64,000 nt of DNA from an uncultured Candidatus Saccharibacteria bacterium (GCA_964349485.1 CAYGGE010000002.1:5737-69736); one strand, 5' to 3'. Shown: positions 1 to 64,000, counted from the stretch's first letter. Translations and numbers: made by a program. Notes: a model not told the origin generated them from the letters alone.

Positions 1-525
1 CGTCTCAAAAGTGGGGGAACGCTGTACTATAACGATCTGCGGAAGTTTGGCTGGCATAAAGTTGTCGATACGGTGACGATCGCTGACGAACTTGGTCAAG
101 AGTTTGCGGGTGTTGATGCCGCCAGTCCGGCATTTACCCTAGAGTATTTTCGAGAGTTCATAATCAAACGGCCGAATGTCCCGATCAAGATGACGATCCT
201 TGAGCAACGCTATATTGCGGGTTTAGGTAATATCTATGCCGCTGAGGCCTTGTGGCACGCTAAAGTTCGACCCGACCGTATGGTAAAGACACTAACCAAA
301 AAGGAACAAGAGGCGGTTTACAAGGGAATTGTACATGTGATCGATCTCTCGCTGAAAAATGGCGGCTCAAGCTTCAACAGTTACATCGATGTAGCGGGCA
401 AGCAGGGGAATTTCTTGCAGTACGCACAGGTGTACAAGAAGGACAATGATTCACTAGGTCACAAAGTTGAGCGCATCAAACAAGGCGGCCGAACCACTCA
501 TTTCTGTCCTGTCTGCCAAAAATAA
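1..525 (+). CDS. mutM: Formamidopyrimidine-DNA glycosylase (Fpg/MutM), C-terminal part. The gene starts upstream of the window.
   Basis: The frame is open from base 1 (RLKSGGTLYYNDLRKFG...). H2TH motif GNIYAAEALWHAKVRP. C-terminal zinc finger ...CPVCQK. Confidence 0.8.
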   Translation, partial: RLKSGGTLYYNDLRKFGWHKVVDTVTIADELGQEFAGVDAASPAFTLEYFREFIIKRPNVPIKMTILEQRYIAGLGNIYAAEALWHAKVRPDRMVKTLTKKEQEAVYKGIVHVIDLSLKNGGSSFNSYIDVAGKQGNFLQYAQVYKKDNDSLGHKVERIKQGGRTTHFCPVCQK

Positions 526-712
526 ACGAGAACCATCATATGAATTATCAAACTACTTGACAGCGAAAATGTACATTGTTAGTATTAATTTAATGATTAC
601 CTTATTTGTTAGCCTCACGCTCATTGCCTTGACCCTCGTCCTTCGACAGGCGGGCAGTGCTTTGGTTAGCGTCAGGATACAATAATCCGATAAGCAACCA
701 GATGAGTAACAG

Positions 713-743
713 CCCGCCCTATAAGAAGGAGCGGGATTTTTTT
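713..743 (+). terminator. Putative intrinsic terminator after fpg
   Basis: CCCGCC...GCGGG stem followed by ATTTTTTT. Confidence 0.4.
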
Positions 744-968
744 GAGGCATAATGCAAATTAACAATCCGATAAAGAAGGGCTGCCAATTACTTTCTCGCA
801 ATAGAAGGTAACTGGCAGTCCTCCTTCCATCATCATAAAATCGAGGGCTGTAAACCTACGTGCTAGGAACGAGAACACCACTCTAATCCTAATTGCTTTG
901 CTACCAATAAGGCAAACCAGAGGGCTGCTCACCCACGAGGTGTGTTGTATGAGGTCACGTAGGTATCC

Positions 969-1042
969 AAGGCGGTAGATCTAACGGGAAAGGTCCTAGA
1001 GTTGAGGGCTCTAGTATGAAGGTTCGAATCCTTCCCGCCTTA
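969..1042 (+). tRNA. tRNA-like gene with a full cloverleaf and anticodon GAG (Leu-type anticodon). It is atypical: class I (4-nt variable region), A1:U72 and U14.
   Basis: Acceptor AAGGCGG/CCGCCTT. D-arm GATC/GGTC with GG in the loop. Anticodon stem TAGAG/CTCTA, loop TTGAGGG. T-arm GAAGG-TTCGAAT-CCTTC. Discriminator A. Confidence 0.5.
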
Positions 1043-1062
1043 TGACCGGTGGTCAGTAATCG

Positions 1063-1094
1063 GGGGAGCAAGTTGCTCCCCCGAAGGACTTTTC
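1063..1094 (+). terminator. Intrinsic terminator downstream of the tRNA-like gene
   Basis: GGGGAGCA-AGT-TGCTCCCC hairpin, then GAAGGACTTTT. Confidence 0.55.
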
Positions 1095-1124
1095 CACAAG
1101 AGTGGTTTGACAGGTTGGTATAAT

Positions 1125-1300
1125 CGCGGTAATATTATTTGTATGATTCTAGCAATGTCACTACAAGTTTCACTCTACGTTAAGCACGCCTTCGTTCTCC
1201 CAAAATGGGACAGCGTGGCTTTAGTGGATGAAGGAGTGTAGTAACTTCGAGCAAACAGTTAAGACCACTAAGGCCCGCAGATCGAAGCGGGATTTTTGTT
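1125..1300 (+). ncRNA. Candidate small RNA of unknown family, bounded by an extended -10 promoter (TGgTATAAT 1116-1124) and a terminator (1274-1300)
   Basis: TGGTATAAT element. CCCGC-AGATCGAA-GCGGG hairpin plus TTTTTGTT. Only a 32-codon ORF with no RBS inside. Confidence 0.3.
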
Positions 1301-1326
1301 GGTTGAACGTTAAAATTGTCTTCATC

Positions 1327-1398
1327 GGAGTGTAGCTCAGAGGTAGAGCATTGCGACTGGGACGCAACGGTCGTCGGTTCAATTCCGACCACTCCGAC
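1327..1398 (+). tRNA. tRNA-Pro (anticodon TGG)
   Basis: Cloverleaf CGGAGTG/CACTCCG acceptor, anticodon loop ACTGGGA with G37, T-loop TTCAATT. C33 is unusual. The overlapping six-frame ORFs are spurious. Confidence 0.75.
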
Positions 1399-1481
1399 TT
1401 GGGCTTGCGGCAGCCTTGGCAACCTCTCGCAAGAGAGCGACCAAAAGTCGTGATATCGTTCGATAGAAAAAGGAGAATAAA

Positions 1482-1866
1482 AGTGGGGCAAGTGTACGCA
1501 GTCCGTCTCGCCAAACGCGAGAAGAGGGATCTTAAACACGATCCCTCAGGTCTGCTCCCAATCCTCTGCCGGGAGCTTGGCGTAGAGACGGCTCGGACGT
1601 TGAATGAGGAGCCGGGCATATTGCTCGGCTTCCCAGTAGGCCAGATCATCGGGTATGCCCGAAGGGGTGACGAGATGATCTTCCGGATCGGTCAAGATGA
1701 GGTTTGGCTTGATAGCCAGATACAGTTCTACTGCGAAAGTGGTACGGAATTGTTTTCCTCAGTCCAGGGCGAACATCCGGCAGACATGGTGGTGAACCGC
1801 CAGCAATTGGCGGGAATCCTGTTACGGGTCCACACCTTACAGGTGACCATCAACGAGCCAGCGTAG
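1482..1866 (+). CDS. Hypothetical protein. The start is assumed at a GTG downstream of the tRNA.
   Basis: An RBS AAAGGAG precedes the GTG at 1482. The frame stays open to 1866. The longer ORF in the six-frame track overlaps the tRNA and is unlikely to be real. Confidence 0.4.
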
Positions 1867-1985
1867 GACTCACACAACCGAATAGCGGTTTCACAGCGCC
1901 GGGGCAGTTTGTCCCGGCGCTTACCGTATTATGCTAATCGATCAAGAGGGTTGCTCAAGGTAATAGAATAAGCTATTATGACCCC

Positions 1986-2726
1986 ATGGAAAATATTTAT
2001 GCTATTATTCTAGCCGCCGGTAAAGGGACGCGCATGAACAGCGAGGCTTTGCCTAAGGTTCTCTTTCCACTTGGTCGGCAAACCATGCTCGAGCACGCTT
2101 TGGCGCCCATTCACGCCTTCGGGATTGAGAAGCCGGTGATTATCATCGGTTTTTTGGGTCATCTAGTCAAAGAGAAACTTGGTCCGGCCTATGTCTATGT
2201 AAACCAAGAACAACAACTTGGCACCGCCCATGCTGTGCTGATGGCCAGACCCGTACTTGAGGGTAAGAAAGGCTGTACAATCATCGTCACTGGCGACCAC
2301 CCATTCTTCAAAGTTGAGACTTTACAACGCTTAACCGATGCAGTACTAGTTAAGGGTGCCACTATCAGCGTGTTGACAATCCAAAGTGCTGAACCAGAGT
2401 TTGACGCCTTCGGTCGCGTAATTACCGATAATGATGGTCATGTATTGCGGATCGTTGAGAAAAAAGATGCTAACCCCGAAGAACTATCGGCATCGTTACG
2501 CAATCTCAGTGCATATGCAGTTGATAATAGTTGGCTATGGCCGGTGCTTGAACGGATTGAAAAGAGCCCAGTGAGTGGTGAATATTATCTAACAGATATT
2601 GTCGGCGAAGCGGTTCGTGAAGGCAAAAAAGTCTTTGCTGTTCCAATAACTGATCCAGCCGAAGCTTTAGGCATTAATACACCAGAACACTTAGCTGAAG
2701 CGGAGCAAATTCTGGCTAGACAGTAG
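1986..2726 (+). CDS. Sugar-1-phosphate nucleotidyltransferase, GlmU N-terminal-domain-like (UDP-GlcNAc pyrophosphorylase). No acetyltransferase domain.
   Basis: LAAGKGTRM and QQLGTAHAV motifs. 246 aa. Confidence 0.75.
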   Translation: MENIYAIILAAGKGTRMNSEALPKVLFPLGRQTMLEHALAPIHAFGIEKPVIIIGFLGHLVKEKLGPAYVYVNQEQQLGTAHAVLMARPVLEGKKGCTIIVTGDHPFFKVETLQRLTDAVLVKGATISVLTIQSAEPEFDAFGRVITDNDGHVLRIVEKKDANPEELSASLRNLSAYAVDNSWLWPVLERIEKSPVSGEYYLTDIVGEAVREGKKVFAVPITDPAEALGINTPEHLAEAEQILARQ

Positions 2727-2740
2727 TTCGGCTATCAATC

Positions 2741-3499
2741 ATGCGTTCTATCAAAACTTCCGGTATCGTCATCAAACGAATCAATCTCGGTGAAGCAGAC
2801 CGACTGTTAACCATATACACGGCCGAAGTTGGGAAGGTTAGGGCGATAGCTAAAGGAAGTCGCCGAACACTCTCTAAGCTGGCTGGTCACCTCGAGCCAC
2901 TTTCATTAACAATCTTTGAACTACATGAAGGGAAAAGTTTTTTTGTGATTACCAGCGCTGATCTAGTGGCTGGTTTTATGGGGATTCAAAACGATCTCGA
3001 AAAGACAAGCCTTGCTTTTTATCTCCTTGAGATGGTCGATGTCTTAACGACCCATGATCATGCCCATGATGCCATCTTTGACTTACTTCGTGATGGTTTA
3101 ACCTTACTGGAGCAACCTGCAGAAACTGTGGGTACACGGTTATTTGTGGTGGCATTTATGTTGAAATTACTGGCCGAAGTTGGCTATCTGCCTGAACTCT
3201 CTCGGTGTGTAAATTGCCAGAAATCTTTGATGCCAGCAGGTAACTACTTTAGTCCGAGTCTGGGTGGGATTATCGATCCTTCATGTCGTCAAGAGGCTTC
3301 TGACCGACTTAAAGTGAGCTCAACAAGCATCAAAGCGATGCGTTTGTTCCTTAGCAGCTCCCTGTCTGTTGTATACCGCTGTACACTTTCTCCTGAAGTC
3401 CTCGATGAGCTCGAGTATATCATCGAAAGTAATTTGCAATATCATGTCGGTCGTGAATTGTACTCTAAGACATTTGTTATGAAAATTGCCAATGGTTAA
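2741..3499 (+). CDS. recO: DNA repair protein RecO
   Basis: N-terminal OB-fold motif LGEADRLLTIYTAEVGKVRAIAKGSRR. C-terminal Cys motif CVNCQK... Confidence 0.8.
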   Translation: MRSIKTSGIVIKRINLGEADRLLTIYTAEVGKVRAIAKGSRRTLSKLAGHLEPLSLTIFELHEGKSFFVITSADLVAGFMGIQNDLEKTSLAFYLLEMVDVLTTHDHAHDAIFDLLRDGLTLLEQPAETVGTRLFVVAFMLKLLAEVGYLPELSRCVNCQKSLMPAGNYFSPSLGGIIDPSCRQEASDRLKVSSTSIKAMRLFLSSSLSVVYRCTLSPEVLDELEYIIESNLQYHVGRELYSKTFVMKIANG

Positions 3500-3523
3500 A
3501 CAGGTACCTTAATTGGCTCTGAC

Positions 3524-3553
3524 TTGACTACTATCGGGTTCAAGGCGTATATT
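3524..3553 (+). promoter_or_regulatory. Sigma70-like promoter (TTGACT-N18-TATATT) for the 73-aa ORF
   Basis: Read directly from the sequence. Confidence 0.45.
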
Positions 3554-3579
3554 ACGGTCATCAAGGAGGTGCGAGAACG

Positions 3580-3801
3580 ATGTCTAAAAGTCGGAAGAAC
3601 CTGGCGATCAGAGTCGACGAGGTAGGAACAGTCACCGCTGGACGTCGCAAAAAGGAGAAACGAGTAGCCGACAATCGATATGCAGATTTCTCAAGAGCTA
3701 ATGAACATGATCCGTCGACAATTGTGCCCGACGAAGCGGGGATAGCGGCTTACAGGCCGCTGGACAGGAGTCGTCGACGCCCTGGTACGTGGCGTGGATG
3801 A
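3580..3801 (+). CDS. Small basic hypothetical protein (73 aa)
   Basis: Strong RBS AAGGAGGTG 7 nt upstream, and an upstream promoter-like element. Confidence 0.4.
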   Translation: MSKSRKNLAIRVDEVGTVTAGRRKKEKRVADNRYADFSRANEHDPSTIVPDEAGIAAYRPLDRSRRRPGTWRG

Positions 3802-3839
3802 GTTGACTATACAGCTAGTCAAACAAGCTGTAGGAGAAC

Positions 3840-4037
3840 GTGATGAAACTTCGATCGTGGATGGTACGGCTGGTTCGTCGTCTTTTTTGTAAACACGATG
3901 ACCACGTCGTCGAACGGTGGGTGGTTACCCCTTATAGCCAACAGTGGCACCGTGTGCATCACTGTGGAGCGTGTCAACGGTCATGGCAAGAGATCAGCTT
4001 TATCCCGCCGTCTAACTTGCCAAGCGAAGAACCGTAA
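3840..4037 (+). CDS. Small Cys/His-containing hypothetical protein (65 aa, H..C..C)
   Basis: RBS TAGGAGAA, then GTG-ATG. Confidence 0.3.
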   Translation: MMKLRSWMVRLVRRLFCKHDDHVVERWVVTPYSQQWHRVHHCGACQRSWQEISFIPPSNLPSEEP

Positions 4038-4343
4038 TGTCTCATATGTCGGTTGTTCAACCCAAAAGGGGAGCAGAGGTGTTCCAATGCTCCCCCGAAG
4101 GTACCCTTGCATCGACCAATACAAAAGCATATACTAGGTTTATGCCTGTGATAGCTTCTACTCAATTCGACACGAGTTTCTAATGGGGCCACGAGTTCCT
4201 CGTAAACTCTGCGTACCGGTTGAGTGGGAGCTAGTCTCGGCAAAAGATATATTGTAATTCTCTCCATATCATTGTACTATACAAGAGTTGACTGGCTTGC
4301 CCGGGACGTGGGTAAGCTTTTTTCGAAAAAAAAGGGGTTCCAG

Positions 4344-4472
4344 ATGAAGTACGTCACCTCCGGTTGTCGGATCCACGAGAAGGCCTGTCGTCCCAGTTTG
4401 CCCACCGGCAAACAGCGAAAGGTCATCAAGCCCCCGATGGTCCGAAACAAGGATGGCGGCTACAAGAAGTAG
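4344..4472 (+). CDS. Mini-ORF (42 aa) weakly resembling the C-terminal TGKQR motif of ribosomal protein bL31. Possible remnant.
   Basis: MKYVTSGCRIHEKACRPSLPTGKQRKV... A GGCGGCACCGG/CCGGTGCCGCC hairpin follows at 4513-4538. Confidence 0.2.
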   Translation: MKYVTSGCRIHEKACRPSLPTGKQRKVIKPPMVRNKDGGYKK

Positions 4473-4550
4473 CGTGAAGGCCGAGTAACGGCCACACGTT
4501 CACAGCGTTAGGGGCGGCACCGGATACCCGGTGCCGCCTTACTCGTCAGG

Positions 4551-4579
4551 TTGACAAACAGTCTAAAAACTGCTATACT
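4551..4579 (+). promoter_or_regulatory. Sigma70-like promoter TTGACA-N17-TATACT upstream of the CAP-domain gene
   Basis: Read directly from the sequence. Confidence 0.5.
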
Positions 4580-4609
4580 TATTAGAGTAAACCCGAACAA
4601 AGAGCGAAT

Positions 4610-5266
4610 ATGATCCCGTGCCTAACCGGCAGGGGAATTTTTATATCGGAAATTACAAAAACTATGATCAACACTCAAACTCTACAATTTACCGACCAAC
4701 TGACGAAGATCCAGGAGAAAGCTCTGTTGGTGCTTTTAGTTATCCCGCTTGCCGTTTCGATCATTAACGCGACCTATTTAGTTCGTCCGGCCCAAGCTTT
4801 TGAAACGGCCAATCCTATTGAGGAACGACTGATTGACTTAACCAATGCCGAACGGGGACGTATTGGGCTACGAGCTTTAACCTTCAACTCAAAATTATCT
4901 ATCGCGGCCGAACAAAAGGCCACCGACATGTTAGCTAAGGGCTATTTCGATCACCAATCACCTGATGGCCGAGCACCTTGGGATTTCATTGAGAGTACTG
5001 GCTATATTTATCTCAAAGCTGGGGAGAACTTAGCCATCGACTTCCCGGAACTTAGTGAGGTTGTTCCTGCATGGATGGCTAGCCCAACCCACAAAGCCAA
5101 CATTGTCAAACCTGATTATGAAGAGATTGGTATTGCTCATGTACAAGGTAACTTTAATGGTCGCCAAACCACGGTTATTGTTCAAATGTTCGGTACCAAA
5201 CCAGTGACTACTGAGAAAGTGCTCAAAGCACTCGCTGAATCAATTAGTTCTCCCTTACCGTTCTAA
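4610..5266 (+). CDS. CAP/SCP (YkwD-like) domain secreted protein
   Basis: N-terminal hydrophobic segment. CAP motifs LTNAERGR...GYFDHQSPDG...GENLA...W.ASPTHKANI. Confidence 0.7.
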   Translation: MIPCLTGRGIFISEITKTMINTQTLQFTDQLTKIQEKALLVLLVIPLAVSIINATYLVRPAQAFETANPIEERLIDLTNAERGRIGLRALTFNSKLSIAAEQKATDMLAKGYFDHQSPDGRAPWDFIESTGYIYLKAGENLAIDFPELSEVVPAWMASPTHKANIVKPDYEEIGIAHVQGNFNGRQTTVIVQMFGTKPVTTEKVLKALAESISSPLPF

Positions 5267-5305
5267 CTGGTTGTACCTCGTAAGTTCTATGGTTACTAAC
5301 GAGAA

Positions 5306-5341
5306 AACCAGTTAACCAGACAACTAGTGAACTAGACAACC
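5306..5341 (+). repeat. Copy of a dispersed CTAG-containing intergenic motif (AACCAGACAACTAG / CTAGACAACC)
   Basis: Related copies at 8812-8865 and 45939-46001. Confidence 0.4.
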
Positions 5342-5387
5342 ACTCCCGGCTCTTTAAAATTACCCAATGTATCTATAGAATGGACTC

Positions 5388-6803
5388 ATGTCACTAACCT
5401 CTCTTGATCCCATTATCAATTTAGCCAAACGTCGTGGCTTTGTTTTCCCTTCCGCCGAGATTTATGGCGGGACTGGTGGAATTTGGGATTATGGGCCACT
5501 TGGGGTGTTACTCAAAAATAATATCAAAAATGAGTGGTGGAAAGCGGTGATACAGCGACGCTCGGATATGGTACCACTCGATTCGGCGATCATTACCAAG
5601 CACGATGTTCTCAAGGCCTCAGGTCATGTCGATACATTTACCGATCCTTTAGTAGAGTGCAAAAACTGCCACACGCGATACCGTGCTGATAAGCCACCGT
5701 TCGACTTGCCAGGCAATGTGTCTGAAAAAGATGTCGATGCAGTCGCAAAGATTACCAGTATCAATTGCCAGCACTGTGGTAAGAGCGTCTGGACGCCACC
5801 GCGTCGGTTTAACATGATGTTTAAAACGAACTTGGGACCAGTCGATAGTGAAGAGGCGATAGTCTATTTGCGACCGGAGACTGCTCAAGGGATATTCACC
5901 AATTTCAAAAATATCCTTGAAGTTAGCCGAAAGAAACTACCATTTGGTATCGCCCAGATCGGTAAGGCTTTTCGCAATGAGATCCAGACCGGGAACTTCA
6001 TCTTTCGAGACAGGGAATTTGAGCAGATGGAGATTGAGTATTTTGTGGCCCCTGAGGACTCGATACGGGCCCACGAGGCGTGGGTAGGGGAGAGGGAGAA
6101 CTGGTACCTAGATCTCGGTATGAAAAAAGACAACATTCGGATTCGCGAGCACGAGGAACATGAACGGGCCCATTATGCCAAATCAGCGTCGGATATAGAG
6201 TACAATTTCCCAGGCATTGGCTTCTCTGAACTCGAAGGTATCGCCAATCGGGGAGACTACGATCTCATGGCTCATCAGATGGCTTCAGGTAGAGAGATGA
6301 CCTATTTTGATGACACAACGGGCGATAAATTTGTGCCATACGTGATTGAACCGTCGGCTGGCTTAGATCGTGCCGTGTTAGCATTTCTTTGTGATGCATA
6401 TACCGAGTATCCGGATGGGCGGCAGGGGAGCTCGGAAAATTCGCCATCCGAAGTAGGTAATCCAAAAGATCAAAACGAATCCGAAACGGTACTTCATTTG
6501 CATCCTAAACTGGCTCCATATAAAGTCGCGATTCTTCCGCTCATGAAAAAAGAGGGCATGGCCGAGCTGGCTTTGTCGGTGGCCCAGGATTTACGTCAGT
6601 CATTTACAGTTACATATGACGAATCAGCCTCAATCGGGCGACGGTATAGGAGACAGGATGAGATTGGCACGCCCTGGTGTGTGACGATCGATTTTGATTC
6701 CCTTGCTGATCAGACGGTGACGATTCGTGATCGAGACACCATGGCTCAACGACGGGTGGCAATCAAAGAACTGGAAACAGTTATTCGTTCACTGTTGACT
6801 TGA
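5388..6803 (+). CDS. glyQS: Glycyl-tRNA synthetase (class II, GlyQS type)
   Basis: GGTGGIWDYGPLG, FRNEIQTGNFIFRDREFEQMEIEYF (motif 2) and a C-terminal anticodon-binding domain. Confidence 0.9.
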   Translation: MSLTSLDPIINLAKRRGFVFPSAEIYGGTGGIWDYGPLGVLLKNNIKNEWWKAVIQRRSDMVPLDSAIITKHDVLKASGHVDTFTDPLVECKNCHTRYRADKPPFDLPGNVSEKDVDAVAKITSINCQHCGKSVWTPPRRFNMMFKTNLGPVDSEEAIVYLRPETAQGIFTNFKNILEVSRKKLPFGIAQIGKAFRNEIQTGNFIFRDREFEQMEIEYFVAPEDSIRAHEAWVGERENWYLDLGMKKDNIRIREHEEHERAHYAKSASDIEYNFPGIGFSELEGIANRGDYDLMAHQMASGREMTYFDDTTGDKFVPYVIEPSAGLDRAVLAFLCDAYTEYPDGRQGSSENSPSEVGNPKDQNESETVLHLHPKLAPYKVAILPLMKKEGMAELALSVAQDLRQSFTVTYDESASIGRRYRRQDEIGTPWCVTIDFDSLADQTVTIRDRDTMAQRRVAIKELETVIRSLLT

Positions 6804-6830
6804 ATAATCAATAGAAATGTATGAAACGAC

Positions 6831-6859
6831 TTTACAATAGTCAGCCAATAGGCTATAAT
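6831..6859 (+). promoter_or_regulatory. Near-consensus sigma70 promoter TTTACA-N17-TATAAT immediately downstream of glyQS
   Basis: Read directly from the sequence. Confidence 0.45.
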
Positions 6860-6888
6860 CATCAACACATTCCCTAATTTGGGTCTGT

Positions 6889-6930
6889 CCAAGGGAGGTC
6901 CTGCGGAGGGTGTCTTCCTTGGTTTTTTTC
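6889..6930 (+). terminator. Hairpin CCAAGGGAGG...CTTCCTTGG followed by TTTTTTTCTT. It is either the glyQS terminator or a leader attenuator.
   Basis: Read directly from the sequence. Confidence 0.5.
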
Positions 6931-7340
6931 TTAGACGTCCAGCCTGTGACAAGGTTGGCCGGCGGGGTGTTGAGCTCGTATGCATCCGCTTGCGAACTGA
7001 GCTTCACCCAAGGCCCGCACCTGGGTAGGTTGAGAATTGCACACCCTTTAGCCGTACTCCGGGGTGTTGCAAGGTGTAAACCCCTAGGTGCGGGCACGCA
7101 TTGACGCCGTTCGTTCGATGCGCCTTCATTGAGCAAACTCATGATTAGGCGATTATGCCATCGAACGACGACGGACACGCACTGACGGTAATCGGTGCGT
7201 TACCCTGAAGATTCCAGCTTGTGCGCCCCTCGCCAGCGAGCAGGGTTGAAGCGCGGCAGTCGAGTCAACGGGGTCCGTTTTCGGATCAATTGATCCAAGC
7301 TTAGCGCTCGTGTCACTGACACGAGCGTTCTGCGTTTTTA
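6931..7340 (+). ncRNA. GC-rich, highly structured non-coding segment (candidate ~400 nt RNA, family unknown) ending in a strong intrinsic terminator
   Basis: No credible ORF. Several long complementary helices: GCCCGCACCT/AGGTGCGGGC, TCGTTCGATG/CATCGAACGA, ACGCAC/GTGCGT, CCCTG/CAGGG. A 10-bp perfect hairpin CGCTCGTGTC-ACT-GACACGAGCG is followed by TTCTGCGTTTTT at 7305-7340. Confidence 0.4.
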
Positions 7341-7354
7341 GTGGAGTTATCCCC

Positions 7355-7383
7355 TTGACGGTGGATGACTGGTGGGATATTAT
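7355..7383 (+). promoter_or_regulatory. mraZ/dcw operon promoter TTGACG-N17-TATTAT
   Basis: Read directly from the sequence. Confidence 0.55.
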
Positions 7384-7430
7384 TATCTTGTAGTGGAAGG
7401 AAGTGGGGAAAAGTGGAAGAGACTGTGGAT
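7361..7430 (+). promoter_or_regulatory. Array of GTGG(G/A)N direct repeats at ~10 bp periodicity. Putative MraZ operator.
   Basis: GTGGAT 7361, GTGGGA 7372, GTGGAA 7393, GTGGGG 7403, GTGGAA 7413, GTGGAT 7425. Confidence 0.45.
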
Positions 7431-7465
7431 AATATTACCTATCTATCTTGGAGTGATGAACAGCG

Positions 7466-7888
7466 ATGTTTATTGGTGAGTATACAAACAAGATTGACGA
7501 CAAAGGACGCTTGGCAGTCCCAGTTAAATTTCGCAGTGAACTCGCCAGTGGCGCAGTCATCACTCGAGGCTTAGACGGCTGTCTTTTTGTATACACTTTG
7601 AGCGAATGGCGTAAATTAACTGACAGTTTAACAAACCTATCATTGACTGCCGCCAATGCACGAGCCTTAAACCGACACATGTTAGCTGGAGCAATGGAGG
7701 TAACGCTCGATAAACAGGGTCGGGTTATCCTTCCGGGTAGTCTTCGTAAATCAGCTGGCATCGCAACCCAAGTAGTCGTTGCAGGTGTCATGAACCGTCT
7801 CGAGATCTGGGATGAGACGAAATGGCGAGAGTACCTAGAGAAAACAGAAGCCGAAAGTACACAAATCGCTGAACAAATTGTATTCTAG
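7466..7888 (+). CDS. mraZ: Transcriptional regulator MraZ
   Basis: MFIGEYTNKIDDKGRLAVP... The MraZ fold is duplicated. It is the first gene of the dcw cluster. Confidence 0.9.
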   Translation: MFIGEYTNKIDDKGRLAVPVKFRSELASGAVITRGLDGCLFVYTLSEWRKLTDSLTNLSLTAANARALNRHMLAGAMEVTLDKQGRVILPGSLRKSAGIATQVVVAGVMNRLEIWDETKWREYLEKTEAESTQIAEQIVF

Positions 7889-7966
7889 TTGTCCGTGGAA
7901 GTGGGGTTACTGGGGGTGAGGAGAGCTCCAGTAACCCGTCTTCTCCGGATAAAGGGAGAGAGTCTG

Positions 7967-8815
7967 ATGCACATACCTGTATTACTCAATGAAACTCTCA
8001 CAACTCTTTCACTGAAACCAGGAGATACCGTCATCGATTGTACACTCGGTGGCGGCGGCCACACCCAAGCCATGCTTCGGGTGATAGGTTCAGGCGGCCG
8101 TTTATTGGGCCTAGACATGGACGAGCGTACCTTAAATCAAACCGCAAAACGATTAGCGGGCTATCCAAATGTGAAATTAGTCGCTACACGCTTCGATCGA
8201 TTAGAAGAAGTTGCTAATGAACAGGGTTTCAGCCAAGTCGAGGCGATCCTCTTTGATCTCGGCATGTCGAGCATCCAGCTGGACGACAATGACCGGGGGA
8301 TAAGTTTTCAAGTCGATGCGCCACTGGATATGAGATTTGACCAGAGCGATACGTTGACTGGCGCAGAGATTATCAGAAGGTGGAGCGAATCTGAGCTTGC
8401 CGAGATCTTCTTCCGCTACGGTGATCTCTATGATGCTAAACGCTTTGCCCGAACAATAGTCGAGGCAAGACGTCAGCAACCGATTGAGACCACATGGCAA
8501 CTTGTTAACACGCTTGGACTAAAAAATCCTGGCGTTAAAGCCAAGCTGTTCCAAGCCTTACGGATTGCCACGAATGATGAGATGACGAGTCTCGAACAGG
8601 CGATTCCCCAGGCGGTCAGTTTGCTCAAGCCCGGTGGGCGAGTAGCGATCATCACTTTCCATTCACTGGAAGATCGGATCGTTAAACATCAGTTTCGTGA
8701 TAATCATCTGCTCAAGCTAGTTACCAAGAAACCGATCGTTCCGAGCCAAGAGGAGATTAAACAGAATACAAGAAGTCGCAGTGCGAAACTACGAGTCGCG
8801 CTGAAGGTTACCTAG
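7967..8815 (+). CDS. rsmH: 16S rRNA (cytosine1402-N4)-methyltransferase RsmH (MraW)
   Basis: MHIPVLLNETL start with RBS AAGGGAGAG. The SAM-MTase motifs are conserved. The longer upstream extension in the ORF track is unlikely to be real. Confidence 0.85.
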   Translation: MHIPVLLNETLTTLSLKPGDTVIDCTLGGGGHTQAMLRVIGSGGRLLGLDMDERTLNQTAKRLAGYPNVKLVATRFDRLEEVANEQGFSQVEAILFDLGMSSIQLDDNDRGISFQVDAPLDMRFDQSDTLTGAEIIRRWSESELAEIFFRYGDLYDAKRFARTIVEARRQQPIETTWQLVNTLGLKNPGVKAKLFQALRIATNDEMTSLEQAIPQAVSLLKPGGRVAIITFHSLEDRIVKHQFRDNHLLKLVTKKPIVPSQEEIKQNTRSRSAKLRVALKVT

Positions 8816-8865
8816 TTGTCTGGTTGTCTAGTTATAGATGGAACTAGACGATGAGACTACTAGTG
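8812..8865 (+). repeat. Copy of the CTAG-containing intergenic motif (CTAGTTGTCTGGTTGTCTAGTT ... GGAACTAGACGATGAGACTACTAG)
   Basis: Read directly from the sequence. It overlaps the rsmH stop codon. Confidence 0.4.
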
Positions 8866-8887
8866 AACGCCCCAAAGGAGAGATAAC

Positions 8888-9292
8888 ATGCTTATGACCA
8901 ATGGAACGATTATCACACCCGGTACCAGACGAAGAACCATTAATCGTCAGGTTAGTCTGGGACCGATATCGATGCGTATAGTGACGATTGTAATAATTGC
9001 CGCATCGGCGATCATTACCATCGCACAGACCACAAAGACGGCCACGGCTAGCTACTTGTTACGCAGTAAGAACAGTGAGCTGGCTGATGTTCGAGAAAAT
9101 GTGAAACGTCTTGAAACAGAAGAAGTTCGCCTGCGAGCCCTTAACCTCAATAATCTGGTAACTCAAGGCGGCGAACCAACGGTTGCACCTTCACCGACCG
9201 AAAAATTGAGCCCATCAGATAAGATCAACCAGCTACCATCGAGCGCCAATCAAAATATTAGTCAGTTGCCACAATCCTCAGTACTCCCCTAA
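8888..9292 (+). CDS. ftsL: FtsL-like cell division protein (single TM plus coiled coil)
   Basis: Its position between rsmH and ftsI. A TM segment IVTIVIIAASAIITIA followed by a heptad-like region. Good RBS. Confidence 0.5.
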   Translation: MLMTNGTIITPGTRRRTINRQVSLGPISMRIVTIVIIAASAIITIAQTTKTATASYLLRSKNSELADVRENVKRLETEEVRLRALNLNNLVTQGGEPTVAPSPTEKLSPSDKINQLPSSANQNISQLPQSSVLP

Positions 9293-9306
9293 AAGAAGGC
9301 AACATT

Positions 9307-11031
9307 ATGAAACGTACGACAAGTGGACTCTCTGGTGCTCGCCTGGTTGTCTTGCAGGTAGCGACGGTCGTAATCACGTTCATCGTGATCGGCCGTCTTT
9401 TTGATCTATCGATAATCCGACATGCCAATGCTTTAATTACGGCAAAAAATCAATACGGGATCACCCAGACACTGCCTGCGACTAGAGGAATCATCGGTCT
9501 GCGCGACTTAAATGGGGGCAAGGACTATCCGGTCGCGATGAACGTTATCTCTTATCAGGTAGTGGCTGACCCGTTTCTGATTAAGGATCCACTGAAGGTC
9601 GCAGCTGTATTAGAGCCGGTGATCGGCATCTCGGTTAGTGATCTTCTGCCCAAACTATCTGATAAAAAGAAACGTTTCGTCATACTCAAAAAAAAGCTGG
9701 TAAAAGAAGACTCGAAAAAAGTTGATGACTTGAATCTACGAGGTATTAGTCTACAGCCAGTTGAGTCTCGACTATACCCAGAACTAACCTTAGCGGCTCA
9801 CACAATTGGTTTTGTCGATGCCAGTGGTGTAGGACGCTATGGGATTGAGAGTTTTTTTAACGAAGATCTGACAGGTTATGATGGCGAATTGGTCGGGGAG
9901 AAAGATGCCAAACGACGCATTATCAGTGAGGGTAAGTCAGCTAAGCCACGTGACGGTACAGTTATTACCTTGACTATCGATCGGAGTCTTCAGTTTATAG
10001 TTGAAAATCAATTACGCGAATCGCTTAAAAAATATGAAGCGGAGGGTGGTTCGGTGGTGATCATGGATGTTAAAACTGGCGCCATACTCGCACTGGCAAA
10101 CGAGCCGGGGTACGATCTGAACACGTTTAACGAGGTTCCTGCTGACCAACAAGAGCGCTTTATCAACCAAGCAGTCAGTGGAACATGGGAGCCGGGCTCA
10201 ATTTTCAAGACATTTACCCTGGCCGCCGCAATTGATCTCGGTCTGATTCAGCCTGACACCAAGGCTGATCTAGGTTGTAGCGCTAAAGTTGATGGCTTTG
10301 AGATACGTAACTCTCAAGACAAGTGTTATCCAACGCCAGACGTTACTCAAATCTTATCTGATTCGATTAACTTGGGAACGATATGGGCGGCCGATAAAAT
10401 AGGTAACCAGGACTTTGGTAAGTACATTTCAGACTTTGGCTTCGGCAGTAAGACGGGCATTGAACTACAGCCTGAGTCGACTGGTAAGGTAAGCGATAGT
10501 AACAAGTGGAAAAATGTTAATCGGGCGACCATCTCATTCGGCCAAGGCTTATCGGCTTCACCACTGCAAATAGTCGCCGCATATGCCTCAATAGGCAACG
10601 GTGGAAAGCTAATGCATCCTTATCTTGTCGCGAAGCGGGTAGACAGTAATGGCAAGGTCGTCGAGACAAAACCTCGCGAAGTTCGACAAGTTATTAAACC
10701 TGAAACAGCCGCCATGATGACCACCATGCTTGAGAAAGTGGTCACCGAGGGTCATGGCAAACGGGCTGCAGTTCGTGGTTATCGAATCGGTGGTAAAACG
10801 GGGACGGCTCAAGTAGTGGGAAAAGATGGCACTTACGAAGAAGATGCCCACATTGGCTCATTTGCTGGGATTTTCCCTGCTAATGAACCGCGCTTCGCGA
10901 TGATCGTAAAGCTTGATCGACCGAAGGCTGTCGAGTTTGCCGAGAGTTCCGCCGCACCAACCTTCAGTGAGATCGCCAAGTGGTTATTGCATTATGCCAA
11001 GGTGCCACCGACTGAAGTTGTATCACCATAA
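9307..11031 (+). CDS. ftsI: Penicillin-binding protein transpeptidase FtsI (PBP2/3 class)
   Basis: SIFK (SxxK), SDS and KTGTA motifs. N-terminal TM. Confidence 0.85.
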   Translation: MKRTTSGLSGARLVVLQVATVVITFIVIGRLFDLSIIRHANALITAKNQYGITQTLPATRGIIGLRDLNGGKDYPVAMNVISYQVVADPFLIKDPLKVAAVLEPVIGISVSDLLPKLSDKKKRFVILKKKLVKEDSKKVDDLNLRGISLQPVESRLYPELTLAAHTIGFVDASGVGRYGIESFFNEDLTGYDGELVGEKDAKRRIISEGKSAKPRDGTVITLTIDRSLQFIVENQLRESLKKYEAEGGSVVIMDVKTGAILALANEPGYDLNTFNEVPADQQERFINQAVSGTWEPGSIFKTFTLAAAIDLGLIQPDTKADLGCSAKVDGFEIRNSQDKCYPTPDVTQILSDSINLGTIWAADKIGNQDFGKYISDFGFGSKTGIELQPESTGKVSDSNKWKNVNRATISFGQGLSASPLQIVAAYASIGNGGKLMHPYLVAKRVDSNGKVVETKPREVRQVIKPETAAMMTTMLEKVVTEGHGKRAAVRGYRIGGKTGTAQVVGKDGTYEEDAHIGSFAGIFPANEPRFAMIVKLDRPKAVEFAESSAAPTFSEIAKWLLHYAKVPPTEVVSP

Positions 11032-11096
11032 TCAGAGCCAAACATATAACGCGCCAAGACTTTACTGACCCACTAAACTAACCTATACTAAACCCT

Positions 11097-12125
11097 ATGG
11101 AAGCAATCTTACTTGATACCAATGCCCTAACGCGCATCTTCGGTCTGACGGTTTTGTCATTTGTAACGTCCATGCTGATCACGCCGGCGTTTACTACCTT
11201 TCTATATAAAAACCGCTTAGGCAAGAAAATCCGCCAAACGGATTTTAATGAAAAAGCGGCGCCAATCTTCTATAAACTGCATAAGCACAAAACCAATACA
11301 CCGACGATGGGTGGATTGTTGATCTGGGGAGTCGCAGCTGTACTGACGATTATCTTTAACCTGTCGCGTCAGGCGACTTGGCTTCCTCTATTTGTCTTAG
11401 TGATGAGTGGGGTGATCGGTGCGATTGACGACCTCTACAATATTAACGGAATCGGACCAAATAATGGTGGACTTCGATTTCGACACAAATTACTGATCTA
11501 TCTGGTCATTGCGGTGATCGGTGCTTTATACTTTGCCTTCAAATTAGAATGGATATATCGCGGGATCCATATTCCTGGAGTAGGCGATATTGCTCTTGGC
11601 TATTGGTACGTCCCACTCTTTATCACGGTCTTAATCGGTACCAGTTTTGCGGTCAACCAAACAGATGGACTCGATGGCTTAGCCGGCGGATTACTGGTTA
11701 TGGCATTTATGGCTATGGGTGGTATTGCTTTCTTCCAGGGACAGTTTGGTCTGTCTGCTTTCGCCGGCACACTAGTCGGAGCGATCCTGGCGTTTCTCTG
11801 GTTCAATGTCCATCCGGCGCGCTTTTTTATGGGCGATACGGGTTCAATGGCTTTAGGCATGACCCTAGCCGTCATCGCCTTCCTGACGAACACCGTCTTC
11901 ATCTTACCAATCATCGGTTTCGTCTTTGTTATTGAGGCATTATCGACCATCATCCAGATCTTCTCTAAGAAATTCTTGAAGAAAAAAGTCTTTCTTTCCG
12001 CACCAATACATCACCATTTAGAAGCGATTGGCTGGACTGAGACACGAATAGTGGAACGGGCCTGGATTATCGGGGCAGTTCTTGCAGTTTTTGGTCTAGT
12101 CTTGGCCCTAGTGGGTCGAGGCTAG
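11097..12125 (+). CDS. mraY: Phospho-N-acetylmuramoyl-pentapeptide transferase MraY
   Basis: Polytopic membrane protein with DDxxN and NQTDGLDGLAGG motifs of GT family 4. dcw context. Confidence 0.85.
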   Translation: MEAILLDTNALTRIFGLTVLSFVTSMLITPAFTTFLYKNRLGKKIRQTDFNEKAAPIFYKLHKHKTNTPTMGGLLIWGVAAVLTIIFNLSRQATWLPLFVLVMSGVIGAIDDLYNINGIGPNNGGLRFRHKLLIYLVIAVIGALYFAFKLEWIYRGIHIPGVGDIALGYWYVPLFITVLIGTSFAVNQTDGLDGLAGGLLVMAFMAMGGIAFFQGQFGLSAFAGTLVGAILAFLWFNVHPARFFMGDTGSMALGMTLAVIAFLTNTVFILPIIGFVFVIEALSTIIQIFSKKFLKKKVFLSAPIHHHLEAIGWTETRIVERAWIIGAVLAVFGLVLALVGRG

Positions 12126-12184
12126 TCTCTCATTAATTTATCTTTTAGGACAATGATTGGTAGTCAATAGTAAGAATATGCTTA

Positions 12185-12213
12185 TTGACAAGTAGCTTGC
12201 AATAGTGTATTAT
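12185..12213 (+). promoter_or_regulatory. Sigma70 promoter TTGACA-N17-TATTAT with an extended -10 TG
   Basis: Read directly from the sequence. Confidence 0.55.
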
Positions 12214-12236
12214 GGATACAAGAGCAATTGAAGATC

Positions 12237-12266
12237 CCGTTCGCGACCAAGCGACGGGTTTTTTGT
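12237..12266 (+). terminator. Hairpin CCCGTTCGC...GCGACGGG plus TTTTTTGTT about 25 nt after the promoter (attenuator or terminator)
   Basis: Read directly from the sequence. Confidence 0.45.
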
Positions 12267-12379
12267 TACGTAACCTGACCGCAATGGACCTTAACAACTC
12301 GTAACCAGTAATAGCATTTATATTCAATGCCATATCTCAACTGTGGCACTGTTATTCAATCAGCAACTAAGGAGATATC

Positions 12380-12556
12380 ATGAGTAAATTAACTACTGAA
12401 CCAGTGATCGATACCTGTGAGACCTGTCAAAATTGGGGAGCCAATCAGTCTAAGAAACATGACGACAAATCTCACCCAGTGGTCGTCATAGATGAAAATA
12501 AGGAGCCAAGCGATGAGCAAGTTGTTCCAGTATATATCGAGAAAGCTTCGGTTTAA
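12380..12556 (+). CDS. Small CxxC protein (58 aa), not in the ORF track
   Basis: Strong RBS TAAGGAGATATC-ATG. MSKLTTEPVIDTCETCQNWG... A terminator follows. Confidence 0.5.
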   Translation: MSKLTTEPVIDTCETCQNWGANQSKKHDDKSHPVVVIDENKEPSDEQVVPVYIEKASV

Positions 12557-12606
12557 AAATCTGCATCTTACTGTCATCGAGGACCGAATGCGACTTACTT
12601 AAGGCA

Positions 12607-12634
12607 AAAAGACCCATTGCGGGTCTTTTTGTTT
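12607..12634 (+). terminator. Intrinsic terminator AAGACCC-ATTGC-GGGTCTTTTTGTTT
   Basis: Read directly from the sequence. Confidence 0.6.
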
Positions 12635-12660
12635 ACCTGTAATCAAGGTATAGTACGACT

Positions 12661-13446
12661 ATGATCCAATCCAAATTATTGCTTCAGTTTCCTGAGCTTG
12701 TACATGGTTATTCCGACCGATTAGATGGCGATATGGGAGCAAAGCGATTAGCTGGTGAAACCTATGGTGCAAACGAACAAGCGAAGTGGCTGGCTAATCG
12801 ACAGCGCATCTTTGATCGGCTGGGTATTCCAACGAGTCAAGTGATATTAGCCAGGCAGACCCATAGTGCCACCGTGGAGTCGCTCAATCTAACACATATG
12901 GGTAAGGCACATGATAATCTAGCCACTTTTGCCTCGGCCGATAGCTTCATCCTGACCGATCCCGATATCTTTGCCACTGTTTTTACTGCCGATTGCCTAC
13001 CTATCTTTTGTTACGAGCCGAAAAAACGTATCGTCGCGGCAATGCATGCCGGGTGGCGGGGGATTGCCTCGGGGATAATCAAGACATCTATTATGCAGAT
13101 CAGATCATCGGGTGGCATGATAGAAGACTTACGTGTCTGGATTGGGCCCCATATCAAGGTCTGTCACTACGATGCCGATCCAACAGTCGACAGTTTTGTC
13201 GAAAAACAGAAGGCATTTCAAAATGCGCCCGGGATTCTTATCGAGAAGGGTAATAAGAAAATGATTGATCTAACTGCCCTTGCTGTGAGACAATTAACTG
13301 AAGCTAGTGTATTTGATCAACATCTTGAGATTGGCGATTGCACTGTTTGCGAAAGAGAAAAATATTACTCCTATCATGCGGTCCACGGTAAGAACATTGG
13401 TCGGATGATGGGGGTTATTGGCGTGAGGAACTCCGATGGATCTTGA
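12661..13446 (+). CDS. pgeF: YfiH/PgeF family (DUF152) purine nucleoside phosphorylase/peptidoglycan editing factor
   Basis: QTHSATV, TADCLPIF, HAGWRG and CHYD motifs. Confidence 0.75.
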   Translation: MIQSKLLLQFPELVHGYSDRLDGDMGAKRLAGETYGANEQAKWLANRQRIFDRLGIPTSQVILARQTHSATVESLNLTHMGKAHDNLATFASADSFILTDPDIFATVFTADCLPIFCYEPKKRIVAAMHAGWRGIASGIIKTSIMQIRSSGGMIEDLRVWIGPHIKVCHYDADPTVDSFVEKQKAFQNAPGILIEKGNKKMIDLTALAVRQLTEASVFDQHLEIGDCTVCEREKYYSYHAVHGKNIGRMMGVIGVRNSDGS

Positions 13447-14809
13447 AGGGAAAAAAGTTGCAGTGATCGGTTACGGTGTGAACAATGCCGAATTGCCACA
13501 ATATTTGAAAAATCAAGGCGCTATCGTCACGATCTGCGACGAAAATGAACTATTAGCTACCGATGACCCAGAACTGTCGTATCAATTGGGTAGTGATTAT
13601 CTAAACAATCTCGAGCGGTTTGAGATGATTTTTCGGACTCCTGGCCTTTCGTACTACACTAAAGAACTGCAAGTCGCAAAGCAGGCAGGATCAACACTTT
13701 CCAGCCAAACAGATCTCTTTATCCGGCATTTTCCGGGAAAAGTTATCGGCGTGACAGGAACCAAGGGTAAAGGGACAACGGCCAGTCTAATTTACGCTAT
13801 TTTGCTCGAGGCAAAACAGCAAGGTGAACTTGATGGATCGATCTATCTTGCTGGCAATATTGGCACCTCCCCTCTTCAATTTCTTGATGCGGCCGGAGCC
13901 CAGGATTGGGCAGTGCTTGAGCTATCTAGTTTCCAGCTCCAAGGACTCGAAATCAGTCCACAGATAGCCGTGATACTTGACGTCACTGTCGATCATCTTG
14001 ACTATCATCGTGACGAAGCCGAGTATCTATCCGCCAAGAAGAATATCGTCCGGTATCAAAAACCTGAAGATGCTGTGGTACTCAATATCGACTCATTGAC
14101 CAGCATACTATTTGCTGAGGAGACACCGGCTGTGACTTACTTTTTTTCGCGAAGAAAAACGGTTGATCAAGGGACTTTTGTTAACATGCAGTCAGGTCAA
14201 ATTGTACTCCGACTTCCCGAACGTGAGGATTCAACAATTTGCGAGACTAAGGACGTACAACTAGTCGGGGAGTACAATCTTAGCAATATCACTGCGGCAG
14301 TCACTGCCGGTGCACTTGCTGGGGCGAGTAACAAGAGTGTTCGTACGGCAATTACCTCGTTTCATGGGCTACCACACCGTTTGGAGCTCATCGCCACAAA
14401 ATCGGGGATTCGTTATTACGATGATTCATTCGCAACCACACCTGATGCGGCAATCGGTGCGATTGCCGCGTTCTCCGAGCCAATTACCCTGATTGCCGGG
14501 GGATCGTGGAAAGGTGTTGACTATAGCGAGCTAATAGAGACGATTAACACTAGTACAGTTACGACCGTAATATGTCTAGGGCCAGAAGGTCAGCGAATCA
14601 AGAAAATGCTTGATGAGCTGGGTTCTACTATACAGGCTGTCACCGTTGCAGGCACAATGGCGGACATTGTTTCTGTAGCCCGTAGTGTTACAAGCCCGAG
14701 AGGAATTGTATTGCTCTCACCGGCTGCTGCCAGTTTCGACATGTTTAGAAACGCCACTGATCGGGGAGATCAGTTTAAGCAAGCCGTTTTGGCTTTACCA
14801 AACGATTAA
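13436..14809 (+). CDS. murD: UDP-N-acetylmuramoylalanine--D-glutamate ligase MurD
   Basis: KVAVIGYGVNNA N-terminal fold. GVTGTKGKGTT P-loop. dcw order. Confidence 0.85.
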   Translation: MDLEGKKVAVIGYGVNNAELPQYLKNQGAIVTICDENELLATDDPELSYQLGSDYLNNLERFEMIFRTPGLSYYTKELQVAKQAGSTLSSQTDLFIRHFPGKVIGVTGTKGKGTTASLIYAILLEAKQQGELDGSIYLAGNIGTSPLQFLDAAGAQDWAVLELSSFQLQGLEISPQIAVILDVTVDHLDYHRDEAEYLSAKKNIVRYQKPEDAVVLNIDSLTSILFAEETPAVTYFFSRRKTVDQGTFVNMQSGQIVLRLPEREDSTICETKDVQLVGEYNLSNITAAVTAGALAGASNKSVRTAITSFHGLPHRLELIATKSGIRYYDDSFATTPDAAIGAIAAFSEPITLIAGGSWKGVDYSELIETINTSTVTTVICLGPEGQRIKKMLDELGSTIQAVTVAGTMADIVSVARSVTSPRGIVLLSPAAASFDMFRNATDRGDQFKQAVLALPND

Positions 14810-14828
14810 TATGTAGAGAGGTGAGCGC

Positions 14829-15944
14829 GTGCCCAAAGACCACAATAAAGGAACGGTCGATTATACCCTACTCCTCATTATCTTCACTTTAGTGGTGATC
14901 GGTTTATTGGCAGTCTCCTCAGCGTCAGTCGTGGTCTCTTTCGATCGATTTGGTCAAAACTTTTATTATTTACGTACCCAGCTTTTTGCAACCCTGTTGG
15001 GCCTGATCGCCATGGCGATCACTACGGCTATCGACTATCGCTATTGGCGTAAACTAGCTTATCCACTAATGCTTGTGACTATCGCCTTGCTTGTCCTCGT
15101 CCTGATCCCTGGTATCGGACGTGAACTAGGAGGGGCTAGGGCCTGGGTCTACATTGGTCCGATTAACTTTCAGCCCTCTGAAATTGTAAAATTGACCTTC
15201 CTTCTCTATTTTGCGGCTTGGCTAGAGCGTCAGGGTGAAGGAGTGCGAAGACTACATACTGGTTTTATCCCGTTTCTAACCATGCTTGGAGTGATTGCCC
15301 TCCTAGTCATGATGCAACCTGATCTAGGCACCCTGACGATCATTGTAGCCATCGCTGTCGCGATGTTTTTTACTGCCGGCGCGAGCTGGGTTCAGATGGG
15401 GGCAATCAGTGCTGGCGCGGTCGGCATTTTCATGCTATTGATCAAAGTTGCACCGTACCGACTCCAGCGTATAGCGACGTTTCTAGAGCCGACAAAGGAT
15501 TGTCTGGGGTCGGGCTATCAGATCTGCCAATCGTTGCTTGGCATCGGTAGCGGTGGGTGGTTCGGTCTAGGTTTCGGCCAGTCGAAGCAGAAGTTTCTCT
15601 ACTTACCGCAAGCTCACACTGACTCAATCTTTGTAATTCTAGTTGAGGAATTGGGTTTTCTGCGAACGACTTTGATTCTCGTCTTGTTTGGACTTGTCGG
15701 TTATCGTGGCTATAAAATTGCCGAGCATGCCCCGGATATGTTCGGTCGTTTGGTAGCGACGGGCATTACTAGTTGGCTAATCTTCCAGACGTTTGTCAAT
15801 ATTGGTGCCGCATTGAGTATCGTGCCATTAACCGGGATTACTCTGCCGTTCATATCCTACGGCGGCTCATCGATGATCCTAACTTTAGCGGCGAGTGGTA
15901 TATTATTAAACATTTCAAAGCAGATTAAGAGTGAGAACGCATGA
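14829..15944 (+). CDS. ftsW: SEDS-family peptidoglycan glycosyltransferase FtsW
   Basis: GTG start with RBS. Ten-TM SEDS protein. QPSEIVKL motif. Confidence 0.85.
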   Translation: MPKDHNKGTVDYTLLLIIFTLVVIGLLAVSSASVVVSFDRFGQNFYYLRTQLFATLLGLIAMAITTAIDYRYWRKLAYPLMLVTIALLVLVLIPGIGRELGGARAWVYIGPINFQPSEIVKLTFLLYFAAWLERQGEGVRRLHTGFIPFLTMLGVIALLVMMQPDLGTLTIIVAIAVAMFFTAGASWVQMGAISAGAVGIFMLLIKVAPYRLQRIATFLEPTKDCLGSGYQICQSLLGIGSGGWFGLGFGQSKQKFLYLPQAHTDSIFVILVEELGFLRTTLILVLFGLVGYRGYKIAEHAPDMFGRLVATGITSWLIFQTFVNIGAALSIVPLTGITLPFISYGGSSMILTLAASGILLNISKQIKSENA

Positions 15945-17056
15945 CAAAAAGACGTATAGTGATTGCTGGCGGTGGGACGGGCGGTCATATTACTCCAGCT
16001 CTTGCAGTTGCAGCCGAATTAAGTAATGAACAGACCGATATTAGTTTTATCGGTCAGGCTTCTGGTATGGAATCTGAGTTAGTTGCCAAAGCAGGCTACC
16101 CCTTCCACGGAATTAAGGCAGGTAAACTACGTCGATATTTTGATCTTGCCAATGTCACCGATCTTTTCAAGACGATTAGCGGTTTCTTTGCCTCATATAC
16201 GAAACTTAAAGAGCTTCGACCCAAGGTTATTTTCTCCAAGGGTGGTTACGTGGCTGTCCCTGTTGCCTATGCCGCCGCAATGCTCCATATTCCGGTCGTT
16301 ACTCACGAATCTGATGCGGTGATCGGTTTAGCTAATCGGTTGATCGCTAAAAAAGCCAGACTGATTTGTACTGGGTTTCCTAGTGTTAACTATCCAGAAT
16401 CACTTCGTAAAAAAATCGAATATACCGGTAATCCAGTCAGGGAAATTTTCGAGCGAAAAATACCCGCGAAAATTGCTCTCTGTGAGCATTACAAAATCGA
16501 CCCAAAATCACCTATAGTTTTAGTGATTGCCGGTAGCCAAGGATCTAGAGCAATAAACCAACTGATTTTCGATAGCCTAGAGAAGCTGCTGCCAACTATC
16601 TCAATTATACATATTACGGGCGTAAATCATCTGAGTGAAGCGAAGTCAGTACGTGCACTACTTCCAGAGGATCTGCGTAAGCGATACTATGTGCATGATT
16701 TCGTAGGTGACGAGCTTCCAGAGTACATGGCATTAGCTGATCTTGTCGTCAGTCGTGCTAGCGCGGCGGTAATTAGCGAACTAGCGATTATGAACAAGCC
16801 TACGATTCTTATCCCCCTACCAACTGCCGCCTCTGATCACCAACAGGTCAATGCCAAAATCTTAGCCAAGGCGAAAGCCGCACTCTTAGTTCCAGAGTAT
16901 GATTTGACGGCTTCGATCTTGCAAGAGAAGCTGATTGCTCTCATCACAGACAATACACAGCTTGAACAGCTCTCAAGGACAATTGGGGCGTTTGCGACTC
17001 CCGATGCATCAGTCAAAATTGCACGTCTGATCGAGCATGTGGCTAAAGAAAGTTAA
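15941..17056 (+). CDS. murG: UDP-GlcNAc--undecaprenyl-PP-MurNAc-pentapeptide GlcNAc transferase MurG
   Basis: IAGGGTGGHITPALAVAAEL. Confidence 0.9.
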   Translation: MTKRRIVIAGGGTGGHITPALAVAAELSNEQTDISFIGQASGMESELVAKAGYPFHGIKAGKLRRYFDLANVTDLFKTISGFFASYTKLKELRPKVIFSKGGYVAVPVAYAAAMLHIPVVTHESDAVIGLANRLIAKKARLICTGFPSVNYPESLRKKIEYTGNPVREIFERKIPAKIALCEHYKIDPKSPIVLVIAGSQGSRAINQLIFDSLEKLLPTISIIHITGVNHLSEAKSVRALLPEDLRKRYYVHDFVGDELPEYMALADLVVSRASAAVISELAIMNKPTILIPLPTAASDHQQVNAKILAKAKAALLVPEYDLTASILQEKLIALITDNTQLEQLSRTIGAFATPDASVKIARLIEHVAKES

Positions 17057-17069
17057 CGAAGAAGGTGAT

Positions 17070-18464
17070 ATGAACCAGTCAAAACCACAGATTCATTTTA
17101 TTGGCATCAAGGGCGTTGGTATGTCGGCTTTGGCCTTGGTAGCTAATGGACTCGGCCACAATGTGAGTGGCTCGGATGTGAATGAACAGTTCATTACTGA
17201 TCAATCGTTGCAAGATGCTGGTATCTTTGTCGCTTCAGGATTTAATGCTGACCATATACCGACCGACACTGGACTTGTGGTGGTCGGAGGATCGTTTGAT
17301 CAAAACAATCCTGAAGTCATCGCGGCGAAGCAGAGAAACCTGCAAATCTTGACCTATTCCGAGTTTCTGGGTCAACTTTCAGATGATCAAAAAACTATCG
17401 CGATCGCCGGCACACATGGTAAAACGACGACTACCGCCCTATTAGCATATATTTTTGAACAATCTGGAGAGAAGCCAAGCTATGTGATTGGTACTGGAAG
17501 CGTGGCAGGCCTCAAGGCACCGGGTGCAGCGGGAGAAGGAGAATATTTTATTACTGAGGCAGACGATTATAAACGCTCAGTTGCCGATCCAACCCCTAAG
17601 TTTCTTGATCTTAAACCCTACGCGGCAATCGTTACCTCTATTGAACATGATCACCCCGATCTTTTCCCTACTTTGCAGTCCTGTACCGATGCTTTCGTAA
17701 AATTTGCGACCAAGCTTAGGCCCGATGGTTTTCTTGTGGTTAATGCCGACGATGCGGGAGTAACTAGCTTGCGGGCGATAATTACTAATAAAAAAGTCAT
17801 TAGTTACGGTCATGACAATGGTGCCGACTATCGGATTACCCTATCGCAAACTGACGCCGAGAGCCCAGTGCGTTTTTCGCTAGTTACGGCGACTACGACC
17901 TATGGACCATTTGAGTTAGGCCTTCGTGGTAGACACAATTTGTCTAATGCCGCCGCCGCCGTGACGATGGCTTTAGAGCTCGGCTTGTCGCCTGCGAAAA
18001 TCCAAGCTATCTTACCAACATTCGAGTCTGTTGAACGTCGCTACGACTATGTTGGCAAGCGGGGAGAGATTGATATTTACGACGATTATGCCCATCATCC
18101 GACCGCTGTTGCCGTAACCTTAGAGACCTTACGTATTCAGTATCGTCGCCGGCCTTTATGGTGTGTCTTCCAGCCACATACTTACTCTCGTACAAAAGCG
18201 TTACTTGAAGAATTTGGTGCGGCTTTTGGTGCGGCTAGTATGGTCATCATTACCGATATCTATGCTTCAGCGAGAGAAACTGAAGTCACGGTCACAGCTA
18301 ACGAACTAGTACGGGCTATCGCCGCAAATCGCGACTCAGTACAATACGTCAGTCACGATACACTAGAAAAGTATCTAAAGGAGAATTTACCCTCTAATGC
18401 AGTATTGGTGACCATGGGTGCCGGGGATATATATAAAATAGGACGAGCACTCCTCGATAGCTAA
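17070..18464 (+). CDS. murC: UDP-N-acetylmuramate--L-alanine ligase MurC
   Basis: IHFIGIKGVGMSALA... GTHGKTTTT. The start is taken at the ATG with RBS GAAGGTG. The ORF-track start lies 11 codons upstream. Confidence 0.85.
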   Translation: MNQSKPQIHFIGIKGVGMSALALVANGLGHNVSGSDVNEQFITDQSLQDAGIFVASGFNADHIPTDTGLVVVGGSFDQNNPEVIAAKQRNLQILTYSEFLGQLSDDQKTIAIAGTHGKTTTTALLAYIFEQSGEKPSYVIGTGSVAGLKAPGAAGEGEYFITEADDYKRSVADPTPKFLDLKPYAAIVTSIEHDHPDLFPTLQSCTDAFVKFATKLRPDGFLVVNADDAGVTSLRAIITNKKVISYGHDNGADYRITLSQTDAESPVRFSLVTATTTYGPFELGLRGRHNLSNAAAAVTMALELGLSPAKIQAILPTFESVERRYDYVGKRGEIDIYDDYAHHPTAVAVTLETLRIQYRRRPLWCVFQPHTYSRTKALLEEFGAAFGAASMVIITDIYASARETEVTVTANELVRAIAANRDSVQYVSHDTLEKYLKENLPSNAVLVTMGAGDIYKIGRALLDS

Positions 18465-18467
18465 TTT

Positions 18468-19532
18468 ATGATAGACAATTCATTACTCGAACAATTGAGG
18501 TTAAAAATCCCAGGGGTGGCTCAAAATGAGCCATTATCGCGCCACAGTACTATCCGTGCTGGCGGTTTAGCAGCCGCATTTCTGGTCACTAAGACAATCG
18601 ATGAGCTGGTCAGTGCCGTTACGGTCGTAAGGGAACTAGGCATACTCTTTCGAATTATCGGCGGTGGCAGCAATACTCTCTTTTCTGATAAAGGTTTTGA
18701 TGGCCTCGTAATTAAAAACCTGGCCAATGGCATCGATATCGCTGGTGCCAGAGAGGAACTTGATCCGATACCTTGGCAGCCAGTGGCCGAGATCCGTCAC
18801 GAAGCGGCTAATCCTAGCAAATATGTTTCATTTCTCGATCTAAATTATGATGAGCGACCTGGCGATACTCTTGTTACGGTTGAGTCTGGGATCAATCTGA
18901 CGGCCCTAATAATTCGATCCCTCGATGCTGGTCTACTTGGTCTTGAGTGGTTTGGTGGTATACCCGGGACGCTCGGTGGGGCAATATACAACAATATTCA
19001 CGGTGGAACTCACTTTATTGGCGAACGAGTCAACAGTGTTGAGGCATTAACTGGAGATGGATCAAGGCAGAGTTATGCACATGAAGAGCTGGCTTTTAGT
19101 TATGACAAGAGTCGTTTTCACGATACGGCGGAGGTAATCCTGCGTGTTGAGCTATCTTTGACTAAAGGCACAAAACTGGAGATTGATCGAGCCGACGATA
19201 CTTTCCGCCAATGGGTTAGACGCAAAGGTGAAATGCAACCAAAGCTCGGTTCGCTAGGCTCAACCTTTCAAAATATTAGCCAAGCTGATCGACAAAAGAT
19301 TGGCGCACCGACGACGTCTGCCGGATGGATTATCGAGCAGGTAGGGTTAAAGGGACATCGAATTGGTGACGCTCAGATTGCACCTGAACATGCCAATTTT
19401 ATTATTAATCACGGTGGCGCGACCTCGAGCGATATCTATGCGCTAATCCGTCTAGCCCAAAAAGAGGTGAAGAAGAAGTTTGGTCTCGATCTTCAACTTG
19501 AGGTGTTTCTGGTGGGAGAATTTGATTACTGA
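18468..19532 (+). CDS. murB: UDP-N-acetylenolpyruvoylglucosamine reductase MurB
   Basis: FAD-binding GGGSNTLF. C-terminal NHGGATSSD ... LEVFLVGEF. Confidence 0.85.
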   Translation: MIDNSLLEQLRLKIPGVAQNEPLSRHSTIRAGGLAAAFLVTKTIDELVSAVTVVRELGILFRIIGGGSNTLFSDKGFDGLVIKNLANGIDIAGAREELDPIPWQPVAEIRHEAANPSKYVSFLDLNYDERPGDTLVTVESGINLTALIIRSLDAGLLGLEWFGGIPGTLGGAIYNNIHGGTHFIGERVNSVEALTGDGSRQSYAHEELAFSYDKSRFHDTAEVILRVELSLTKGTKLEIDRADDTFRQWVRRKGEMQPKLGSLGSTFQNISQADRQKIGAPTTSAGWIIEQVGLKGHRIGDAQIAPEHANFIINHGGATSSDIYALIRLAQKEVKKKFGLDLQLEVFLVGEFDY

Positions 19533-20506
19533 TGGATCTAGTACTTTTACGTCGAAAACTGAAAGGGCGTCTAAAGGAAAATGTAGTCATTCGGGATTAT
19601 GTTGTTTCTTCAGTTGGTGGAGTTGTCGACTACCTTGTAATCTGTGAGACTGTAGAGTCAGTCATAGAAACTGTCACAATTGCTAAAGAAGCGAACACTC
19701 CCATGGTGGTAATTGGTCAAGGAAGTAATGTTCTTTTCTCAGACGTTGGTTATGCTGGATTAGTGATCGTAAACCGGACGAGTCGTTTGTCGGTCATCCC
19801 AGAAAAAAGTCAGGTGATCGCTGATAGCGGCGTTGTGCTAACCCGACTGATGATGGAGTCGGCGGCCCATGACTTAACTGGACTTGAGTTCTTCTCGTCA
19901 CTTCGAGGCACTATCGGTGGTGCAACGGTCAATAATCGACAAGCTAATGGAGTGGCGATCGGTAAGTTTATTAAAGGCGTGACTGTCTTGATGCCTGATG
20001 GTGCAGTTGTTCATCACCCTGTATCATGGCTCGATTTTGAGCCGTTTATCAGTCGACTGATGCGGGTACGAATGGCCGATCAGACAACATTGATCCCCAC
20101 AATTTTAACCGTTACGTTACAACTCTCGCGCAACAAAAAAGAAGAAATTGTCCGAAAGATTCAACATTTTAGCACACTAAATAAGAAATTCTGGCCACTT
20201 GAAGAGCCATCGATTGGGCCTATCTTCCGTGATCCGGCCCTTGATCAACCGGCTGAGGCCTTTATGCAAGACATCGCCCTTAAAAAAATGAAAATCGGCC
20301 GGGCTAAAATATATCCGGCCAATCACAACTTCATCTTGACACACGATCGAGGTTTAGGCGCGGGGAAAACGGTTGATATTGCCCAGCTCGTACTGGCCAT
20401 GAAAAAGAATGTCCTAGATAATTATGGCGTCTTTCTTGAGGAAGCTTTTGAGTACATAGGTAATTGGGAAAACCTAGAGACCGATGCTGACCATACTATT
20501 ATATAA
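19532..20506 (+). CDS. Second MurB-like paralog (FAD-binding PCMH fold) in tandem
   Basis: VVIGQGSNVLFSD ... NHNFILTHDRG ... LEEAFEY. It sits immediately after murB with an overlapping stop/start. Confidence 0.6.
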   Translation: MDLVLLRRKLKGRLKENVVIRDYVVSSVGGVVDYLVICETVESVIETVTIAKEANTPMVVIGQGSNVLFSDVGYAGLVIVNRTSRLSVIPEKSQVIADSGVVLTRLMMESAAHDLTGLEFFSSLRGTIGGATVNNRQANGVAIGKFIKGVTVLMPDGAVVHHPVSWLDFEPFISRLMRVRMADQTTLIPTILTVTLQLSRNKKEEIVRKIQHFSTLNKKFWPLEEPSIGPIFRDPALDQPAEAFMQDIALKKMKIGRAKIYPANHNFILTHDRGLGAGKTVDIAQLVLAMKKNVLDNYGVFLEEAFEYIGNWENLETDADHTII

Positions 20507-20509
20507 CAC

Positions 20510-21550
20510 TTACCCAAAACTGAGTACAGGGTCACGATCTAACTCCTCGATATTCTTAACATAATCGTTGTGTCTTGTCTGATAATATGCCGCTACTGCG
20601 ATCATCGCGGCATTATCGGTGCACAGTTTTTTTAGATTGGGATAGTGGACAGTCACCCCAGATGGCTTAAGGGCTTTTCTTATGGCTTGTCGAAGAGCAG
20701 TGTTGGCGATGACTCCCCCGCCAAGTAAGACTTGTTTGATCTTGTACTGTTTTATAGCTGGAATTAGCTTAATGAGAATTGCATGGATAGCGACACGTTG
20801 GAAGCTAGCGGCAATATCAACGATTTCTTGTTTGTTTAGTTCGTGCCCGTCGGCCGTCATTTTCTTAATCATATAGAGGACAGAAGTCTTCAGGCCAGAG
20901 AAACTAAAGTTGAGGTCGTTAGAATGTTTCATGGGAATTGGGAAGTCGTACGCATTAGCATCACCCTCTTTTGCTAGACTAGCCAATACCGGTCCACCTG
21001 GATAACCAAGGCCGAGCATTCTGGCAACCTTATCGAAAGCTTCACCCATTGCATCGTCAAGTGTCGCACCGACAATCTCGAAGTCGAAGTCGTCTTTGAT
21101 GAGTACTAATTCAGTGTGGCTACCAGAGAGGAGCAGGGCGAGACTAGGGTGGGTGATGGCGTCGATTGAAGATTTACCTGCTTTTGTTTTGGCAAAGTTA
21201 GCATAGATATGACCAATCATATGATTGACCGCGACTAAGGGTTTGTTAGAGAACGTAGCAAGTTCTTTCGCTTTGCGAACGCCGACTTCTAGGGCGATAG
21301 CCAGACCTGGGCCATAGGTCACCGCAAAGACATCGATCTGTTCGAGTGTAAGGCCTGAGCGTTTAAGTGCCAACTTCATGACTGGGTCGAGTTGCTCGTT
21401 GTGGGCCCGTTGAGCGATACTCGGTACGACACCGCCCCACTGTTTATGGAGTTCGATCTGCGAAGATATCGCGTTTGTCAAAATGACATCGTCACGGCTG
21501 ATCGCGACTGAAGTCTCATCACAACTGGTATCGATGGCTAAAATATGCAT
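20510..21550 (-). CDS. tsaD: tRNA N6-adenosine threonylcarbamoyltransferase TsaD (Kae1/YgjD family)
   Basis: MHILAIDTSCDETSVAI and NHMIGHIYA motifs. Confidence 0.9.
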   Translation of the reverse strand: MHILAIDTSCDETSVAISRDDVILTNAISSQIELHKQWGGVVPSIAQRAHNEQLDPVMKLALKRSGLTLEQIDVFAVTYGPGLAIALEVGVRKAKELATFSNKPLVAVNHMIGHIYANFAKTKAGKSSIDAITHPSLALLLSGSHTELVLIKDDFDFEIVGATLDDAMGEAFDKVARMLGLGYPGGPVLASLAKEGDANAYDFPIPMKHSNDLNFSFSGLKTSVLYMIKKMTADGHELNKQEIVDIAASFQRVAIHAILIKLIPAIKQYKIKQVLLGGGVIANTALRQAIRKALKPSGVTVHYPNLKKLCTDNAAMIAVAAYYQTRHNDYVKNIEELDRDPVLSFG

Positions 21551-21584
21551 AACAAGTAATAATTAAAAACGAATAATGAATAAT

Positions 21585-22682
21585 TTATAGTATAGGTTGG
21601 TCTGAGTAGGTGATCGTTCGTTGATGTTCATTATCGCCGTACTCAAGCTTGACCCAAATTATCTTGGCCTCAGCTGTATAGTTACTCAAAACGTCGGCAA
21701 TTTTGTCGGCCCATTCGATCGCTAATACAGCGTTTGAATCTATCATCTTTGCGAGACCTAAATCAACAAACTCTTTACTGTCAAATAATCGCCAGGTGTC
21801 GATATGTATAAACTGATTAGGAGTATCACCGTAATTGAAATTGTACTCCCTAGATAGAGTGAAGGTCGGCGAAGTGATTGGTTTTGTTACGCCTAGGTCT
21901 TGACCAATACCTTTAGAGAGCTGAGTCTTGCCGGCGCCCATCTCGCCGACTAAGGCAAAGATAAGGGCTCGCTCATTGAGATATTGGCGGTATTGTCCAA
22001 CCAATTGTGCACCGATCTCCTGGGTCTCGGCGGCGCTTTCAGTAGTGACAATGGTTGCCTCTGACAATTTAATATCTCCTTGGCGAAGGATAGTTGGCTG
22101 GTCAAGCGTCGTATCGATTACCGTCGACGGTTCATTTTTTTGGAGAGCTCCGGCGTCGATAATTAGATCGATCAATGACTTTTGATGGGCGGAAATGTTT
22201 TCCAAGATGTCGGAGATTGCATACGGTCGTTTTTTGTATGAGGCGTTGGCTGAACTTGCCGTTATCGGCTTACCATATGCGGCTAAGATCTTACGGATTA
22301 CGCTCGAGTCAGGAATTCGAATTCCTAAAGTAGCGCGTTCAGATTCAACACCTTTGGCCACCTTACCTTTGGATTTCGAGATGATGGTGATTGGCCCCGG
22401 GAGAAAGTTCGTATACAGCCGTTGTGCCTCACTATTAAGTTCGACATACTGACTAGCCATCGCCTGGTCGTTTACGGCGATTGATAGCGGTTTACCCTGC
22501 CGGCGAGCTTTATAGCGCAATAATCTATCTACGGCGGCTTGATTAGTCGCGTCGGCGCCTATACCGTAAACCGTCTCAGTCGGGTAGATAACTAAACCAC
22601 CGGCCGCGAGTACACGGCAGGCAGTATCAATAATCTGTTGGGACTGGGTTGTTTTACAATCAAGGGTAATCATAGTCACCAT
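21585..22682 (-). CDS. Fusion protein. N-terminal domain: L-threonylcarbamoyladenylate synthase TsaC/YrdC. C-terminal domain: TsaE (YjeE P-loop).
   Basis: N-terminal PTETVYGIGADA...SANASYK. C-terminal GEMGAGKTQLSKGI...SPTFTLSREY...HIDTWRL. Confidence 0.7.
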   Translation of the reverse strand: MVTMITLDCKTTQSQQIIDTACRVLAAGGLVIYPTETVYGIGADATNQAAVDRLLRYKARRQGKPLSIAVNDQAMASQYVELNSEAQRLYTNFLPGPITIISKSKGKVAKGVESERATLGIRIPDSSVIRKILAAYGKPITASSANASYKKRPYAISDILENISAHQKSLIDLIIDAGALQKNEPSTVIDTTLDQPTILRQGDIKLSEATIVTTESAAETQEIGAQLVGQYRQYLNERALIFALVGEMGAGKTQLSKGIGQDLGVTKPITSPTFTLSREYNFNYGDTPNQFIHIDTWRLFDSKEFVDLGLAKMIDSNAVLAIEWADKIADVLSNYTAEAKIIWVKLEYGDNEHQRTITYSDQPIL

Positions 22683-22759
22683 TTATACTATAAAACGATC
22701 ATTTTTTGAAGTCCCCATGCTCTTCTCACCCTATAAGCAATGACGTATAATGAGTACAT

Positions 22760-23908
22760 ATGAGGTCAATTATATTATCGCTCCTAGAGCGCTATCTTGT
22801 TCGGCTCGCGCAAGTTACTTTGGCGATCGACAAACCGGTGATTATTGGCATTACCGGAAGCGTCGGTAAGACAACCGCCAAAGAAGCCGTATTCCATCTT
22901 CTTGAAACAGCCAAACTACCGGTTCGTAAAACTGGAGGCAACTTAAACTTCGATATTGGTATCGCCATGACAATCCTGGGTTATGATCATAGCCCAGCGA
23001 TCTGGGAATGGCCATGGGCAATATTGATTGTTCATCTCAATTGGTTGTTACAGCTCTCAAGGCTTACCCATTTACCAGAATATTTAGTAGTCGAGATGGG
23101 AATCGATCGACTGGGCGATATGAAACGTCTGACTAAATGGCTTAAACCATCGATTGGGGTGGTCACCTGGATCGGAGAAGGGCACCATCTGGAATACTTG
23201 AAAGATGCCCCAACCATAGCTAGGGAAAAAGGCGAGATGCTGAGGGTCTTACCTAAGAACGGGCTAGCTATCTTGCCAGCTAAAGATCCGAATATTGCAA
23301 TCTTGAAAGCGATGTCTAGTGCTGATACAGAGCTATTTCAGGCGACGGGTGTTGAGTCGATCGAAGAAATACTTGCTATCATTGCCAAGAGACTAGATAT
23401 CCAGGCATCGATTGCTGAAGAGTCAATGCAAACCTTCAAACAACCTAAAGGACGACTTAATATCTTCGTCGGAATAAAGGATACGACTATTCTTGATGAT
23501 TCTTACAACACCAGTCTGCCAGCCATCCGGATGGCTTTGACTAAACTTAGTGAGCTTCAGGCCAAAAGAAAAGTCGCAATTTTGGGTGATATCCTGGAGC
23601 AAGGGGACTATGAAAAGGAACATCATGAAAAGGCGGCTGATCTGGTGCATGAAACTGCCGATCTATTCATTGGTGTGGGTAGGCGCATGCAAAATGTTAA
23701 GCCTGATTATTGGTTCGCTGACCCTGATGAAGCTGCCCTCAAAATCCCCGATCTGCTTGAGGCTGGTGACGGTGTACTAGTTAAGGGTTCGCAAGGTATG
23801 CGGCTGGAAAAAATTAGTTATTCATTAATTGCTGATAAGCGGCAAGCAAAGAGGTTACTCCCCCGTCAGGACAGACGATGGCAACAGATCCCGTTTGGAA
23901 ATCCGTAG
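22760..23908 (+). CDS. Mur ligase family protein, MurF-like (382 aa). It appears to lack the usual N-terminal domain.
   Basis: IIGITGSVGKTTAKEAV P-loop near the N-terminus. C-terminal Mur ligase domain. Confidence 0.55.
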   Translation: MRSIILSLLERYLVRLAQVTLAIDKPVIIGITGSVGKTTAKEAVFHLLETAKLPVRKTGGNLNFDIGIAMTILGYDHSPAIWEWPWAILIVHLNWLLQLSRLTHLPEYLVVEMGIDRLGDMKRLTKWLKPSIGVVTWIGEGHHLEYLKDAPTIAREKGEMLRVLPKNGLAILPAKDPNIAILKAMSSADTELFQATGVESIEEILAIIAKRLDIQASIAEESMQTFKQPKGRLNIFVGIKDTTILDDSYNTSLPAIRMALTKLSELQAKRKVAILGDILEQGDYEKEHHEKAADLVHETADLFIGVGRRMQNVKPDYWFADPDEAALKIPDLLEAGDGVLVKGSQGMRLEKISYSLIADKRQAKRLLPRQDRRWQQIPFGNP

Positions 23909-23975
23909 GGACAGTATATGTCTCATGCCTCATGCAAGAGCTATATACTGTCTGATATAACTCAATCTATATCGT

Positions 23976-24812
23976 GTGGAGGGCACTATCTTTGTGCAGA
24001 CCAAACAGCGGCGTTTCGCTAGAAATAGACATGTCTATCGACAAGACTATACCTATTTCGACCGGACCAAAGAGATAAAACAGGGAGTATTTATCCCGAC
24101 TTGGGTTTTACCACTCTTCTTTGCCTTGGCCACACTTGCTTTCCTGATTTGGTTTTTTACAAGTGCTCCATGGCTTGCGGTGAAACATATTACAATTGAA
24201 GGTCAAGCAACGTCTGAGGTGATCAAGGAAATCAACAAACTTAAAGGTCAAAACGTCTTGTGGTTGTCGATTACCCGACCTGAAACGGCGATCATTCAGC
24301 ATCAACCTAGTATTAAAGAAATCCAAATTCTAAGAGGCATACCGGACACGCTTCGGGTGAAGTTGATCGAACGGAAACCAGCCCTCTTATGGCAAGTTAG
24401 TAACCAACTCTATACGATCGACGCTACGGGCTTCGTCTACAAACAGGAACTGTTGGCTTCGCGCGACGGCACATACATCTACCCCGACACAAATCTGGCG
24501 GTAGTCACCGATACTAAAGGCATTCCTGTCGAGATCGGCCAGACGGCTGTTCGTTCAGATTTCATTAGTTTTATCCAGTTGCTCCAAGAGCGGTTACCTG
24601 CGGATTACGGCCTCAAATTTCTAAGAGCCGAGATTAATGAAACGACTTTCAATGTTTCTATTCTTACCGACGCCGGTTGGAAAGTGATGTTTGATACGAC
24701 CAGGAAGATTGAACCTCAGCTTAAGACGTTAAAAGATGTGCTGGACGTGAAAAGGGCAGAGATAAAAGAGTATCTCGACCTCAGGGTACGGGGCTGGGTC
24801 TACTATAAGTAA
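23976..24812 (+). CDS. ftsQ: FtsQ/DivIB-like cell division protein (TM plus POTRA)
   Basis: Single TM. POTRA-like ...IKEIQILRGIPDTLRVKLIERKPALLWQ...YTIDATGFV. Confidence 0.6.
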   Translation: MEGTIFVQTKQRRFARNRHVYRQDYTYFDRTKEIKQGVFIPTWVLPLFFALATLAFLIWFFTSAPWLAVKHITIEGQATSEVIKEINKLKGQNVLWLSITRPETAIIQHQPSIKEIQILRGIPDTLRVKLIERKPALLWQVSNQLYTIDATGFVYKQELLASRDGTYIYPDTNLAVVTDTKGIPVEIGQTAVRSDFISFIQLLQERLPADYGLKFLRAEINETTFNVSILTDAGWKVMFDTTRKIEPQLKTLKDVLDVKRAEIKEYLDLRVRGWVYYK

Positions 24813-24861
24813 TTACCTAGAGACAGTCGCTTTGCAATGTTATAATCGGTAGGGAGTATAT

Positions 24862-26550
24862 ATGCAAAAGCGCTGGATAGTTGCCCCGCGTACCCAAGAA
24901 GATCTTATCGATCAGTTACTCGACAATCGGGGGATTGTTAGTCGTGAGGCTTTTTTAGCGTTCGATTATGAGAAACTTCATGATCCTATGGGCTTACTGC
25001 AAATGGACACTGTGGTGGCAAGATTAATTAAAGCGATTGAGACTCAAGAACCGATAGCGATTTTTGGCGATTACGACCACGATGGCACACCGGCAGCTGT
25101 TTTGCTAACTGAAGGTATCGAGCGCTGTGGTGGCAAGGTTACAACAGTATATATTCCGACTCGTGCCGAGGGCTATAGTATCAGTATGACCGTCATCGAT
25201 CAATTTGCCTCAAGCGGGATAAAACTTATGGTTCTCGTCGATTGTGGTATTACCAATAAGACAGAGATCGATTATGCCGATAGCCAAGGAATTGAGACAA
25301 TCGTGATCGATCATCATGTGGTTCAAGTCGATAAATTTCCAACTAAAGCTATTGTCATCAACCCGAAACAAGCGGGCGATACCTACCCATTTAAAGAGCT
25401 CTGTGGTTGTGGTTTAGCGTTTAAGACTATTCAGGCCTTAGCCCGAAATACAGGCAAGATATCTGAGGTCGATTTAAAATGGTTTCTCGATCTGGTAGCA
25501 ATCTCCACGGTTTGCGACATGGTTCCTCTTGTCGATGAGAATCGGATCTTGGTCCACTATGGATTGATCGTCCTGCAGAAAACGCGTCGCTTGGGTCTCA
25601 AAAAGCTATTTGATGTGGCCGCGATTGATCCTAAGACCATTAGTACCTATACGGCCGGATTTCTTATTGGTCCGCGATTAAATGCTCCAGGGAGGATGGA
25701 GCGGGCAAGTATCGCTTATGACTTACTTGTCGCAAAAGATAGCGAGGAGGCAACGCAATTGGCAGTCAAATTGAACGAATTGAATATCGAACGTCAGAAT
25801 GAACTGACTCGTGTATTGAAAGATGCCCAAGCGCAGGTGGAGGCTAGGAAACTGCACGAGAAAAAAGTAATATTGGTTACCGGAGATACATGGCCCGATG
25901 GAATTGTCGGATTGGTCGCTGGTCGCCTGATGGATAAATATGGGCGCCCGACGATTGTCTTATCGATTCGGGAGGATGGCTTAGCCAAGGGCTCTGCCCG
26001 GTCAATTGATGGCTTTCATTTGGTTGAATCACTCAAAGAATGCGAACAGTATCTGATAAAATACGGTGGTCATGCAAAAGCAGCTGGTTTAAGCCTGGCC
26101 AGAGAACAGCTTGAACTTCTCTATGATAAGCTGATCGAGATTGCCGAGGCTAGACTATCCGAAGACGATCTTAAGCCAAAAATCCGAATAGACTGGGTAT
26201 TAGGACCCAATGAATTCACCCTTGAGACGGCGCACTTACTTGTTGGCCTTGAGCCGCATGGATTAGGCAATCCAAAGCCAATATTTATGGTTGAGTCGAT
26301 GACAATCACCGACAGTCGTCTAATCGGTCATGAGAGAACTCATCTTAAAATGCAATTGGCATTTCCTGACGATCGACGGATCGACGCGGTAGCCTTTAAT
26401 GCTTCATCACGCATATCTGAATCTTCGGTAGGCGGTGTGATCGACGTTGTAGGTTTTATGGACATCAACTCATGGCAAGATCGAGAGTCAGTACAGCTAA
26501 AAATCGTAGACTGGCGCTTGGCAGAGAAAGGTGATGATGCCAACAAATAA
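24862..26550 (+). CDS. recJ: Single-stranded-DNA-specific exonuclease RecJ
   Basis: DHDGTPAAVLL, VIDHH and DHH/DHHA1 architecture. Confidence 0.85.
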   Translation: MQKRWIVAPRTQEDLIDQLLDNRGIVSREAFLAFDYEKLHDPMGLLQMDTVVARLIKAIETQEPIAIFGDYDHDGTPAAVLLTEGIERCGGKVTTVYIPTRAEGYSISMTVIDQFASSGIKLMVLVDCGITNKTEIDYADSQGIETIVIDHHVVQVDKFPTKAIVINPKQAGDTYPFKELCGCGLAFKTIQALARNTGKISEVDLKWFLDLVAISTVCDMVPLVDENRILVHYGLIVLQKTRRLGLKKLFDVAAIDPKTISTYTAGFLIGPRLNAPGRMERASIAYDLLVAKDSEEATQLAVKLNELNIERQNELTRVLKDAQAQVEARKLHEKKVILVTGDTWPDGIVGLVAGRLMDKYGRPTIVLSIREDGLAKGSARSIDGFHLVESLKECEQYLIKYGGHAKAAGLSLAREQLELLYDKLIEIAEARLSEDDLKPKIRIDWVLGPNEFTLETAHLLVGLEPHGLGNPKPIFMVESMTITDSRLIGHERTHLKMQLAFPDDRRIDAVAFNASSRISESSVGGVIDVVGFMDINSWQDRESVQLKIVDWRLAEKGDDANK

Positions 26551-27850
26551 TAAAACTATCTATGTTTGTGAGAATTGTGGTAACGAAGCATTGCAGTGGG
26601 CTGGTCGCTGTAATTCGTGTGGGGAGTGGAATACTCTACGCGAAGTAAAGGGGTTGGCGAAGACATCTAACGGTCGTGAGTCAACTAGGCTAGGACTGTT
26701 GCCTGTAATTCAGCCGATCCAAGATGTTCAGTCACTCCAGGAAGCTCGACTCCAGACCGGAATGAACGAATTTGACCGGACTCTGGGTGGGGGGATTGTC
26801 GCCGGATCGGTCGTCCTGATCGGTGGTGAACCTGGTATTGGTAAGTCCACCTTACTAATGCAATTAGCTGGCAATATTAAAAATGTGCTCTATGTCTCGG
26901 GCGAGGAATCGGCTAGTCAAATTAAACTTCGTGCTGAGCGTTTGTCGATTCAAGAAGGCGTTGATATATTTACCGAGACTGATGTGACGATTATCTGCGA
27001 TCAGCTGATTGCCCATAAGCCGAATCTAGCTATCCTCGACTCGGTGCAAACTCTTTATGATCCACAGTTTCCCTCGACGCCAGGTAGTATCATCCAAGTC
27101 AGAGAATGCGCGTTACGAGTACAACAAGTTGCTAAAGCGACCGGTATCCCGATTGTGTTGGTTGGCCATGTTACCAAAGACGGTGGCGTTGCCGGACCTC
27201 GTACACTTGAACATCTGGTCGATGTTGTACTATATCTTGAAGGTGAACGACATCGTGGAGCGCGTATCCTACGAACTGTCAAAAACCGATTTGGAGCTAC
27301 CGACGAAATTGGGATCTTTGACATGCAAGAACAGGGTCTTGTCCCGATCGACAATCCATCGAGTTTTCTACTAGCGGAGCGTCAACTCAATAGCTCAGGC
27401 TCTGCGGTTGGCGTTACCCTCGAAGGTACTAGGCCACTGCTGGTTGAGATACAATCACTGACTAACGCCACGGTCTTTGGTTACCCAAAAAGAACAGCCA
27501 GTGGCTTCGATCTGAATCGGCTTAATGTATTAATTGCCGTACTCCAAAAAAGGGCCGGCATAAATCTCTCTAACCAGGATGTCTATGTCAATGTGATCGG
27601 TGGGATCCAATTGCGGGAGCCAGCGGTTGATTTGGCAGTGATTATGAGTCTGGTCTCCGCCCAAAAGAATATACCACTACCGCCTGACTATGCTTTTTTT
27701 GGCGAGGTTGGCTTATCGGGAGAGATTCGATTAGTAAATCAGGCATCAGCCAGAGAAAAGGAAGCCAATCGCTTAGGCTATGGTAAAAAGTTAACTGCCA
27801 AGAACATTAAGCAAGCAATTGACCAAGTATTCACGAAAGTAGGCAAATGA
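26531..27850 (+). CDS. radA: DNA repair protein RadA/Sms
   Basis: CENCGNE...CNSCGEW zinc finger. GGEPGIGKSTLLMQ. Lon-like C-terminal domain. Confidence 0.9.
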   Translation: MMMPTNNKTIYVCENCGNEALQWAGRCNSCGEWNTLREVKGLAKTSNGRESTRLGLLPVIQPIQDVQSLQEARLQTGMNEFDRTLGGGIVAGSVVLIGGEPGIGKSTLLMQLAGNIKNVLYVSGEESASQIKLRAERLSIQEGVDIFTETDVTIICDQLIAHKPNLAILDSVQTLYDPQFPSTPGSIIQVRECALRVQQVAKATGIPIVLVGHVTKDGGVAGPRTLEHLVDVVLYLEGERHRGARILRTVKNRFGATDEIGIFDMQEQGLVPIDNPSSFLLAERQLNSSGSAVGVTLEGTRPLLVEIQSLTNATVFGYPKRTASGFDLNRLNVLIAVLQKRAGINLSNQDVYVNVIGGIQLREPAVDLAVIMSLVSAQKNIPLPPDYAFFGEVGLSGEIRLVNQASAREKEANRLGYGKKLTAKNIKQAIDQVFTKVGK

Positions 27851-28794
27851 TTACAACTCAGTCTCTCACCATCAAGGAGCTTACACTTTTCCTGGCAATC
27901 TTGACTATCGCTGTTATTGCTCTATTTATCACTCGTCGGCTACTCAAGGTCTCATTTCCATACTTTTTTATGGGTTTAACGGGTTTGATCATTGGTTTGA
28001 TTATTGGCAGTATGGTTGCTTCAGTTCTCTCAGGTCTGCCTGGCGAGTATGGACGAATATTGCCGATTATTGTACAGGTTTTTGTGGCCGTCGGTCTCCT
28101 TGACCTGTTCATCGCTCAAACAAGACCGGTTACTAATTATATCGAGCGTGTTTGGGGCAATGTGCTCGCCAATCCAGACGAAACAAATCGACATGATATC
28201 ATACTGGATACTTCAATTCTGATCGATGGTCGGATCGAGGAATTGATCAATACAGGCTTTATCATCGGTAAATTGATCGTGCCCCAATTTGTGTTACTCG
28301 AGCTACAACAAGTCGCTGATTCAAACGATAGTCGTAAACGGTTACGAGGTCGACGGGGGCTTGATTGCTTACGCCAACTCCAACAAAACAGTCGGATTGC
28401 CTTAGAGGTCACCCAAGATCGATTAGGTGAGAAAGAATCAGTCGATCAGAAATTAGTTAGATTAGCCAAACGTCGGGGCTCACGACTCATGACACTTGAT
28501 TCTAACCTTGCCAGAGTTGCGCAGATCCAATCGGTCATCGTGATCAATATTCATGAACTAGTAGCCGGCTTACGACCGTTGCTGATGCCAGGGGAGCAAC
28601 TGACAGTCAAGATCGTCCAGAAAGGGAAGGAAAAAGGACAAGGCGTCGGTTATATGCCTGATGGAACCATGATTGTCGTTGAAGACGGTGACCGTTACAT
28701 TGGGGAAGATGCGGAGTGTGAAGTGACTCGTATCTACCAGACGACGGCTGGAAAGATGATCTTTGTTGCACCGGTTAGTCGAAAGATAAGATAG
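27847..28794 (+). CDS. Membrane-anchored PIN domain plus TRAM domain protein (YacL-like)
   Basis: N-terminal TM segments. PIN motif ILDTSILIDGRI. C-terminal TRAM-like barrel GEQLTVKIVQ...VTRIYQT. radA-adjacent as in Firmicutes. Confidence 0.65.
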   Translation: MITTQSLTIKELTLFLAILTIAVIALFITRRLLKVSFPYFFMGLTGLIIGLIIGSMVASVLSGLPGEYGRILPIIVQVFVAVGLLDLFIAQTRPVTNYIERVWGNVLANPDETNRHDIILDTSILIDGRIEELINTGFIIGKLIVPQFVLLELQQVADSNDSRKRLRGRRGLDCLRQLQQNSRIALEVTQDRLGEKESVDQKLVRLAKRRGSRLMTLDSNLARVAQIQSVIVINIHELVAGLRPLLMPGEQLTVKIVQKGKEKGQGVGYMPDGTMIVVEDGDRYIGEDAECEVTRIYQTTAGKMIFVAPVSRKIR

Positions 28795-28811
28795 TATGCC
28801 AAATACGTCGG

Positions 28812-31667
28812 TTAGAGTGTTTGTCCTACGTACTGAGTTGTCGATTGATTCTCGTTTTGATTAGTATCGACGGGTCGTAGGGTAAAGTAGTATCGTTGAC
28901 CACTGCTCAGTCCAGTTAGCGTTAAATTGCTTGTCGTGCCAGACTTACTTTCTGGTTCACTTGCGTAACGCAGACCTAATGAACCGGAGCTCTCTGATAC
29001 ATAAACTCGAGTTTTAGACAGATCGCTATCATTTGGATTTTGCCAGTTGATCTGGATTTGACCTTTGCCGGGGGTGATAGTGACTCCACTTACATTGCCT
29101 GGCGCGTTTGATTCCTTATCTACTGTGATAGAGATAGAGGTTTTATTTTTTCGGCCATTTCCATCTTGGGCCTCGGCTACTATCGTATGATTGCCATTGG
29201 TAAGTTGCTTAGCGTCGTAACTCATGCTAAATGGACTCTCGTTACTGGTGCCTATCGAATTACTATCGATAAAGAATTCAATCTGCTTAAGGTTAAATGG
29301 ACTACTGGCTGAGGCTTCTAAAGTGAAGTGGTCGTTTAAAGTCTCACCATTTACGGGCCGACTGATGGAAATTTGTGGCCGATTTTCACTAGTAAACTTA
29401 TCACATTTTCCAGTCGGGGGGAGATTGTTCAAACCATTTTGTTCAGCCCAAGCTCGAACCGGTCCCTCCCATGCTGGGTCAGAGGGTTTTTCGGAACGCA
29501 CGCTTGCATAGTATCGTTCTTCTGTCTCGTCGATTGGGGTTTCGTCAGACGCAAGTAGATCGGTTCCTGTACATAATCGGACTTTAACGTGTACATCATC
29601 CTGTTTAGTTGGTACTTGCCAGCTGGCGAAAACGTCGGTGATCGTACTGTTTGGAGGGGTGGCATCACTGGGTAATTTGTTAGATAATTTATCGATTGTT
29701 ACTGTTTTAATACCTGAAGGTCGGAAGAATGACTCATTGGGCAAACTCTTTATGGCATTATTCATGTACTGTTTGAAAATGGGTACAGCGGCGTTGGCAG
29801 CTAACACACCTTTTCCGAGCGGTGAATGGTCATTGTTGCCTGTCCAAACGACGGTGACCAATGACGGTACGTATCCAGCCGTCCAAGCGTCACGAACGTC
29901 GCTTTTACTATCACTTATGCCGTTTGTAGTGCCGGTCTTAGAAGCTACTTGCCGATTGCCAAAGGACAATAGGTTGCCGAATATTGGTTGTTTAGCGATC
30001 TGATCGGCAAGCATATCGCTCATCTGGAAGGCGATCTGAGGGTCAATCGCCTGCTTGCGACCTTTGTCTGGCTTGAACTCCTCAATCACTTTGCCCTTAA
30101 GATCTTCGATCTTCAGCACTACCGTGATGTCTTGCCTAACTCCGCCATTGGCGAAGGTGCCGTAGGCTTGTGCCAATTCCAATGGTTTGACCTCAGCGGC
30201 ACCGAGCACTAAGGACAGACCGTAACGATCCGGTTGGTCAAGGGTTGTAATCCCTAAATCCTCGGACGTTTTGATTGCATCCTTAATGCCTACCAAGGCG
30301 AGAGCTTTCACGGCGGGGATATTTAATGATTGACCAAGAGCTTCACGCATTGTCTTCGGTCCGGTGTACTGACCATTGAAGTTATTTGGCTTGTAACCAC
30401 CGCCGAAATCTGTCTGGAGATCGTAGAACACAAAAGCTGGGTTGTATTTTAACTTAAGGGCTGCGGCGTAAACTAATGGCTTGAAGGCGGAGCCTGGCTG
30501 GCGCTTTGCGGTGATGACATTAAATTGACCACCGATCTCGCTGTCAAAATAGTCGGCGCTACCGACCATCGACAAGATCTCACCAGTCTTTGGATTGAGA
30601 GAGACAAGGGCAGCGTTTTGGATGCCATATCTTTGACGATTCTGGGCAGCTCCGTCAGCCACGGCTTGCTCTGCGAATCGTTGCTGTTCGACATCGAGCG
30701 TGGTGGTGATTTTTAGACCCTTATTAAAAATCTCTGGACCGTATTTTTCCTCAATTACATCGCGGACATGCATCACAAAATGGGGAGCCAGAATAGTGTC
30801 CCGTCTGGGAACAGTAACGAGCTTCTGGGCTTTCGCGGTATCAACCTCCGCTTGCTTGATGTAACCAATTTTCGACATCTGGGTTAAGGCATAGTCACGG
30901 CGTATTTTCAGTTCATCAACATGTGAGCCGTATGGAGAATAGTAGCTTGGCCGTTGAACCATGGCCGCTAAAGTCGCGCCCTCTGAAAGGGTTAACTCGG
31001 TAGCCTTCTTGCCAAAGTAGGTCTCACTCGCCGCTTCAATGCCGTAAATCTGTCCACCGAACGGAATTTCATTCAAGTAGAGCTCGAGAATTTTATCTTT
31101 GGGAAACATGACTTCGAGTTCAATAGAGAGGATTGCCTCTCGAATCTTTCGATCGAATCGTTTGGCCCCCGACTGAATAATTGCATTCTTTACTAGTTGC
31201 TGAGTTAATGTTGAACCACCATATGCTGTTGTTCGTCTCGTGATATCGTAGTAGGCCGATCTGAGCAGGGCGCGAAAATCAATACCTTTATGACTGTAGA
31301 ATTTTTTGTCCTCTAAGGCGATAAATGCTTGTTGAACATGGCTTGGGATCGAGGAGAGCGGGATAGATATCCGACGCTGCTCACCAGATATGGCGTAGAG
31401 GAGATGTTCGCCAGTTCGATCATAGATCTTGGTGGTTTGCTGAGCTTCTAGGTTGCGACGGATACCTTGAGGGGTCGGTAGATCTTTGGCATACCATGCA
31501 AAAAGCAATGTAATACAGCCCAGCCCAGCTAGTGAGGCCATGATGAAGTACTTTTTTAGCTTCTTTTTGTTCAGATTACGTCCCGATAACCGCTTGCGCA
31601 GATCCTTTGCATCGATTTGCAATGGGTTATGGAAAGCAGACAAAAACCGCCATTTTTTCATGTCCAT
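28812..31667 (-). CDS. Class A penicillin-binding protein (GT51 transglycosylase plus transpeptidase) with a C-terminal Ig/Fn3-like extension
   Basis: GT51 motifs EDKKFYSHKGID, GGSTLTQQL. TPase SAFK, SLN, KTGTT. About 200 aa of extra C-terminal beta-rich repeats. Confidence 0.85.
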   Translation of the reverse strand: MDMKKWRFLSAFHNPLQIDAKDLRKRLSGRNLNKKKLKKYFIMASLAGLGCITLLFAWYAKDLPTPQGIRRNLEAQQTTKIYDRTGEHLLYAISGEQRRISIPLSSIPSHVQQAFIALEDKKFYSHKGIDFRALLRSAYYDITRRTTAYGGSTLTQQLVKNAIIQSGAKRFDRKIREAILSIELEVMFPKDKILELYLNEIPFGGQIYGIEAASETYFGKKATELTLSEGATLAAMVQRPSYYSPYGSHVDELKIRRDYALTQMSKIGYIKQAEVDTAKAQKLVTVPRRDTILAPHFVMHVRDVIEEKYGPEIFNKGLKITTTLDVEQQRFAEQAVADGAAQNRQRYGIQNAALVSLNPKTGEILSMVGSADYFDSEIGGQFNVITAKRQPGSAFKPLVYAAALKLKYNPAFVFYDLQTDFGGGYKPNNFNGQYTGPKTMREALGQSLNIPAVKALALVGIKDAIKTSEDLGITTLDQPDRYGLSLVLGAAEVKPLELAQAYGTFANGGVRQDITVVLKIEDLKGKVIEEFKPDKGRKQAIDPQIAFQMSDMLADQIAKQPIFGNLLSFGNRQVASKTGTTNGISDSKSDVRDAWTAGYVPSLVTVVWTGNNDHSPLGKGVLAANAAVPIFKQYMNNAIKSLPNESFFRPSGIKTVTIDKLSNKLPSDATPPNSTITDVFASWQVPTKQDDVHVKVRLCTGTDLLASDETPIDETEERYYASVRSEKPSDPAWEGPVRAWAEQNGLNNLPPTGKCDKFTSENRPQISISRPVNGETLNDHFTLEASASSPFNLKQIEFFIDSNSIGTSNESPFSMSYDAKQLTNGNHTIVAEAQDGNGRKNKTSISITVDKESNAPGNVSGVTITPGKGQIQINWQNPNDSDLSKTRVYVSESSGSLGLRYASEPESKSGTTSNLTLTGLSSGQRYYFTLRPVDTNQNENQSTTQYVGQTL

Positions 31668-31751
31668 CCTTTTATATGGGGAAACTAGCTTTCAGGTTAG
31701 TGTTAGTATACAATATGAGAAAAGTCAGAACAAGTAACCAAAGTACATTTT

Positions 31752-32930
31752 ATGGTAATTAATGAATTAATAAGTCGTAACGTGACTGAAGTCATCGACG
31801 TCAAACATCTAGAGGCCGTCCTACGAGGTGGGAAGAAGCTTCGAGTGAAGTTGGGGATAGACCCCAGTAAGCCCGATCTTCATATCGGTCACGCGGTGCC
31901 TTTACAGAAGTTACGTTCATTCCAAGAATCTGGACATACAGCGATCTTGCTTTTTGGTGACTACACGGCGCAGTTGGGTGACCCATCTGATAAAGTGGAG
32001 ACCCGGGATCTGCTATCAATTGCCGAAACCCGAGCAAACGCCAAGGCTTATCTAAAACAAGTCGGCCAAGTCCTCGACCTTAAGAGGATTGAGGTTCGCT
32101 ATAATTCAGAATGGTATAACTCGCTTAGTATGCGAGAGACAATTATACTATTGTCGAAAGTCAGCCTTAATCACCTCATGAGTCATGAAACTTTTGTTAA
32201 TCGATTGAACAAAAGTCAGCCTCTACTGACCCATGAAATCATCTATCCAATCATGCAGGGCTACGACTCAGTCATGCTTAAAGCCGATCTCGAATTGGGT
32301 GGCCAAGATCAGAAGTTTAATTGCTTGATGGGTCGTTTTATGCAGCGAGCCTACAACCAGCCAGAACAAGATGTCATGCTCTTTCCATATCTTCACGGGA
32401 CTGACGGTCAACAGAAGATGTCGAAGAGTTTAGGTAATACAATTAATCTGGCTGATAAGAGCATCGATATGTATGGTAAGACCATGTCAATTCCCGATGA
32501 ATTGATTATTGAATACTTCCAACTAACCACCCATTTACCCAGTGAGACTATCCAGACTATCCAAAAAGAGCTAGCCGATAGTGCGACCAATCCACGAGAC
32601 GTAAAGATGCAATTAGCTCGAGAAATTACAAGTATATATCATGGCATAGCTTCAGCGACTAAGGCCGAAGAGACCTTTATTACCCAATTTCAAAAAGGTC
32701 AAATTCCAGACACGATGCCTGAGAAGAAACTCAAAGCTAGTTATAAAACGGTCGTGGCAGCACTGATCGACAGTGGACTAGTCGAGAGTGCCTCAGAAGC
32801 CCGTCGGCTAGTCGAACAAGGTGGTGTGCGGTTTGATGGAAAGGTTATGAACGATCCGCTATCTCCAATTAGAATCAAAAAAGGTCAACTTATTCAGGTT
32901 GGTAAACGTCGATTTGTTAAGGCACGTTAA
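31752..32930 (+). CDS. tyrS: Tyrosyl-tRNA synthetase
   Basis: HIGH (DLHIGHAV), KMSKS and a C-terminal S4 domain. Confidence 0.8.
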   Translation: MVINELISRNVTEVIDVKHLEAVLRGGKKLRVKLGIDPSKPDLHIGHAVPLQKLRSFQESGHTAILLFGDYTAQLGDPSDKVETRDLLSIAETRANAKAYLKQVGQVLDLKRIEVRYNSEWYNSLSMRETIILLSKVSLNHLMSHETFVNRLNKSQPLLTHEIIYPIMQGYDSVMLKADLELGGQDQKFNCLMGRFMQRAYNQPEQDVMLFPYLHGTDGQQKMSKSLGNTINLADKSIDMYGKTMSIPDELIIEYFQLTTHLPSETIQTIQKELADSATNPRDVKMQLAREITSIYHGIASATKAEETFITQFQKGQIPDTMPEKKLKASYKTVVAALIDSGLVESASEARRLVEQGGVRFDGKVMNDPLSPIRIKKGQLIQVGKRRFVKAR

Positions 32931-32944
32931 ACACAGGATATATT

Positions 32945-34660
32945 ATGGTTCAATCACAACTTCATGAACTGACTTTATTAGCAACGCGGCGAGCCTACCC
33001 CGATATAGCGTTACCCCAATTTGTGGTAAGCCATCCAGAGAACGAAGATCACGGCGATTATAGCGTTAACATCGCTCTAGTATTAGCGAGGCAAATCAAC
33101 CAATCATCGTCGTCTGTCGCTGATAATATATTGAGTAACTTTGGGCCTATGGCAATCGTCGATCGAGTAGAGATCGCAGGTCCTGGTTTTATTAACTTTT
33201 ACCTAAAGCCTAATTTCTTTTGGTCACATGTCGAACAGGCCATCGAACTAGCTAGCAACTATGGGCGCGATCAGGCGGTTAGTGGAAAAAGAATTATCTT
33301 TGAATACGGACAACCTAACACCCATAAAGTTGCCCATATTGGTCATCTTTACTCCTATTGTTACGGTGAGAGTTGTTCTCGCTTACTGGAAGCAACCGGA
33401 TCTGATGTTATAAGAGCCAATTATCAAGGCGATATTGGACCGCATGTCGCCAAATGTCTATTCGCTTATCTGAAAAATAATTTACCAGATCCAGAGAGTC
33501 TTTCCGATAAGGTCGCATATCTCCAGGAGTGCTACCAACAAGGATCAACTGCCTACGATGATCCAGAAATAAGTCACGAAATTGATGAACTAAACCGAAG
33601 ACTCTATCGTCACGATCCAGAGATAATCTCTGTGTGGGAAAAGACTAGACAATGGAGCCTCGATGCGTACCGCGAATTTGAGGCCCGGTTGGGTATTCAC
33701 TACGATCGTCATTATCTGGAAAGCGAAGTCTATTCGGCAGGTACAAAGGCCGTAACAGATGCAGTCGGTAAATATTTTTTGCAAGATGATGGAGCAATCA
33801 TCTTTCGAGGCGAGCCTTACGGTTTACACACTCGAGTTTTCGTCAATCGACATGGCAATCCAACCTATGAAGCCAAGGATATCGGTCTGATCCAGAAAAA
33901 ACGCGAGGAATATGATTTTGATTTAGCGATTGTCGAGACTGGCAATGATCAAAAAGAATATTGGCAAGTCGTAAAACAGGCGATTGAATTACTCTTCCCT
34001 GAAATTATCGGAAAGTTGACGACTCTTCATCACGGCATGGTTAATCTTTCGACCGGTAAAATGTCCAGTCGCAGTGGTGAGATCCTCACTGCCTTCTCGC
34101 TTGTCGAGAATGTAAAAGATCGGATTAGAACATTCATAAACGAGCATCGTGACTATCCTGATTCGGAAGTTGAAAGAATAGCTGAGATTGTCGCCATCGG
34201 AGCAATTAAGTACTCCTTGCTTAGATCCTCGGCTGGAAGAGATCTAATGTTCGATATCGAGACAAGTATCTCGTTTGAAGGCAACTCTGGACCATATTTG
34301 CAGTATACCTACGCCAGATGTCAAAGTGTCTTAGTAAAGTCTAATTTTAGTGAGGCAAACGTCAATGCACTTAGCGAACTACCCTTAGATAAGCTCGAGC
34401 CGAAAGAACTGGCCTTGCTTAGATATATTTATAGATATGGTGAAACAATGAATGAGGCTGCTACAAGTTATGCACCACACATGTTGGCTACGTATCTGTT
34501 TGAACTGGCCTCACGCTTTGGAGCCTTTTACGGTGAACATCATATCATCACTGACAATGAGGCTACAACCGAGCTCCGGCTCAGTCTGACTGCTGCCACC
34601 TCACAAGTACTAAAAAATGGACTCCACCTATTGGGAATCGATGTTGCCGATCGTATATAG
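32945..34660 (+). CDS. argS: Arginyl-tRNA synthetase
   Basis: HIGH variant AHIGHL. DALR anticodon-binding domain. C-terminal ...YGEHHI... motif. Confidence 0.9.
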   Translation: MVQSQLHELTLLATRRAYPDIALPQFVVSHPENEDHGDYSVNIALVLARQINQSSSSVADNILSNFGPMAIVDRVEIAGPGFINFYLKPNFFWSHVEQAIELASNYGRDQAVSGKRIIFEYGQPNTHKVAHIGHLYSYCYGESCSRLLEATGSDVIRANYQGDIGPHVAKCLFAYLKNNLPDPESLSDKVAYLQECYQQGSTAYDDPEISHEIDELNRRLYRHDPEIISVWEKTRQWSLDAYREFEARLGIHYDRHYLESEVYSAGTKAVTDAVGKYFLQDDGAIIFRGEPYGLHTRVFVNRHGNPTYEAKDIGLIQKKREEYDFDLAIVETGNDQKEYWQVVKQAIELLFPEIIGKLTTLHHGMVNLSTGKMSSRSGEILTAFSLVENVKDRIRTFINEHRDYPDSEVERIAEIVAIGAIKYSLLRSSAGRDLMFDIETSISFEGNSGPYLQYTYARCQSVLVKSNFSEANVNALSELPLDKLEPKELALLRYIYRYGETMNEAATSYAPHMLATYLFELASRFGAFYGEHHIITDNEATTELRLSLTAATSQVLKNGLHLLGIDVADRI

Positions 34661-34677
34661 AGGTCTGTTCTCGGAGG

Positions 34678-36942
34678 CTATTGGAGCAATGTAAATTCGT
34701 AGAGCTCTTTATCGACTACAACCCATGCTTTATGGGTTTTGGGGTTGGCGCGGATGAGTCTTATCTTCTTCTGCCATTCCTTAGGTAAGAAGTATTGGTG
34801 AACGAACTGACCGTTCTTGTCGAACTCCATTATACGTGGTGCAACTTTATCATTACCACGATCGGTAAGATAGTAGTTATTCGCGTCTTCAATGGCGAAA
34901 AAATTAAGAGGGTCACTAATCGTATCGTAAGGTTTGGGTAGGTTAGTTAGTTTGAAATCAAGCTGTTTGCCTCGCCCATATTTTGTCACTGCTCCCGTTT
35001 TGTGGAGTACAAAGACCGAACCATCGATGGCCAGGCTGATCCCGTCTCTTAAACTGACCCTGTTAGTTTTCGTATATTCTTCGGCTGTTGCTACAGCACC
35101 AGAAAGAGTATATTTCCAAACTTCGCTCCCTGCTGGGTCTAGGAGATAGACGATACCACCGAAACTACTTAGCCCTGTAGCAATTGGGAACGACCCGGCC
35201 GCTAGTGCTAACTTGGTTAGAGTTCGTCCGACGAGCGAATAGAGCTGACCATCGTACGTTTGGAGCGTTAGTTTGTCGGAGTTGTTGTCGAGATGAATTT
35301 GATTGACGGCTGAACTGACTGGAATGGTAGCGAGGAGAGTTGGTTCGCCACCAGTCAGTAAGATACTCTTCATGTCACCGTCTGGCGTGGAGTAATAGAA
35401 CCTACCTTCGGCGATCAGTCCAGTTTGGATACTGTCGGTCAGTGTAAATAATGGTCCATCGACCGTGACACGAGTAGCGCCGGCCAAGGTGTCGAGCTCA
35501 CGATTTGCCTCTTCAACTAAGATCGCAGCGCTTTTTGTAGCTTCTGGATCGGCCTCAATTTGCTCACTTAGCGCGAGTAGCTCGAGGAGCGATGTGCGGG
35601 CCAGATCGTTATTGCCATAGATTTTAGCCTGCTTAGCCTGTTTGGCTAGATCATTCATCTGGGAGACCATGGCTTTGGCCACGGCTGGATTGATAGTTTC
35701 CTTTTTCTGACGAAACTCAATACTAGTGCCAATCGCTACGAGCAAGATGAGAGCGGTCACAATATACCAGGTGCGTGGTGAGCGTTTAATCGCGGCCCCT
35801 AATTGGCCAATTGTACCCATGATGATATTTATAATAGTTTGAATCAATAATGTGAAATTGTTAGCACGATGTTTTTTTGAGGTGTAATGATTGACGACCG
35901 GACCACCTTCTCGTTTACTTGATAACGGTGGTAGATTGAGAGCTAGTCGAGAGGGGATAATCTGTTTGAATGATAGACCAAACTTGTTAGCACTAGGCTC
36001 TGCCTTGTTTTTAAGCATAGCCAAGACTTGAGAGCCGTTCGAAGCTGCGCTTGCGGTCAGATCGACAGTTTTTGGCTTAATCTGTTGGGTATAAATCTTA
36101 TTAACTAACTGTCCTGCCTTTCTGGCCCCGCGATCGAGATGCTTGCCTAGCCATGTCGCAAAATGAATAATAGGAGTGCTGATTTGTTTGGCCTGATATC
36201 GAACAATACTCCACGTAGAATCAATCTGTTGGTCTAGATAAATTGTATCGGTACGAAGGATGAGCGAAGAATTTTCTGCACCTTGGGTTGTTTCAAAATG
36301 GATGATGATCGCGTTGGCTTTTCGAATCTTCATCTGCTTCAATCGTCTTGCAATAGCTTTTCCAGCCTCTTCAAGGGGGAGTTTAAGTAATGGCAGAAGG
36401 TCTTCAGTAGCTAACGCCTGATATGTTCCTGGACTACCGAGGAAGATGGTATCATCTGCTGAGAGTTCGCCGGTAATCATGTTACCAAAGATTTGACCTG
36501 GTTTTTGTTCATTTTGTGTGTCATCGGTTACACGATTTAGCTTACCGTCACGTAGATAGTAGGCTTCAGCCACACCCGTAAAGGCGAGGTGAATTTCATC
36601 GCCGACGACTAAGGCTATCAATGCATGGATAGTGTGGGAAAAGCTTTTCTCATTGTCGCGTTCGAGCTGGTCAAGTAGCCGGTTAGCCTTACTTAATGCA
36701 TATTCAAAGCATTCGAGAGGTGTATGCTTCTCTTGTCGATAGTACTCCCGACTGATCATGTTAATCAGGGAAGAGCCAACCGAGGCGACGCTATTCCACG
36801 GTGAGTCAATTTGGAGAACAAAGTAGAGTTTACCGAGATGATGATCGGCGACATCATTAGCCGATACGACTTTTGAGGTCAAAAAGACTTCAGGCAATTT
36901 ACCCGAATTGGTCAGCCGTATATGAGAAGGAACAAACGACAT
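34678..36942 (-). CDS. Large hypothetical membrane protein. N-terminal degenerate PP2C-like domain, a central TM and a C-terminal beta-propeller-like domain.
   Basis: HALIALVVGDEIHLAFTGVAEAYYLRDGKLNRVTDD resembles PP2C, but the DGxGG metal ligands are absent. TM WYIVTALILLVAIGT. Confidence 0.45.
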   Translation of the reverse strand: MSFVPSHIRLTNSGKLPEVFLTSKVVSANDVADHHLGKLYFVLQIDSPWNSVASVGSSLINMISREYYRQEKHTPLECFEYALSKANRLLDQLERDNEKSFSHTIHALIALVVGDEIHLAFTGVAEAYYLRDGKLNRVTDDTQNEQKPGQIFGNMITGELSADDTIFLGSPGTYQALATEDLLPLLKLPLEEAGKAIARRLKQMKIRKANAIIIHFETTQGAENSSLILRTDTIYLDQQIDSTWSIVRYQAKQISTPIIHFATWLGKHLDRGARKAGQLVNKIYTQQIKPKTVDLTASAASNGSQVLAMLKNKAEPSANKFGLSFKQIIPSRLALNLPPLSSKREGGPVVNHYTSKKHRANNFTLLIQTIINIIMGTIGQLGAAIKRSPRTWYIVTALILLVAIGTSIEFRQKKETINPAVAKAMVSQMNDLAKQAKQAKIYGNNDLARTSLLELLALSEQIEADPEATKSAAILVEEANRELDTLAGATRVTVDGPLFTLTDSIQTGLIAEGRFYYSTPDGDMKSILLTGGEPTLLATIPVSSAVNQIHLDNNSDKLTLQTYDGQLYSLVGRTLTKLALAAGSFPIATGLSSFGGIVYLLDPAGSEVWKYTLSGAVATAEEYTKTNRVSLRDGISLAIDGSVFVLHKTGAVTKYGRGKQLDFKLTNLPKPYDTISDPLNFFAIEDANNYYLTDRGNDKVAPRIMEFDKNGQFVHQYFLPKEWQKKIRLIRANPKTHKAWVVVDKELYEFTLLQ

Positions 36943-37074
36943 GTCAGATCCCTCCTGTCACGGTCACTAACTCAAACCAGAGAACTGCCTCGTAAATGTT
37001 TGCCGAGGACCTTTCTCCTATAATATGAACAGTATAACAGAAAAATAGTACTGAAAGAATTGGCTTACAAAATG

Positions 37075-37413
37075 TTAGTTAATGTAGCTGCCGATTTTTT
37101 CGATATTGGCGGCGAGGATGAAGTCGTTATCTGACAATCCTTTGATGGCGTGAGTTTGAAGTGCGATGGTTACTTTATTGTAGTTGATGGTGATGTCGGG
37201 GTGGTGACCTTCTGCTTCGGCAACGAGGGCAATCTTATCGACAAAGGCGATTGCCTCCACAAAGTTTCGGAAGGTGAACAGATGTTGGATTACCTTATCA
37301 TGCTCCACGATCCACTTGAGCGTCAACTCTTTTTGAAGAGTCTCAATCTCAGGCTTCGTCAATGGGGGAACGTTGCCTTCACAAGGGACGCAGTGTTTTT
37401 CAGTTAAGCTCAT
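37075..37413 (-). CDS. Pterin-4a-carbinolamine dehydratase (PCD/DCoH)
   Basis: EGHHPDITINYNKVTIALQTHA signature. Confidence 0.8.
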   Translation of the reverse strand: MSLTEKHCVPCEGNVPPLTKPEIETLQKELTLKWIVEHDKVIQHLFTFRNFVEAIAFVDKIALVAEAEGHHPDITINYNKVTIALQTHAIKGLSDNDFILAANIEKIGSYIN

Positions 37414-38981
37414 GATGTCTCTTTCAAGTTATAGAGTGATTGGTATTTGGTTCGAATATAATCAACAAAATATTGGGCAGAGAGTGGTTCGCCAGTTACG
37501 TGCTCGATTAGCTTGGCTGCACTGTAGTAGCGACCATGGGCGTGCACATGTGAGCCCAGCCATGTTTTTATGCTACTGAAATCGCCGCTGGCCATCTCGG
37601 CATCCATATTGGGCAAGTCTTGTTGCATCTTACTGTATAACTGAGCAGCATAGAGAGTACCGAGAGTGTAGGTTGGGAAATAACCAAAATAACCGCTTGA
37701 CCAGTGGACATCCTGGAGTACTCCTAGCGCATCGCTTGGAACATCGATTCCTAAGTATTCCTTCATCTTCGCGTTCCAAAGAGCCGGAAGATCTTCTGGC
37801 TCGATAGTACCTTCGATTAAACCTTGCTCAATCTCAAAACGTAAGATGATGTGTAGGTTATATGTCACCTCATCGGCTTCAGTTCGAATGAGCGAAGGCG
37901 TGACACAGTTAATGGCTTTTAGGAATTCTGCAAGCTCGATATTCTCAAACGGTTTAGGGAAAGTCTCTTGCAGTTTTGGATAGAAATGGTCCCAGAAGGG
38001 CTTGCCCAAGCTTATCTCTGTCTCCCAGAGCTTGGATTGTGATTCATGGATGCCCAGAGAGATGGCTTCAGCTAAAGGTGTGCCGTAACATTCACAAGGC
38101 AGACCTTGTTCGTAGAGCGCATGGCCGACTTCATGGGTGGTGGTCAAGATGGCGTAGAGTAAATCTTTTTCGTTGTAACGAGTGGTTATCCGGACGTCTT
38201 CCGGATGTAAAGTTTGGGTGAATGGATGAGTACTCGCATCGATTCGGCCACAAGAGAAGTCATAACCGATCTGCTTGGCGATATGCTCGTTAAACTTGAT
38301 TTGAGTATCGATCGGGTAGGAGCCATCAAGTATGGTCCGGTCGATTGGTTGACCAGCGTCTTGGAGCTGTTTGAGGAAAGCGATAAGAAAGCGCTTGAGT
38401 TCAGCAAAGATGGGAGCTATCTCGCTGGCTTTGACACCAGGCTCGAAAGTGTCGATTAAGGCATCGTAAGCTGATTCCTGGTAGCCAACATAGTTGGCTT
38501 CCTGACGTTTTAACTCGATCATCCGTTTGAGCTGGGGGAGGAAAAGAGCAAAATTATTGGTTTCTCGAGCCTCGGCCCAGATGTGGTGTGCTTCACTGGT
38601 GACTTGTGTCAGCTCTTTAACGAAAGCCGTTGGTAGCTTCTGCTCTCGTGCGTACTCCAACCAAACTTCTCGGACAATTGCCGCTTCCCTATCAGGGAGA
38701 TTGCCAGCATCGAGTTGGGCTTTGGCTTTAGTCAGACAGCCATCGTCATCGATCGCTAAAAAACGTTCGTGGAGTAAGCCAGCCAGATAGCTCATGGTCT
38801 CGCCCCGTAATGACGCGCCTTTTTTGGGCATCTTAACTTGCTCGTCCCAAGAAAGGAGAGCCAACGTAGACTTAAGATGGGAGAGCTCACGAAGTCGCTC
38901 GCAAAGTTCACTACAGTGGATGTATTGCATAATGTCCTTTGACCTGCAGTATAACAATATACGTCTGGTTTGAGAAGGCAC
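37410..38981 (-). CDS. M32 carboxypeptidase (Taq-type)
   Basis: HEVGHALYE, HESQS and DxRxxxxEA-like motifs. Confidence 0.85.
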   Translation of the reverse strand: MPSQTRRILLYCRSKDIMQYIHCSELCERLRELSHLKSTLALLSWDEQVKMPKKGASLRGETMSYLAGLLHERFLAIDDDGCLTKAKAQLDAGNLPDREAAIVREVWLEYAREQKLPTAFVKELTQVTSEAHHIWAEARETNNFALFLPQLKRMIELKRQEANYVGYQESAYDALIDTFEPGVKASEIAPIFAELKRFLIAFLKQLQDAGQPIDRTILDGSYPIDTQIKFNEHIAKQIGYDFSCGRIDASTHPFTQTLHPEDVRITTRYNEKDLLYAILTTTHEVGHALYEQGLPCECYGTPLAEAISLGIHESQSKLWETEISLGKPFWDHFYPKLQETFPKPFENIELAEFLKAINCVTPSLIRTEADEVTYNLHIILRFEIEQGLIEGTIEPEDLPALWNAKMKEYLGIDVPSDALGVLQDVHWSSGYFGYFPTYTLGTLYAAQLYSKMQQDLPNMDAEMASGDFSSIKTWLGSHVHAHGRYYSAAKLIEHVTGEPLSAQYFVDYIRTKYQSLYNLKETS

Positions 38982-39033
38982 GGGGCTTCATGGGCAAAAA
39001 AAGACCTTGCTTGGTCGCAATAGTAAAGTTTTT

Positions 39034-39109
39034 TGGTCAGGGTGGCGGGGCTCGAACCCGCGACCTCCGGACCCCCAGCCCGACGCGCTACCAACTGCGC
39101 TACACCCTG
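39034..39109 (-). tRNA. tRNA-Pro (anticodon GGG), CCA encoded
   Basis: Reverse complement CAGGGTG...CACCCTG-A-CCA. Anticodon loop CTGGGGG. Confidence 0.8.
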
Positions 39110-39477
39110 TTTACGAACTATACATTATTCGTTAATAACTATTAATTTGTACTGTAGCTCCGGTGAGCGAAATGCCGTTGGTCTCGATTGGTGCAAGGTT
39201 GCCTTTCTAGTTGCCTAGAAGTGTATCGGCAGAGACCGCCGATACGGTATTCCAGTCGCTCAGTCATAAAATAACCAAGAACCGGAAGTGGCGAACCGTG
39301 GGTGCCCGCACGTTTGGTCCACGGACCAAACAGATATGAGGCCGTATCATCCGCCTCTACGATATAAACGAGACGAACGATGACCCAGTTGCAAAATGTT
39401 GAAAGCCCAACGACAAATCGTCACCGAGAGCTATAGGTACTCTAGCATAAGTAGAACATGAATTAAAGGGAAATAAC

Positions 39478-40113
39478 CTAGAAAATGCCAGGACTGCCGC
39501 CACCCATAACTAGACCGTATACGGCTCGTGCCGGAGTGAAGATTAAGGTTTGTAGCAATGGAAAACCGGCGTAGGAGAGAACAATTAATCCGATCAGCAG
39601 ATAAGAGCCGTATCGCTCGAGGTGCAAGTAGGTCTCAAAATCTAAGAAAGTACCGAGGATCTTTGAACCGTCGAGGGGAGGGATCGGGATCAGGTTGAAG
39701 AACATCAAGATTAGGTTGTACCAAACTATTGTCTGGGTGAAGATCATGGCGATCGAGCCAGTTTCTGGTTGAAACAGATAATTAAAGCCAGTGAACAACA
39801 GTGCTAGCAACAGATTAGAGATGGGTCCGGCCAAGGCGACTTTCAAATTATCAACCATTGGATTGCGAAAATTGTTAGGATTGACCATAACTGGTTTAGC
39901 CCAGCCTACGCCGATGACTAAGATCATGATGGTGCCAATCGGATCGAGGTGGGCTAGGGGATTGAGGGTCAGACGGCCCATCGACTCGGCAGTGGGGTCA
40001 CCAAGTCTCTTGGCGATAAAAGCGTGGGCTGCTTCATGAATCGACAAAGCCATAACCAGTGCGATTGCCAGGATAACGAACAATAGCGGATTCTGACCTA
40101 GGAGCTGGAGCAT
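39478..40113 (-). CDS. M50 family (site-2 protease-like) membrane metalloprotease
   Basis: HEAAHAFIAKRLGDPTA HExxH motif. Polytopic. The start is taken at MLQLL with RBS GGAGG. Confidence 0.7.
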   Translation of the reverse strand: MLQLLGQNPLLFVILAIALVMALSIHEAAHAFIAKRLGDPTAESMGRLTLNPLAHLDPIGTIMILVIGVGWAKPVMVNPNNFRNPMVDNLKVALAGPISNLLLALLFTGFNYLFQPETGSIAMIFTQTIVWYNLILMFFNLIPIPPLDGSKILGTFLDFETYLHLERYGSYLLIGLIVLSYAGFPLLQTLIFTPARAVYGLVMGGGSPGIF

Positions 40114-40210
40114 GATGAGACCTCCATTCTTGCACTTATTGCTTCTGTATGATACCATAGCAACGTCGTCAGTCGAAATTACTCTGTTTTGTATCAAGCA
40201 AGGAAACTAC

Positions 40211-40432
40211 ATGAAAATGCCAATTCTTACTTTCCGTGATTACTGTGTGATCTGCGGTAAAGGCCCACAAATGGGGCTCAACCGGCCGCACTCCTTAAAG
40301 AAGACCAAAAAAGTTATCCGACCAAACCTTGGGGTCTGGAACAACCTCAATATTTGCGCTTCCTGCCGAAAGAGCCTTTCCAAGCCCGAACATATTAAAA
40401 AAGTTCAGGTTAAAGAGCCAACCGCCAATTAA
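40211..40432 (+). CDS. rpmB: Ribosomal protein bL28
   Basis: CVICGKGPQMGLNRPHSLKKTKKVIRPNL...CASCRK. Confidence 0.7.
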   Translation: MKMPILTFRDYCVICGKGPQMGLNRPHSLKKTKKVIRPNLGVWNNLNICASCRKSLSKPEHIKKVQVKEPTAN

Positions 40433-40457
40433 TCTAGTTCATTAGAAAATCGGCAAC

Positions 40458-40487
40458 TAAAAAATCCCGTTTGCACGGGATTTTTTA
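40458..40487. terminator. Bidirectional intrinsic terminator AAAAAATCCCG-TTTGCA-CGGGATTTTTT
   Basis: Read directly from the sequence. Confidence 0.6.
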
Positions 40488-40502
40488 GTTTGAAAAGCCT
40501 GA

Positions 40503-40877
40503 TTACTCTTCAGAGGTGTTGCTGGTTGCAGCATCGTCAGAGACGGGAGCTGGTGTAGCGGCAGGAGCTTCGCCTCGGTCTGCAGCTTGCTTCTGTCGGA
40601 AACAGTCAGCACACAGAACGTTGCTAGGATCGCGGGGCTCGAAAGGCACTTCACCCTCTGCACCACAGTTGGCGCAGGTGATTTTGTGCATTGTTCGAGG
40701 ACCACGATTGTCCCGGCCACCGGCACCACCGGCTTGCTTCTGCTCTTTAATCTTGCGTCGGCAATCGGCACAGCGAATTGGAGCAGAGAAGCCCTTGGAG
40801 TTGTAAAACTCCTGTTCGGATGCGGTCCAGACAAAGTCTGTGCCACAATCACGACAGGTAAGCGTTTGGTCTTGCAT
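40503..40877 (-). CDS. Duplicated zinc-ribbon protein (two Cx2C...Cx2C modules) with an acidic Ala/Pro-rich tail
   Basis: TCRDCGTDF...CADCRRK and TCANCGAEG...CADCFRQK. Locally elevated GC. Confidence 0.5.
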   Translation of the reverse strand: MQDQTLTCRDCGTDFVWTASEQEFYNSKGFSAPIRCADCRRKIKEQKQAGGAGGRDNRGPRTMHKITCANCGAEGEVPFEPRDPSNVLCADCFRQKQAADRGEAPAATPAPVSDDAATSNTSEE

Positions 40878-41259
40878 GGTTCATTTCACCTATTTCGGTT
40901 TAGTACCACGGAGGAAAATTTTCCAGGGGGTAATAACCATTTGTCTAAGGGGACTCGACGCACCCTACGGATTTTCCTACGGGGTACCCTTACAATGCCT
41001 AGATTATAGCAGAATGAGTTAGAATAGTCAATCGGTTAGTTACTCCATTGACAAAAACGGATATTTCATGCAGTATATGTTACGAACGAGCCACTCTCGA
41101 ACAGTACTCGTTTTTTGACGGATCGTCCGTCAAAGCGGTTTCCATAATATAATGACTGTAAAAAGCATTCAAGGGCAGATCGCGCCAACGTTGCGCGTGA
41201 GGGTCTACATCTACTAACACCCCCCCTAATAACACCTCCCTAACGGGACTCTCGATCTT

Positions 41260-41297
41260 CTGGGCCGGCCATTTCTGTGGCCGGCCCAGCTTTTTTC
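41260..41297 (+). terminator. Very strong intrinsic terminator (12-bp GC stem CTGGGCCGGCCA/TGGCCGGCCCAG plus CTTTTTTC)
   Basis: Read directly from the sequence. Confidence 0.6.
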
Positions 41298-41407
41298 TGC
41301 GAGCGATACAATCCAGAGAACTGTCCCTAACTTAGTGCGTATTATAGTCATTGGTAAATGTTAAGTGTGGTATAGTGTTTACTACTATTCGAATTTAGGG
41401 AGCATAT

Positions 41408-41722
41408 ATGGCGAACAAATTACTTTTCTCGACGCTTATGAATGTCTCTCTTGCAGGGCTCTATATTTTTGGCATCTCACAATTTCTCTTTTACGGTGAA
41501 AAAATTTTTAACGCAACTGAAGATAGTAATTTGGCACCATTCCTGTTGTTACTTCTTTTCTCCCTCTCAGCCGCCGTAGTGGGCAGTCTAATTTTCGGTC
41601 AGGCCGTCATTTTTTTCCTGGAAAATAAACGATTAGAAGGCATAAAATCAGCTTTTTACAGTATCGGTTGGTTATTCTTATTCACCCTCATCATCGTTGT
41701 GGCTCTAGTCTTGATTAAATAG
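41408..41722 (+). CDS. Small hypothetical membrane protein (3 TM)
   Basis: RBS GGGAG. Hydrophobic. Confidence 0.4.
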   Translation: MANKLLFSTLMNVSLAGLYIFGISQFLFYGEKIFNATEDSNLAPFLLLLLFSLSAAVVGSLIFGQAVIFFLENKRLEGIKSAFYSIGWLFLFTLIIVVALVLIK

Positions 41723-41763
41723 TTATCAAAAAAAGGACAGAGCAGTCGGCTGTGACTGCTCTG

Positions 41764-42630
41764 TCAGAGATATGGGTTTGGTGCGTCGTTGATCAGAACG
41801 TGCCCCTCGATCGTCCGAAGAAAATCGAGCAACTTTGGGTTATCATTCCCAAAGAAGTAGGTTTGACGACCTTCGTCTGTTATTCCCTCCATGAAGTGCT
41901 TTCCGGACTTTAGTCGTGCGATCACGTCGTCAAGGTAGTAAGTCCTCGAATGTTCGGCGTGGTGCAAAGGCTTATTATGCCGTATCTGTAGATGGAGGAG
42001 AGCGAACTCCGGCATATTAAATGTGTGGAAATAGATCTCTGTGCCCTGTGGCTCATCGATTCCATACACATTCGCAAGCTGATCGTAGACATGTTCTCGC
42101 AGTCGCTCGAGGCTGGTGACATCTGACGCCTCAAGATCGAGTGGTGTCGCCAGGTATCGTACACACAGCTCTTCTTCGATCTCTCGTATACGCAGTTGTA
42201 ACAGACGATCGACTGTAATCGGTCCATCCTGTGGATCATGGCGCAGGAAAGGCTCGATTGCCCTGTGCGCATGCCAGGCTACCAGTTCGAGCCGACCAGT
42301 GTTTCTCCAAGATCTCGCAAAGTTCTGGAAGAGAGTCTCAGGAGCGTACTTGGGTAAGTTTGGTCGGACGAAAAAGGCACCATCAGCAGTCCTGCTGAAC
42401 AAGCTTGGACACTGGTTGAGAAAATCCCGATCAACGGATGGCGCACCGTTGAGGAATTCTCTAACGAAGTCAGGGAGTCTTACCTGGTGGTAGGCAACCC
42501 TCAGATTCTCAAGGGTGTTGTCCGGAAACCGGACAATTTGACAATATGGTATACCGTAGCGATTATCCTTATTCCGGTTCATTGCCTTAGCTTTCTGGAC
42601 TAGTGTTATACGGGTCAGAACACCAAACAC
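41764..42630 (-). CDS. Hypothetical protein with Rx(4-6)H-like HEPN-type motifs
   Basis: HAHRAIEPFLRH and RHNKPLHH. No confident family assignment. Confidence 0.4.
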   Translation of the reverse strand: MFGVLTRITLVQKAKAMNRNKDNRYGIPYCQIVRFPDNTLENLRVAYHQVRLPDFVREFLNGAPSVDRDFLNQCPSLFSRTADGAFFVRPNLPKYAPETLFQNFARSWRNTGRLELVAWHAHRAIEPFLRHDPQDGPITVDRLLQLRIREIEEELCVRYLATPLDLEASDVTSLERLREHVYDQLANVYGIDEPQGTEIYFHTFNMPEFALLHLQIRHNKPLHHAEHSRTYYLDDVIARLKSGKHFMEGITDEGRQTYFFGNDNPKLLDFLRTIEGHVLINDAPNPYL

Positions 42631-42773
42631 TCTAGATTGTATATTCTGAGCGTGATAACAGCATATACTAGCTTACCTGACCACTTTAGTCAATGTATTG
42701 AGTAGGTCTTGTGCATGTTGTAAAATGACCTAACTAACAACAAAGGGTTGTTCATGCCTGAGAAGGAATAGAA

Positions 42774-43127
42774 ATGTACCTCGTGACAATTTCTGGTCTG
42801 CCGCTGGTTCTGACCTATGGTAGTGTAGCCAAGGATCTTGCAATGAAGTTGGTGCCAGAAGCAATCAAGATGCACGATCCTGAAGCTGAAGTTGTAGTCT
42901 TTGAACCTGCTGATCTTGTTCAATGGCGTCGCGGTGAGGTCATGATGTGTAGGATCGATTCTGACCGCTTCGATAACATCAGTCACAGACAGGCAGTGGT
43001 AAGTGCTGTCGCCGATGCATTTCGGGGCATAAGGAGTTCAATGATCAGTGATACGACCGAGCTTAAGACGTGTAAGGTCGTTATCTACACTGGTCTGCTA
43101 AACATCGATCTGGAAACAATTATCTGA
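42774..43127 (+). CDS. Hypothetical protein (117 aa)
   Basis: RBS-like AAGGAATAG. A GC hairpin follows downstream. Confidence 0.35.
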   Translation: MYLVTISGLPLVLTYGSVAKDLAMKLVPEAIKMHDPEAEVVVFEPADLVQWRRGEVMMCRIDSDRFDNISHRQAVVSAVADAFRGIRSSMISDTTELKTCKVVIYTGLLNIDLETII

Positions 43128-43407
43128 GGACAAAGGAGCCTTGCGTCCGGTGGCTGTAGCTACCGGACGAACTCGTTATATATGCAATATATTAGATTCT
43201 AAAGATAGACATATTTCAAAGAAGGTATCGGGGTAATGTCTGTACTCGTATTTTTGGCAGGCCATCGCCGAAATTGTTAGAACTCTTTGTACTAAGAACA
43301 CAGATCTCATAATTCCTGAGTTTGCGATAACTTAAAAGGCGACCCATACGAGGGGCCGCCCTGCCAGCTAACTGCTGGTGCAATATTTGATTATGTTGCG
43401 CCTACGA

Positions 43408-44220
43408 CTAGGCTGCGACGCTCAGTCCCTTCACGCGAGCCGGATCGAGCTTGCTGCCACCTTTGGGGAAGATGGTGGCGTAGCCGAGCATCAGCATGTT
43501 GAAGTGGATGCGGCCGTCACTGATGTTCTGCGGGACGGTGTGTTCGGCATTGACGGTCAGGCGGTTGATATGCCAGAGCTCCCACTCGCCGTTCTCGGGG
43601 TTAATACGAGCCGTCCACTCGCCTTCGATGATGACCTGGCCGTTCTGGATCTCCATGCTTTTGATCGGTCCGCGGTAGGCCACGCCGTCTTCGACAGACT
43701 CCAGATCGCCACCGATCAGATCGGTTCTGGCGAGCACCTGGTCCCAGCGAAGGTGAGCTGGGCCGCGACCCGTAGCGTTGGAGAGCATCAGGATCTCTTC
43801 GGGCGGATCCCAGCGATCCCGCACGCTCATCGTATCCTGAGTTTCCAGATACCGATAGGGGACGTAGACGGTCTTGCCGTGGGGCGGTGCCCAGAGGGTC
43901 ACTTCGGCCTGCTCGTTGTCGGTCGGATGACAGCCGCTGATGACGCCGTAGACCTCCTTGGGCTCGCCGTAGTAGATCCAACTGATCCAGACGATGGTAG
44001 CGGTGGTGCGCTTGGCCTCTTCAGCCTCCCGCTCCGTCCGTTCCCATCCTTCTTTCCAGGTCTGGAACTCGGCTTCCGAAACACGAAGGTGCTCGGGCCG
44101 TTCGTCCTTGATCATCTGGAAGCCCGCGAAGCGGCCTTCCCGACAGGCGGACTTGGCGAGATATTCCCGATCCCGCTTCTGTTCTTTTGCCCACTGGTTC
44201 TTCATCCATCGCTCGTTCAT
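43408..44220 (-). CDS. Hypothetical protein encoded in a ~62% GC segment (likely horizontally acquired)
   Basis: Strong RBS GGAGGAG before ATG. Trp/Glu-rich sequence. The +strand 285-aa ORF over the same span looks like an antisense shadow. A minus-strand hairpin terminator lies at about 43340-43375. Confidence 0.45.
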   Translation of the reverse strand: MNERWMKNQWAKEQKRDREYLAKSACREGRFAGFQMIKDERPEHLRVSEAEFQTWKEGWERTEREAEEAKRTTATIVWISWIYYGEPKEVYGVISGCHPTDNEQAEVTLWAPPHGKTVYVPYRYLETQDTMSVRDRWDPPEEILMLSNATGRGPAHLRWDQVLARTDLIGGDLESVEDGVAYRGPIKSMEIQNGQVIIEGEWTARINPENGEWELWHINRLTVNAEHTVPQNISDGRIHFNMLMLGYATIFPKGGSKLDPARVKGLSVAA

Positions 44221-44427
44221 CGGTCTCCTCCATAGGCCGTCATGGTGACGGCGGTAGCGAACGACTAAAGTATCGAATTAAAGAGCGCCAGAGGATAGAG
44301 GTAGTAATACTGCACCTCGATCGTGACGCAAAAGTATAGCATAAATCATCAGGTTTGTCAACCTGTTAAGAACTAAAAAACAGCGGTTCAGCTGTATCAG
44401 TTGAAATTCATATTTTTATAGAAGTGA

Positions 44428-44967
44428 TTAGCTTAGTAAGCGTTTAATTTCATCATGCTTCTCTGGGTGTTTTTCTAACCAAAGATGAACGCCTCGCTCT
44501 ACGTTTTCAGGGGTTGGAACATAACTAATAACATTCAGATTAGCGGGCTGGTTGATCGGTTCTGGATCGTACTTTCGTTTCAGCTTTAGGATAATTTCAA
44601 TAGCTCTAAGTCTAACAGTCCAGTCTATATCACTAAGATACTCATAGGTCTTAGCGCCATCTTTTTCAATGGCTGTGGCATTGATAGTTTTTGTTGCCAA
44701 TGTAGCGGCCTTTAGTAAGTCAGCTACCCACTTATCAGATAATCCTGATTCTTCTAGCTGATCTGAAAAATCAAGTTTTCTCAAGTTCTCGTGGCCTATC
44801 TGTGCTGCGCTTTCTCGACTAGTCACATCATAAGCTCTAGACGCTGCTTCTGTTGCATTCCTGGTCTCAATGTACTCTTTGACGAAGACATGTTCTTTGA
44901 TCGTTTTTGGAGGACGTGTAGACATGCTATTGTCGGGTCGCCACAGTGTGCTAGAGATCCACGACAT
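44428..44967 (-). CDS. Phage terminase small subunit-like protein
   Basis: HVFVKEYIETRNATEAASRAYDV...IGHENLRK resembles the Terminase_2/P27-type HTH region. Confidence 0.5.
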   Translation of the reverse strand: MSWISSTLWRPDNSMSTRPPKTIKEHVFVKEYIETRNATEAASRAYDVTSRESAAQIGHENLRKLDFSDQLEESGLSDKWVADLLKAATLATKTINATAIEKDGAKTYEYLSDIDWTVRLRAIEIILKLKRKYDPEPINQPANLNVISYVPTPENVERGVHLWLEKHPEKHDEIKRLLS

Positions 44968-45874
44968 TGTTAATAATGAGTGGGGTTATCGTACCAGGAA
45001 GCTGAAGAAAACGGGTGGTAAACCACTCCATCCCTCCATGCTCTACGACATGTTTAAGAACCCGCTTTACTATGGTCAAAACATCCGTCCTGATGGAACG
45101 GTCCACCAATGTGCCCATAAGACCATGGTGACAGAAGAGGAGTTTTGGCGAGCTCAAATCTTACTTGGCCGTAAAGGACGCACCCGTTCTAAAACCCACA
45201 CATTCGCCTACACGGGGTTAATTCAATGTGGGGAGTGTGGATGTGCCGTGACAGCCGAAGAGAAGCATAAGATCAATTTAAACGGTGGTATGCGGCACTA
45301 TATTTACTACCACTGCACGAAAAAGAAGCTCGATCACAAATGTACTCAACCATCATTTGAGCAAAAGGCTCTCGAGCGCCAAGTTGATGCCCAATTGGAG
45401 AGAATGGCGATCTCAGAGAAGTTCAAGGACTGGGCAATTAAATATTTAAAAGAAACCAGCGAAGATCAGATGAGTCAGTACAATCAAATTACCAAAACGC
45501 AGCAAAGCGCTTATGCTGATGTCGAGAAGAAGCTTGGCAAATTGCTTGATCTAAAACTGAACGAGCTCATAACCGACGAAGAGTACAAGACTAGTAAAGA
45601 ACAATTACTAGCCGAACAAGTCGGTATCGAAGAGCAACTAAAGGCAAATAAGTACAGCTCACATAATTGGATCGAACTAGCCGAAAAAACCTTTGATTTT
45701 GCCTGTCACGCCCGTTACTGGTTCCAAAATGGTACCCTTGAAGATAAAAAAATAATCCTTCAAACCATCGGAGGATCGAACCTCTCGCTGAAGGACAAAC
45801 AACTACGATTTGAACCAGATAATATCTTCACTGTGCTGGCAAATCGGGACAAAAATTCGGATTGGCAGGGGTAG
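44870..45874 (+). pseudogene. Large serine recombinase remnant. Recombinase domain, Zn ribbon and coiled coil are present. The N-terminal resolvase catalytic domain is missing.
   Basis: ...GYRTRKLKKTGGKPL..., CGECGC...YYHC zinc ribbon, C-terminal coiled coil. The stop overlaps the tRNA-Trp 3' end. Confidence 0.6.
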
Positions 45875-45936
45875 AAGGAATCGAACCCTCGTATCAGGTT
45901 TTGGAGACCTGCGTTCTACCATTGAACTATACCCCT
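45863..45936 (-). tRNA. tRNA-Trp (anticodon CCA), CCA encoded
   Basis: Reverse complement AGGGGTA...TACCCCT-G-CCA. Anticodon loop CTCCAAA. Confidence 0.75.
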
Positions 45937-45938
45937 GT

Positions 45939-46001
45939 GCTAGCTATCTGGTAGCTAGTTGTCTGGTTTTTATACCTAACTAGACAACTAGATTACTAGA
46001 C
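45939..46001 (+). repeat. Copy of the CTAG-containing intergenic motif with inverted repeat CTAGTTGTC...GACAACTAG
   Basis: Read directly from the sequence. It lies between tRNA-Trp and rpmG. Confidence 0.4.
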
Positions 46002-46003
46002 AT

Positions 46004-46171
46004 CTATTTAACTTCTTTATGTGCAGTGGTTTTCATGCATTGTGGGCAGTATTTTTTGAGTTGCATGCGATCCGTACCAGAGTTGATCTTATTCTTACTG
46101 GTTCGATAATTAGCCCGACCACATTCTGGGCAGGATAACGAAAACTCGAAGCGGTTACCTTTTTTAGCCAT
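46004..46171 (-). CDS. rpmG: Ribosomal protein bL33
   Basis: MAKKGNRFEFSLSCPECGRANYRTSKNKIN...KKYCPQCMKTTAHKEVK. Not in the ORF track because it is under 60 aa. Confidence 0.8.
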   Translation of the reverse strand: MAKKGNRFEFSLSCPECGRANYRTSKNKINSGTDRMQLKKYCPQCMKTTAHKEVK

Positions 46172-46257
46172 ATGAACTCCTAGAGATAATAACGCATATT
46201 ACTTAATAGATTATGTGGGGCTATGGTACTTCTCGTCGCATAGCTCCTCGAAGCAAG

Positions 46258-46333
46258 TGGAGCCACCTGTCGGATTTGAACCGACGACCCGCTGTTTACA
46301 AAACAGCCGCTCTGGCCACTGAGCTAAGGTGGC
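46258..46333 (-). tRNA. tRNA-Thr (anticodon TGT), CCA encoded
   Basis: Reverse complement GCCACCT...AGGTGGC-T-CCA. Anticodon loop TTTGTAA. Confidence 0.75.
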
Positions 46334-46334
46334 A

Positions 46335-46409
<75 letters not shown>

Positions 46410-46477
46410 ATTTTTGCAAATGAAGCAAGAAAGTATCAAACATCTCACAGGGGTAGCTTCTCACCAATTCGCCGATA

Positions 46478-46563
46478 TGGTGCCGGGTGAAGGATTCGAA
46501 CCTCCGTAGCCCGAAGGCGTCAGATTTACAGTCTGATGTAATTGGCCACTCTACCAACCCGGC
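46478..46563 (-). tRNA. tRNA-Tyr (anticodon GTA), class II with long variable arm, CCA encoded
   Basis: Anticodon stem-loop TCAGA-CTGTAAA-TCTGA. Variable arm CGCCTTCGGGCTACG. Confidence 0.75.
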
Positions 46564-46631
46564 ACACCAAATAAGCCTGAATCACCTGACAAATGTACCA
46601 TATTGTTTGACTTTTGCCAAGGGACGATGAG

Positions 46632-47159
46632 TTACTTTTCTCGAAGAGCTTTGAGAATTTCTTCTCGGACAATCTTACGCAGTACTTTAGCCATCTCGTC
46701 GGTTGCAATAGGCTCAGACGATGGATCAGACACCTCTTCATCTAGATCGGAGATGATGGCCGCTTCTGCCTCATCGATATCCTCAGACAATTGTCGTTCG
46801 GTTTCATCAAGATCTTTCATGAGGGCCGCTTCTGTCTCATCGATATCCTCTGAAATAGCTTCCTCTAACTCATCAAACCCTCCTACCAAGGTCTCGGTTT
46901 GTTGACTGACTGAACGCTGGATGAAGATGGCGAGATAGATCGCTTCAAGCGACACCACTGTCGTTAGGATCAGCAGTACTGTGTCGAGAGCGACGCCAAA
47001 GGCGACTAGTGCAAAGATGATCAGAAAAAACAGGGTATGGAGAAACAGTGAAGTCGTTGAGCCAACCCAAATCATGGCCCTATTGGTCATGCGATCGAGT
47101 ATTGGGGGTTCTTGTGGTGTTCTCACCGCCACTTTTCTTGTTGTGCGCTTTCCGTTCAT
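46632..47159 (-). CDS. DUF1003-like two-TM membrane protein with an acidic repeated C-terminal region
   Basis: LDRMTNRAMIWVGSTTSLFLHTLFF... Repeats of L.KDLDETE / SEDIDE.EAA. The +strand ORF 46603-46905 is a shadow. Confidence 0.45.
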   Translation of the reverse strand: MNGKRTTRKVAVRTPQEPPILDRMTNRAMIWVGSTTSLFLHTLFFLIIFALVAFGVALDTVLLILTTVVSLEAIYLAIFIQRSVSQQTETLVGGFDELEEAISEDIDETEAALMKDLDETERQLSEDIDEAEAAIISDLDEEVSDPSSEPIATDEMAKVLRKIVREEILKALREK

Positions 47160-47258
47160 CTCTCCTCCTCAAGTCTCACCTTAACAAACAAAAAACTGCA
47201 TCTGTTTCGTCGAGGAGACTGCAGTTTGTAGCTTACACATTAACACAGGTAAGCAGGA

Positions 47259-47789
47259 TTAACCAGAGCCGTTGATACACTTAGACTCAAAACGATCGTT
47301 AAGGAAGTAGAGCATGGCAGCTGACGCCGTGGCAACATTGAGCGAATGACCGGCTCCGAGCATCGGCAGGTGTACAGTCTTATCGACACGAACTAGGATA
47401 TCTTGCCCAATTCCATCGGTCTCATGTCAGACAATCAGCGCAAGCGGAAAGTTGTAATCAACTAAACGGTAGTCGACGCTATGCATACTTTTTTCAAGGG
47501 CCACAATTTGATAATCTCTTGCTCTCAGCTCACTAATTGCCAATTCAGTCGTGTCGAAATGTTTGAAATCGACGCTATCAATCCCTGCCAAGCCAGTTTT
47601 TCGAAGTTCTTTGTCGGCCCGCTTACTAACCCAATCCGGCCTCTGGTCATGCGTAATTTTTGGATAACCGCTTAGACCACAAAGGTAAATGGCCTCAAGA
47701 TTCACTCCATCTGCAATGCGAAACAATGATCCGACATTGTAGAGCGAACGGATATTATCGGCAATTATCACGATCGGTAGACGAGTCAT
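47259..47789 (-). pseudogene. trmL: SpoU/TrmL-family tRNA 2'-O-methyltransferase carrying an in-frame TGA (47427-47429) at the conserved Gly of the LIVGxE motif
   Basis: N-terminal part VIIADNIRSLYNVGSLFRIADGV. After the TGA the same frame continues: HETDGIGQDILVRVDKTVHLPMLGAGHSLNVATASAAMLYFL (SpoU motifs 2 and 3). Confidence 0.7.
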
Positions 47790-47877
47790 GAATTTGTTCC
47801 TAGTTATCCCCATATTGCAGGGTATCATATCTAATGCGACAATGAGCCTAATATTCGAGTAATCCCTGGAGGTTTCG

Positions 47878-47985
47878 ATGGATGATCACAGCGCAACACC
47901 TGCTGACGACATGAACGACGAAGAAGCTGGCAAAAAGGAAGATGCTGGCATGATGACTAGCGAGCCAAGCACCGACGAAGAATAG
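47878..47985 (+). CDS. Mini-ORF encoding a 35-aa acidic peptide
   Basis: RBS GGAGGT 5 nt before ATG. Immediately followed by a strong terminator. Confidence 0.3.
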   Translation: MDDHSATPADDMNDEEAGKKEDAGMMTSEPSTDEE

Positions 47986-48000
47986 GCCTGTAAAGTCTCG

Positions 48001-48030
48001 AAAAAAGTCCGCTTTGGCGGACTTTTTTTG
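48001..48030. terminator. Bidirectional intrinsic terminator AAAAAAGTCCGC-TTTG-GCGGACTTTTTTT
   Basis: Read directly from the sequence. Confidence 0.6.
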
Positions 48031-48037
48031 TAAACAT

Positions 48038-48841
48038 TTAAACTCGGCCCGCCTTGACGTCGTCTAGCATTTTACGATATTTGCGGTTAGCTGGGTCATA
48101 TTTCAAAGCCTGTTCAAGTGAGTGCATGGCTTTAGCTGGACTGCCAAGATTAAGATAGGAGATGGCTAGATTGAAATGGCGGCTCGCTACCCCAGGCTCA
48201 AATTTAATAGCCTGTTGAAAGGCGTCTCTGGCATCTTCGTAGTTCTTCTGTTCTAGGTAGATAATTCCAAGTCGGCTGTAGATCTTGGGGTTAGTTGGAT
48301 CTTCAGTGGCCAGTTTTAGATATAGTTTCTCAGCTTTACGATAATCTTTGATCGCGAATAGATCATCGGCTTCTTGATTGAGATTCTTAGCCTTCGATCG
48401 GAACGATGGAATTGGTTCATTTTTCGGTGCGGTCTCTGTTAAGATCGGTTCAGCAACTGACTTGGCCTGCTCTAGGTCAGTCCAAAATTCATGTGGCCTC
48501 GAAGTATCATTGGTAACAGGCTCTGCAGGCGCGCGTACTGTATTGACTGGTTGTTTTGGGAGACTAAACTTTGGCAAATTAATCTTTGGTGCATTAAATT
48601 GAGGCCATTGAAATGCCGGTTTGTTGATAGTTTTGGGCGGTGCTGGCTTATCTTGTGTGGTTCGTTTAATGTCCGCTCGAGGAAACTTTATCAGTTTAGG
48701 TAGTTTTGGTAGCTGAAAAGAGGGCGCTGTTGTTGCCGTAGATTGATCTTGTTTGGCTAACTCTATCGCCTCAGGGAGGCGACGGATGAGGACTATAAAA
48801 GCGATGGCGAGGGCGATGACAATAATAAAAGCATAAATCAT
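48038..48841 (-). CDS. Membrane-anchored TPR-repeat protein
   Basis: N-terminal TM. Pro-rich linker. C-terminal TPR repeats. Confidence 0.6.
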   Translation of the reverse strand: MIYAFIIVIALAIAFIVLIRRLPEAIELAKQDQSTATTAPSFQLPKLPKLIKFPRADIKRTTQDKPAPPKTINKPAFQWPQFNAPKINLPKFSLPKQPVNTVRAPAEPVTNDTSRPHEFWTDLEQAKSVAEPILTETAPKNEPIPSFRSKAKNLNQEADDLFAIKDYRKAEKLYLKLATEDPTNPKIYSRLGIIYLEQKNYEDARDAFQQAIKFEPGVASRHFNLAISYLNLGSPAKAMHSLEQALKYDPANRKYRKMLDDVKAGRV

Positions 48842-48869
48842 AGGATTTCTCTCATGCTAGCAAGTAAAA

Positions 48870-49547
48870 CTAACCCTTAGTATAGAGCTCCAGGGCTAAA
48901 TTATCAAGTAAGAGACGCCTGTTGACGTTGGTTTGGGCCGCCGGTAGGTAGTCCATGATAATCTGCTGTTTTTTAGGTTGATGTTCGAACTCTTGCAACC
49001 AGGCCTCTAATACCGTCGAAAGTCCGAACTCACTCTCGGCAATTTCTTTTGCAGTCTCAAAATATTCAACTAGTGACTTGGCAGTCAATGCGGAGACAAG
49101 GTCAGAAATAGATGAGTTGGTAGATGTGCTGATGACCTGACAGCGCGAACGAATTGTAGGGAGAAGTGCATCGATCTGGGTGGTCGCTAGGATCAGGTAA
49201 GTTCGGGACGGTGGTTCCTCGAGGGTTTTTAGTAGGGCATTGGCAGCTTCTGCAGTTAACTGTCTGGCATCGGTGATGGCTATTAGTTTAATCGGGCTGT
49301 TGTAAGTACTCATCCCGACAAACCGCCTGATGTCCCGGGCATCCTTAATTTTCAAGGGCTCTAAACCGTCAAACAAAATGTAATCAGCCGGGCTGATGGC
49401 CAGTTGTAATAAAAATTCACTAATCAATCGCCTCGCTTCTTCATGAGGTATGAGCAGTAGTGTTGCATGATGGAGTTGGCCCGATCGATAGTTATCGAGG
49501 AGAATATTGCCCATGGTTTGACTATCATACCATAGCCGAGACAGCAT
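48870..49547 (-). CDS. holB: DNA polymerase III delta-prime subunit-like (HolB)
   Basis: ANALLKTLEEPP and TIRSRC motifs. Degenerate Walker A. Confidence 0.7.
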   Translation of the reverse strand: MLSRLWYDSQTMGNILLDNYRSGQLHHATLLLIPHEEARRLISEFLLQLAISPADYILFDGLEPLKIKDARDIRRFVGMSTYNSPIKLIAITDARQLTAEAANALLKTLEEPPSRTYLILATTQIDALLPTIRSRCQVISTSTNSSISDLVSALTAKSLVEYFETAKEIAESEFGLSTVLEAWLQEFEHQPKKQQIIMDYLPAAQTNVNRRLLLDNLALELYTKG

Positions 49548-49634
49548 AAGGTTTGTAAAGACGGGTGTGAGTTCACCTCGCTTGCGTTGCGTATCTGGGG
49601 ACTTTCGTTATAATGGTGCCATAAGGGAGTATCT

Positions 49635-50315
49635 ATGAACGCGATTATGTTGAAAGATGTACAGAAGGTCTATCGCACAGGAACACTACTCGTTCCAGTT
49701 CTCTTAGGGATCGATTTAGAGGTCAAAAAAGGGGAGATGGCGGCGATCATGGGGCCATCGGGGAGCGGAAAGTCGACCCTTATGAATATCATTGGTCTTC
49801 TTGATCGACCAAGTCAGGGCGAACTCATTCTCGACGACAAGCCGATCGATCTTTCCATGCCTGATAGCCGATTGGCGAAGATGCGCAGTCAGAGTATCGG
49901 CTTTGTTTTTCAATCATTTAACCTTTTACCGAGGATATCAGCGCTCGCGAACGTCCTGCTGCCTGCCAGTTATGCCAAGGGAAACCGTGCGGATCAGGAG
50001 AAACGGGCGGTGAGTTTGCTTCGCCAAGTTGGTTTAGCCGAACGAATGTTGCACAAGCCGACCGAATTATCTGGTGGAGAAAAGCAACGGGTGGCCATCG
50101 CCCGGGCGCTCATGAATAATCCAGAAATTGTTTTAGCCGACGAGCCTACAGGAAATCTGGACTCAAAAAGTGGGGCCGAGATCATGGCTATCTTGAAAGA
50201 CCTAAATAAAAAAGGCAAGACGATTATTGTCATCACCCACGATCCAAACATTGCCAGACAGTGTGATCGGATCATCCAAATTGAAGACGGTAAAGTGGCA
50301 GGGGGTGTCCGATGA
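49635..50315 (+). CDS. ABC transporter ATP-binding protein (MacB/LolD family)
   Basis: GPSGSGKST, LSGGEKQRVAIARAL and ADEPTGNLD motifs. Confidence 0.9.
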   Translation: MNAIMLKDVQKVYRTGTLLVPVLLGIDLEVKKGEMAAIMGPSGSGKSTLMNIIGLLDRPSQGELILDDKPIDLSMPDSRLAKMRSQSIGFVFQSFNLLPRISALANVLLPASYAKGNRADQEKRAVSLLRQVGLAERMLHKPTELSGGEKQRVAIARALMNNPEIVLADEPTGNLDSKSGAEIMAILKDLNKKGKTIIVITHDPNIARQCDRIIQIEDGKVAGGVR

Positions 50316-51526
50316 CTGAAAATATTAAATCCGCCCTCCTTTCAATCTGGAGCAATAAGATTCGAAGTGTACTGAATATCCTTGGTGTAGTAATTGGTGT
50401 TGCCTCAGTGACGATCCTAATTGCTTTAGGTCAAGGTCTCAAGAATGACGTCTCAGGCATGATCCAAGGATTTGGTACCAATGTTATTGCAATCATTGCC
50501 GGTAAGATCGACACCAACAGTCCAACCAGTCAAGGCGGAACCAATCCGGCCAGTTTTATTTCTGGCGACATCTTAACACTCGCCGATGTTGAAACTATCC
50601 AAAAATCAGCCGATATTGTAGCCTCGGCACCTATCAGTTTGGCAACGGGGTCAATCCGTTACGGCGAAAAACAGACCGTACCAGTAGCCATGGGCACCTT
50701 CCCAAACTTTTTGACTGCCTACCAACTGCTTAAGATCGACAAAGGAGAGATGTTTACTTCACGGGATGCCGGCAACGTGATCGTCCTTGGCAAACAGGCG
50801 GTAAAGGATCTATTTGGCGATAAAGAGCCTATCGGTGAAACAGTCAACTTAGCGAAGACCGATTTTAAGGTTATCGGTACGACTAAAGCCCTAAAGAGTT
50901 CGGCGGCCTTTGGATCGGAGATGGACTCAATCTCGATTCTGCCATTCGATGCCGTGACTGCGATGAATAAGGGACAGGCTAAAATTGCCCGAATCGTGGC
51001 TAAGGCAAGCGATACAGCTGACGTGAAGCAGGTTAAAACTACTCTTAAAACAGCCTTGCTCGATAATCACAAGGGTGAAGAAGATTTTACAGTGTTAACT
51101 CAAGACGATCTGCTTGGTTTATTCAATACTTTTCTTAATCTGGCGACTACCATGGTCACTGCGATCGCCGCTATTTCGCTGATCGTCGGTGGTATTGGAA
51201 TAATGAATATCATGCTGGTGACCGTGACTGAACGAACCAGAGAGATTGGTTTAAGAAAGGCAGTTGGCGCTACCAAGTCTGCTATCCTCTTTCAATTTTT
51301 GGTGGAGGCGGTGATTGTCACCTTTGTGGGGGCGACCCTTGGACTATTGATCGCCTTTATCGCGGCGAGCGTCGTAACGGCCAAAACCGACCTGACACCA
51401 TCGATTACAGGATCAACAATCCTATTAGCCGCTGGCATTTCTATTGTGATCGGCGTCATCTTCGGCCTCTGGCCTGCGGTCCGTGCCGCCCAAAAAGATC
51501 CGATCGAAGCGTTAAGGTATGAGTAA
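50312..51526 (+). CDS. ABC transporter permease of FtsX/MacB type with a large extracytoplasmic domain
   Basis: N-terminal TM, about 200 aa periplasmic domain, C-terminal 3 TM FtsX-like. Confidence 0.85.
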   Translation: MTENIKSALLSIWSNKIRSVLNILGVVIGVASVTILIALGQGLKNDVSGMIQGFGTNVIAIIAGKIDTNSPTSQGGTNPASFISGDILTLADVETIQKSADIVASAPISLATGSIRYGEKQTVPVAMGTFPNFLTAYQLLKIDKGEMFTSRDAGNVIVLGKQAVKDLFGDKEPIGETVNLAKTDFKVIGTTKALKSSAAFGSEMDSISILPFDAVTAMNKGQAKIARIVAKASDTADVKQVKTTLKTALLDNHKGEEDFTVLTQDDLLGLFNTFLNLATTMVTAIAAISLIVGGIGIMNIMLVTVTERTREIGLRKAVGATKSAILFQFLVEAVIVTFVGATLGLLIAFIAASVVTAKTDLTPSITGSTILLAAGISIVIGVIFGLWPAVRAAQKDPIEALRYE

Positions 51527-51595
51527 CTAAAATCTGATATAGAAGATTTATTACATCTTATGTTCTAAGTGTTTGGGGGCTTTGAAGAGGAAATC

Positions 51596-52549
51596 ATGGA
51601 TTATGTTCGTCCATTTTCAAAACTCGCTAGCCGTGATGTAACTATTGCGGGCGGTAAGGGTGCTTCACTTGGTGAAATGACTGGCCGAGGCATCTCTGTC
51701 CCTCCAGGCTTTGTGATATTAACCACGGCTTTCGAGCAATTTATTGATTCTGCTGAACTCCACAATGAGATTGAATCTCAATTGGCGAAAGTCAACCATC
51801 ATGAGATGGAGACTATCGAGCGAGCTTCCGAGCATATACGAAATCTCATCATGACGGCCGTCATGCCTGAAGCTATTAAGAAAACTATTCTTCATGATTA
51901 CCACGAGCTTGACGCGCCATTCGTGGCCGTTCGCTCATCAGCTACAGCGGAGGATGGAGCTAATGCCTCATGGGCGGGGGAGCTTGATAGTTTTCTTAAC
52001 ACGACGAAGGAGACTTTGTTAGAAAATGTTATGCGTTGCTGGGCTTCACTCTTTACCCCTCGGGCTATTTTTTACCGGATTGAAAAGGGCTTTCAGTCGA
52101 GCAAAGTTTCTGTGGCCGTCGTTGTGCAACAAATGGTCGAGTCTGAGGTTTCTGGTATCGCCTTTTCGGTCCATCCCGTGACCGAAGACCAAAACCAGCT
52201 TATTATTGAAGCTGCCTGGGGCTTAGGCGAGGCAATAGTATCAGGATCGATTACACCCGATAATTATGTTATTGATAAGCGGGACTGGTCGATCATCGAT
52301 TGCTATAAAGCGGATCAAGAGCGAGAGATCGTGCGAAAACCGGCCGGCGGCAATGAATGGGTCGTGGTCTCAGAAACTAAACGATCGATCCAGAAACTTT
52401 CAGATGCTAAGTTGATTGAATTAGCGATGCTTGTTGTTAAAATTGAGCAACATTACGGCTTCCCCTGCGATATTGAATGGGCGATGGTCAAAGAGAGGCT
52501 TTACGTCCTTCAGTGTCGTCCAATTACTACTCTTAAAGAGCCAAAATGA
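51596..52549 (+). CDS. PEP/pyruvate-binding (PPDK_N-type ATP-grasp) domain protein
   Basis: VTIAGGKGASLGEMTGRGISVPPGFVI... The start is taken at MDYV with RBS GAGGAAATC. Confidence 0.65.
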   Translation: MDYVRPFSKLASRDVTIAGGKGASLGEMTGRGISVPPGFVILTTAFEQFIDSAELHNEIESQLAKVNHHEMETIERASEHIRNLIMTAVMPEAIKKTILHDYHELDAPFVAVRSSATAEDGANASWAGELDSFLNTTKETLLENVMRCWASLFTPRAIFYRIEKGFQSSKVSVAVVVQQMVESEVSGIAFSVHPVTEDQNQLIIEAAWGLGEAIVSGSITPDNYVIDKRDWSIIDCYKADQEREIVRKPAGGNEWVVVSETKRSIQKLSDAKLIELAMLVVKIEQHYGFPCDIEWAMVKERLYVLQCRPITTLKEPK

Positions 52550-52559
52550 TATATAAAAT

Positions 52560-53987
52560 ATGAATATTGATGTCTTCAAAAATGCTTTAGCCGAAGATCG
52601 CTTCAAGCAGAAGGGAAGCGTGACGCCTCTCTACTTATTGGGGGCGGGTATGAGTGGATTTAACATCAAGCCGATCCTTGGATATGGATATACCGATTTT
52701 CTTTATATCTATAAGGAAAGTTACGGTGAAATGCATTACTTAATACGCGACTTTAATGATATGTGGCAGATAATCAAAGCGAAACTGGCTCACAATCCTC
52801 ATTACTTAGCTCAGGTTCGTCGTGATTATCAAGATCGATTAGTCGAGCATGAGGATCTATACCACATGATAGATAAGACCGATCTAAGTGCTTTGAACGA
52901 TACTGAATTGCTGAAAGTATTACGACAAACAAACACCTTATATATTAATAATGCTTGTGGTACCGCTCATATTTGTGAGGCTGTCAGCCACAATGCTGAG
53001 GCGGAGCTCATTGCACACCTCCCAAAAAGCCTTACCGATAATGACAATTTTGCCGAATTATTCGCGACTCTGACAGCGCCAACCGAACAATCATTTTTGA
53101 GTCGTGAGGAAGATGAGCTGGCCCGCATTGCCACACTAAATGAATCCGAGCTAGCCTCGGCCCTTGAGAAACATCAGAAACGCTACCACTGGGTCAATAA
53201 TAGTTATGCTGGTGATAAGTACCTGTCAATAGATGATTTTAGAGGTAGATTAGGTCATGCCGAAGCACTATCTCTTAGGAAGGATATGAATGCAGAAAAA
53301 AACGCGCTGTTTTTACGTTATCAGCTCAATGAATCAGCGCGAATGACGATTCATTTGATCGATTTTACTGCGAGCTGGCAAGATGAACGGAAAGGCAATA
53401 TTCTTAAAACGATTCATTATCTTGATCGACTTTTGCTGGAACTGGCTCGCCGTACAAAAATTGACATTCGTTATTTACGCTATCTTTTCCCAAGCGAGCT
53501 TGAAAAAGCACGTGTATTGGCCGATATTGAAGGGAAGCATAGCCAAATAAGAGTCAGATACGAAGGTGTTGCGATCTATACAGATGAAAAGCGATTAATC
53601 ACTGCGACTAGGGAAGATTACTCTCATATCGTCAATTTGATTAAAGGCCTTGCTCCTGATGCTGACGGAGTAGTCAGGGGTTTAGTCGCCCGAAAAGGTA
53701 TGATTAGTGGTAGGGTAGCTATCGTTCACGATGTCACTGAACTAGACAAAGTTAAAAATGGCGACATTATCGTTGCCTCTATGACCCGACCGGAGTATAT
53801 GCCAGCCTTACGAAAAGCGGCGGCCATTGTGACTGATGAAGGTGGAATTACCTGTCATGCGGCGATTGTTGCAAGAGAGTTAGGGGTACCATGTATTATC
53901 GGTACTAAGCATGCCACCACTGCTTTGAAAGACGATGATTTTGTAGTGGTCGATGCGAACAAAGGTGTCGTCTCAATACTTTATTGA
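52560..53987 (+). CDS. Protein with a C-terminal PEP-utilising-enzyme mobile (swivel His) domain. Likely the partner of the preceding ORF.
   Basis: C-terminal GMISGRVAIV...TDEGGITCHAAIVARELGVPCIIG. Confidence 0.65.
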   Translation: MNIDVFKNALAEDRFKQKGSVTPLYLLGAGMSGFNIKPILGYGYTDFLYIYKESYGEMHYLIRDFNDMWQIIKAKLAHNPHYLAQVRRDYQDRLVEHEDLYHMIDKTDLSALNDTELLKVLRQTNTLYINNACGTAHICEAVSHNAEAELIAHLPKSLTDNDNFAELFATLTAPTEQSFLSREEDELARIATLNESELASALEKHQKRYHWVNNSYAGDKYLSIDDFRGRLGHAEALSLRKDMNAEKNALFLRYQLNESARMTIHLIDFTASWQDERKGNILKTIHYLDRLLLELARRTKIDIRYLRYLFPSELEKARVLADIEGKHSQIRVRYEGVAIYTDEKRLITATREDYSHIVNLIKGLAPDADGVVRGLVARKGMISGRVAIVHDVTELDKVKNGDIIVASMTRPEYMPALRKAAAIVTDEGGITCHAAIVARELGVPCIIGTKHATTALKDDDFVVVDANKGVVSILY

Positions 53988-54061
53988 ATCCCAATCTGGT
54001 CCATTATTCGGTATACTATAATTTGATTCAAAGTAATTTCCAGTAAGACATTCTATCTTCC

Positions 54062-54090
54062 TTGACGCCCTATAGGGCGGTTGGTATTAT
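54062..54090 (+). promoter_or_regulatory. Sigma70 promoter TTGACG-N17-TATTAT with a 12-bp palindrome GCCCTATAGGGC in the spacer
   Basis: Read directly from the sequence. Confidence 0.5.
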
Positions 54091-54130
54091 GGATGTACAA
54101 GGTTAAATCTGTTCTTGAGGAGGGGATTAG

Positions 54131-57100
54131 GTGAAGCTTCGTTTTTCTGGATATGCTCACTATTTCGTTGCAGCCTGTTTTGTGGTGGGCTTAGTATTGA
54201 GCCAAGGATCAAATCCAACTCGAGCCTACGCCGCTCCTCCATGTAATGGTGCGGCTGGTTTGCGTTATACTGAGATTGCGACCGATAATGCCCACGATCA
54301 GCAAGATACCACCTTGTACAAAAATCTACCTAATGGTCGTAATCCAGGTGCTGATCCCTTTCTTGCAGTGACTGCTTCAGGTGGCCAACAGTCCAGAGCG
54401 GTGATTGGGTTTGACTTGTCAGCGTTACCGGCCGATATTATCGTTCACTACGCACAGCTAGTACTTGGGAGTCCCTTGGGAAGCTCACGAGTTTTCTTTT
54501 CTGGCAGCCGAGGGGTCAGCGCTTATCGATTAACTCAACCTAATTGGTCAGAGATTAAGGCGAACTGGAATCGTTACAATACATTTCTGTTTGGTAATCT
54601 GGCTTGGAACAGTGCAGGTGGGGACTTCGACTCAAGTGATCGACGTGCGATTAATGGGGTCGAGTATGCCTGTTACCCTGAGGTCATCGAGAAGGATGTC
54701 GCGACCGTCACTGACTGGGTCGCTAGTACACTAAACGGTACTAAGCAGCTTGACTTACTGTTAAAACAACCAGGAGTGACTGGTGTCTATCAGTTTAAGA
54801 GTTCCGAGGCTAGCGGGTCACAAGGCTACGGTGATCGGCCGGCTCTTGGTGTGGTTTACTCACATATTATTTCTGGCTACGTTTTTAACGATAGCAATGC
54901 CAATGGTGTCCGGGAAAATGGCGAAGTTGGTGTCAGTGATATCCCTATTCAACTAAAAGTTAGTAATACAAGTGCGGTTGCAGGGGCGACTGCTAGCGAA
55001 ATGGGGGACCCTGGTCACTACCGTTTTTTTAAAGAACTGACTGGTTCAACAGCTAATGAATATCTTGACGGTACAAAGCAATACAAGGTTGAAGCACTCA
55101 TAAGCGGTAGGCAGCGGACTGACAGTCCGTGGGTACCAACTACCGATTCGCCTAATACAACTCCCTTCGCTAACCCTCGCCGTGACTTGGGAGTCGCCTA
55201 CTCACCTATTCAATTTTGTGTAAAAGATGCCACTACAGGTGCTCCGATTGCTGGAGCCGATGTGACAGTTCCCTGGACGATTATCCGCGGCGGCAGTTCA
55301 GGGCAAGATGGGCATCTCATTACTGATTCTGAAGGTAAAACTGATCTCAGTAAGATCGATTATACACTAGTGCCAGTTGGCTATACCGGTTTTGCTAGAG
55401 TGAAAGTAAACGGATATCAGTTGGGTGCCATGACCTGGTCGAGAATACTCGGTGACTCAGCTCCTAAATGTCTTCCACTTAAGCCATTGCCAAAGTTTTG
55501 TGTTGTTGGGCAAACTGATTCAGCCGATGCTGTGCCGATTGTTGGAGCTCATGTTGAACCAAACCCACCGTCAAACGATATGATTCGAACCGATCTTTCC
55601 TCTCCTGATAATCGTGGCTACTTGATTACTGGCAATGATGGTCGGACAAACCCGACATTTCTCGAACCTGACCGTATGTCAGCCAATAGCACGGCGAGAG
55701 CCAAAATTACGGCCAATGGATTTGTAACTAAGGAAGAGCAATGGACATTCAATGGTGATGCTTTGCAACCGGCCTGTTTTGTATTGACAAGATCAGATTC
55801 GGCTCCACTACCGACCGTCCAATTTAAAATTAACGACAGCGTAACTGGATCTGGAGTGGCTGGGGCAAGGATCAGCGGTAATTACATCCTCGGTAATCCA
55901 CCCAATCCTGACACACCAAAGCTAGTCACGGGTAGCGATGGAAAGACTGATACGAGCCATGTGAACATTCCATTTCTTCAATCGGTGGGCAAAGGGGGGA
56001 GCATGGGTGCTACCATCACTCACCCAGCATATATCGATAAATCTACAACCTGGATTTACGATGCTATCTTAGGCCAATTGGTGCCAATTACGTTTGTTCC
56101 AGCTAAATTGCAGTTTTGTGCCCGGGATATCCAAGCTATTACAACAAAAATTGCGGGTGTCAAAATTGAACTACCGACTGCAGGGGTCATACGCTCTAAT
56201 CCTCCGAATCCTGACGCCCCAAACCTAATTACGAAAGCAGATGGTTGCACCGATTCTACGTATCTTGATTACAATACACTCAATAATTTGGTGAGTCAGA
56301 ATCAGAACTTAACCGGAACTAAAACGGGCTATGAATCCAAGACAATAGTTTGGCAATATCTAAAACAAGCTAACCAAGTTGTCAATATCGATTTAACTCG
56401 ATTCACTCCACCGTCGGCTGACTTGTCGATTACGAAGACTTTTACCGATGGTTCAAGAGTTAAGACTTTGATGCAGGGCGAGACTGGTACCTATCGTTTG
56501 ATCGCTAAAAATACCAGTACGACAGTGGTGGCGACAGATGTATTGATTCGAGATATCCAGTCTGACGATCACCCCACGACTGATGCTCACCGCGTTGCCT
56601 GGTTGCCAAACACTGCCGAAAGTACAAGTAATCCACATCAACTTGATTGGACGCGAACCGATCTCCAGCCTGAGCAGACAGTCACACATGAACCTGAGTT
56701 TATAGTTCGCTGTAATGCCCCACTGACTAGTCCGACAAGCCCATTACGTAACTTAGCCCTGGTCACCGCCACGACCACCGATCCGAGTCCAGCCAACAAC
56801 ACCGATAACGATCTCAGACTGTTTATTGTTCCTGGTGATGCCCGCCTATCACTAGCTGTGACGTCGACACCATCGGTTGTTCAGTCAGGCAATTCTTTCG
56901 TGCTCAGCTCACAGTTGACCAATAATAGTCTCACCACGGACGCTCGACATGTGACATTGTCAACCATTTTGCCAAGCCAACTGAGACCGCAAGCTGGTTC
57001 GACAACCGGCGGAGGAATTATTGCTGGACAGAAAATTAGTTGGGTCATCGATCGATTGGCGAAAGGTACTACCTCTACCTATTCGGTGTCGGCCACTGTT

Positions 57101-58447
57101 AATCAAAATGTCTCGGCTCAGATCGTCAATCTCAATGTCTCTGCTGTTTCACTGGCCGCCGACCCAGCCGGTAGTTGTGGGACGGCCTCGGCAGTCAGTT
57201 CGATTCGAATCAATGGCCCTCTCTCGACCATCAGTAAAAAAACTTCGACAGCCGACGTTGAAAAAGGTGAGGAGTTTATCTACTACGTTCGCCTGAATAA
57301 CCAAGGCAACAGTGATTTGTCGGCGACGGCCACCTTAACTGATCAGCTTGATCCTCGCCTAGAGTTTGTTCGACAAGATAGTTGTAAGGTCATCGACGTC
57401 ACCGCTGAAGATGTCGCGCTTGGCTCATTGTGTGGTGCCGATCAATCGCCAAATCCAACTGTCTCTGGCCAAACATTGAGTTGGAGCGTGAGCCGGGTGA
57501 CTGCCAACACGGCGATAGTATATCCAGTTGTGGTTAAGGTTCGTAGTACAGCTACAGCAATCAGCTGTCCTGACCTGATCAACAACGACTTAATCATAGA
57601 TCAGGGTGGTGTGACAGCTAGAGTTAGTTCAGGGGTAAATTTCTACGCGGCCCAATGTCTTGAGGGTAATCTCTACGCCAGAAATGCCAATGCACGCGGT
57701 GGGGTAAACGAAGGAATAAAGATTACGGGTAGCGACGTGATTATCGCCCCGCAATCAGTTCTCGCCTCAACTCAGAGCATAGTCTGTACCTCTCCAAAAT
57801 GCGCCAATGTCCCTTGGAAGATCGCCAATTATGAGGAAGCCACGTCGGTAGGGTTGAACTTTACTGACGTCAAGAAGCGGATGGAGCGCAATAGTTTACG
57901 GGTTTCATCAGGTCAAACCACCTTGAAGTCCAATAATTTGAGTGGCGGCTTCAACTTTTACACGGGGACGAACGATGATAGCTATCGGGCAAAGGCCCAA
58001 TTCCCTGAAGGACGGGTATGGTACACCGGCGGTGACCTGACGATCGACACGGGCGTTACAGGACGAGACTTTGTCTTTACCGGCAAAGGGACAATCATTG
58101 TCGGTGGCAATCTATACGTCACTGGTCAAGGAAAACTCAAATATAAGAGCGAATCGTTTCTTAGTCCAGGCAATTCAGTATCTGACGCGGTTGGATTCAT
58201 ATTGGCTAATGGCAATGTGTCTGTTGGTGCGGATGTCCGTCAAATCGTTGGTGCATACTATGCGCCTAATGGCAATATTAACTTCGACGGACCAGGGACG
58301 GGCCAGCTAAGACCTGCCAATGGTATCTTTATTGGGAGTTCGATCAATGTCGATCGCAATAAAGTAGTCTTTCGCTACAATAATCGGCTGAACAGTTCTG
58401 CTGGTGCGCCACCTGGCTTCTCGTTCGCCAGTTCGCCTGGTAAGTAA
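54131..58447 (+). CDS. Giant (1438 aa) secreted repeat protein, DUF11-like conserved repeat domains. Putative adhesin or pilus-associated surface protein.
   Basis: GTG start with RBS GGAGGGG. Signal peptide. Repeated about 70-aa modules (..NPPNPD.P.L.T..DG.TD...). DUF11-like LSITKTF.. repeats. Confidence 0.75.
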   Translation: MKLRFSGYAHYFVAACFVVGLVLSQGSNPTRAYAAPPCNGAAGLRYTEIATDNAHDQQDTTLYKNLPNGRNPGADPFLAVTASGGQQSRAVIGFDLSALPADIIVHYAQLVLGSPLGSSRVFFSGSRGVSAYRLTQPNWSEIKANWNRYNTFLFGNLAWNSAGGDFDSSDRRAINGVEYACYPEVIEKDVATVTDWVASTLNGTKQLDLLLKQPGVTGVYQFKSSEASGSQGYGDRPALGVVYSHIISGYVFNDSNANGVRENGEVGVSDIPIQLKVSNTSAVAGATASEMGDPGHYRFFKELTGSTANEYLDGTKQYKVEALISGRQRTDSPWVPTTDSPNTTPFANPRRDLGVAYSPIQFCVKDATTGAPIAGADVTVPWTIIRGGSSGQDGHLITDSEGKTDLSKIDYTLVPVGYTGFARVKVNGYQLGAMTWSRILGDSAPKCLPLKPLPKFCVVGQTDSADAVPIVGAHVEPNPPSNDMIRTDLSSPDNRGYLITGNDGRTNPTFLEPDRMSANSTARAKITANGFVTKEEQWTFNGDALQPACFVLTRSDSAPLPTVQFKINDSVTGSGVAGARISGNYILGNPPNPDTPKLVTGSDGKTDTSHVNIPFLQSVGKGGSMGATITHPAYIDKSTTWIYDAILGQLVPITFVPAKLQFCARDIQAITTKIAGVKIELPTAGVIRSNPPNPDAPNLITKADGCTDSTYLDYNTLNNLVSQNQNLTGTKTGYESKTIVWQYLKQANQVVNIDLTRFTPPSADLSITKTFTDGSRVKTLMQGETGTYRLIAKNTSTTVVATDVLIRDIQSDDHPTTDAHRVAWLPNTAESTSNPHQLDWTRTDLQPEQTVTHEPEFIVRCNAPLTSPTSPLRNLALVTATTTDPSPANNTDNDLRLFIVPGDARLSLAVTSTPSVVQSGNSFVLSSQLTNNSLTTDARHVTLSTILPSQLRPQAGSTTGGGIIAGQKISWVIDRLAKGTTSTYSVSATVNQNVSAQIVNLNVSAVSLAADPAGSCGTASAVSSIRINGPLSTISKKTSTADVEKGEEFIYYVRLNNQGNSDLSATATLTDQLDPRLEFVRQDSCKVIDVTAEDVALGSLCGADQSPNPTVSGQTLSWSVSRVTANTAIVYPVVVKVRSTATAISCPDLINNDLIIDQGGVTARVSSGVNFYAAQCLEGNLYARNANARGGVNEGIKITGSDVIIAPQSVLASTQSIVCTSPKCANVPWKIANYEEATSVGLNFTDVKKRMERNSLRVSSGQTTLKSNNLSGGFNFYTGTNDDSYRAKAQFPEGRVWYTGGDLTIDTGVTGRDFVFTGKGTIIVGGNLYVTGQGKLKYKSESFLSPGNSVSDAVGFILANGNVSVGADVRQIVGAYYAPNGNINFDGPGTGQLRPANGIFIGSSINVDRNKVVFRYNNRLNSSAGAPPGFSFASSPGK

Positions 58448-58458
58448 TCTAACTGTCT

Positions 58459-59139
58459 ATGAAGGGAATTGTCATGGATAATCCAATACCGGCCGGGCCG
58501 TCCGATGCTGTCTTCCCTCCACGGGAGGCAAGTCAGCAAGCAAGAAGCATTGCACCAATTACCGCCATTACTCGACCGTACGATGTTATCTTTGCAGTAT
58601 TGGCTGCCCTACTAGTCTTACTTGGTATCTTTATTCTCTATTCCGGTACTGTTTCAACCAATGCCCGGATTAGACGGGCTGAGAGTTCAATTGCTGAGGT
58701 AACAGCGATTATTAATCGAGAGCCCCTAGCTGGTGTAGGTCGTCAAGCCGATCAGTTGGTAGCAGTAGTTGACGGCTACGATAAGGTGATCACCGCACAG
58801 CATGATTTCACACGGTTGCTTGATGATATTGCTGTTCGTGTTCCATCAGAAGTGAAAATGCTATCCATGTCGGCTGATTCAAAAGGTCAGTTCCGATCAA
58901 CTTTACGCGCCAAAAGTTTTATCGCCGCCGGGAAAGCGATTCTCGGCTTACGCCAGGCCAAACATTTAAAAACCGTGACACTTGAGACTATCAGTTTCGA
59001 CCCAAAAACGAGCGCTGATATAGACTTTTCAATTCTAGCGACAGTTGAACTTTCAATGTTGCAAGGTACGGAAGGTACAACATTTGATCAAACATTAAAA
59101 CCGAACCTTTTTGCACCTGATAATATTAAAAGTCAGTGA
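58459..59139 (+). CDS. PilN-like type IV pilus assembly protein (single TM)
   Basis: TM YDVIFAVLAALLVLLGIFIL. Its position in the T4P locus. Confidence 0.45.
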   Translation: MKGIVMDNPIPAGPSDAVFPPREASQQARSIAPITAITRPYDVIFAVLAALLVLLGIFILYSGTVSTNARIRRAESSIAEVTAIINREPLAGVGRQADQLVAVVDGYDKVITAQHDFTRLLDDIAVRVPSEVKMLSMSADSKGQFRSTLRAKSFIAAGKAILGLRQAKHLKTVTLETISFDPKTSADIDFSILATVELSMLQGTEGTTFDQTLKPNLFAPDNIKSQ

Positions 59140-59145
59140 GGAAAT

Positions 59146-59715
59146 ATGAATAGTTACGCCCTACACATTAAACCTTCAGTAATCATTATCGTTAGCTGTT
59201 TATTGTGGGTAATAGCCGGGACTTACTTCTTCGGTTTGCCATTGTCGCGTGAACTGGCAGCGCGAACTGCAGTTCTAGCTCAAAAAGAACGCCAATCAGA
59301 GCGACTAACTAAGCGACAAAAAGCACTTACATCACTGCAAACCAAGCTAGGTAACTACGATGCCCTACTTCAACGACTGTCAATTGCCTATCCGAGTGAT
59401 GAGCAGGTAGTTGAAGCGATGGTACAGATTCAGTCGATGACAGTCCAGGCTGGGCTCAATATCATCGAGCTTAAACCGACACGGGCGCAGGCAGGTGGCT
59501 TACCGGTTAATTTAACCACATCGGGTAACTATGCTAATACGATCGTGTTTCTAAACCAATTGAAGCACAACATTCGTCCAGTAAGAGTTGACGCCTTTTC
59601 TTTGGCTAAAGCAACCGATGGTAGTGAAAATATAATTGCCACCTATCAACTAAGTCTTGGATTTGCTTCAGTAAGTCAAGTAGTAACTTCTCCTTCAACC
59701 AAGGAGAGTCCATGA
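59146..59715 (+). CDS. PilO-like type IV pilus assembly protein
   Basis: N-terminal TM, coiled coil and a C-terminal periplasmic domain. Locus context. Confidence 0.45.
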   Translation: MNSYALHIKPSVIIIVSCLLWVIAGTYFFGLPLSRELAARTAVLAQKERQSERLTKRQKALTSLQTKLGNYDALLQRLSIAYPSDEQVVEAMVQIQSMTVQAGLNIIELKPTRAQAGGLPVNLTTSGNYANTIVFLNQLKHNIRPVRVDAFSLAKATDGSENIIATYQLSLGFASVSQVVTSPSTKESP

Positions 59716-59960
59716 AAATGACCCCAACTGCCATCTTTGGTCTCATTGCTTGTCTAAGCATTGTCTTGATCTATGGTTGGTTAATTCGTGGCGGCTTGCG
59801 AAAGCCAGCAATTAATTATACTCCGACAAATGAACCTGCAGTCACCGCAGACTCGATCTTAACCGATCAATTCTTTGCTAAGTTACAACTACGTAATACC
59901 AATGGACCATTACCGATTACCGTTACCAAAGAGGAGCTGGGAACAACTAATCCTTTTTAG
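59712..59960 (+). CDS. Small TM protein in the pilus locus
   Basis: Overlapping start. One TM. Confidence 0.35.
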   Translation: MKMTPTAIFGLIACLSIVLIYGWLIRGGLRKPAINYTPTNEPAVTADSILTDQFFAKLQLRNTNGPLPITVTKEELGTTNPF

Positions 59961-59965
59961 AGCCT

Positions 59966-62227
59966 ATGAATGCATCAGTTTCAGACTCACCACTACTTGC
60001 TGAACTGCTTAAATCTGGTCGTCTTACGCCAGAGGTTATTTCGAACATCCCAGATGCGGTCAAACAAGCTGATCTTGAGACATATCTGATCGCCGAAAAA
60101 TTAGTCACCGATGCTGAGATTGTTGAGGCATACGCCGCCCTTTATCACTTACCGTTCGTCCGTTTAAGTACTCGCGTTATTGACCCAACAGTGCTACGCC
60201 TAATCCCAGAACTGATAGCTAGACGTTATGATGTTGTCGCTTATCAGAAGGAAGGTGATATTGTCCATGTTGCCCTATCTGCTCCAAAGCGTATGGTTCA
60301 AACAGGGAACGTCGGCCTCTTAAAACGGTTGCAACAAGAACTCAACCTACGTATCGCTCCGGCATTTGCTCCACTATCTGAAATTCGTCAGGCTTTCGCT
60401 GGCTATAATGCACGAGAAGACGAAAAAGATTCCAACTCAGGCGCAAGCCAGGCTTCCAAGAGCGAATCAGTTAATCTAGCAGTCCAAGTCATTCCTAAGG
60501 AAGTTTCATTTGATGGACTGTCGATAGTCCCCGACGTCTTGGCCACTTTTCCCTACGAAGTCGCCAAGCGTTACCAAGTAGTGCCCTTTGCGAAGCCGAA
60601 GATAGGTGCCCTATCAGTAGCAGCGCGCAATCCTGACGATCCTACACTACGAGAATTACTACAGTTTGTGCAGAGTCGAAATGCACTAGCAATTACAGTC
60701 TATCCGGTTAACGAAGCCAATTTTGCCCTAGCACTATCTCAGTATCAAGTAAAATCTGCCGCTGCCCCTAGTGTTGGTGATATTGGAGCTCCACAGCAAG
60801 GAACTATTCAGCCAGTCGATGACCTGCCCGTCGCGACTAGGACTGAGCAGATCATTCCAGAGATAAAATCAGAAGAGGTTTCGACCCTTTCGACAGCCCC
60901 GAAAGCCTTTGATCCAGAACGCTATCATTCATCTTTACCATCAGAAAATCTCATTATCACCAATCAAAATACCGAGAATATTCTTGAGAGCTACTTTGCC
61001 AAAGAGCCTCGTCAAGTTAATGACGTCATCGAAATTGTTCAATCGGGCAATATCCCTCGAGTAGTTGCAGGGTCGATCGCCTATGCAATTATCTTGCGTG
61101 CTTCAGACATTCATATTGAAGCGGCCAAGGAAAAAGTCCGTTTGCGCTATCGGATCGATGGTGAACTGACCGATATCCTCTACCTACCTCGGGTCATGTT
61201 AGCCCCGCTTGTTTCTCGAGTAAAAATCTTGGCCCAAATGAAGATCGATGAAAATAGAGTGCCACAGGATGGTCGTTTTAATGTCAGTTTCCACGGACGG
61301 GAGATCGATATTCGAGTCTCCACTTTACCAACAATCCACGGCGAAAAAGTGGTGATGAGAATTCTAGATCGAGCGGCTGGAGTGATGACACTTGCCGATA
61401 TGGGACTTGACGGAACGAACCTTAAACGAGTCGAATCGAGCATGAACAAAGCCTACGGCATGTTGCTGGCAACCGGACCGACTGGTTCCGGTAAGACAAC
61501 TACCCTTTATGCGATCATGCAACAGATCTCCAAACCTGAAGTCAATGTCGTCACGATAGAAGATCCAGTGGAGTATGAGTTGCCAGGGATCAACCAAACT
61601 CAAATCAAACCAAAGATCGGGTTCAATTTTGCCGATGGGCTCCGAAGTATCTTACGCCAAGACCCGAACGTGATTATGGTCGGCGAGATTCGGGATAAGG
61701 AGACTGCTGAGATGGCGACTCAAGCCGCTCTCACCGGTCACCTAGTACTCTCGACTTTGCATACTAACAACTCTAGTGGAGCCATGCCACGCTTAGTCGA
61801 TATGGGAATCGAGCCTTTCCTAATTACATCTTCAGTCAATGCGGTCATCGGTCAACGTTTAGTACGCCGTATTTGTCCCGATTGTAAGCAAGTGGCAAAG
61901 TTGCCCGAAGCAGTCTTGACGAAAATTGCCAACGAGCTGGCAATCGCCAATGTTGCGTCAGAGCTTAAGGATCAAACCAAATGGCAGATTGTTGCCGCCA
62001 AAGGCTGTGCTAAATGTCACAGCGGTTATCGTGGTCGAATCGGACTGTTTGAGATATTAACTCTAAGTGAAACAATCGAATCACTTGTTGTCAAAGGCGA
62101 ATCAGCTTCGGTTATCGAATCGGCTGCAGTCAAAGAGGGGATGATTACCTTAAAGCAAGATGGTCTGGCTAAGGTTGTCACTGGCTTAACCACGCTTGAG
62201 GAAGTCTTGAAAGCGACTGAGGAGTAG
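59966..62227 (+). CDS. pilB: Type IV pilus assembly ATPase PilB (GspE family) with tandem N-terminal T2SSE_N domains
   Basis: GPTGSGKTTTLYA, Asp box, His box and a tetracysteine motif CPDC...CAKC. Confidence 0.85.
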   Translation: MNASVSDSPLLAELLKSGRLTPEVISNIPDAVKQADLETYLIAEKLVTDAEIVEAYAALYHLPFVRLSTRVIDPTVLRLIPELIARRYDVVAYQKEGDIVHVALSAPKRMVQTGNVGLLKRLQQELNLRIAPAFAPLSEIRQAFAGYNAREDEKDSNSGASQASKSESVNLAVQVIPKEVSFDGLSIVPDVLATFPYEVAKRYQVVPFAKPKIGALSVAARNPDDPTLRELLQFVQSRNALAITVYPVNEANFALALSQYQVKSAAAPSVGDIGAPQQGTIQPVDDLPVATRTEQIIPEIKSEEVSTLSTAPKAFDPERYHSSLPSENLIITNQNTENILESYFAKEPRQVNDVIEIVQSGNIPRVVAGSIAYAIILRASDIHIEAAKEKVRLRYRIDGELTDILYLPRVMLAPLVSRVKILAQMKIDENRVPQDGRFNVSFHGREIDIRVSTLPTIHGEKVVMRILDRAAGVMTLADMGLDGTNLKRVESSMNKAYGMLLATGPTGSGKTTTLYAIMQQISKPEVNVVTIEDPVEYELPGINQTQIKPKIGFNFADGLRSILRQDPNVIMVGEIRDKETAEMATQAALTGHLVLSTLHTNNSSGAMPRLVDMGIEPFLITSSVNAVIGQRLVRRICPDCKQVAKLPEAVLTKIANELAIANVASELKDQTKWQIVAAKGCAKCHSGYRGRIGLFEILTLSETIESLVVKGESASVIESAAVKEGMITLKQDGLAKVVTGLTTLEEVLKATEE

Positions 62228-62320
62228 TGGTGTTTGTAACACTTCGGATGATAAACAATGCTATACTATAGTTCATAGTACCGAAAAACCTGCTGATTAG
62301 TACCTGTTTAAGGAGGAGTG

Positions 62321-63418
62321 ATGGCTGACAGCCAACCGTCTGCACAAGTCGCGATTAGCACTGCGTCGACCCGCATGAAGAAACTACTCGATGAGGCGAT
62401 TGCGAAGAAAGCTAGTGATCTACATGTGGCTGTTGGTGTGCCACCCATCTTGAGGGTAGACGGGAAACTTGCAGCGGTTAGCGGGCAGGATCCGCTTACG
62501 CCTGTCGAAACCCGAAAACTGGCGGAAAGTCTCATGACTGAGGCCCAGCTTGAACGGCTCCTTGAGCAACGCGATATTGATTTCTCATTCGGTTATCAGA
62601 CAATGCGTTTTCGAGCTAATATATTCTTTGAACGGGGGAGCATCGGGGTGAGTCTACGTCTTATCCCCAAGGAGCTTCAATCTATAGGTGACCTAAAATT
62701 ACCGAGCTTTCTGGAGAAATTTACCTTACCGACTCAGGGTTTGGTACTGATTACCGGTCCAACCGGTCACGGTAAGACCACTACCGTCTCTGCCCTGATC
62801 AAGCATATTAACGATACGCGACGAGAGCATATTATTACGATTGAAGATCCAATCGAGTACATCTTTGAGCACAAGAAGAGTGTTATTCAGCAACGAGAAG
62901 TTGGTAGTGATGCCACAAGTTTTGCGAGTGCACTTCGAGCCGCCTTGAGAGAAGATCCGAACATTGTTGTCTTGGGCGAGATGCGTGACCTGGAGACAAT
63001 TGAAGCGGCTTTAACCGTTGCTGAGACCGGTCATCTGGTGTTCGCTACGTTGCACACAAATAACGCCGCTCAAACCGCTGACCGTATCATCGATGTTTTC
63101 CCGCCTCACCAACAGACCCAGATACGTAGTCAACTGGCCAATGTTCTCCTAGGAATTGTGTCTCAGCGGTTGCTACCAAGAGTCGCGGGCGGCCGGATCG
63201 TGGCGGCTGAAATAATGATTGCCAATGCCGCAGTTCGTAACTTAATTCGTGAGGGTAAGGCCCATCAGCTCAATAACATCATCCAGACTTCAGCGGCTGA
63301 AGGAATGATCGGTCTCGATAAGATCCTGGCTGAGTTAGTGACCAAGGGTGAAGTGACGATTGACGACGCTTTAACCTGGGCGAACGATCCAAAGCAGTTC
63401 AAATCAATGGTGTATTGA
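62321..63418 (+). CDS. pilT: Twitching motility ATPase PilT
   Basis: GPTGHGKTTT. LREDPNIVVLGEMRD. RBS AGGAGGAG. Confidence 0.9.
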   Translation: MADSQPSAQVAISTASTRMKKLLDEAIAKKASDLHVAVGVPPILRVDGKLAAVSGQDPLTPVETRKLAESLMTEAQLERLLEQRDIDFSFGYQTMRFRANIFFERGSIGVSLRLIPKELQSIGDLKLPSFLEKFTLPTQGLVLITGPTGHGKTTTVSALIKHINDTRREHIITIEDPIEYIFEHKKSVIQQREVGSDATSFASALRAALREDPNIVVLGEMRDLETIEAALTVAETGHLVFATLHTNNAAQTADRIIDVFPPHQQTQIRSQLANVLLGIVSQRLLPRVAGGRIVAAEIMIANAAVRNLIREGKAHQLNNIIQTSAAEGMIGLDKILAELVTKGEVTIDDALTWANDPKQFKSMVY

Positions 63419-63532
63419 ACACAATCTTAAAGCCAAATTACAGATGTTAATTTTAAAACTCAATTATAAAAATATTGAAACAGAAATCTGACAAATATTT
63501 TATAATTTGACGACGGAATACGGATTTAGCTC

Positions 63533-64000
63533 ATGACAATGCCCATCATCAACTACGTTTCAATCCGCGATAAGGCATTTCTGTCACGCCAGTTAGCGAC
63601 CATGATGAGTAGTGGTATTCCACTAGCCCAGTCGATCAACGTGCTGGTGGCTGAGACAGACAATCCTCTGATTCGGGGGACACTCAGTCAGATTGTTCAT
63701 GATCTCGAAGGGGGACTGTCTTTTTCATCGGCGATTGAGAAGCATGCCTATCTCTTTAACAGTACTTATGTTGCCGCGACACAGGCTGGTGAGGCCAGCG
63801 GTAAGCTTGAAGATGTCTTGCTTGATTTGGCGCTCCATATCGAGCGAGAGAGCGCCGTTGTCAGTAAGATAAAGAGTGCGATGATCTACCCGGTCTTTAT
63901 TATCCTGGCTATGTTGGCCGTCATTACGCTCATGATGATTCGCGTTTTGCCTCAACTCAAAGTCATCTTCAATGAGAGCGGAGTTGAGTTACCGGTAGCT
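63533..64000 (+). CDS. pilC: Type IV pilus platform protein PilC (GspF family). N-terminal part; it continues beyond the window.
   Basis: MTMPIINYVSIRDKAFLSRQLATMMSSGIPLAQSI... GspF repeat. Confidence 0.75.
   Translation, partial: MTMPIINYVSIRDKAFLSRQLATMMSSGIPLAQSINVLVAETDNPLIRGTLSQIVHDLEGGLSFSSAIEKHAYLFNSTYVAATQAGEASGKLEDVLLDLALHIERESAVVSKIKSAMIYPVFIILAMLAVITLMMIRVLPQLKVIFNESGVELPVA

Follow-up and report, generated by a model that had tools for sequence, protein, structure and literature searches.

The window (the whole stretch of 64,000 nucleotides analysed here) contains towards its end the operon of a Patescibacteria (CPR) type IV pilus (T4P). The first gene of this operon is a big gene encoding a predicted secreted, fibrillar adhesin-like protein of 1438 aa (P0001; 54131..58447, GTG start), an identical copy of which occurs on four other public contigs. 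All genes and protein features described below are located on the plus strand. The big gene is preceded by a ribosome-binding site recognized from the sequence (GAGGAGGGG, 54117..54125, 5 nt 5' of the GTG start) and followed by pilN (58459..59139; 226 aa, one TM helix), which has no match in Pfam and is identified by the PilN profile of its relatives (E = 2e-33), by pilO (59146..59715; 189 aa; Pfam PF04350, 31.7 bits vs a cut-off of 22), and by a gene for an 82-aa single-TM protein (59712..59960). The latter is conserved in the operon: related loci harbor an equivalent small gene, and its Southlakia counterpart, SEML1_0107, is scored essential. Further downstream are the genes for the extension ATPase PilB (59966..62227; 753 aa; Pfam T2SSE, E = 1.9e-127, plus MshEN), the retraction ATPase PilT (62318..63418; 366 aa; Pfam T2SSE) and the N-terminal part of the platform protein PilC (63533..64000), which runs off the window and whose T2SSF domain is found on contigs L002/L003. 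Other public contigs carry two pilins, pilD and minor pilins past the end of the window. The intergenic gaps from the big gene to pilB are 11, 6, -4 and 5 nt, with a single consensus-like promoter upstream. The succession of pilN/O-like genes, pilB, pilT and pilC directly after the big gene (58459 to 64000) is as described in the first-pass annotation, and so is the absence of pilM, which tblastn detects neither in the window nor on contigs reaching 10 kb further.

The predicted promoter (54062..54090) is sigma-70-like and consists of TTGACG (54062-54067) and TATTAT (54085-54090), separated by a 17-nt spacer and with an extended -10 element (TG-n-TATTAT), matching the consensus at 10 of 12 positions. 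This score is shared only with a site at 59437 as the highest among the promoter-like sites between 53500 and 60200, which number 12 vs 8.8 +/- 2.8 in shuffles and hence are not in excess. The same promoter is kept in locus L085, the closest relative (TTGACG-17-TATGAT, at 9932-9960), in line with the earlier claim that the big gene has a promoter of its own. The perfect 12-bp palindrome previously noted in the spacer (GCCCTATAGGGC) is present at 54067-54078, and its symmetry in fact reaches 14 bp (CGCCCTATAGGGCG, 54066..54079, unstranded); it is a candidate operator or weak hairpin. The palindrome alone is statistically unremarkable, since, apart from being a single exact copy in the window, it has 2 matches with up to two mismatches vs 1.45 expected. 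The corresponding dyad of L085, CGCTC-AATA-GAGCG, maintains the 5-bp arms via a compensatory C>T / G>A change, which, as one comparison only, gives weak support to an operator or hairpin.

The N-terminus of P0001, MKLRFSGYAHYFVAACFVVGLVLSQGSNPTRAYA followed by APP, comprises a basic n-region, a hydrophobic core and an AYA cleavage site, and reads as a Sec-type signal peptide (aa 1-34, 54131..54232, predicted cleavage AYA/A). The 1438-aa protein with signal peptide reported before is thus borne out by the open reading frame and its N-terminus. A prepilin leader was considered and rejected, as the N-terminus has no G/F-x-x-x-E motif; homologues of P0001 also have Sec-type N-termini with AxA sites and no prepilin leaders. 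At the C-terminal end (...APPGFSFASSPGK) neither a TM segment nor a sortase motif (LPXTG) is present, and Pfam and NCBIfam detect no known anchor domain (OmpA-like etc.) and no peptidoglycan- or S-layer-binding domain in the protein.

The layout of P0001 is that of a fibrillar adhesin: a signal peptide, a putative carbohydrate-binding head and an Ig-like stalk, followed by a C-terminal domain of ~285 aa. The head (aa 58-230, 54302..54820) is DNRLRE/CBM96-like; it scores above the cut-off for NCBIfam NF033679 (DNRLRE; 44.4 bits, cut-off 34) and slightly under it for Pfam CBM96 (24.5 bits, cut-off 26), whose founding member binds alginate (PMC9971899). The stalk begins with an SdrD_B (CnaB-like) domain (aa 248-342, 54872..55156; Pfam PF17210, 35.1 bits vs a cut-off of 29.7). 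Then follow four tandem prealbumin/CarboxypepD_reg-like modules (aa 352-756, 55184..56398) with the repeat motif NPPNPD...TG.DG.TD and a weak Pfam match to CarboxypepD_reg. The repeats are genuine (26-33% pairwise identity; z = 6.2-17.9 for local alignments over shuffles), but they measure ~101 aa rather than the ~70 aa stated earlier, with the (I/V)T..(D/E)G.T(D/N) motif at aa 397, 499, 599 and 700. NPPNPD, described as conserved, is exact in modules 3 and 4 only, reads NPPSND in module 2 and is absent from module 1. Modules of this ~101-aa type are found only in P0001 (4 copies) and P0002 (3 copies). The stalk ends with three DUF11/CLIPPER (CnaA-like) domains (aa ~775-1150, 56453..57580; Pfam PF01345, E = 1.7e-15, with TIGR01451 matching at aa 1036-1082). 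Among the domains proposed for a search, DUF11 is therefore recovered as predicted (57.7 bits vs a cut-off of 24.6, in three stretches), whereas PilY1 (PF05567) has no Pfam match at E <= 1 and a vWA domain is likewise absent from P0001 by Pfam, though present in some relatives.

The feature that links P0001 to pili, missed in the first-pass annotation, is the C-terminal domain (aa 1154-1438, 57590..58444), whose predicted fold is a triangular beta-solenoid. Near its end is a PPGF motif, nearly invariant in the family (aa 1427-1430, 58409..58420), and behind it a short tail of low confidence (pLDDT 47). An exhaustive search of 1.84 billion proteins yields 67 cluster representatives of this domain, always at the C-terminus; judged by these matches it is an undescribed, rare protein family. 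The only sequence family that recognizes the domain is DUF7305 (PF23981), to which P0001 scores 21.8 bits with the full protein and 23.3 bits with the domain alone (cut-off 27). DUF7305 matches 6 of 36 family members, and as such relatives reach E = 2.2e-9, P0001 can be placed by transitivity as a probable divergent member. A full-text search for the DUF7305 family name gave no paper. The N-terminal domains of the 36 members vary: DUF11 occurs in 19, VWA/VWA_2 in 6 and SdrD_B in 5, besides Laminin_G_3, NHL, cadherin, Big_9, FG-GAP and CBM96, so that the family appears as a conserved tail with exchanged heads. Short members of ~380-400 aa (P0022, P0048, P0064, P0067) have scarcely more than signal peptide and solenoid, which suggests an independent function of the solenoid.

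For the analysis of synteny, homologues were picked solely by their likeness to the C-terminal domain. All 10 informative look-ups place the homologue directly upstream of pilN-pilO-small-pilB-pilT-pilC-pilins-pilD, and the metagenome locus L095/L096 shows the same arrangement, with the homologue upstream of pilN-pilO-pilB. Co-occurrence with pilus genes in relatives, set beforehand as a check on the proposed pilus association, is consequently found in 11 of 12 informative loci overall. The remaining locus, L097/L098, encodes the only sampled member without the PPGF segment and does not adjoin pilus genes. Sampling by PilB gives a similar picture: such a gene is present at each of the 7 Patescibacteria loci where pilN/O precede pilB and the upstream sequence is long enough, and none is found at ~60 non-Patescibacteria pilB loci. 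The operon position is held across deeply diverged relatives, in proteins down to ~30% identity and with differing non-pilus genes at the flanks, often with gaps of 3-11 nt to pilN/pilO. The family thus seems to occur almost only at the head of the pilus operon, with one copy per locus (no second copy is present in the 64 kb window). The comparison with L085 illustrates the exchange of heads: PilT is 90% and PilB 69% identical, and the big proteins align over aa 472-1437 of P0001 only (45%), the first ~470 aa, head included, being unrelated. The T4P1 locus of the model Saccharibacterium Southlakia is not headed by such a gene, and hence a pilus of this type can function in its absence.

Several known systems resemble P0001 in part. 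With PilY1/PilC, the tip adhesins of Gram-negative type IVa pili, it shares a large Sec-signal non-pilin protein encoded among pilus genes and a variable N-terminal adhesive region (vWA in PilY1) joined to a conserved C-terminal domain, which in PilY1 docks on minor pilins. In contrast to these proteins, P0001 has a predicted C-terminal beta-solenoid in place of the PilY1 beta-propeller, a DNRLRE/CBM96-like head instead of vWA and a long Ig-like stalk, and its gene is upstream of pilN/O and not in a minor-pilin operon. Membership in the PilY1 family was rejected on the grounds of the missing PF05567 match and the predicted solenoid. ComZ of Thermus thermophilus and cyanobacterial PilX likewise have a triangular beta-solenoid as in ice-binding proteins; these are tip minor pilins of the pilin fold, whose solenoid interrupts the fold ahead of the last beta-strand. 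P0001, however, has no pilin domain or class III signal, and its predicted solenoid forms the C-terminus of a fibrillar adhesin; N_methyl matches are recorded only for separate pilin genes downstream. Profile searches with A1 and A3 against PDB sequences did not retrieve ComZ (6qvi) at E <= 10, and ComZ family membership was rejected for lack of both a pilin domain and a sequence match. Fibrillar adhesins such as SdrD-like MSCRAMMs and Acinetobacter B9T28_05395 share signal peptide, head, SdrD_B/DUF11 stalk and C-terminal anchoring domain (PMC12617251); they differ in that P0001 has no LPXTG, OmpA-like or other known anchor, and carries the pilus-operon-specific solenoid instead. The predicted solenoid also matches the fold of ice-binding proteins (DUF3494, IBP-1 fold; FfIBP, ColAFP, SfIBP_1) at 13-17% identity. 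DUF3494 is absent from P0001 in Pfam scans at E <= 1, and the likeness concerns the fold only. Nothing in the genomic context points to ice binding.

The explanation we favor, with a probability of roughly 0.55, is that P0001 is a Sec-exported fibrillar adhesin dedicated to its T4P and analogous to PilY1. DUF11/CLIPPER domains usually make up the stalk that connects the adhesive head of a fibrillar adhesin to the anchoring domain at its C-terminus (PMC12617251). Accordingly arranged, the head would touch a surface or host-cell glycan, and the stalk of ~900 aa (SdrD_B, four prealbumin-like modules, three DUF11/CLIPPER) would extend it outward. The solenoid with its PPGF tail would serve as anchor to the pilus, most likely at the minor-pilin tip or priming complex, in parallel to the C-terminal domain of PilY1 and the solenoid of ComZ/PilX. 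Through extension by PilB and retraction by PilT, the adhesin could then be displayed and put under tension. The solenoid of ComZ is described as FfIBP-like and tip-located (PMC6561018), and those of cyanobacterial PilX are proposed to act as a tip plug in place of PilY1 (bioRxiv 10.64898/2026.02.12.705559). Epibiotic growth of Saccharibacteria needs T4P, and the host is bound via cell-wall glycans (PMC10633639, PMC11623550); a host or epibiont role of P0001 is conceivable. The synteny and the fibrillar-adhesin layout support the pilus-associated adhesin proposed earlier. The gene with its domains, its conserved operon position and the constant tail with variable heads are shown, and the solenoid fold is predicted; that P0001 is exported, binds glycans, is physically attached to the pilus and is located at its tip is inferred. 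Against this explanation are the lack of a pilin fold and prepilin signal, unlike ComZ/PilX, and of a PilY1 domain; the position of the gene, which adjoins pilN/O outside the minor-pilin cluster; and the occurrence of similar solenoids in proteins unrelated to pili, so that the fold alone does not imply a place at the tip. The Southlakia locus that lacks such a gene, the member at L097/L098 apart from pilus genes and the CBM96 score slightly under the cut-off also count against it.

Other readings fit parts of these data. The pilus machine might act as a monoderm type II secretion system that pushes the folded P0001 through the wall/S-layer; the machine would then recognize its cargo by the C-terminal domain, and P0001, whether set free or kept at the surface, would act as an adhesin or matrix protein. 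A Sec signal and linkage to the operon are as compatible with a cargo as with a pilus component. To our knowledge, however, substrates of type II secretion share no conserved domain for recognition, and the closest pilus-related structural match of the predicted solenoid is a tip protein. A precedent exists in Clostridium perfringens, where secretion of the vWA protein BsaC needs the pilin PilA3 (bioRxiv 10.1101/2024.11.04.621531), and vWA heads are found in 6 of the 36 relatives; yet bsaC is part of its own bsa operon (sipW, bsaA, bsaB), outside the pilus genes, and PilT is encoded in the operon considered here, which is similar to the motility-type T4P-1 locus of Saccharibacteria (PMC11623550). 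We consider this export route unlikely. Similarly unlikely, in our view, is that the solenoid is a part of the machine, a wall/S-layer collar or plug on the PilN/PilO ectodomains that replaces the PilP/PilQ-type components absent from monoderm-like Patescibacteria, with the adhesin modules as lineage-specific extras. The constant position right before pilN/pilO, with its narrow gaps, and the members that are nearly solenoid only would suit such a part, but a buried component would rarely bear long, hypervariable stalks and heads, no peptidoglycan- or S-layer-binding domain is detected, and Southlakia has an essential T4P1 locus that functions with no such gene in this place.

An ordinary surface adhesin that only shares location or regulation with the pilus genes and has no physical or mechanistic link to the pilus would explain why every identifiable N-terminal or stalk domain is a generic adhesin module and why one solenoid-family member (L097/L098) is away from pilus genes. 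It is rendered quite improbable by the identical position at 11 of the 12 independent loci that are informative, with varying non-pilus genes at the flanks, and by the single copy per locus, as an anchor of general use on the wall should have several paralogues in differing surroundings. The poorest prospects we assign to a ComZ-like DNA receptor, in which the solenoid would serve DNA uptake (nucleotide scavenging or competence) instead of or besides adhesion: the likeness to ComZ comes without the pilin domain, and the DNA-binding lysines of ComZ are located between pilin and solenoid domains; the heads of the family are of lectin, vWA or CBM types; and T4P essentiality in Southlakia is independent of comEC (PMC10633639).

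A further, tentative possibility is a 'split ComZ/PilX' in PilY1-less Patescibacteria. Here a non-pilin, Sec-exported solenoid tip plug would attach in trans to a minor pilin via the PPGF tail, e.g. by beta-strand complementation, taking the place of the final strand in the pilin fold. The stalks and heads on the plug (CBM, vWA, lectin, cadherin), which differ by lineage, would set the target of attachment, be it a host cell or a surface. If this holds true, the family would be a host-range determinant of environmental CPR pili. For the pilus component by which these ultrasmall Patescibacteria may recognize a host or surface, P0001 is a good candidate.

The window consists of ordinary Patescibacteria (CPR) chromosomal DNA (GC 43-51%) with tRNAs, aminoacyl-tRNA synthetases, penicillin-binding proteins and RecJ, and the nearest PilB proteins in species-representative genomes belong to Saccharibacteria and Patescibacteria MAGs (45-53% identity). 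The large gene at 54131-58447 (+ strand) has a GTG start with the ribosome-binding site GAGGAGGGG 5 nt before it, and encodes 1438 aa. The protein comprises a Sec-type signal peptide (cleavage between AYA and A predicted from the sequence), a DNRLRE domain (aa 58-230; above the NCBIfam cut-off, with Pfam CBM96, a family founded on an alginate-binding module (PMC9971899), just below), an SdrD_B domain (aa 248-342), four tandem modules of ~101 aa each (aa 352-756), three DUF11 domains (aa ~775-1150), and a C-terminal region of ~285 aa with only a sub-threshold match to DUF7305. The repeats reported in the first-pass annotation are real, but their period is ~101 aa in four copies rather than 70 aa (pairwise identity 26-33%; z = 6-18 over shuffles); the DUF11-like repeats noticed there correspond to the three DUF11 domains. 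The ~101-aa module type was seen only in this protein and, three times, in its nearest homologue. DUF11, since renamed CLIPPER, is typically the stalk domain of fibrillar adhesins (PMC12617251); the protein therefore has the canonical layout of such an adhesin, except for a C-terminal module that matches no known anchor.

This C-terminal module is tied to type IV pilus (T4P) genes. A tblastn search of 80 pilB loci with the entire protein as query matched its last ~130 residues only; the matches, in four Patescibacteria loci, all lie a few kb upstream of pilB. ORF maps give a common order of large secreted protein, (pilM), pilN, pilO, a protein of 80-118 aa, pilB, pilT and pilC, and profile searches raised the number of such loci to seven (L005, L008, L010, L012, L014, L016, L038). 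The domain profile had no match in ~60 non-Patescibacteria pilB loci or in Patescibacteria pilB loci without upstream pilN/O, and no second copy exists elsewhere in the window. Since this sampling began from pilB, a test free of that bias was made through the C-terminal domain. With the last 285 aa as query, an exhaustive phmmer search over 1.84 billion cluster representatives returned 67 proteins only (E ≤ 1e-3), with the domain C-terminal in every one. Eleven were looked up on their contigs: 10 immediately precede pilN-pilO-(small)-pilB, and the eleventh contig ends too soon to show neighbours and was excluded as uninformative. In two of the 10 pilus-linked loci a small gene of selfish-element type is inserted between the large gene and pilN (23S_rRNA_IVP, L093 2881-3249; GIY-YIG, L094 2971-3234). 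A metagenome scan contributed a further pilus-linked locus (L095/L096) and a single exception (L097/L098), whose domain stops before the PPGF segment near its usual end. The first-pass annotation had staked its proposal on co-occurrence with pilus genes in relatives; linkage holds at 11 of the 12 independent loci that are informative, and in 11/11 members with the PPGF tail. One copy per locus, nearly always adjoining pilus genes, leads us to reject a general Patescibacteria wall-anchor domain.

We note that other searches were less productive. A word-indexed homology search returned only the protein itself for the full sequence and nothing for the C-terminal domain or a 7-sequence alignment, the candidate lists being seemingly swamped; the metagenome scan gave no match with an alignment of the close subfamily and four loci only with a second subgroup. 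The exception (L097 3-1103, L098 677-2722) represents a PPGF-lacking subfamily without the last solenoid turns, whose natural end is near profile position 222, with ...GAYY..G.I.F and a stop; in its one examined locus, genes for RCC1-repeat surface proteins and GAPDH follow, not pilus genes. Many short representatives end likewise (P0026, P0029, P0030, P0032, P0037 and others).

A single-sequence AF2 model of the C-terminus (pLDDT 39.5) was replaced by a model of the C-terminal 295 aa based on a 24-sequence alignment (pLDDT 82.1, pTM 0.78), in which low confidence is limited to the last residues after PPGF. With this model, a predicted triangular beta-solenoid, the best Foldseek match is the ice-binding protein FfIBP; profile searches of PDB sequences gave chance-level matches to phage gp5 needles only. 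An ice-binding function is rejected, as the likeness is confined to the fold. The solenoid of ComZ, a pilus-tip protein of Thermus, has been called FfIBP-like (PMC6561018), and cyanobacterial PilX proteins have the same kind of solenoid, a proposed replacement of the PilY1 tip plug (bioRxiv 10.64898/2026.02.12.705559).

As the first-pass annotation stated, the large gene is directly followed by pilN, pilO, pilB, pilT and pilC. The gaps from the large gene through pilN, pilO and an 82-aa gene to pilB are 11, 6, -4 and 5 nt; pilT and then the first part of pilC are set off by larger gaps. PilN is recognised by a profile of its relatives (E = 2e-33), pilO and pilB are assigned by Pfam, and on longer contigs with an identical large gene two pilins, pilD and minor pilins come next. 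The earlier remark that the window holds no pilM extends, by tblastn, to the longer contigs. The gene is likewise missing from the operon in the relatives L085-L091; L012, L014, L016 and L038 have the same large gene but a gene of 348-366 aa in the pilM position before pilN, and in L015 the ORF in the equivalent place (327 aa) is a Pfam PilM_2 match. No INLLP-type PilM-binding motif is obvious at the N-terminus of PilN in the window. The 82-aa single-TM protein (59712-59960) is kept in related loci at 79-118 aa; its counterpart in the cultured Southlakia, SEML1_0107 (75 aa), is scored essential in published Tn-seq and carries neither name nor family.

The promoter proposed for the large gene, TTGACG-17-TGgTATTAT (54062-54090), lies in the 143-bp gap behind the preceding gene. 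It matches at 10/12 positions, the top score in 53500-60200 together with a site at 59437, and its -35 and -10 elements are conserved in L085, the closest relative; the number of such matches in this interval does not exceed that in shuffles. The palindrome described in its spacer is present and extends to 14 bp (CGCCCTATAGGGCG, CGCCC-TATA-GGGCG, 54066-54079). By chance statistics over the window it is unremarkable, and its hairpin is also picked up as a weak match to a terminator. In its place L085 carries CGCTC-AATA-GAGCG (9936-9949), a compensatory pair that keeps the 5-bp arms; from this one comparison a conserved operator or hairpin may be suspected.

In most relatives the large gene is preceded by one for a protein of 129-220 aa that has a TM helix at its N-terminus and matches nothing in Pfam; the stop of this gene overlaps or adjoins the large gene's start (L086 4566-5213, L087 7976-8632, L088 8516-9004, L089 8600-9004, L090 3950-4339, L091 366-761, L094 81-542); possibly it is another member of the operon that has gone unrecognised. 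In the window and in L085 it is absent, and a PEP-utilizers gene takes its place. At 51569-53987 of the window, the PPDK_N domain (326 aa) and the PEP-utilizers domain protein (475 aa) are encoded by separate genes, 72% and 25% identical, respectively, to their positional counterparts in L085. Farther upstream, a tRNA cluster (Trp, Thr, Thr, Tyr; 45863-46563) adjoins a recombinase-like ORF (Zn_ribbon_recom, 44870-45874), with ORFs without Pfam match at 41764-44967, local GC up to 0.51 at 42-44 kb and a tRNA-Pro at 39034-39109; the region ~39000-46600 may be the remnant of an integrated element. A 754-aa ORF (34678-36942, - strand) has no Pfam match at E ≤ 1e-5, and a class A penicillin-binding protein (28812-31667, - strand) combines transglycosylase and transpeptidase with C-terminal Big_7 and DUF4959 extensions.

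All members of the C-terminal-domain family carry a Sec-type signal peptide. The N-terminal parts of 36 members contain DUF11 (19), VWA/VWA_2 (6) or SdrD_B (5), and rare or single occurrences of Laminin_G_3, NHL, cadherin-like, Big_9, FG-GAP, GBS104-like Ig and CBM96 domains; some members, at ~380-400 aa, extend barely beyond signal peptide and tail. Identity to L085 is 90% for PilT, 69% for PilB, 55% for PilO and 47% for PilN. The large protein aligns over aa 472-1437 only (45%), its first ~470 aa, head included, having no counterpart there.

We favour, with a probability of roughly 0.55, a fibrillar adhesin dedicated to the pilus: the variable head, held out by the Ig-like stalk, would bind a surface or host glycan, and the conserved solenoid, together with its PPGF tail, would join the protein to the pilus, by analogy with PilY1 and ComZ most likely at the minor-pilin tip complex. 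Alternatively, the pilus machine could work as a monoderm type II secretion system with the protein as its cargo, for which C. perfringens BsaC is a precedent; we consider this unlikely, and the same holds for a fixed envelope component bound to PilN/PilO, the products of the adjoining genes. That the adhesin is merely co-located with genes it accompanies in 11 of 12 loci appears less probable still, and a ComZ-like DNA receptor is the most improbable of these readings. The Southlakia pilus locus T4P1 starts with pilM and has nothing like the large gene upstream; therefore the protein is not universally required for such a pilus.

Several known classes do not accommodate the protein. It resembles PilY1 in its Sec signal, variable N-terminus, conserved C-terminus and nearby pilus genes, and has no PilY1 beta-propeller domain; it shares the solenoid fold of ComZ and PilX and, unlike them, has no pilin module, nor any sequence match to them. 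A modular pilin of the S. sanguinis PilB/PilC kind is ruled out by the missing prepilin signal, and a sortase-anchored MSCRAMM by the missing C-terminal LPXTG: the LPNTAE motif is internal, mid-protein, with no TM segment behind. The protein is probably a divergent member of DUF7305, a family without assigned function for whose name full-text search found no paper; nor did the literature searched on Patescibacteria pili yield a description of the C-terminal-domain family.

T4P are essential to the epibiotic life of cultivated Saccharibacteria (PMC10633639), and candidate pilins alone have so far been proposed as their host-recognising molecule (PMC11623550). With a putative anchor domain that is conserved and locked to the operon, and adhesive heads that are rapidly exchanged, the family shows the pattern to be expected of a specificity determinant, and it provides a concrete, recognisable candidate for host recognition in environmental Patescibacteria. 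After Thermus and cyanobacteria, this is a third lineage that ties an ice-binding-type solenoid to T4P without PilY1, here carried by a non-pilin protein, and the Patescibacteria family makes it directly testable how pili that lack PilY1 are capped and armed.
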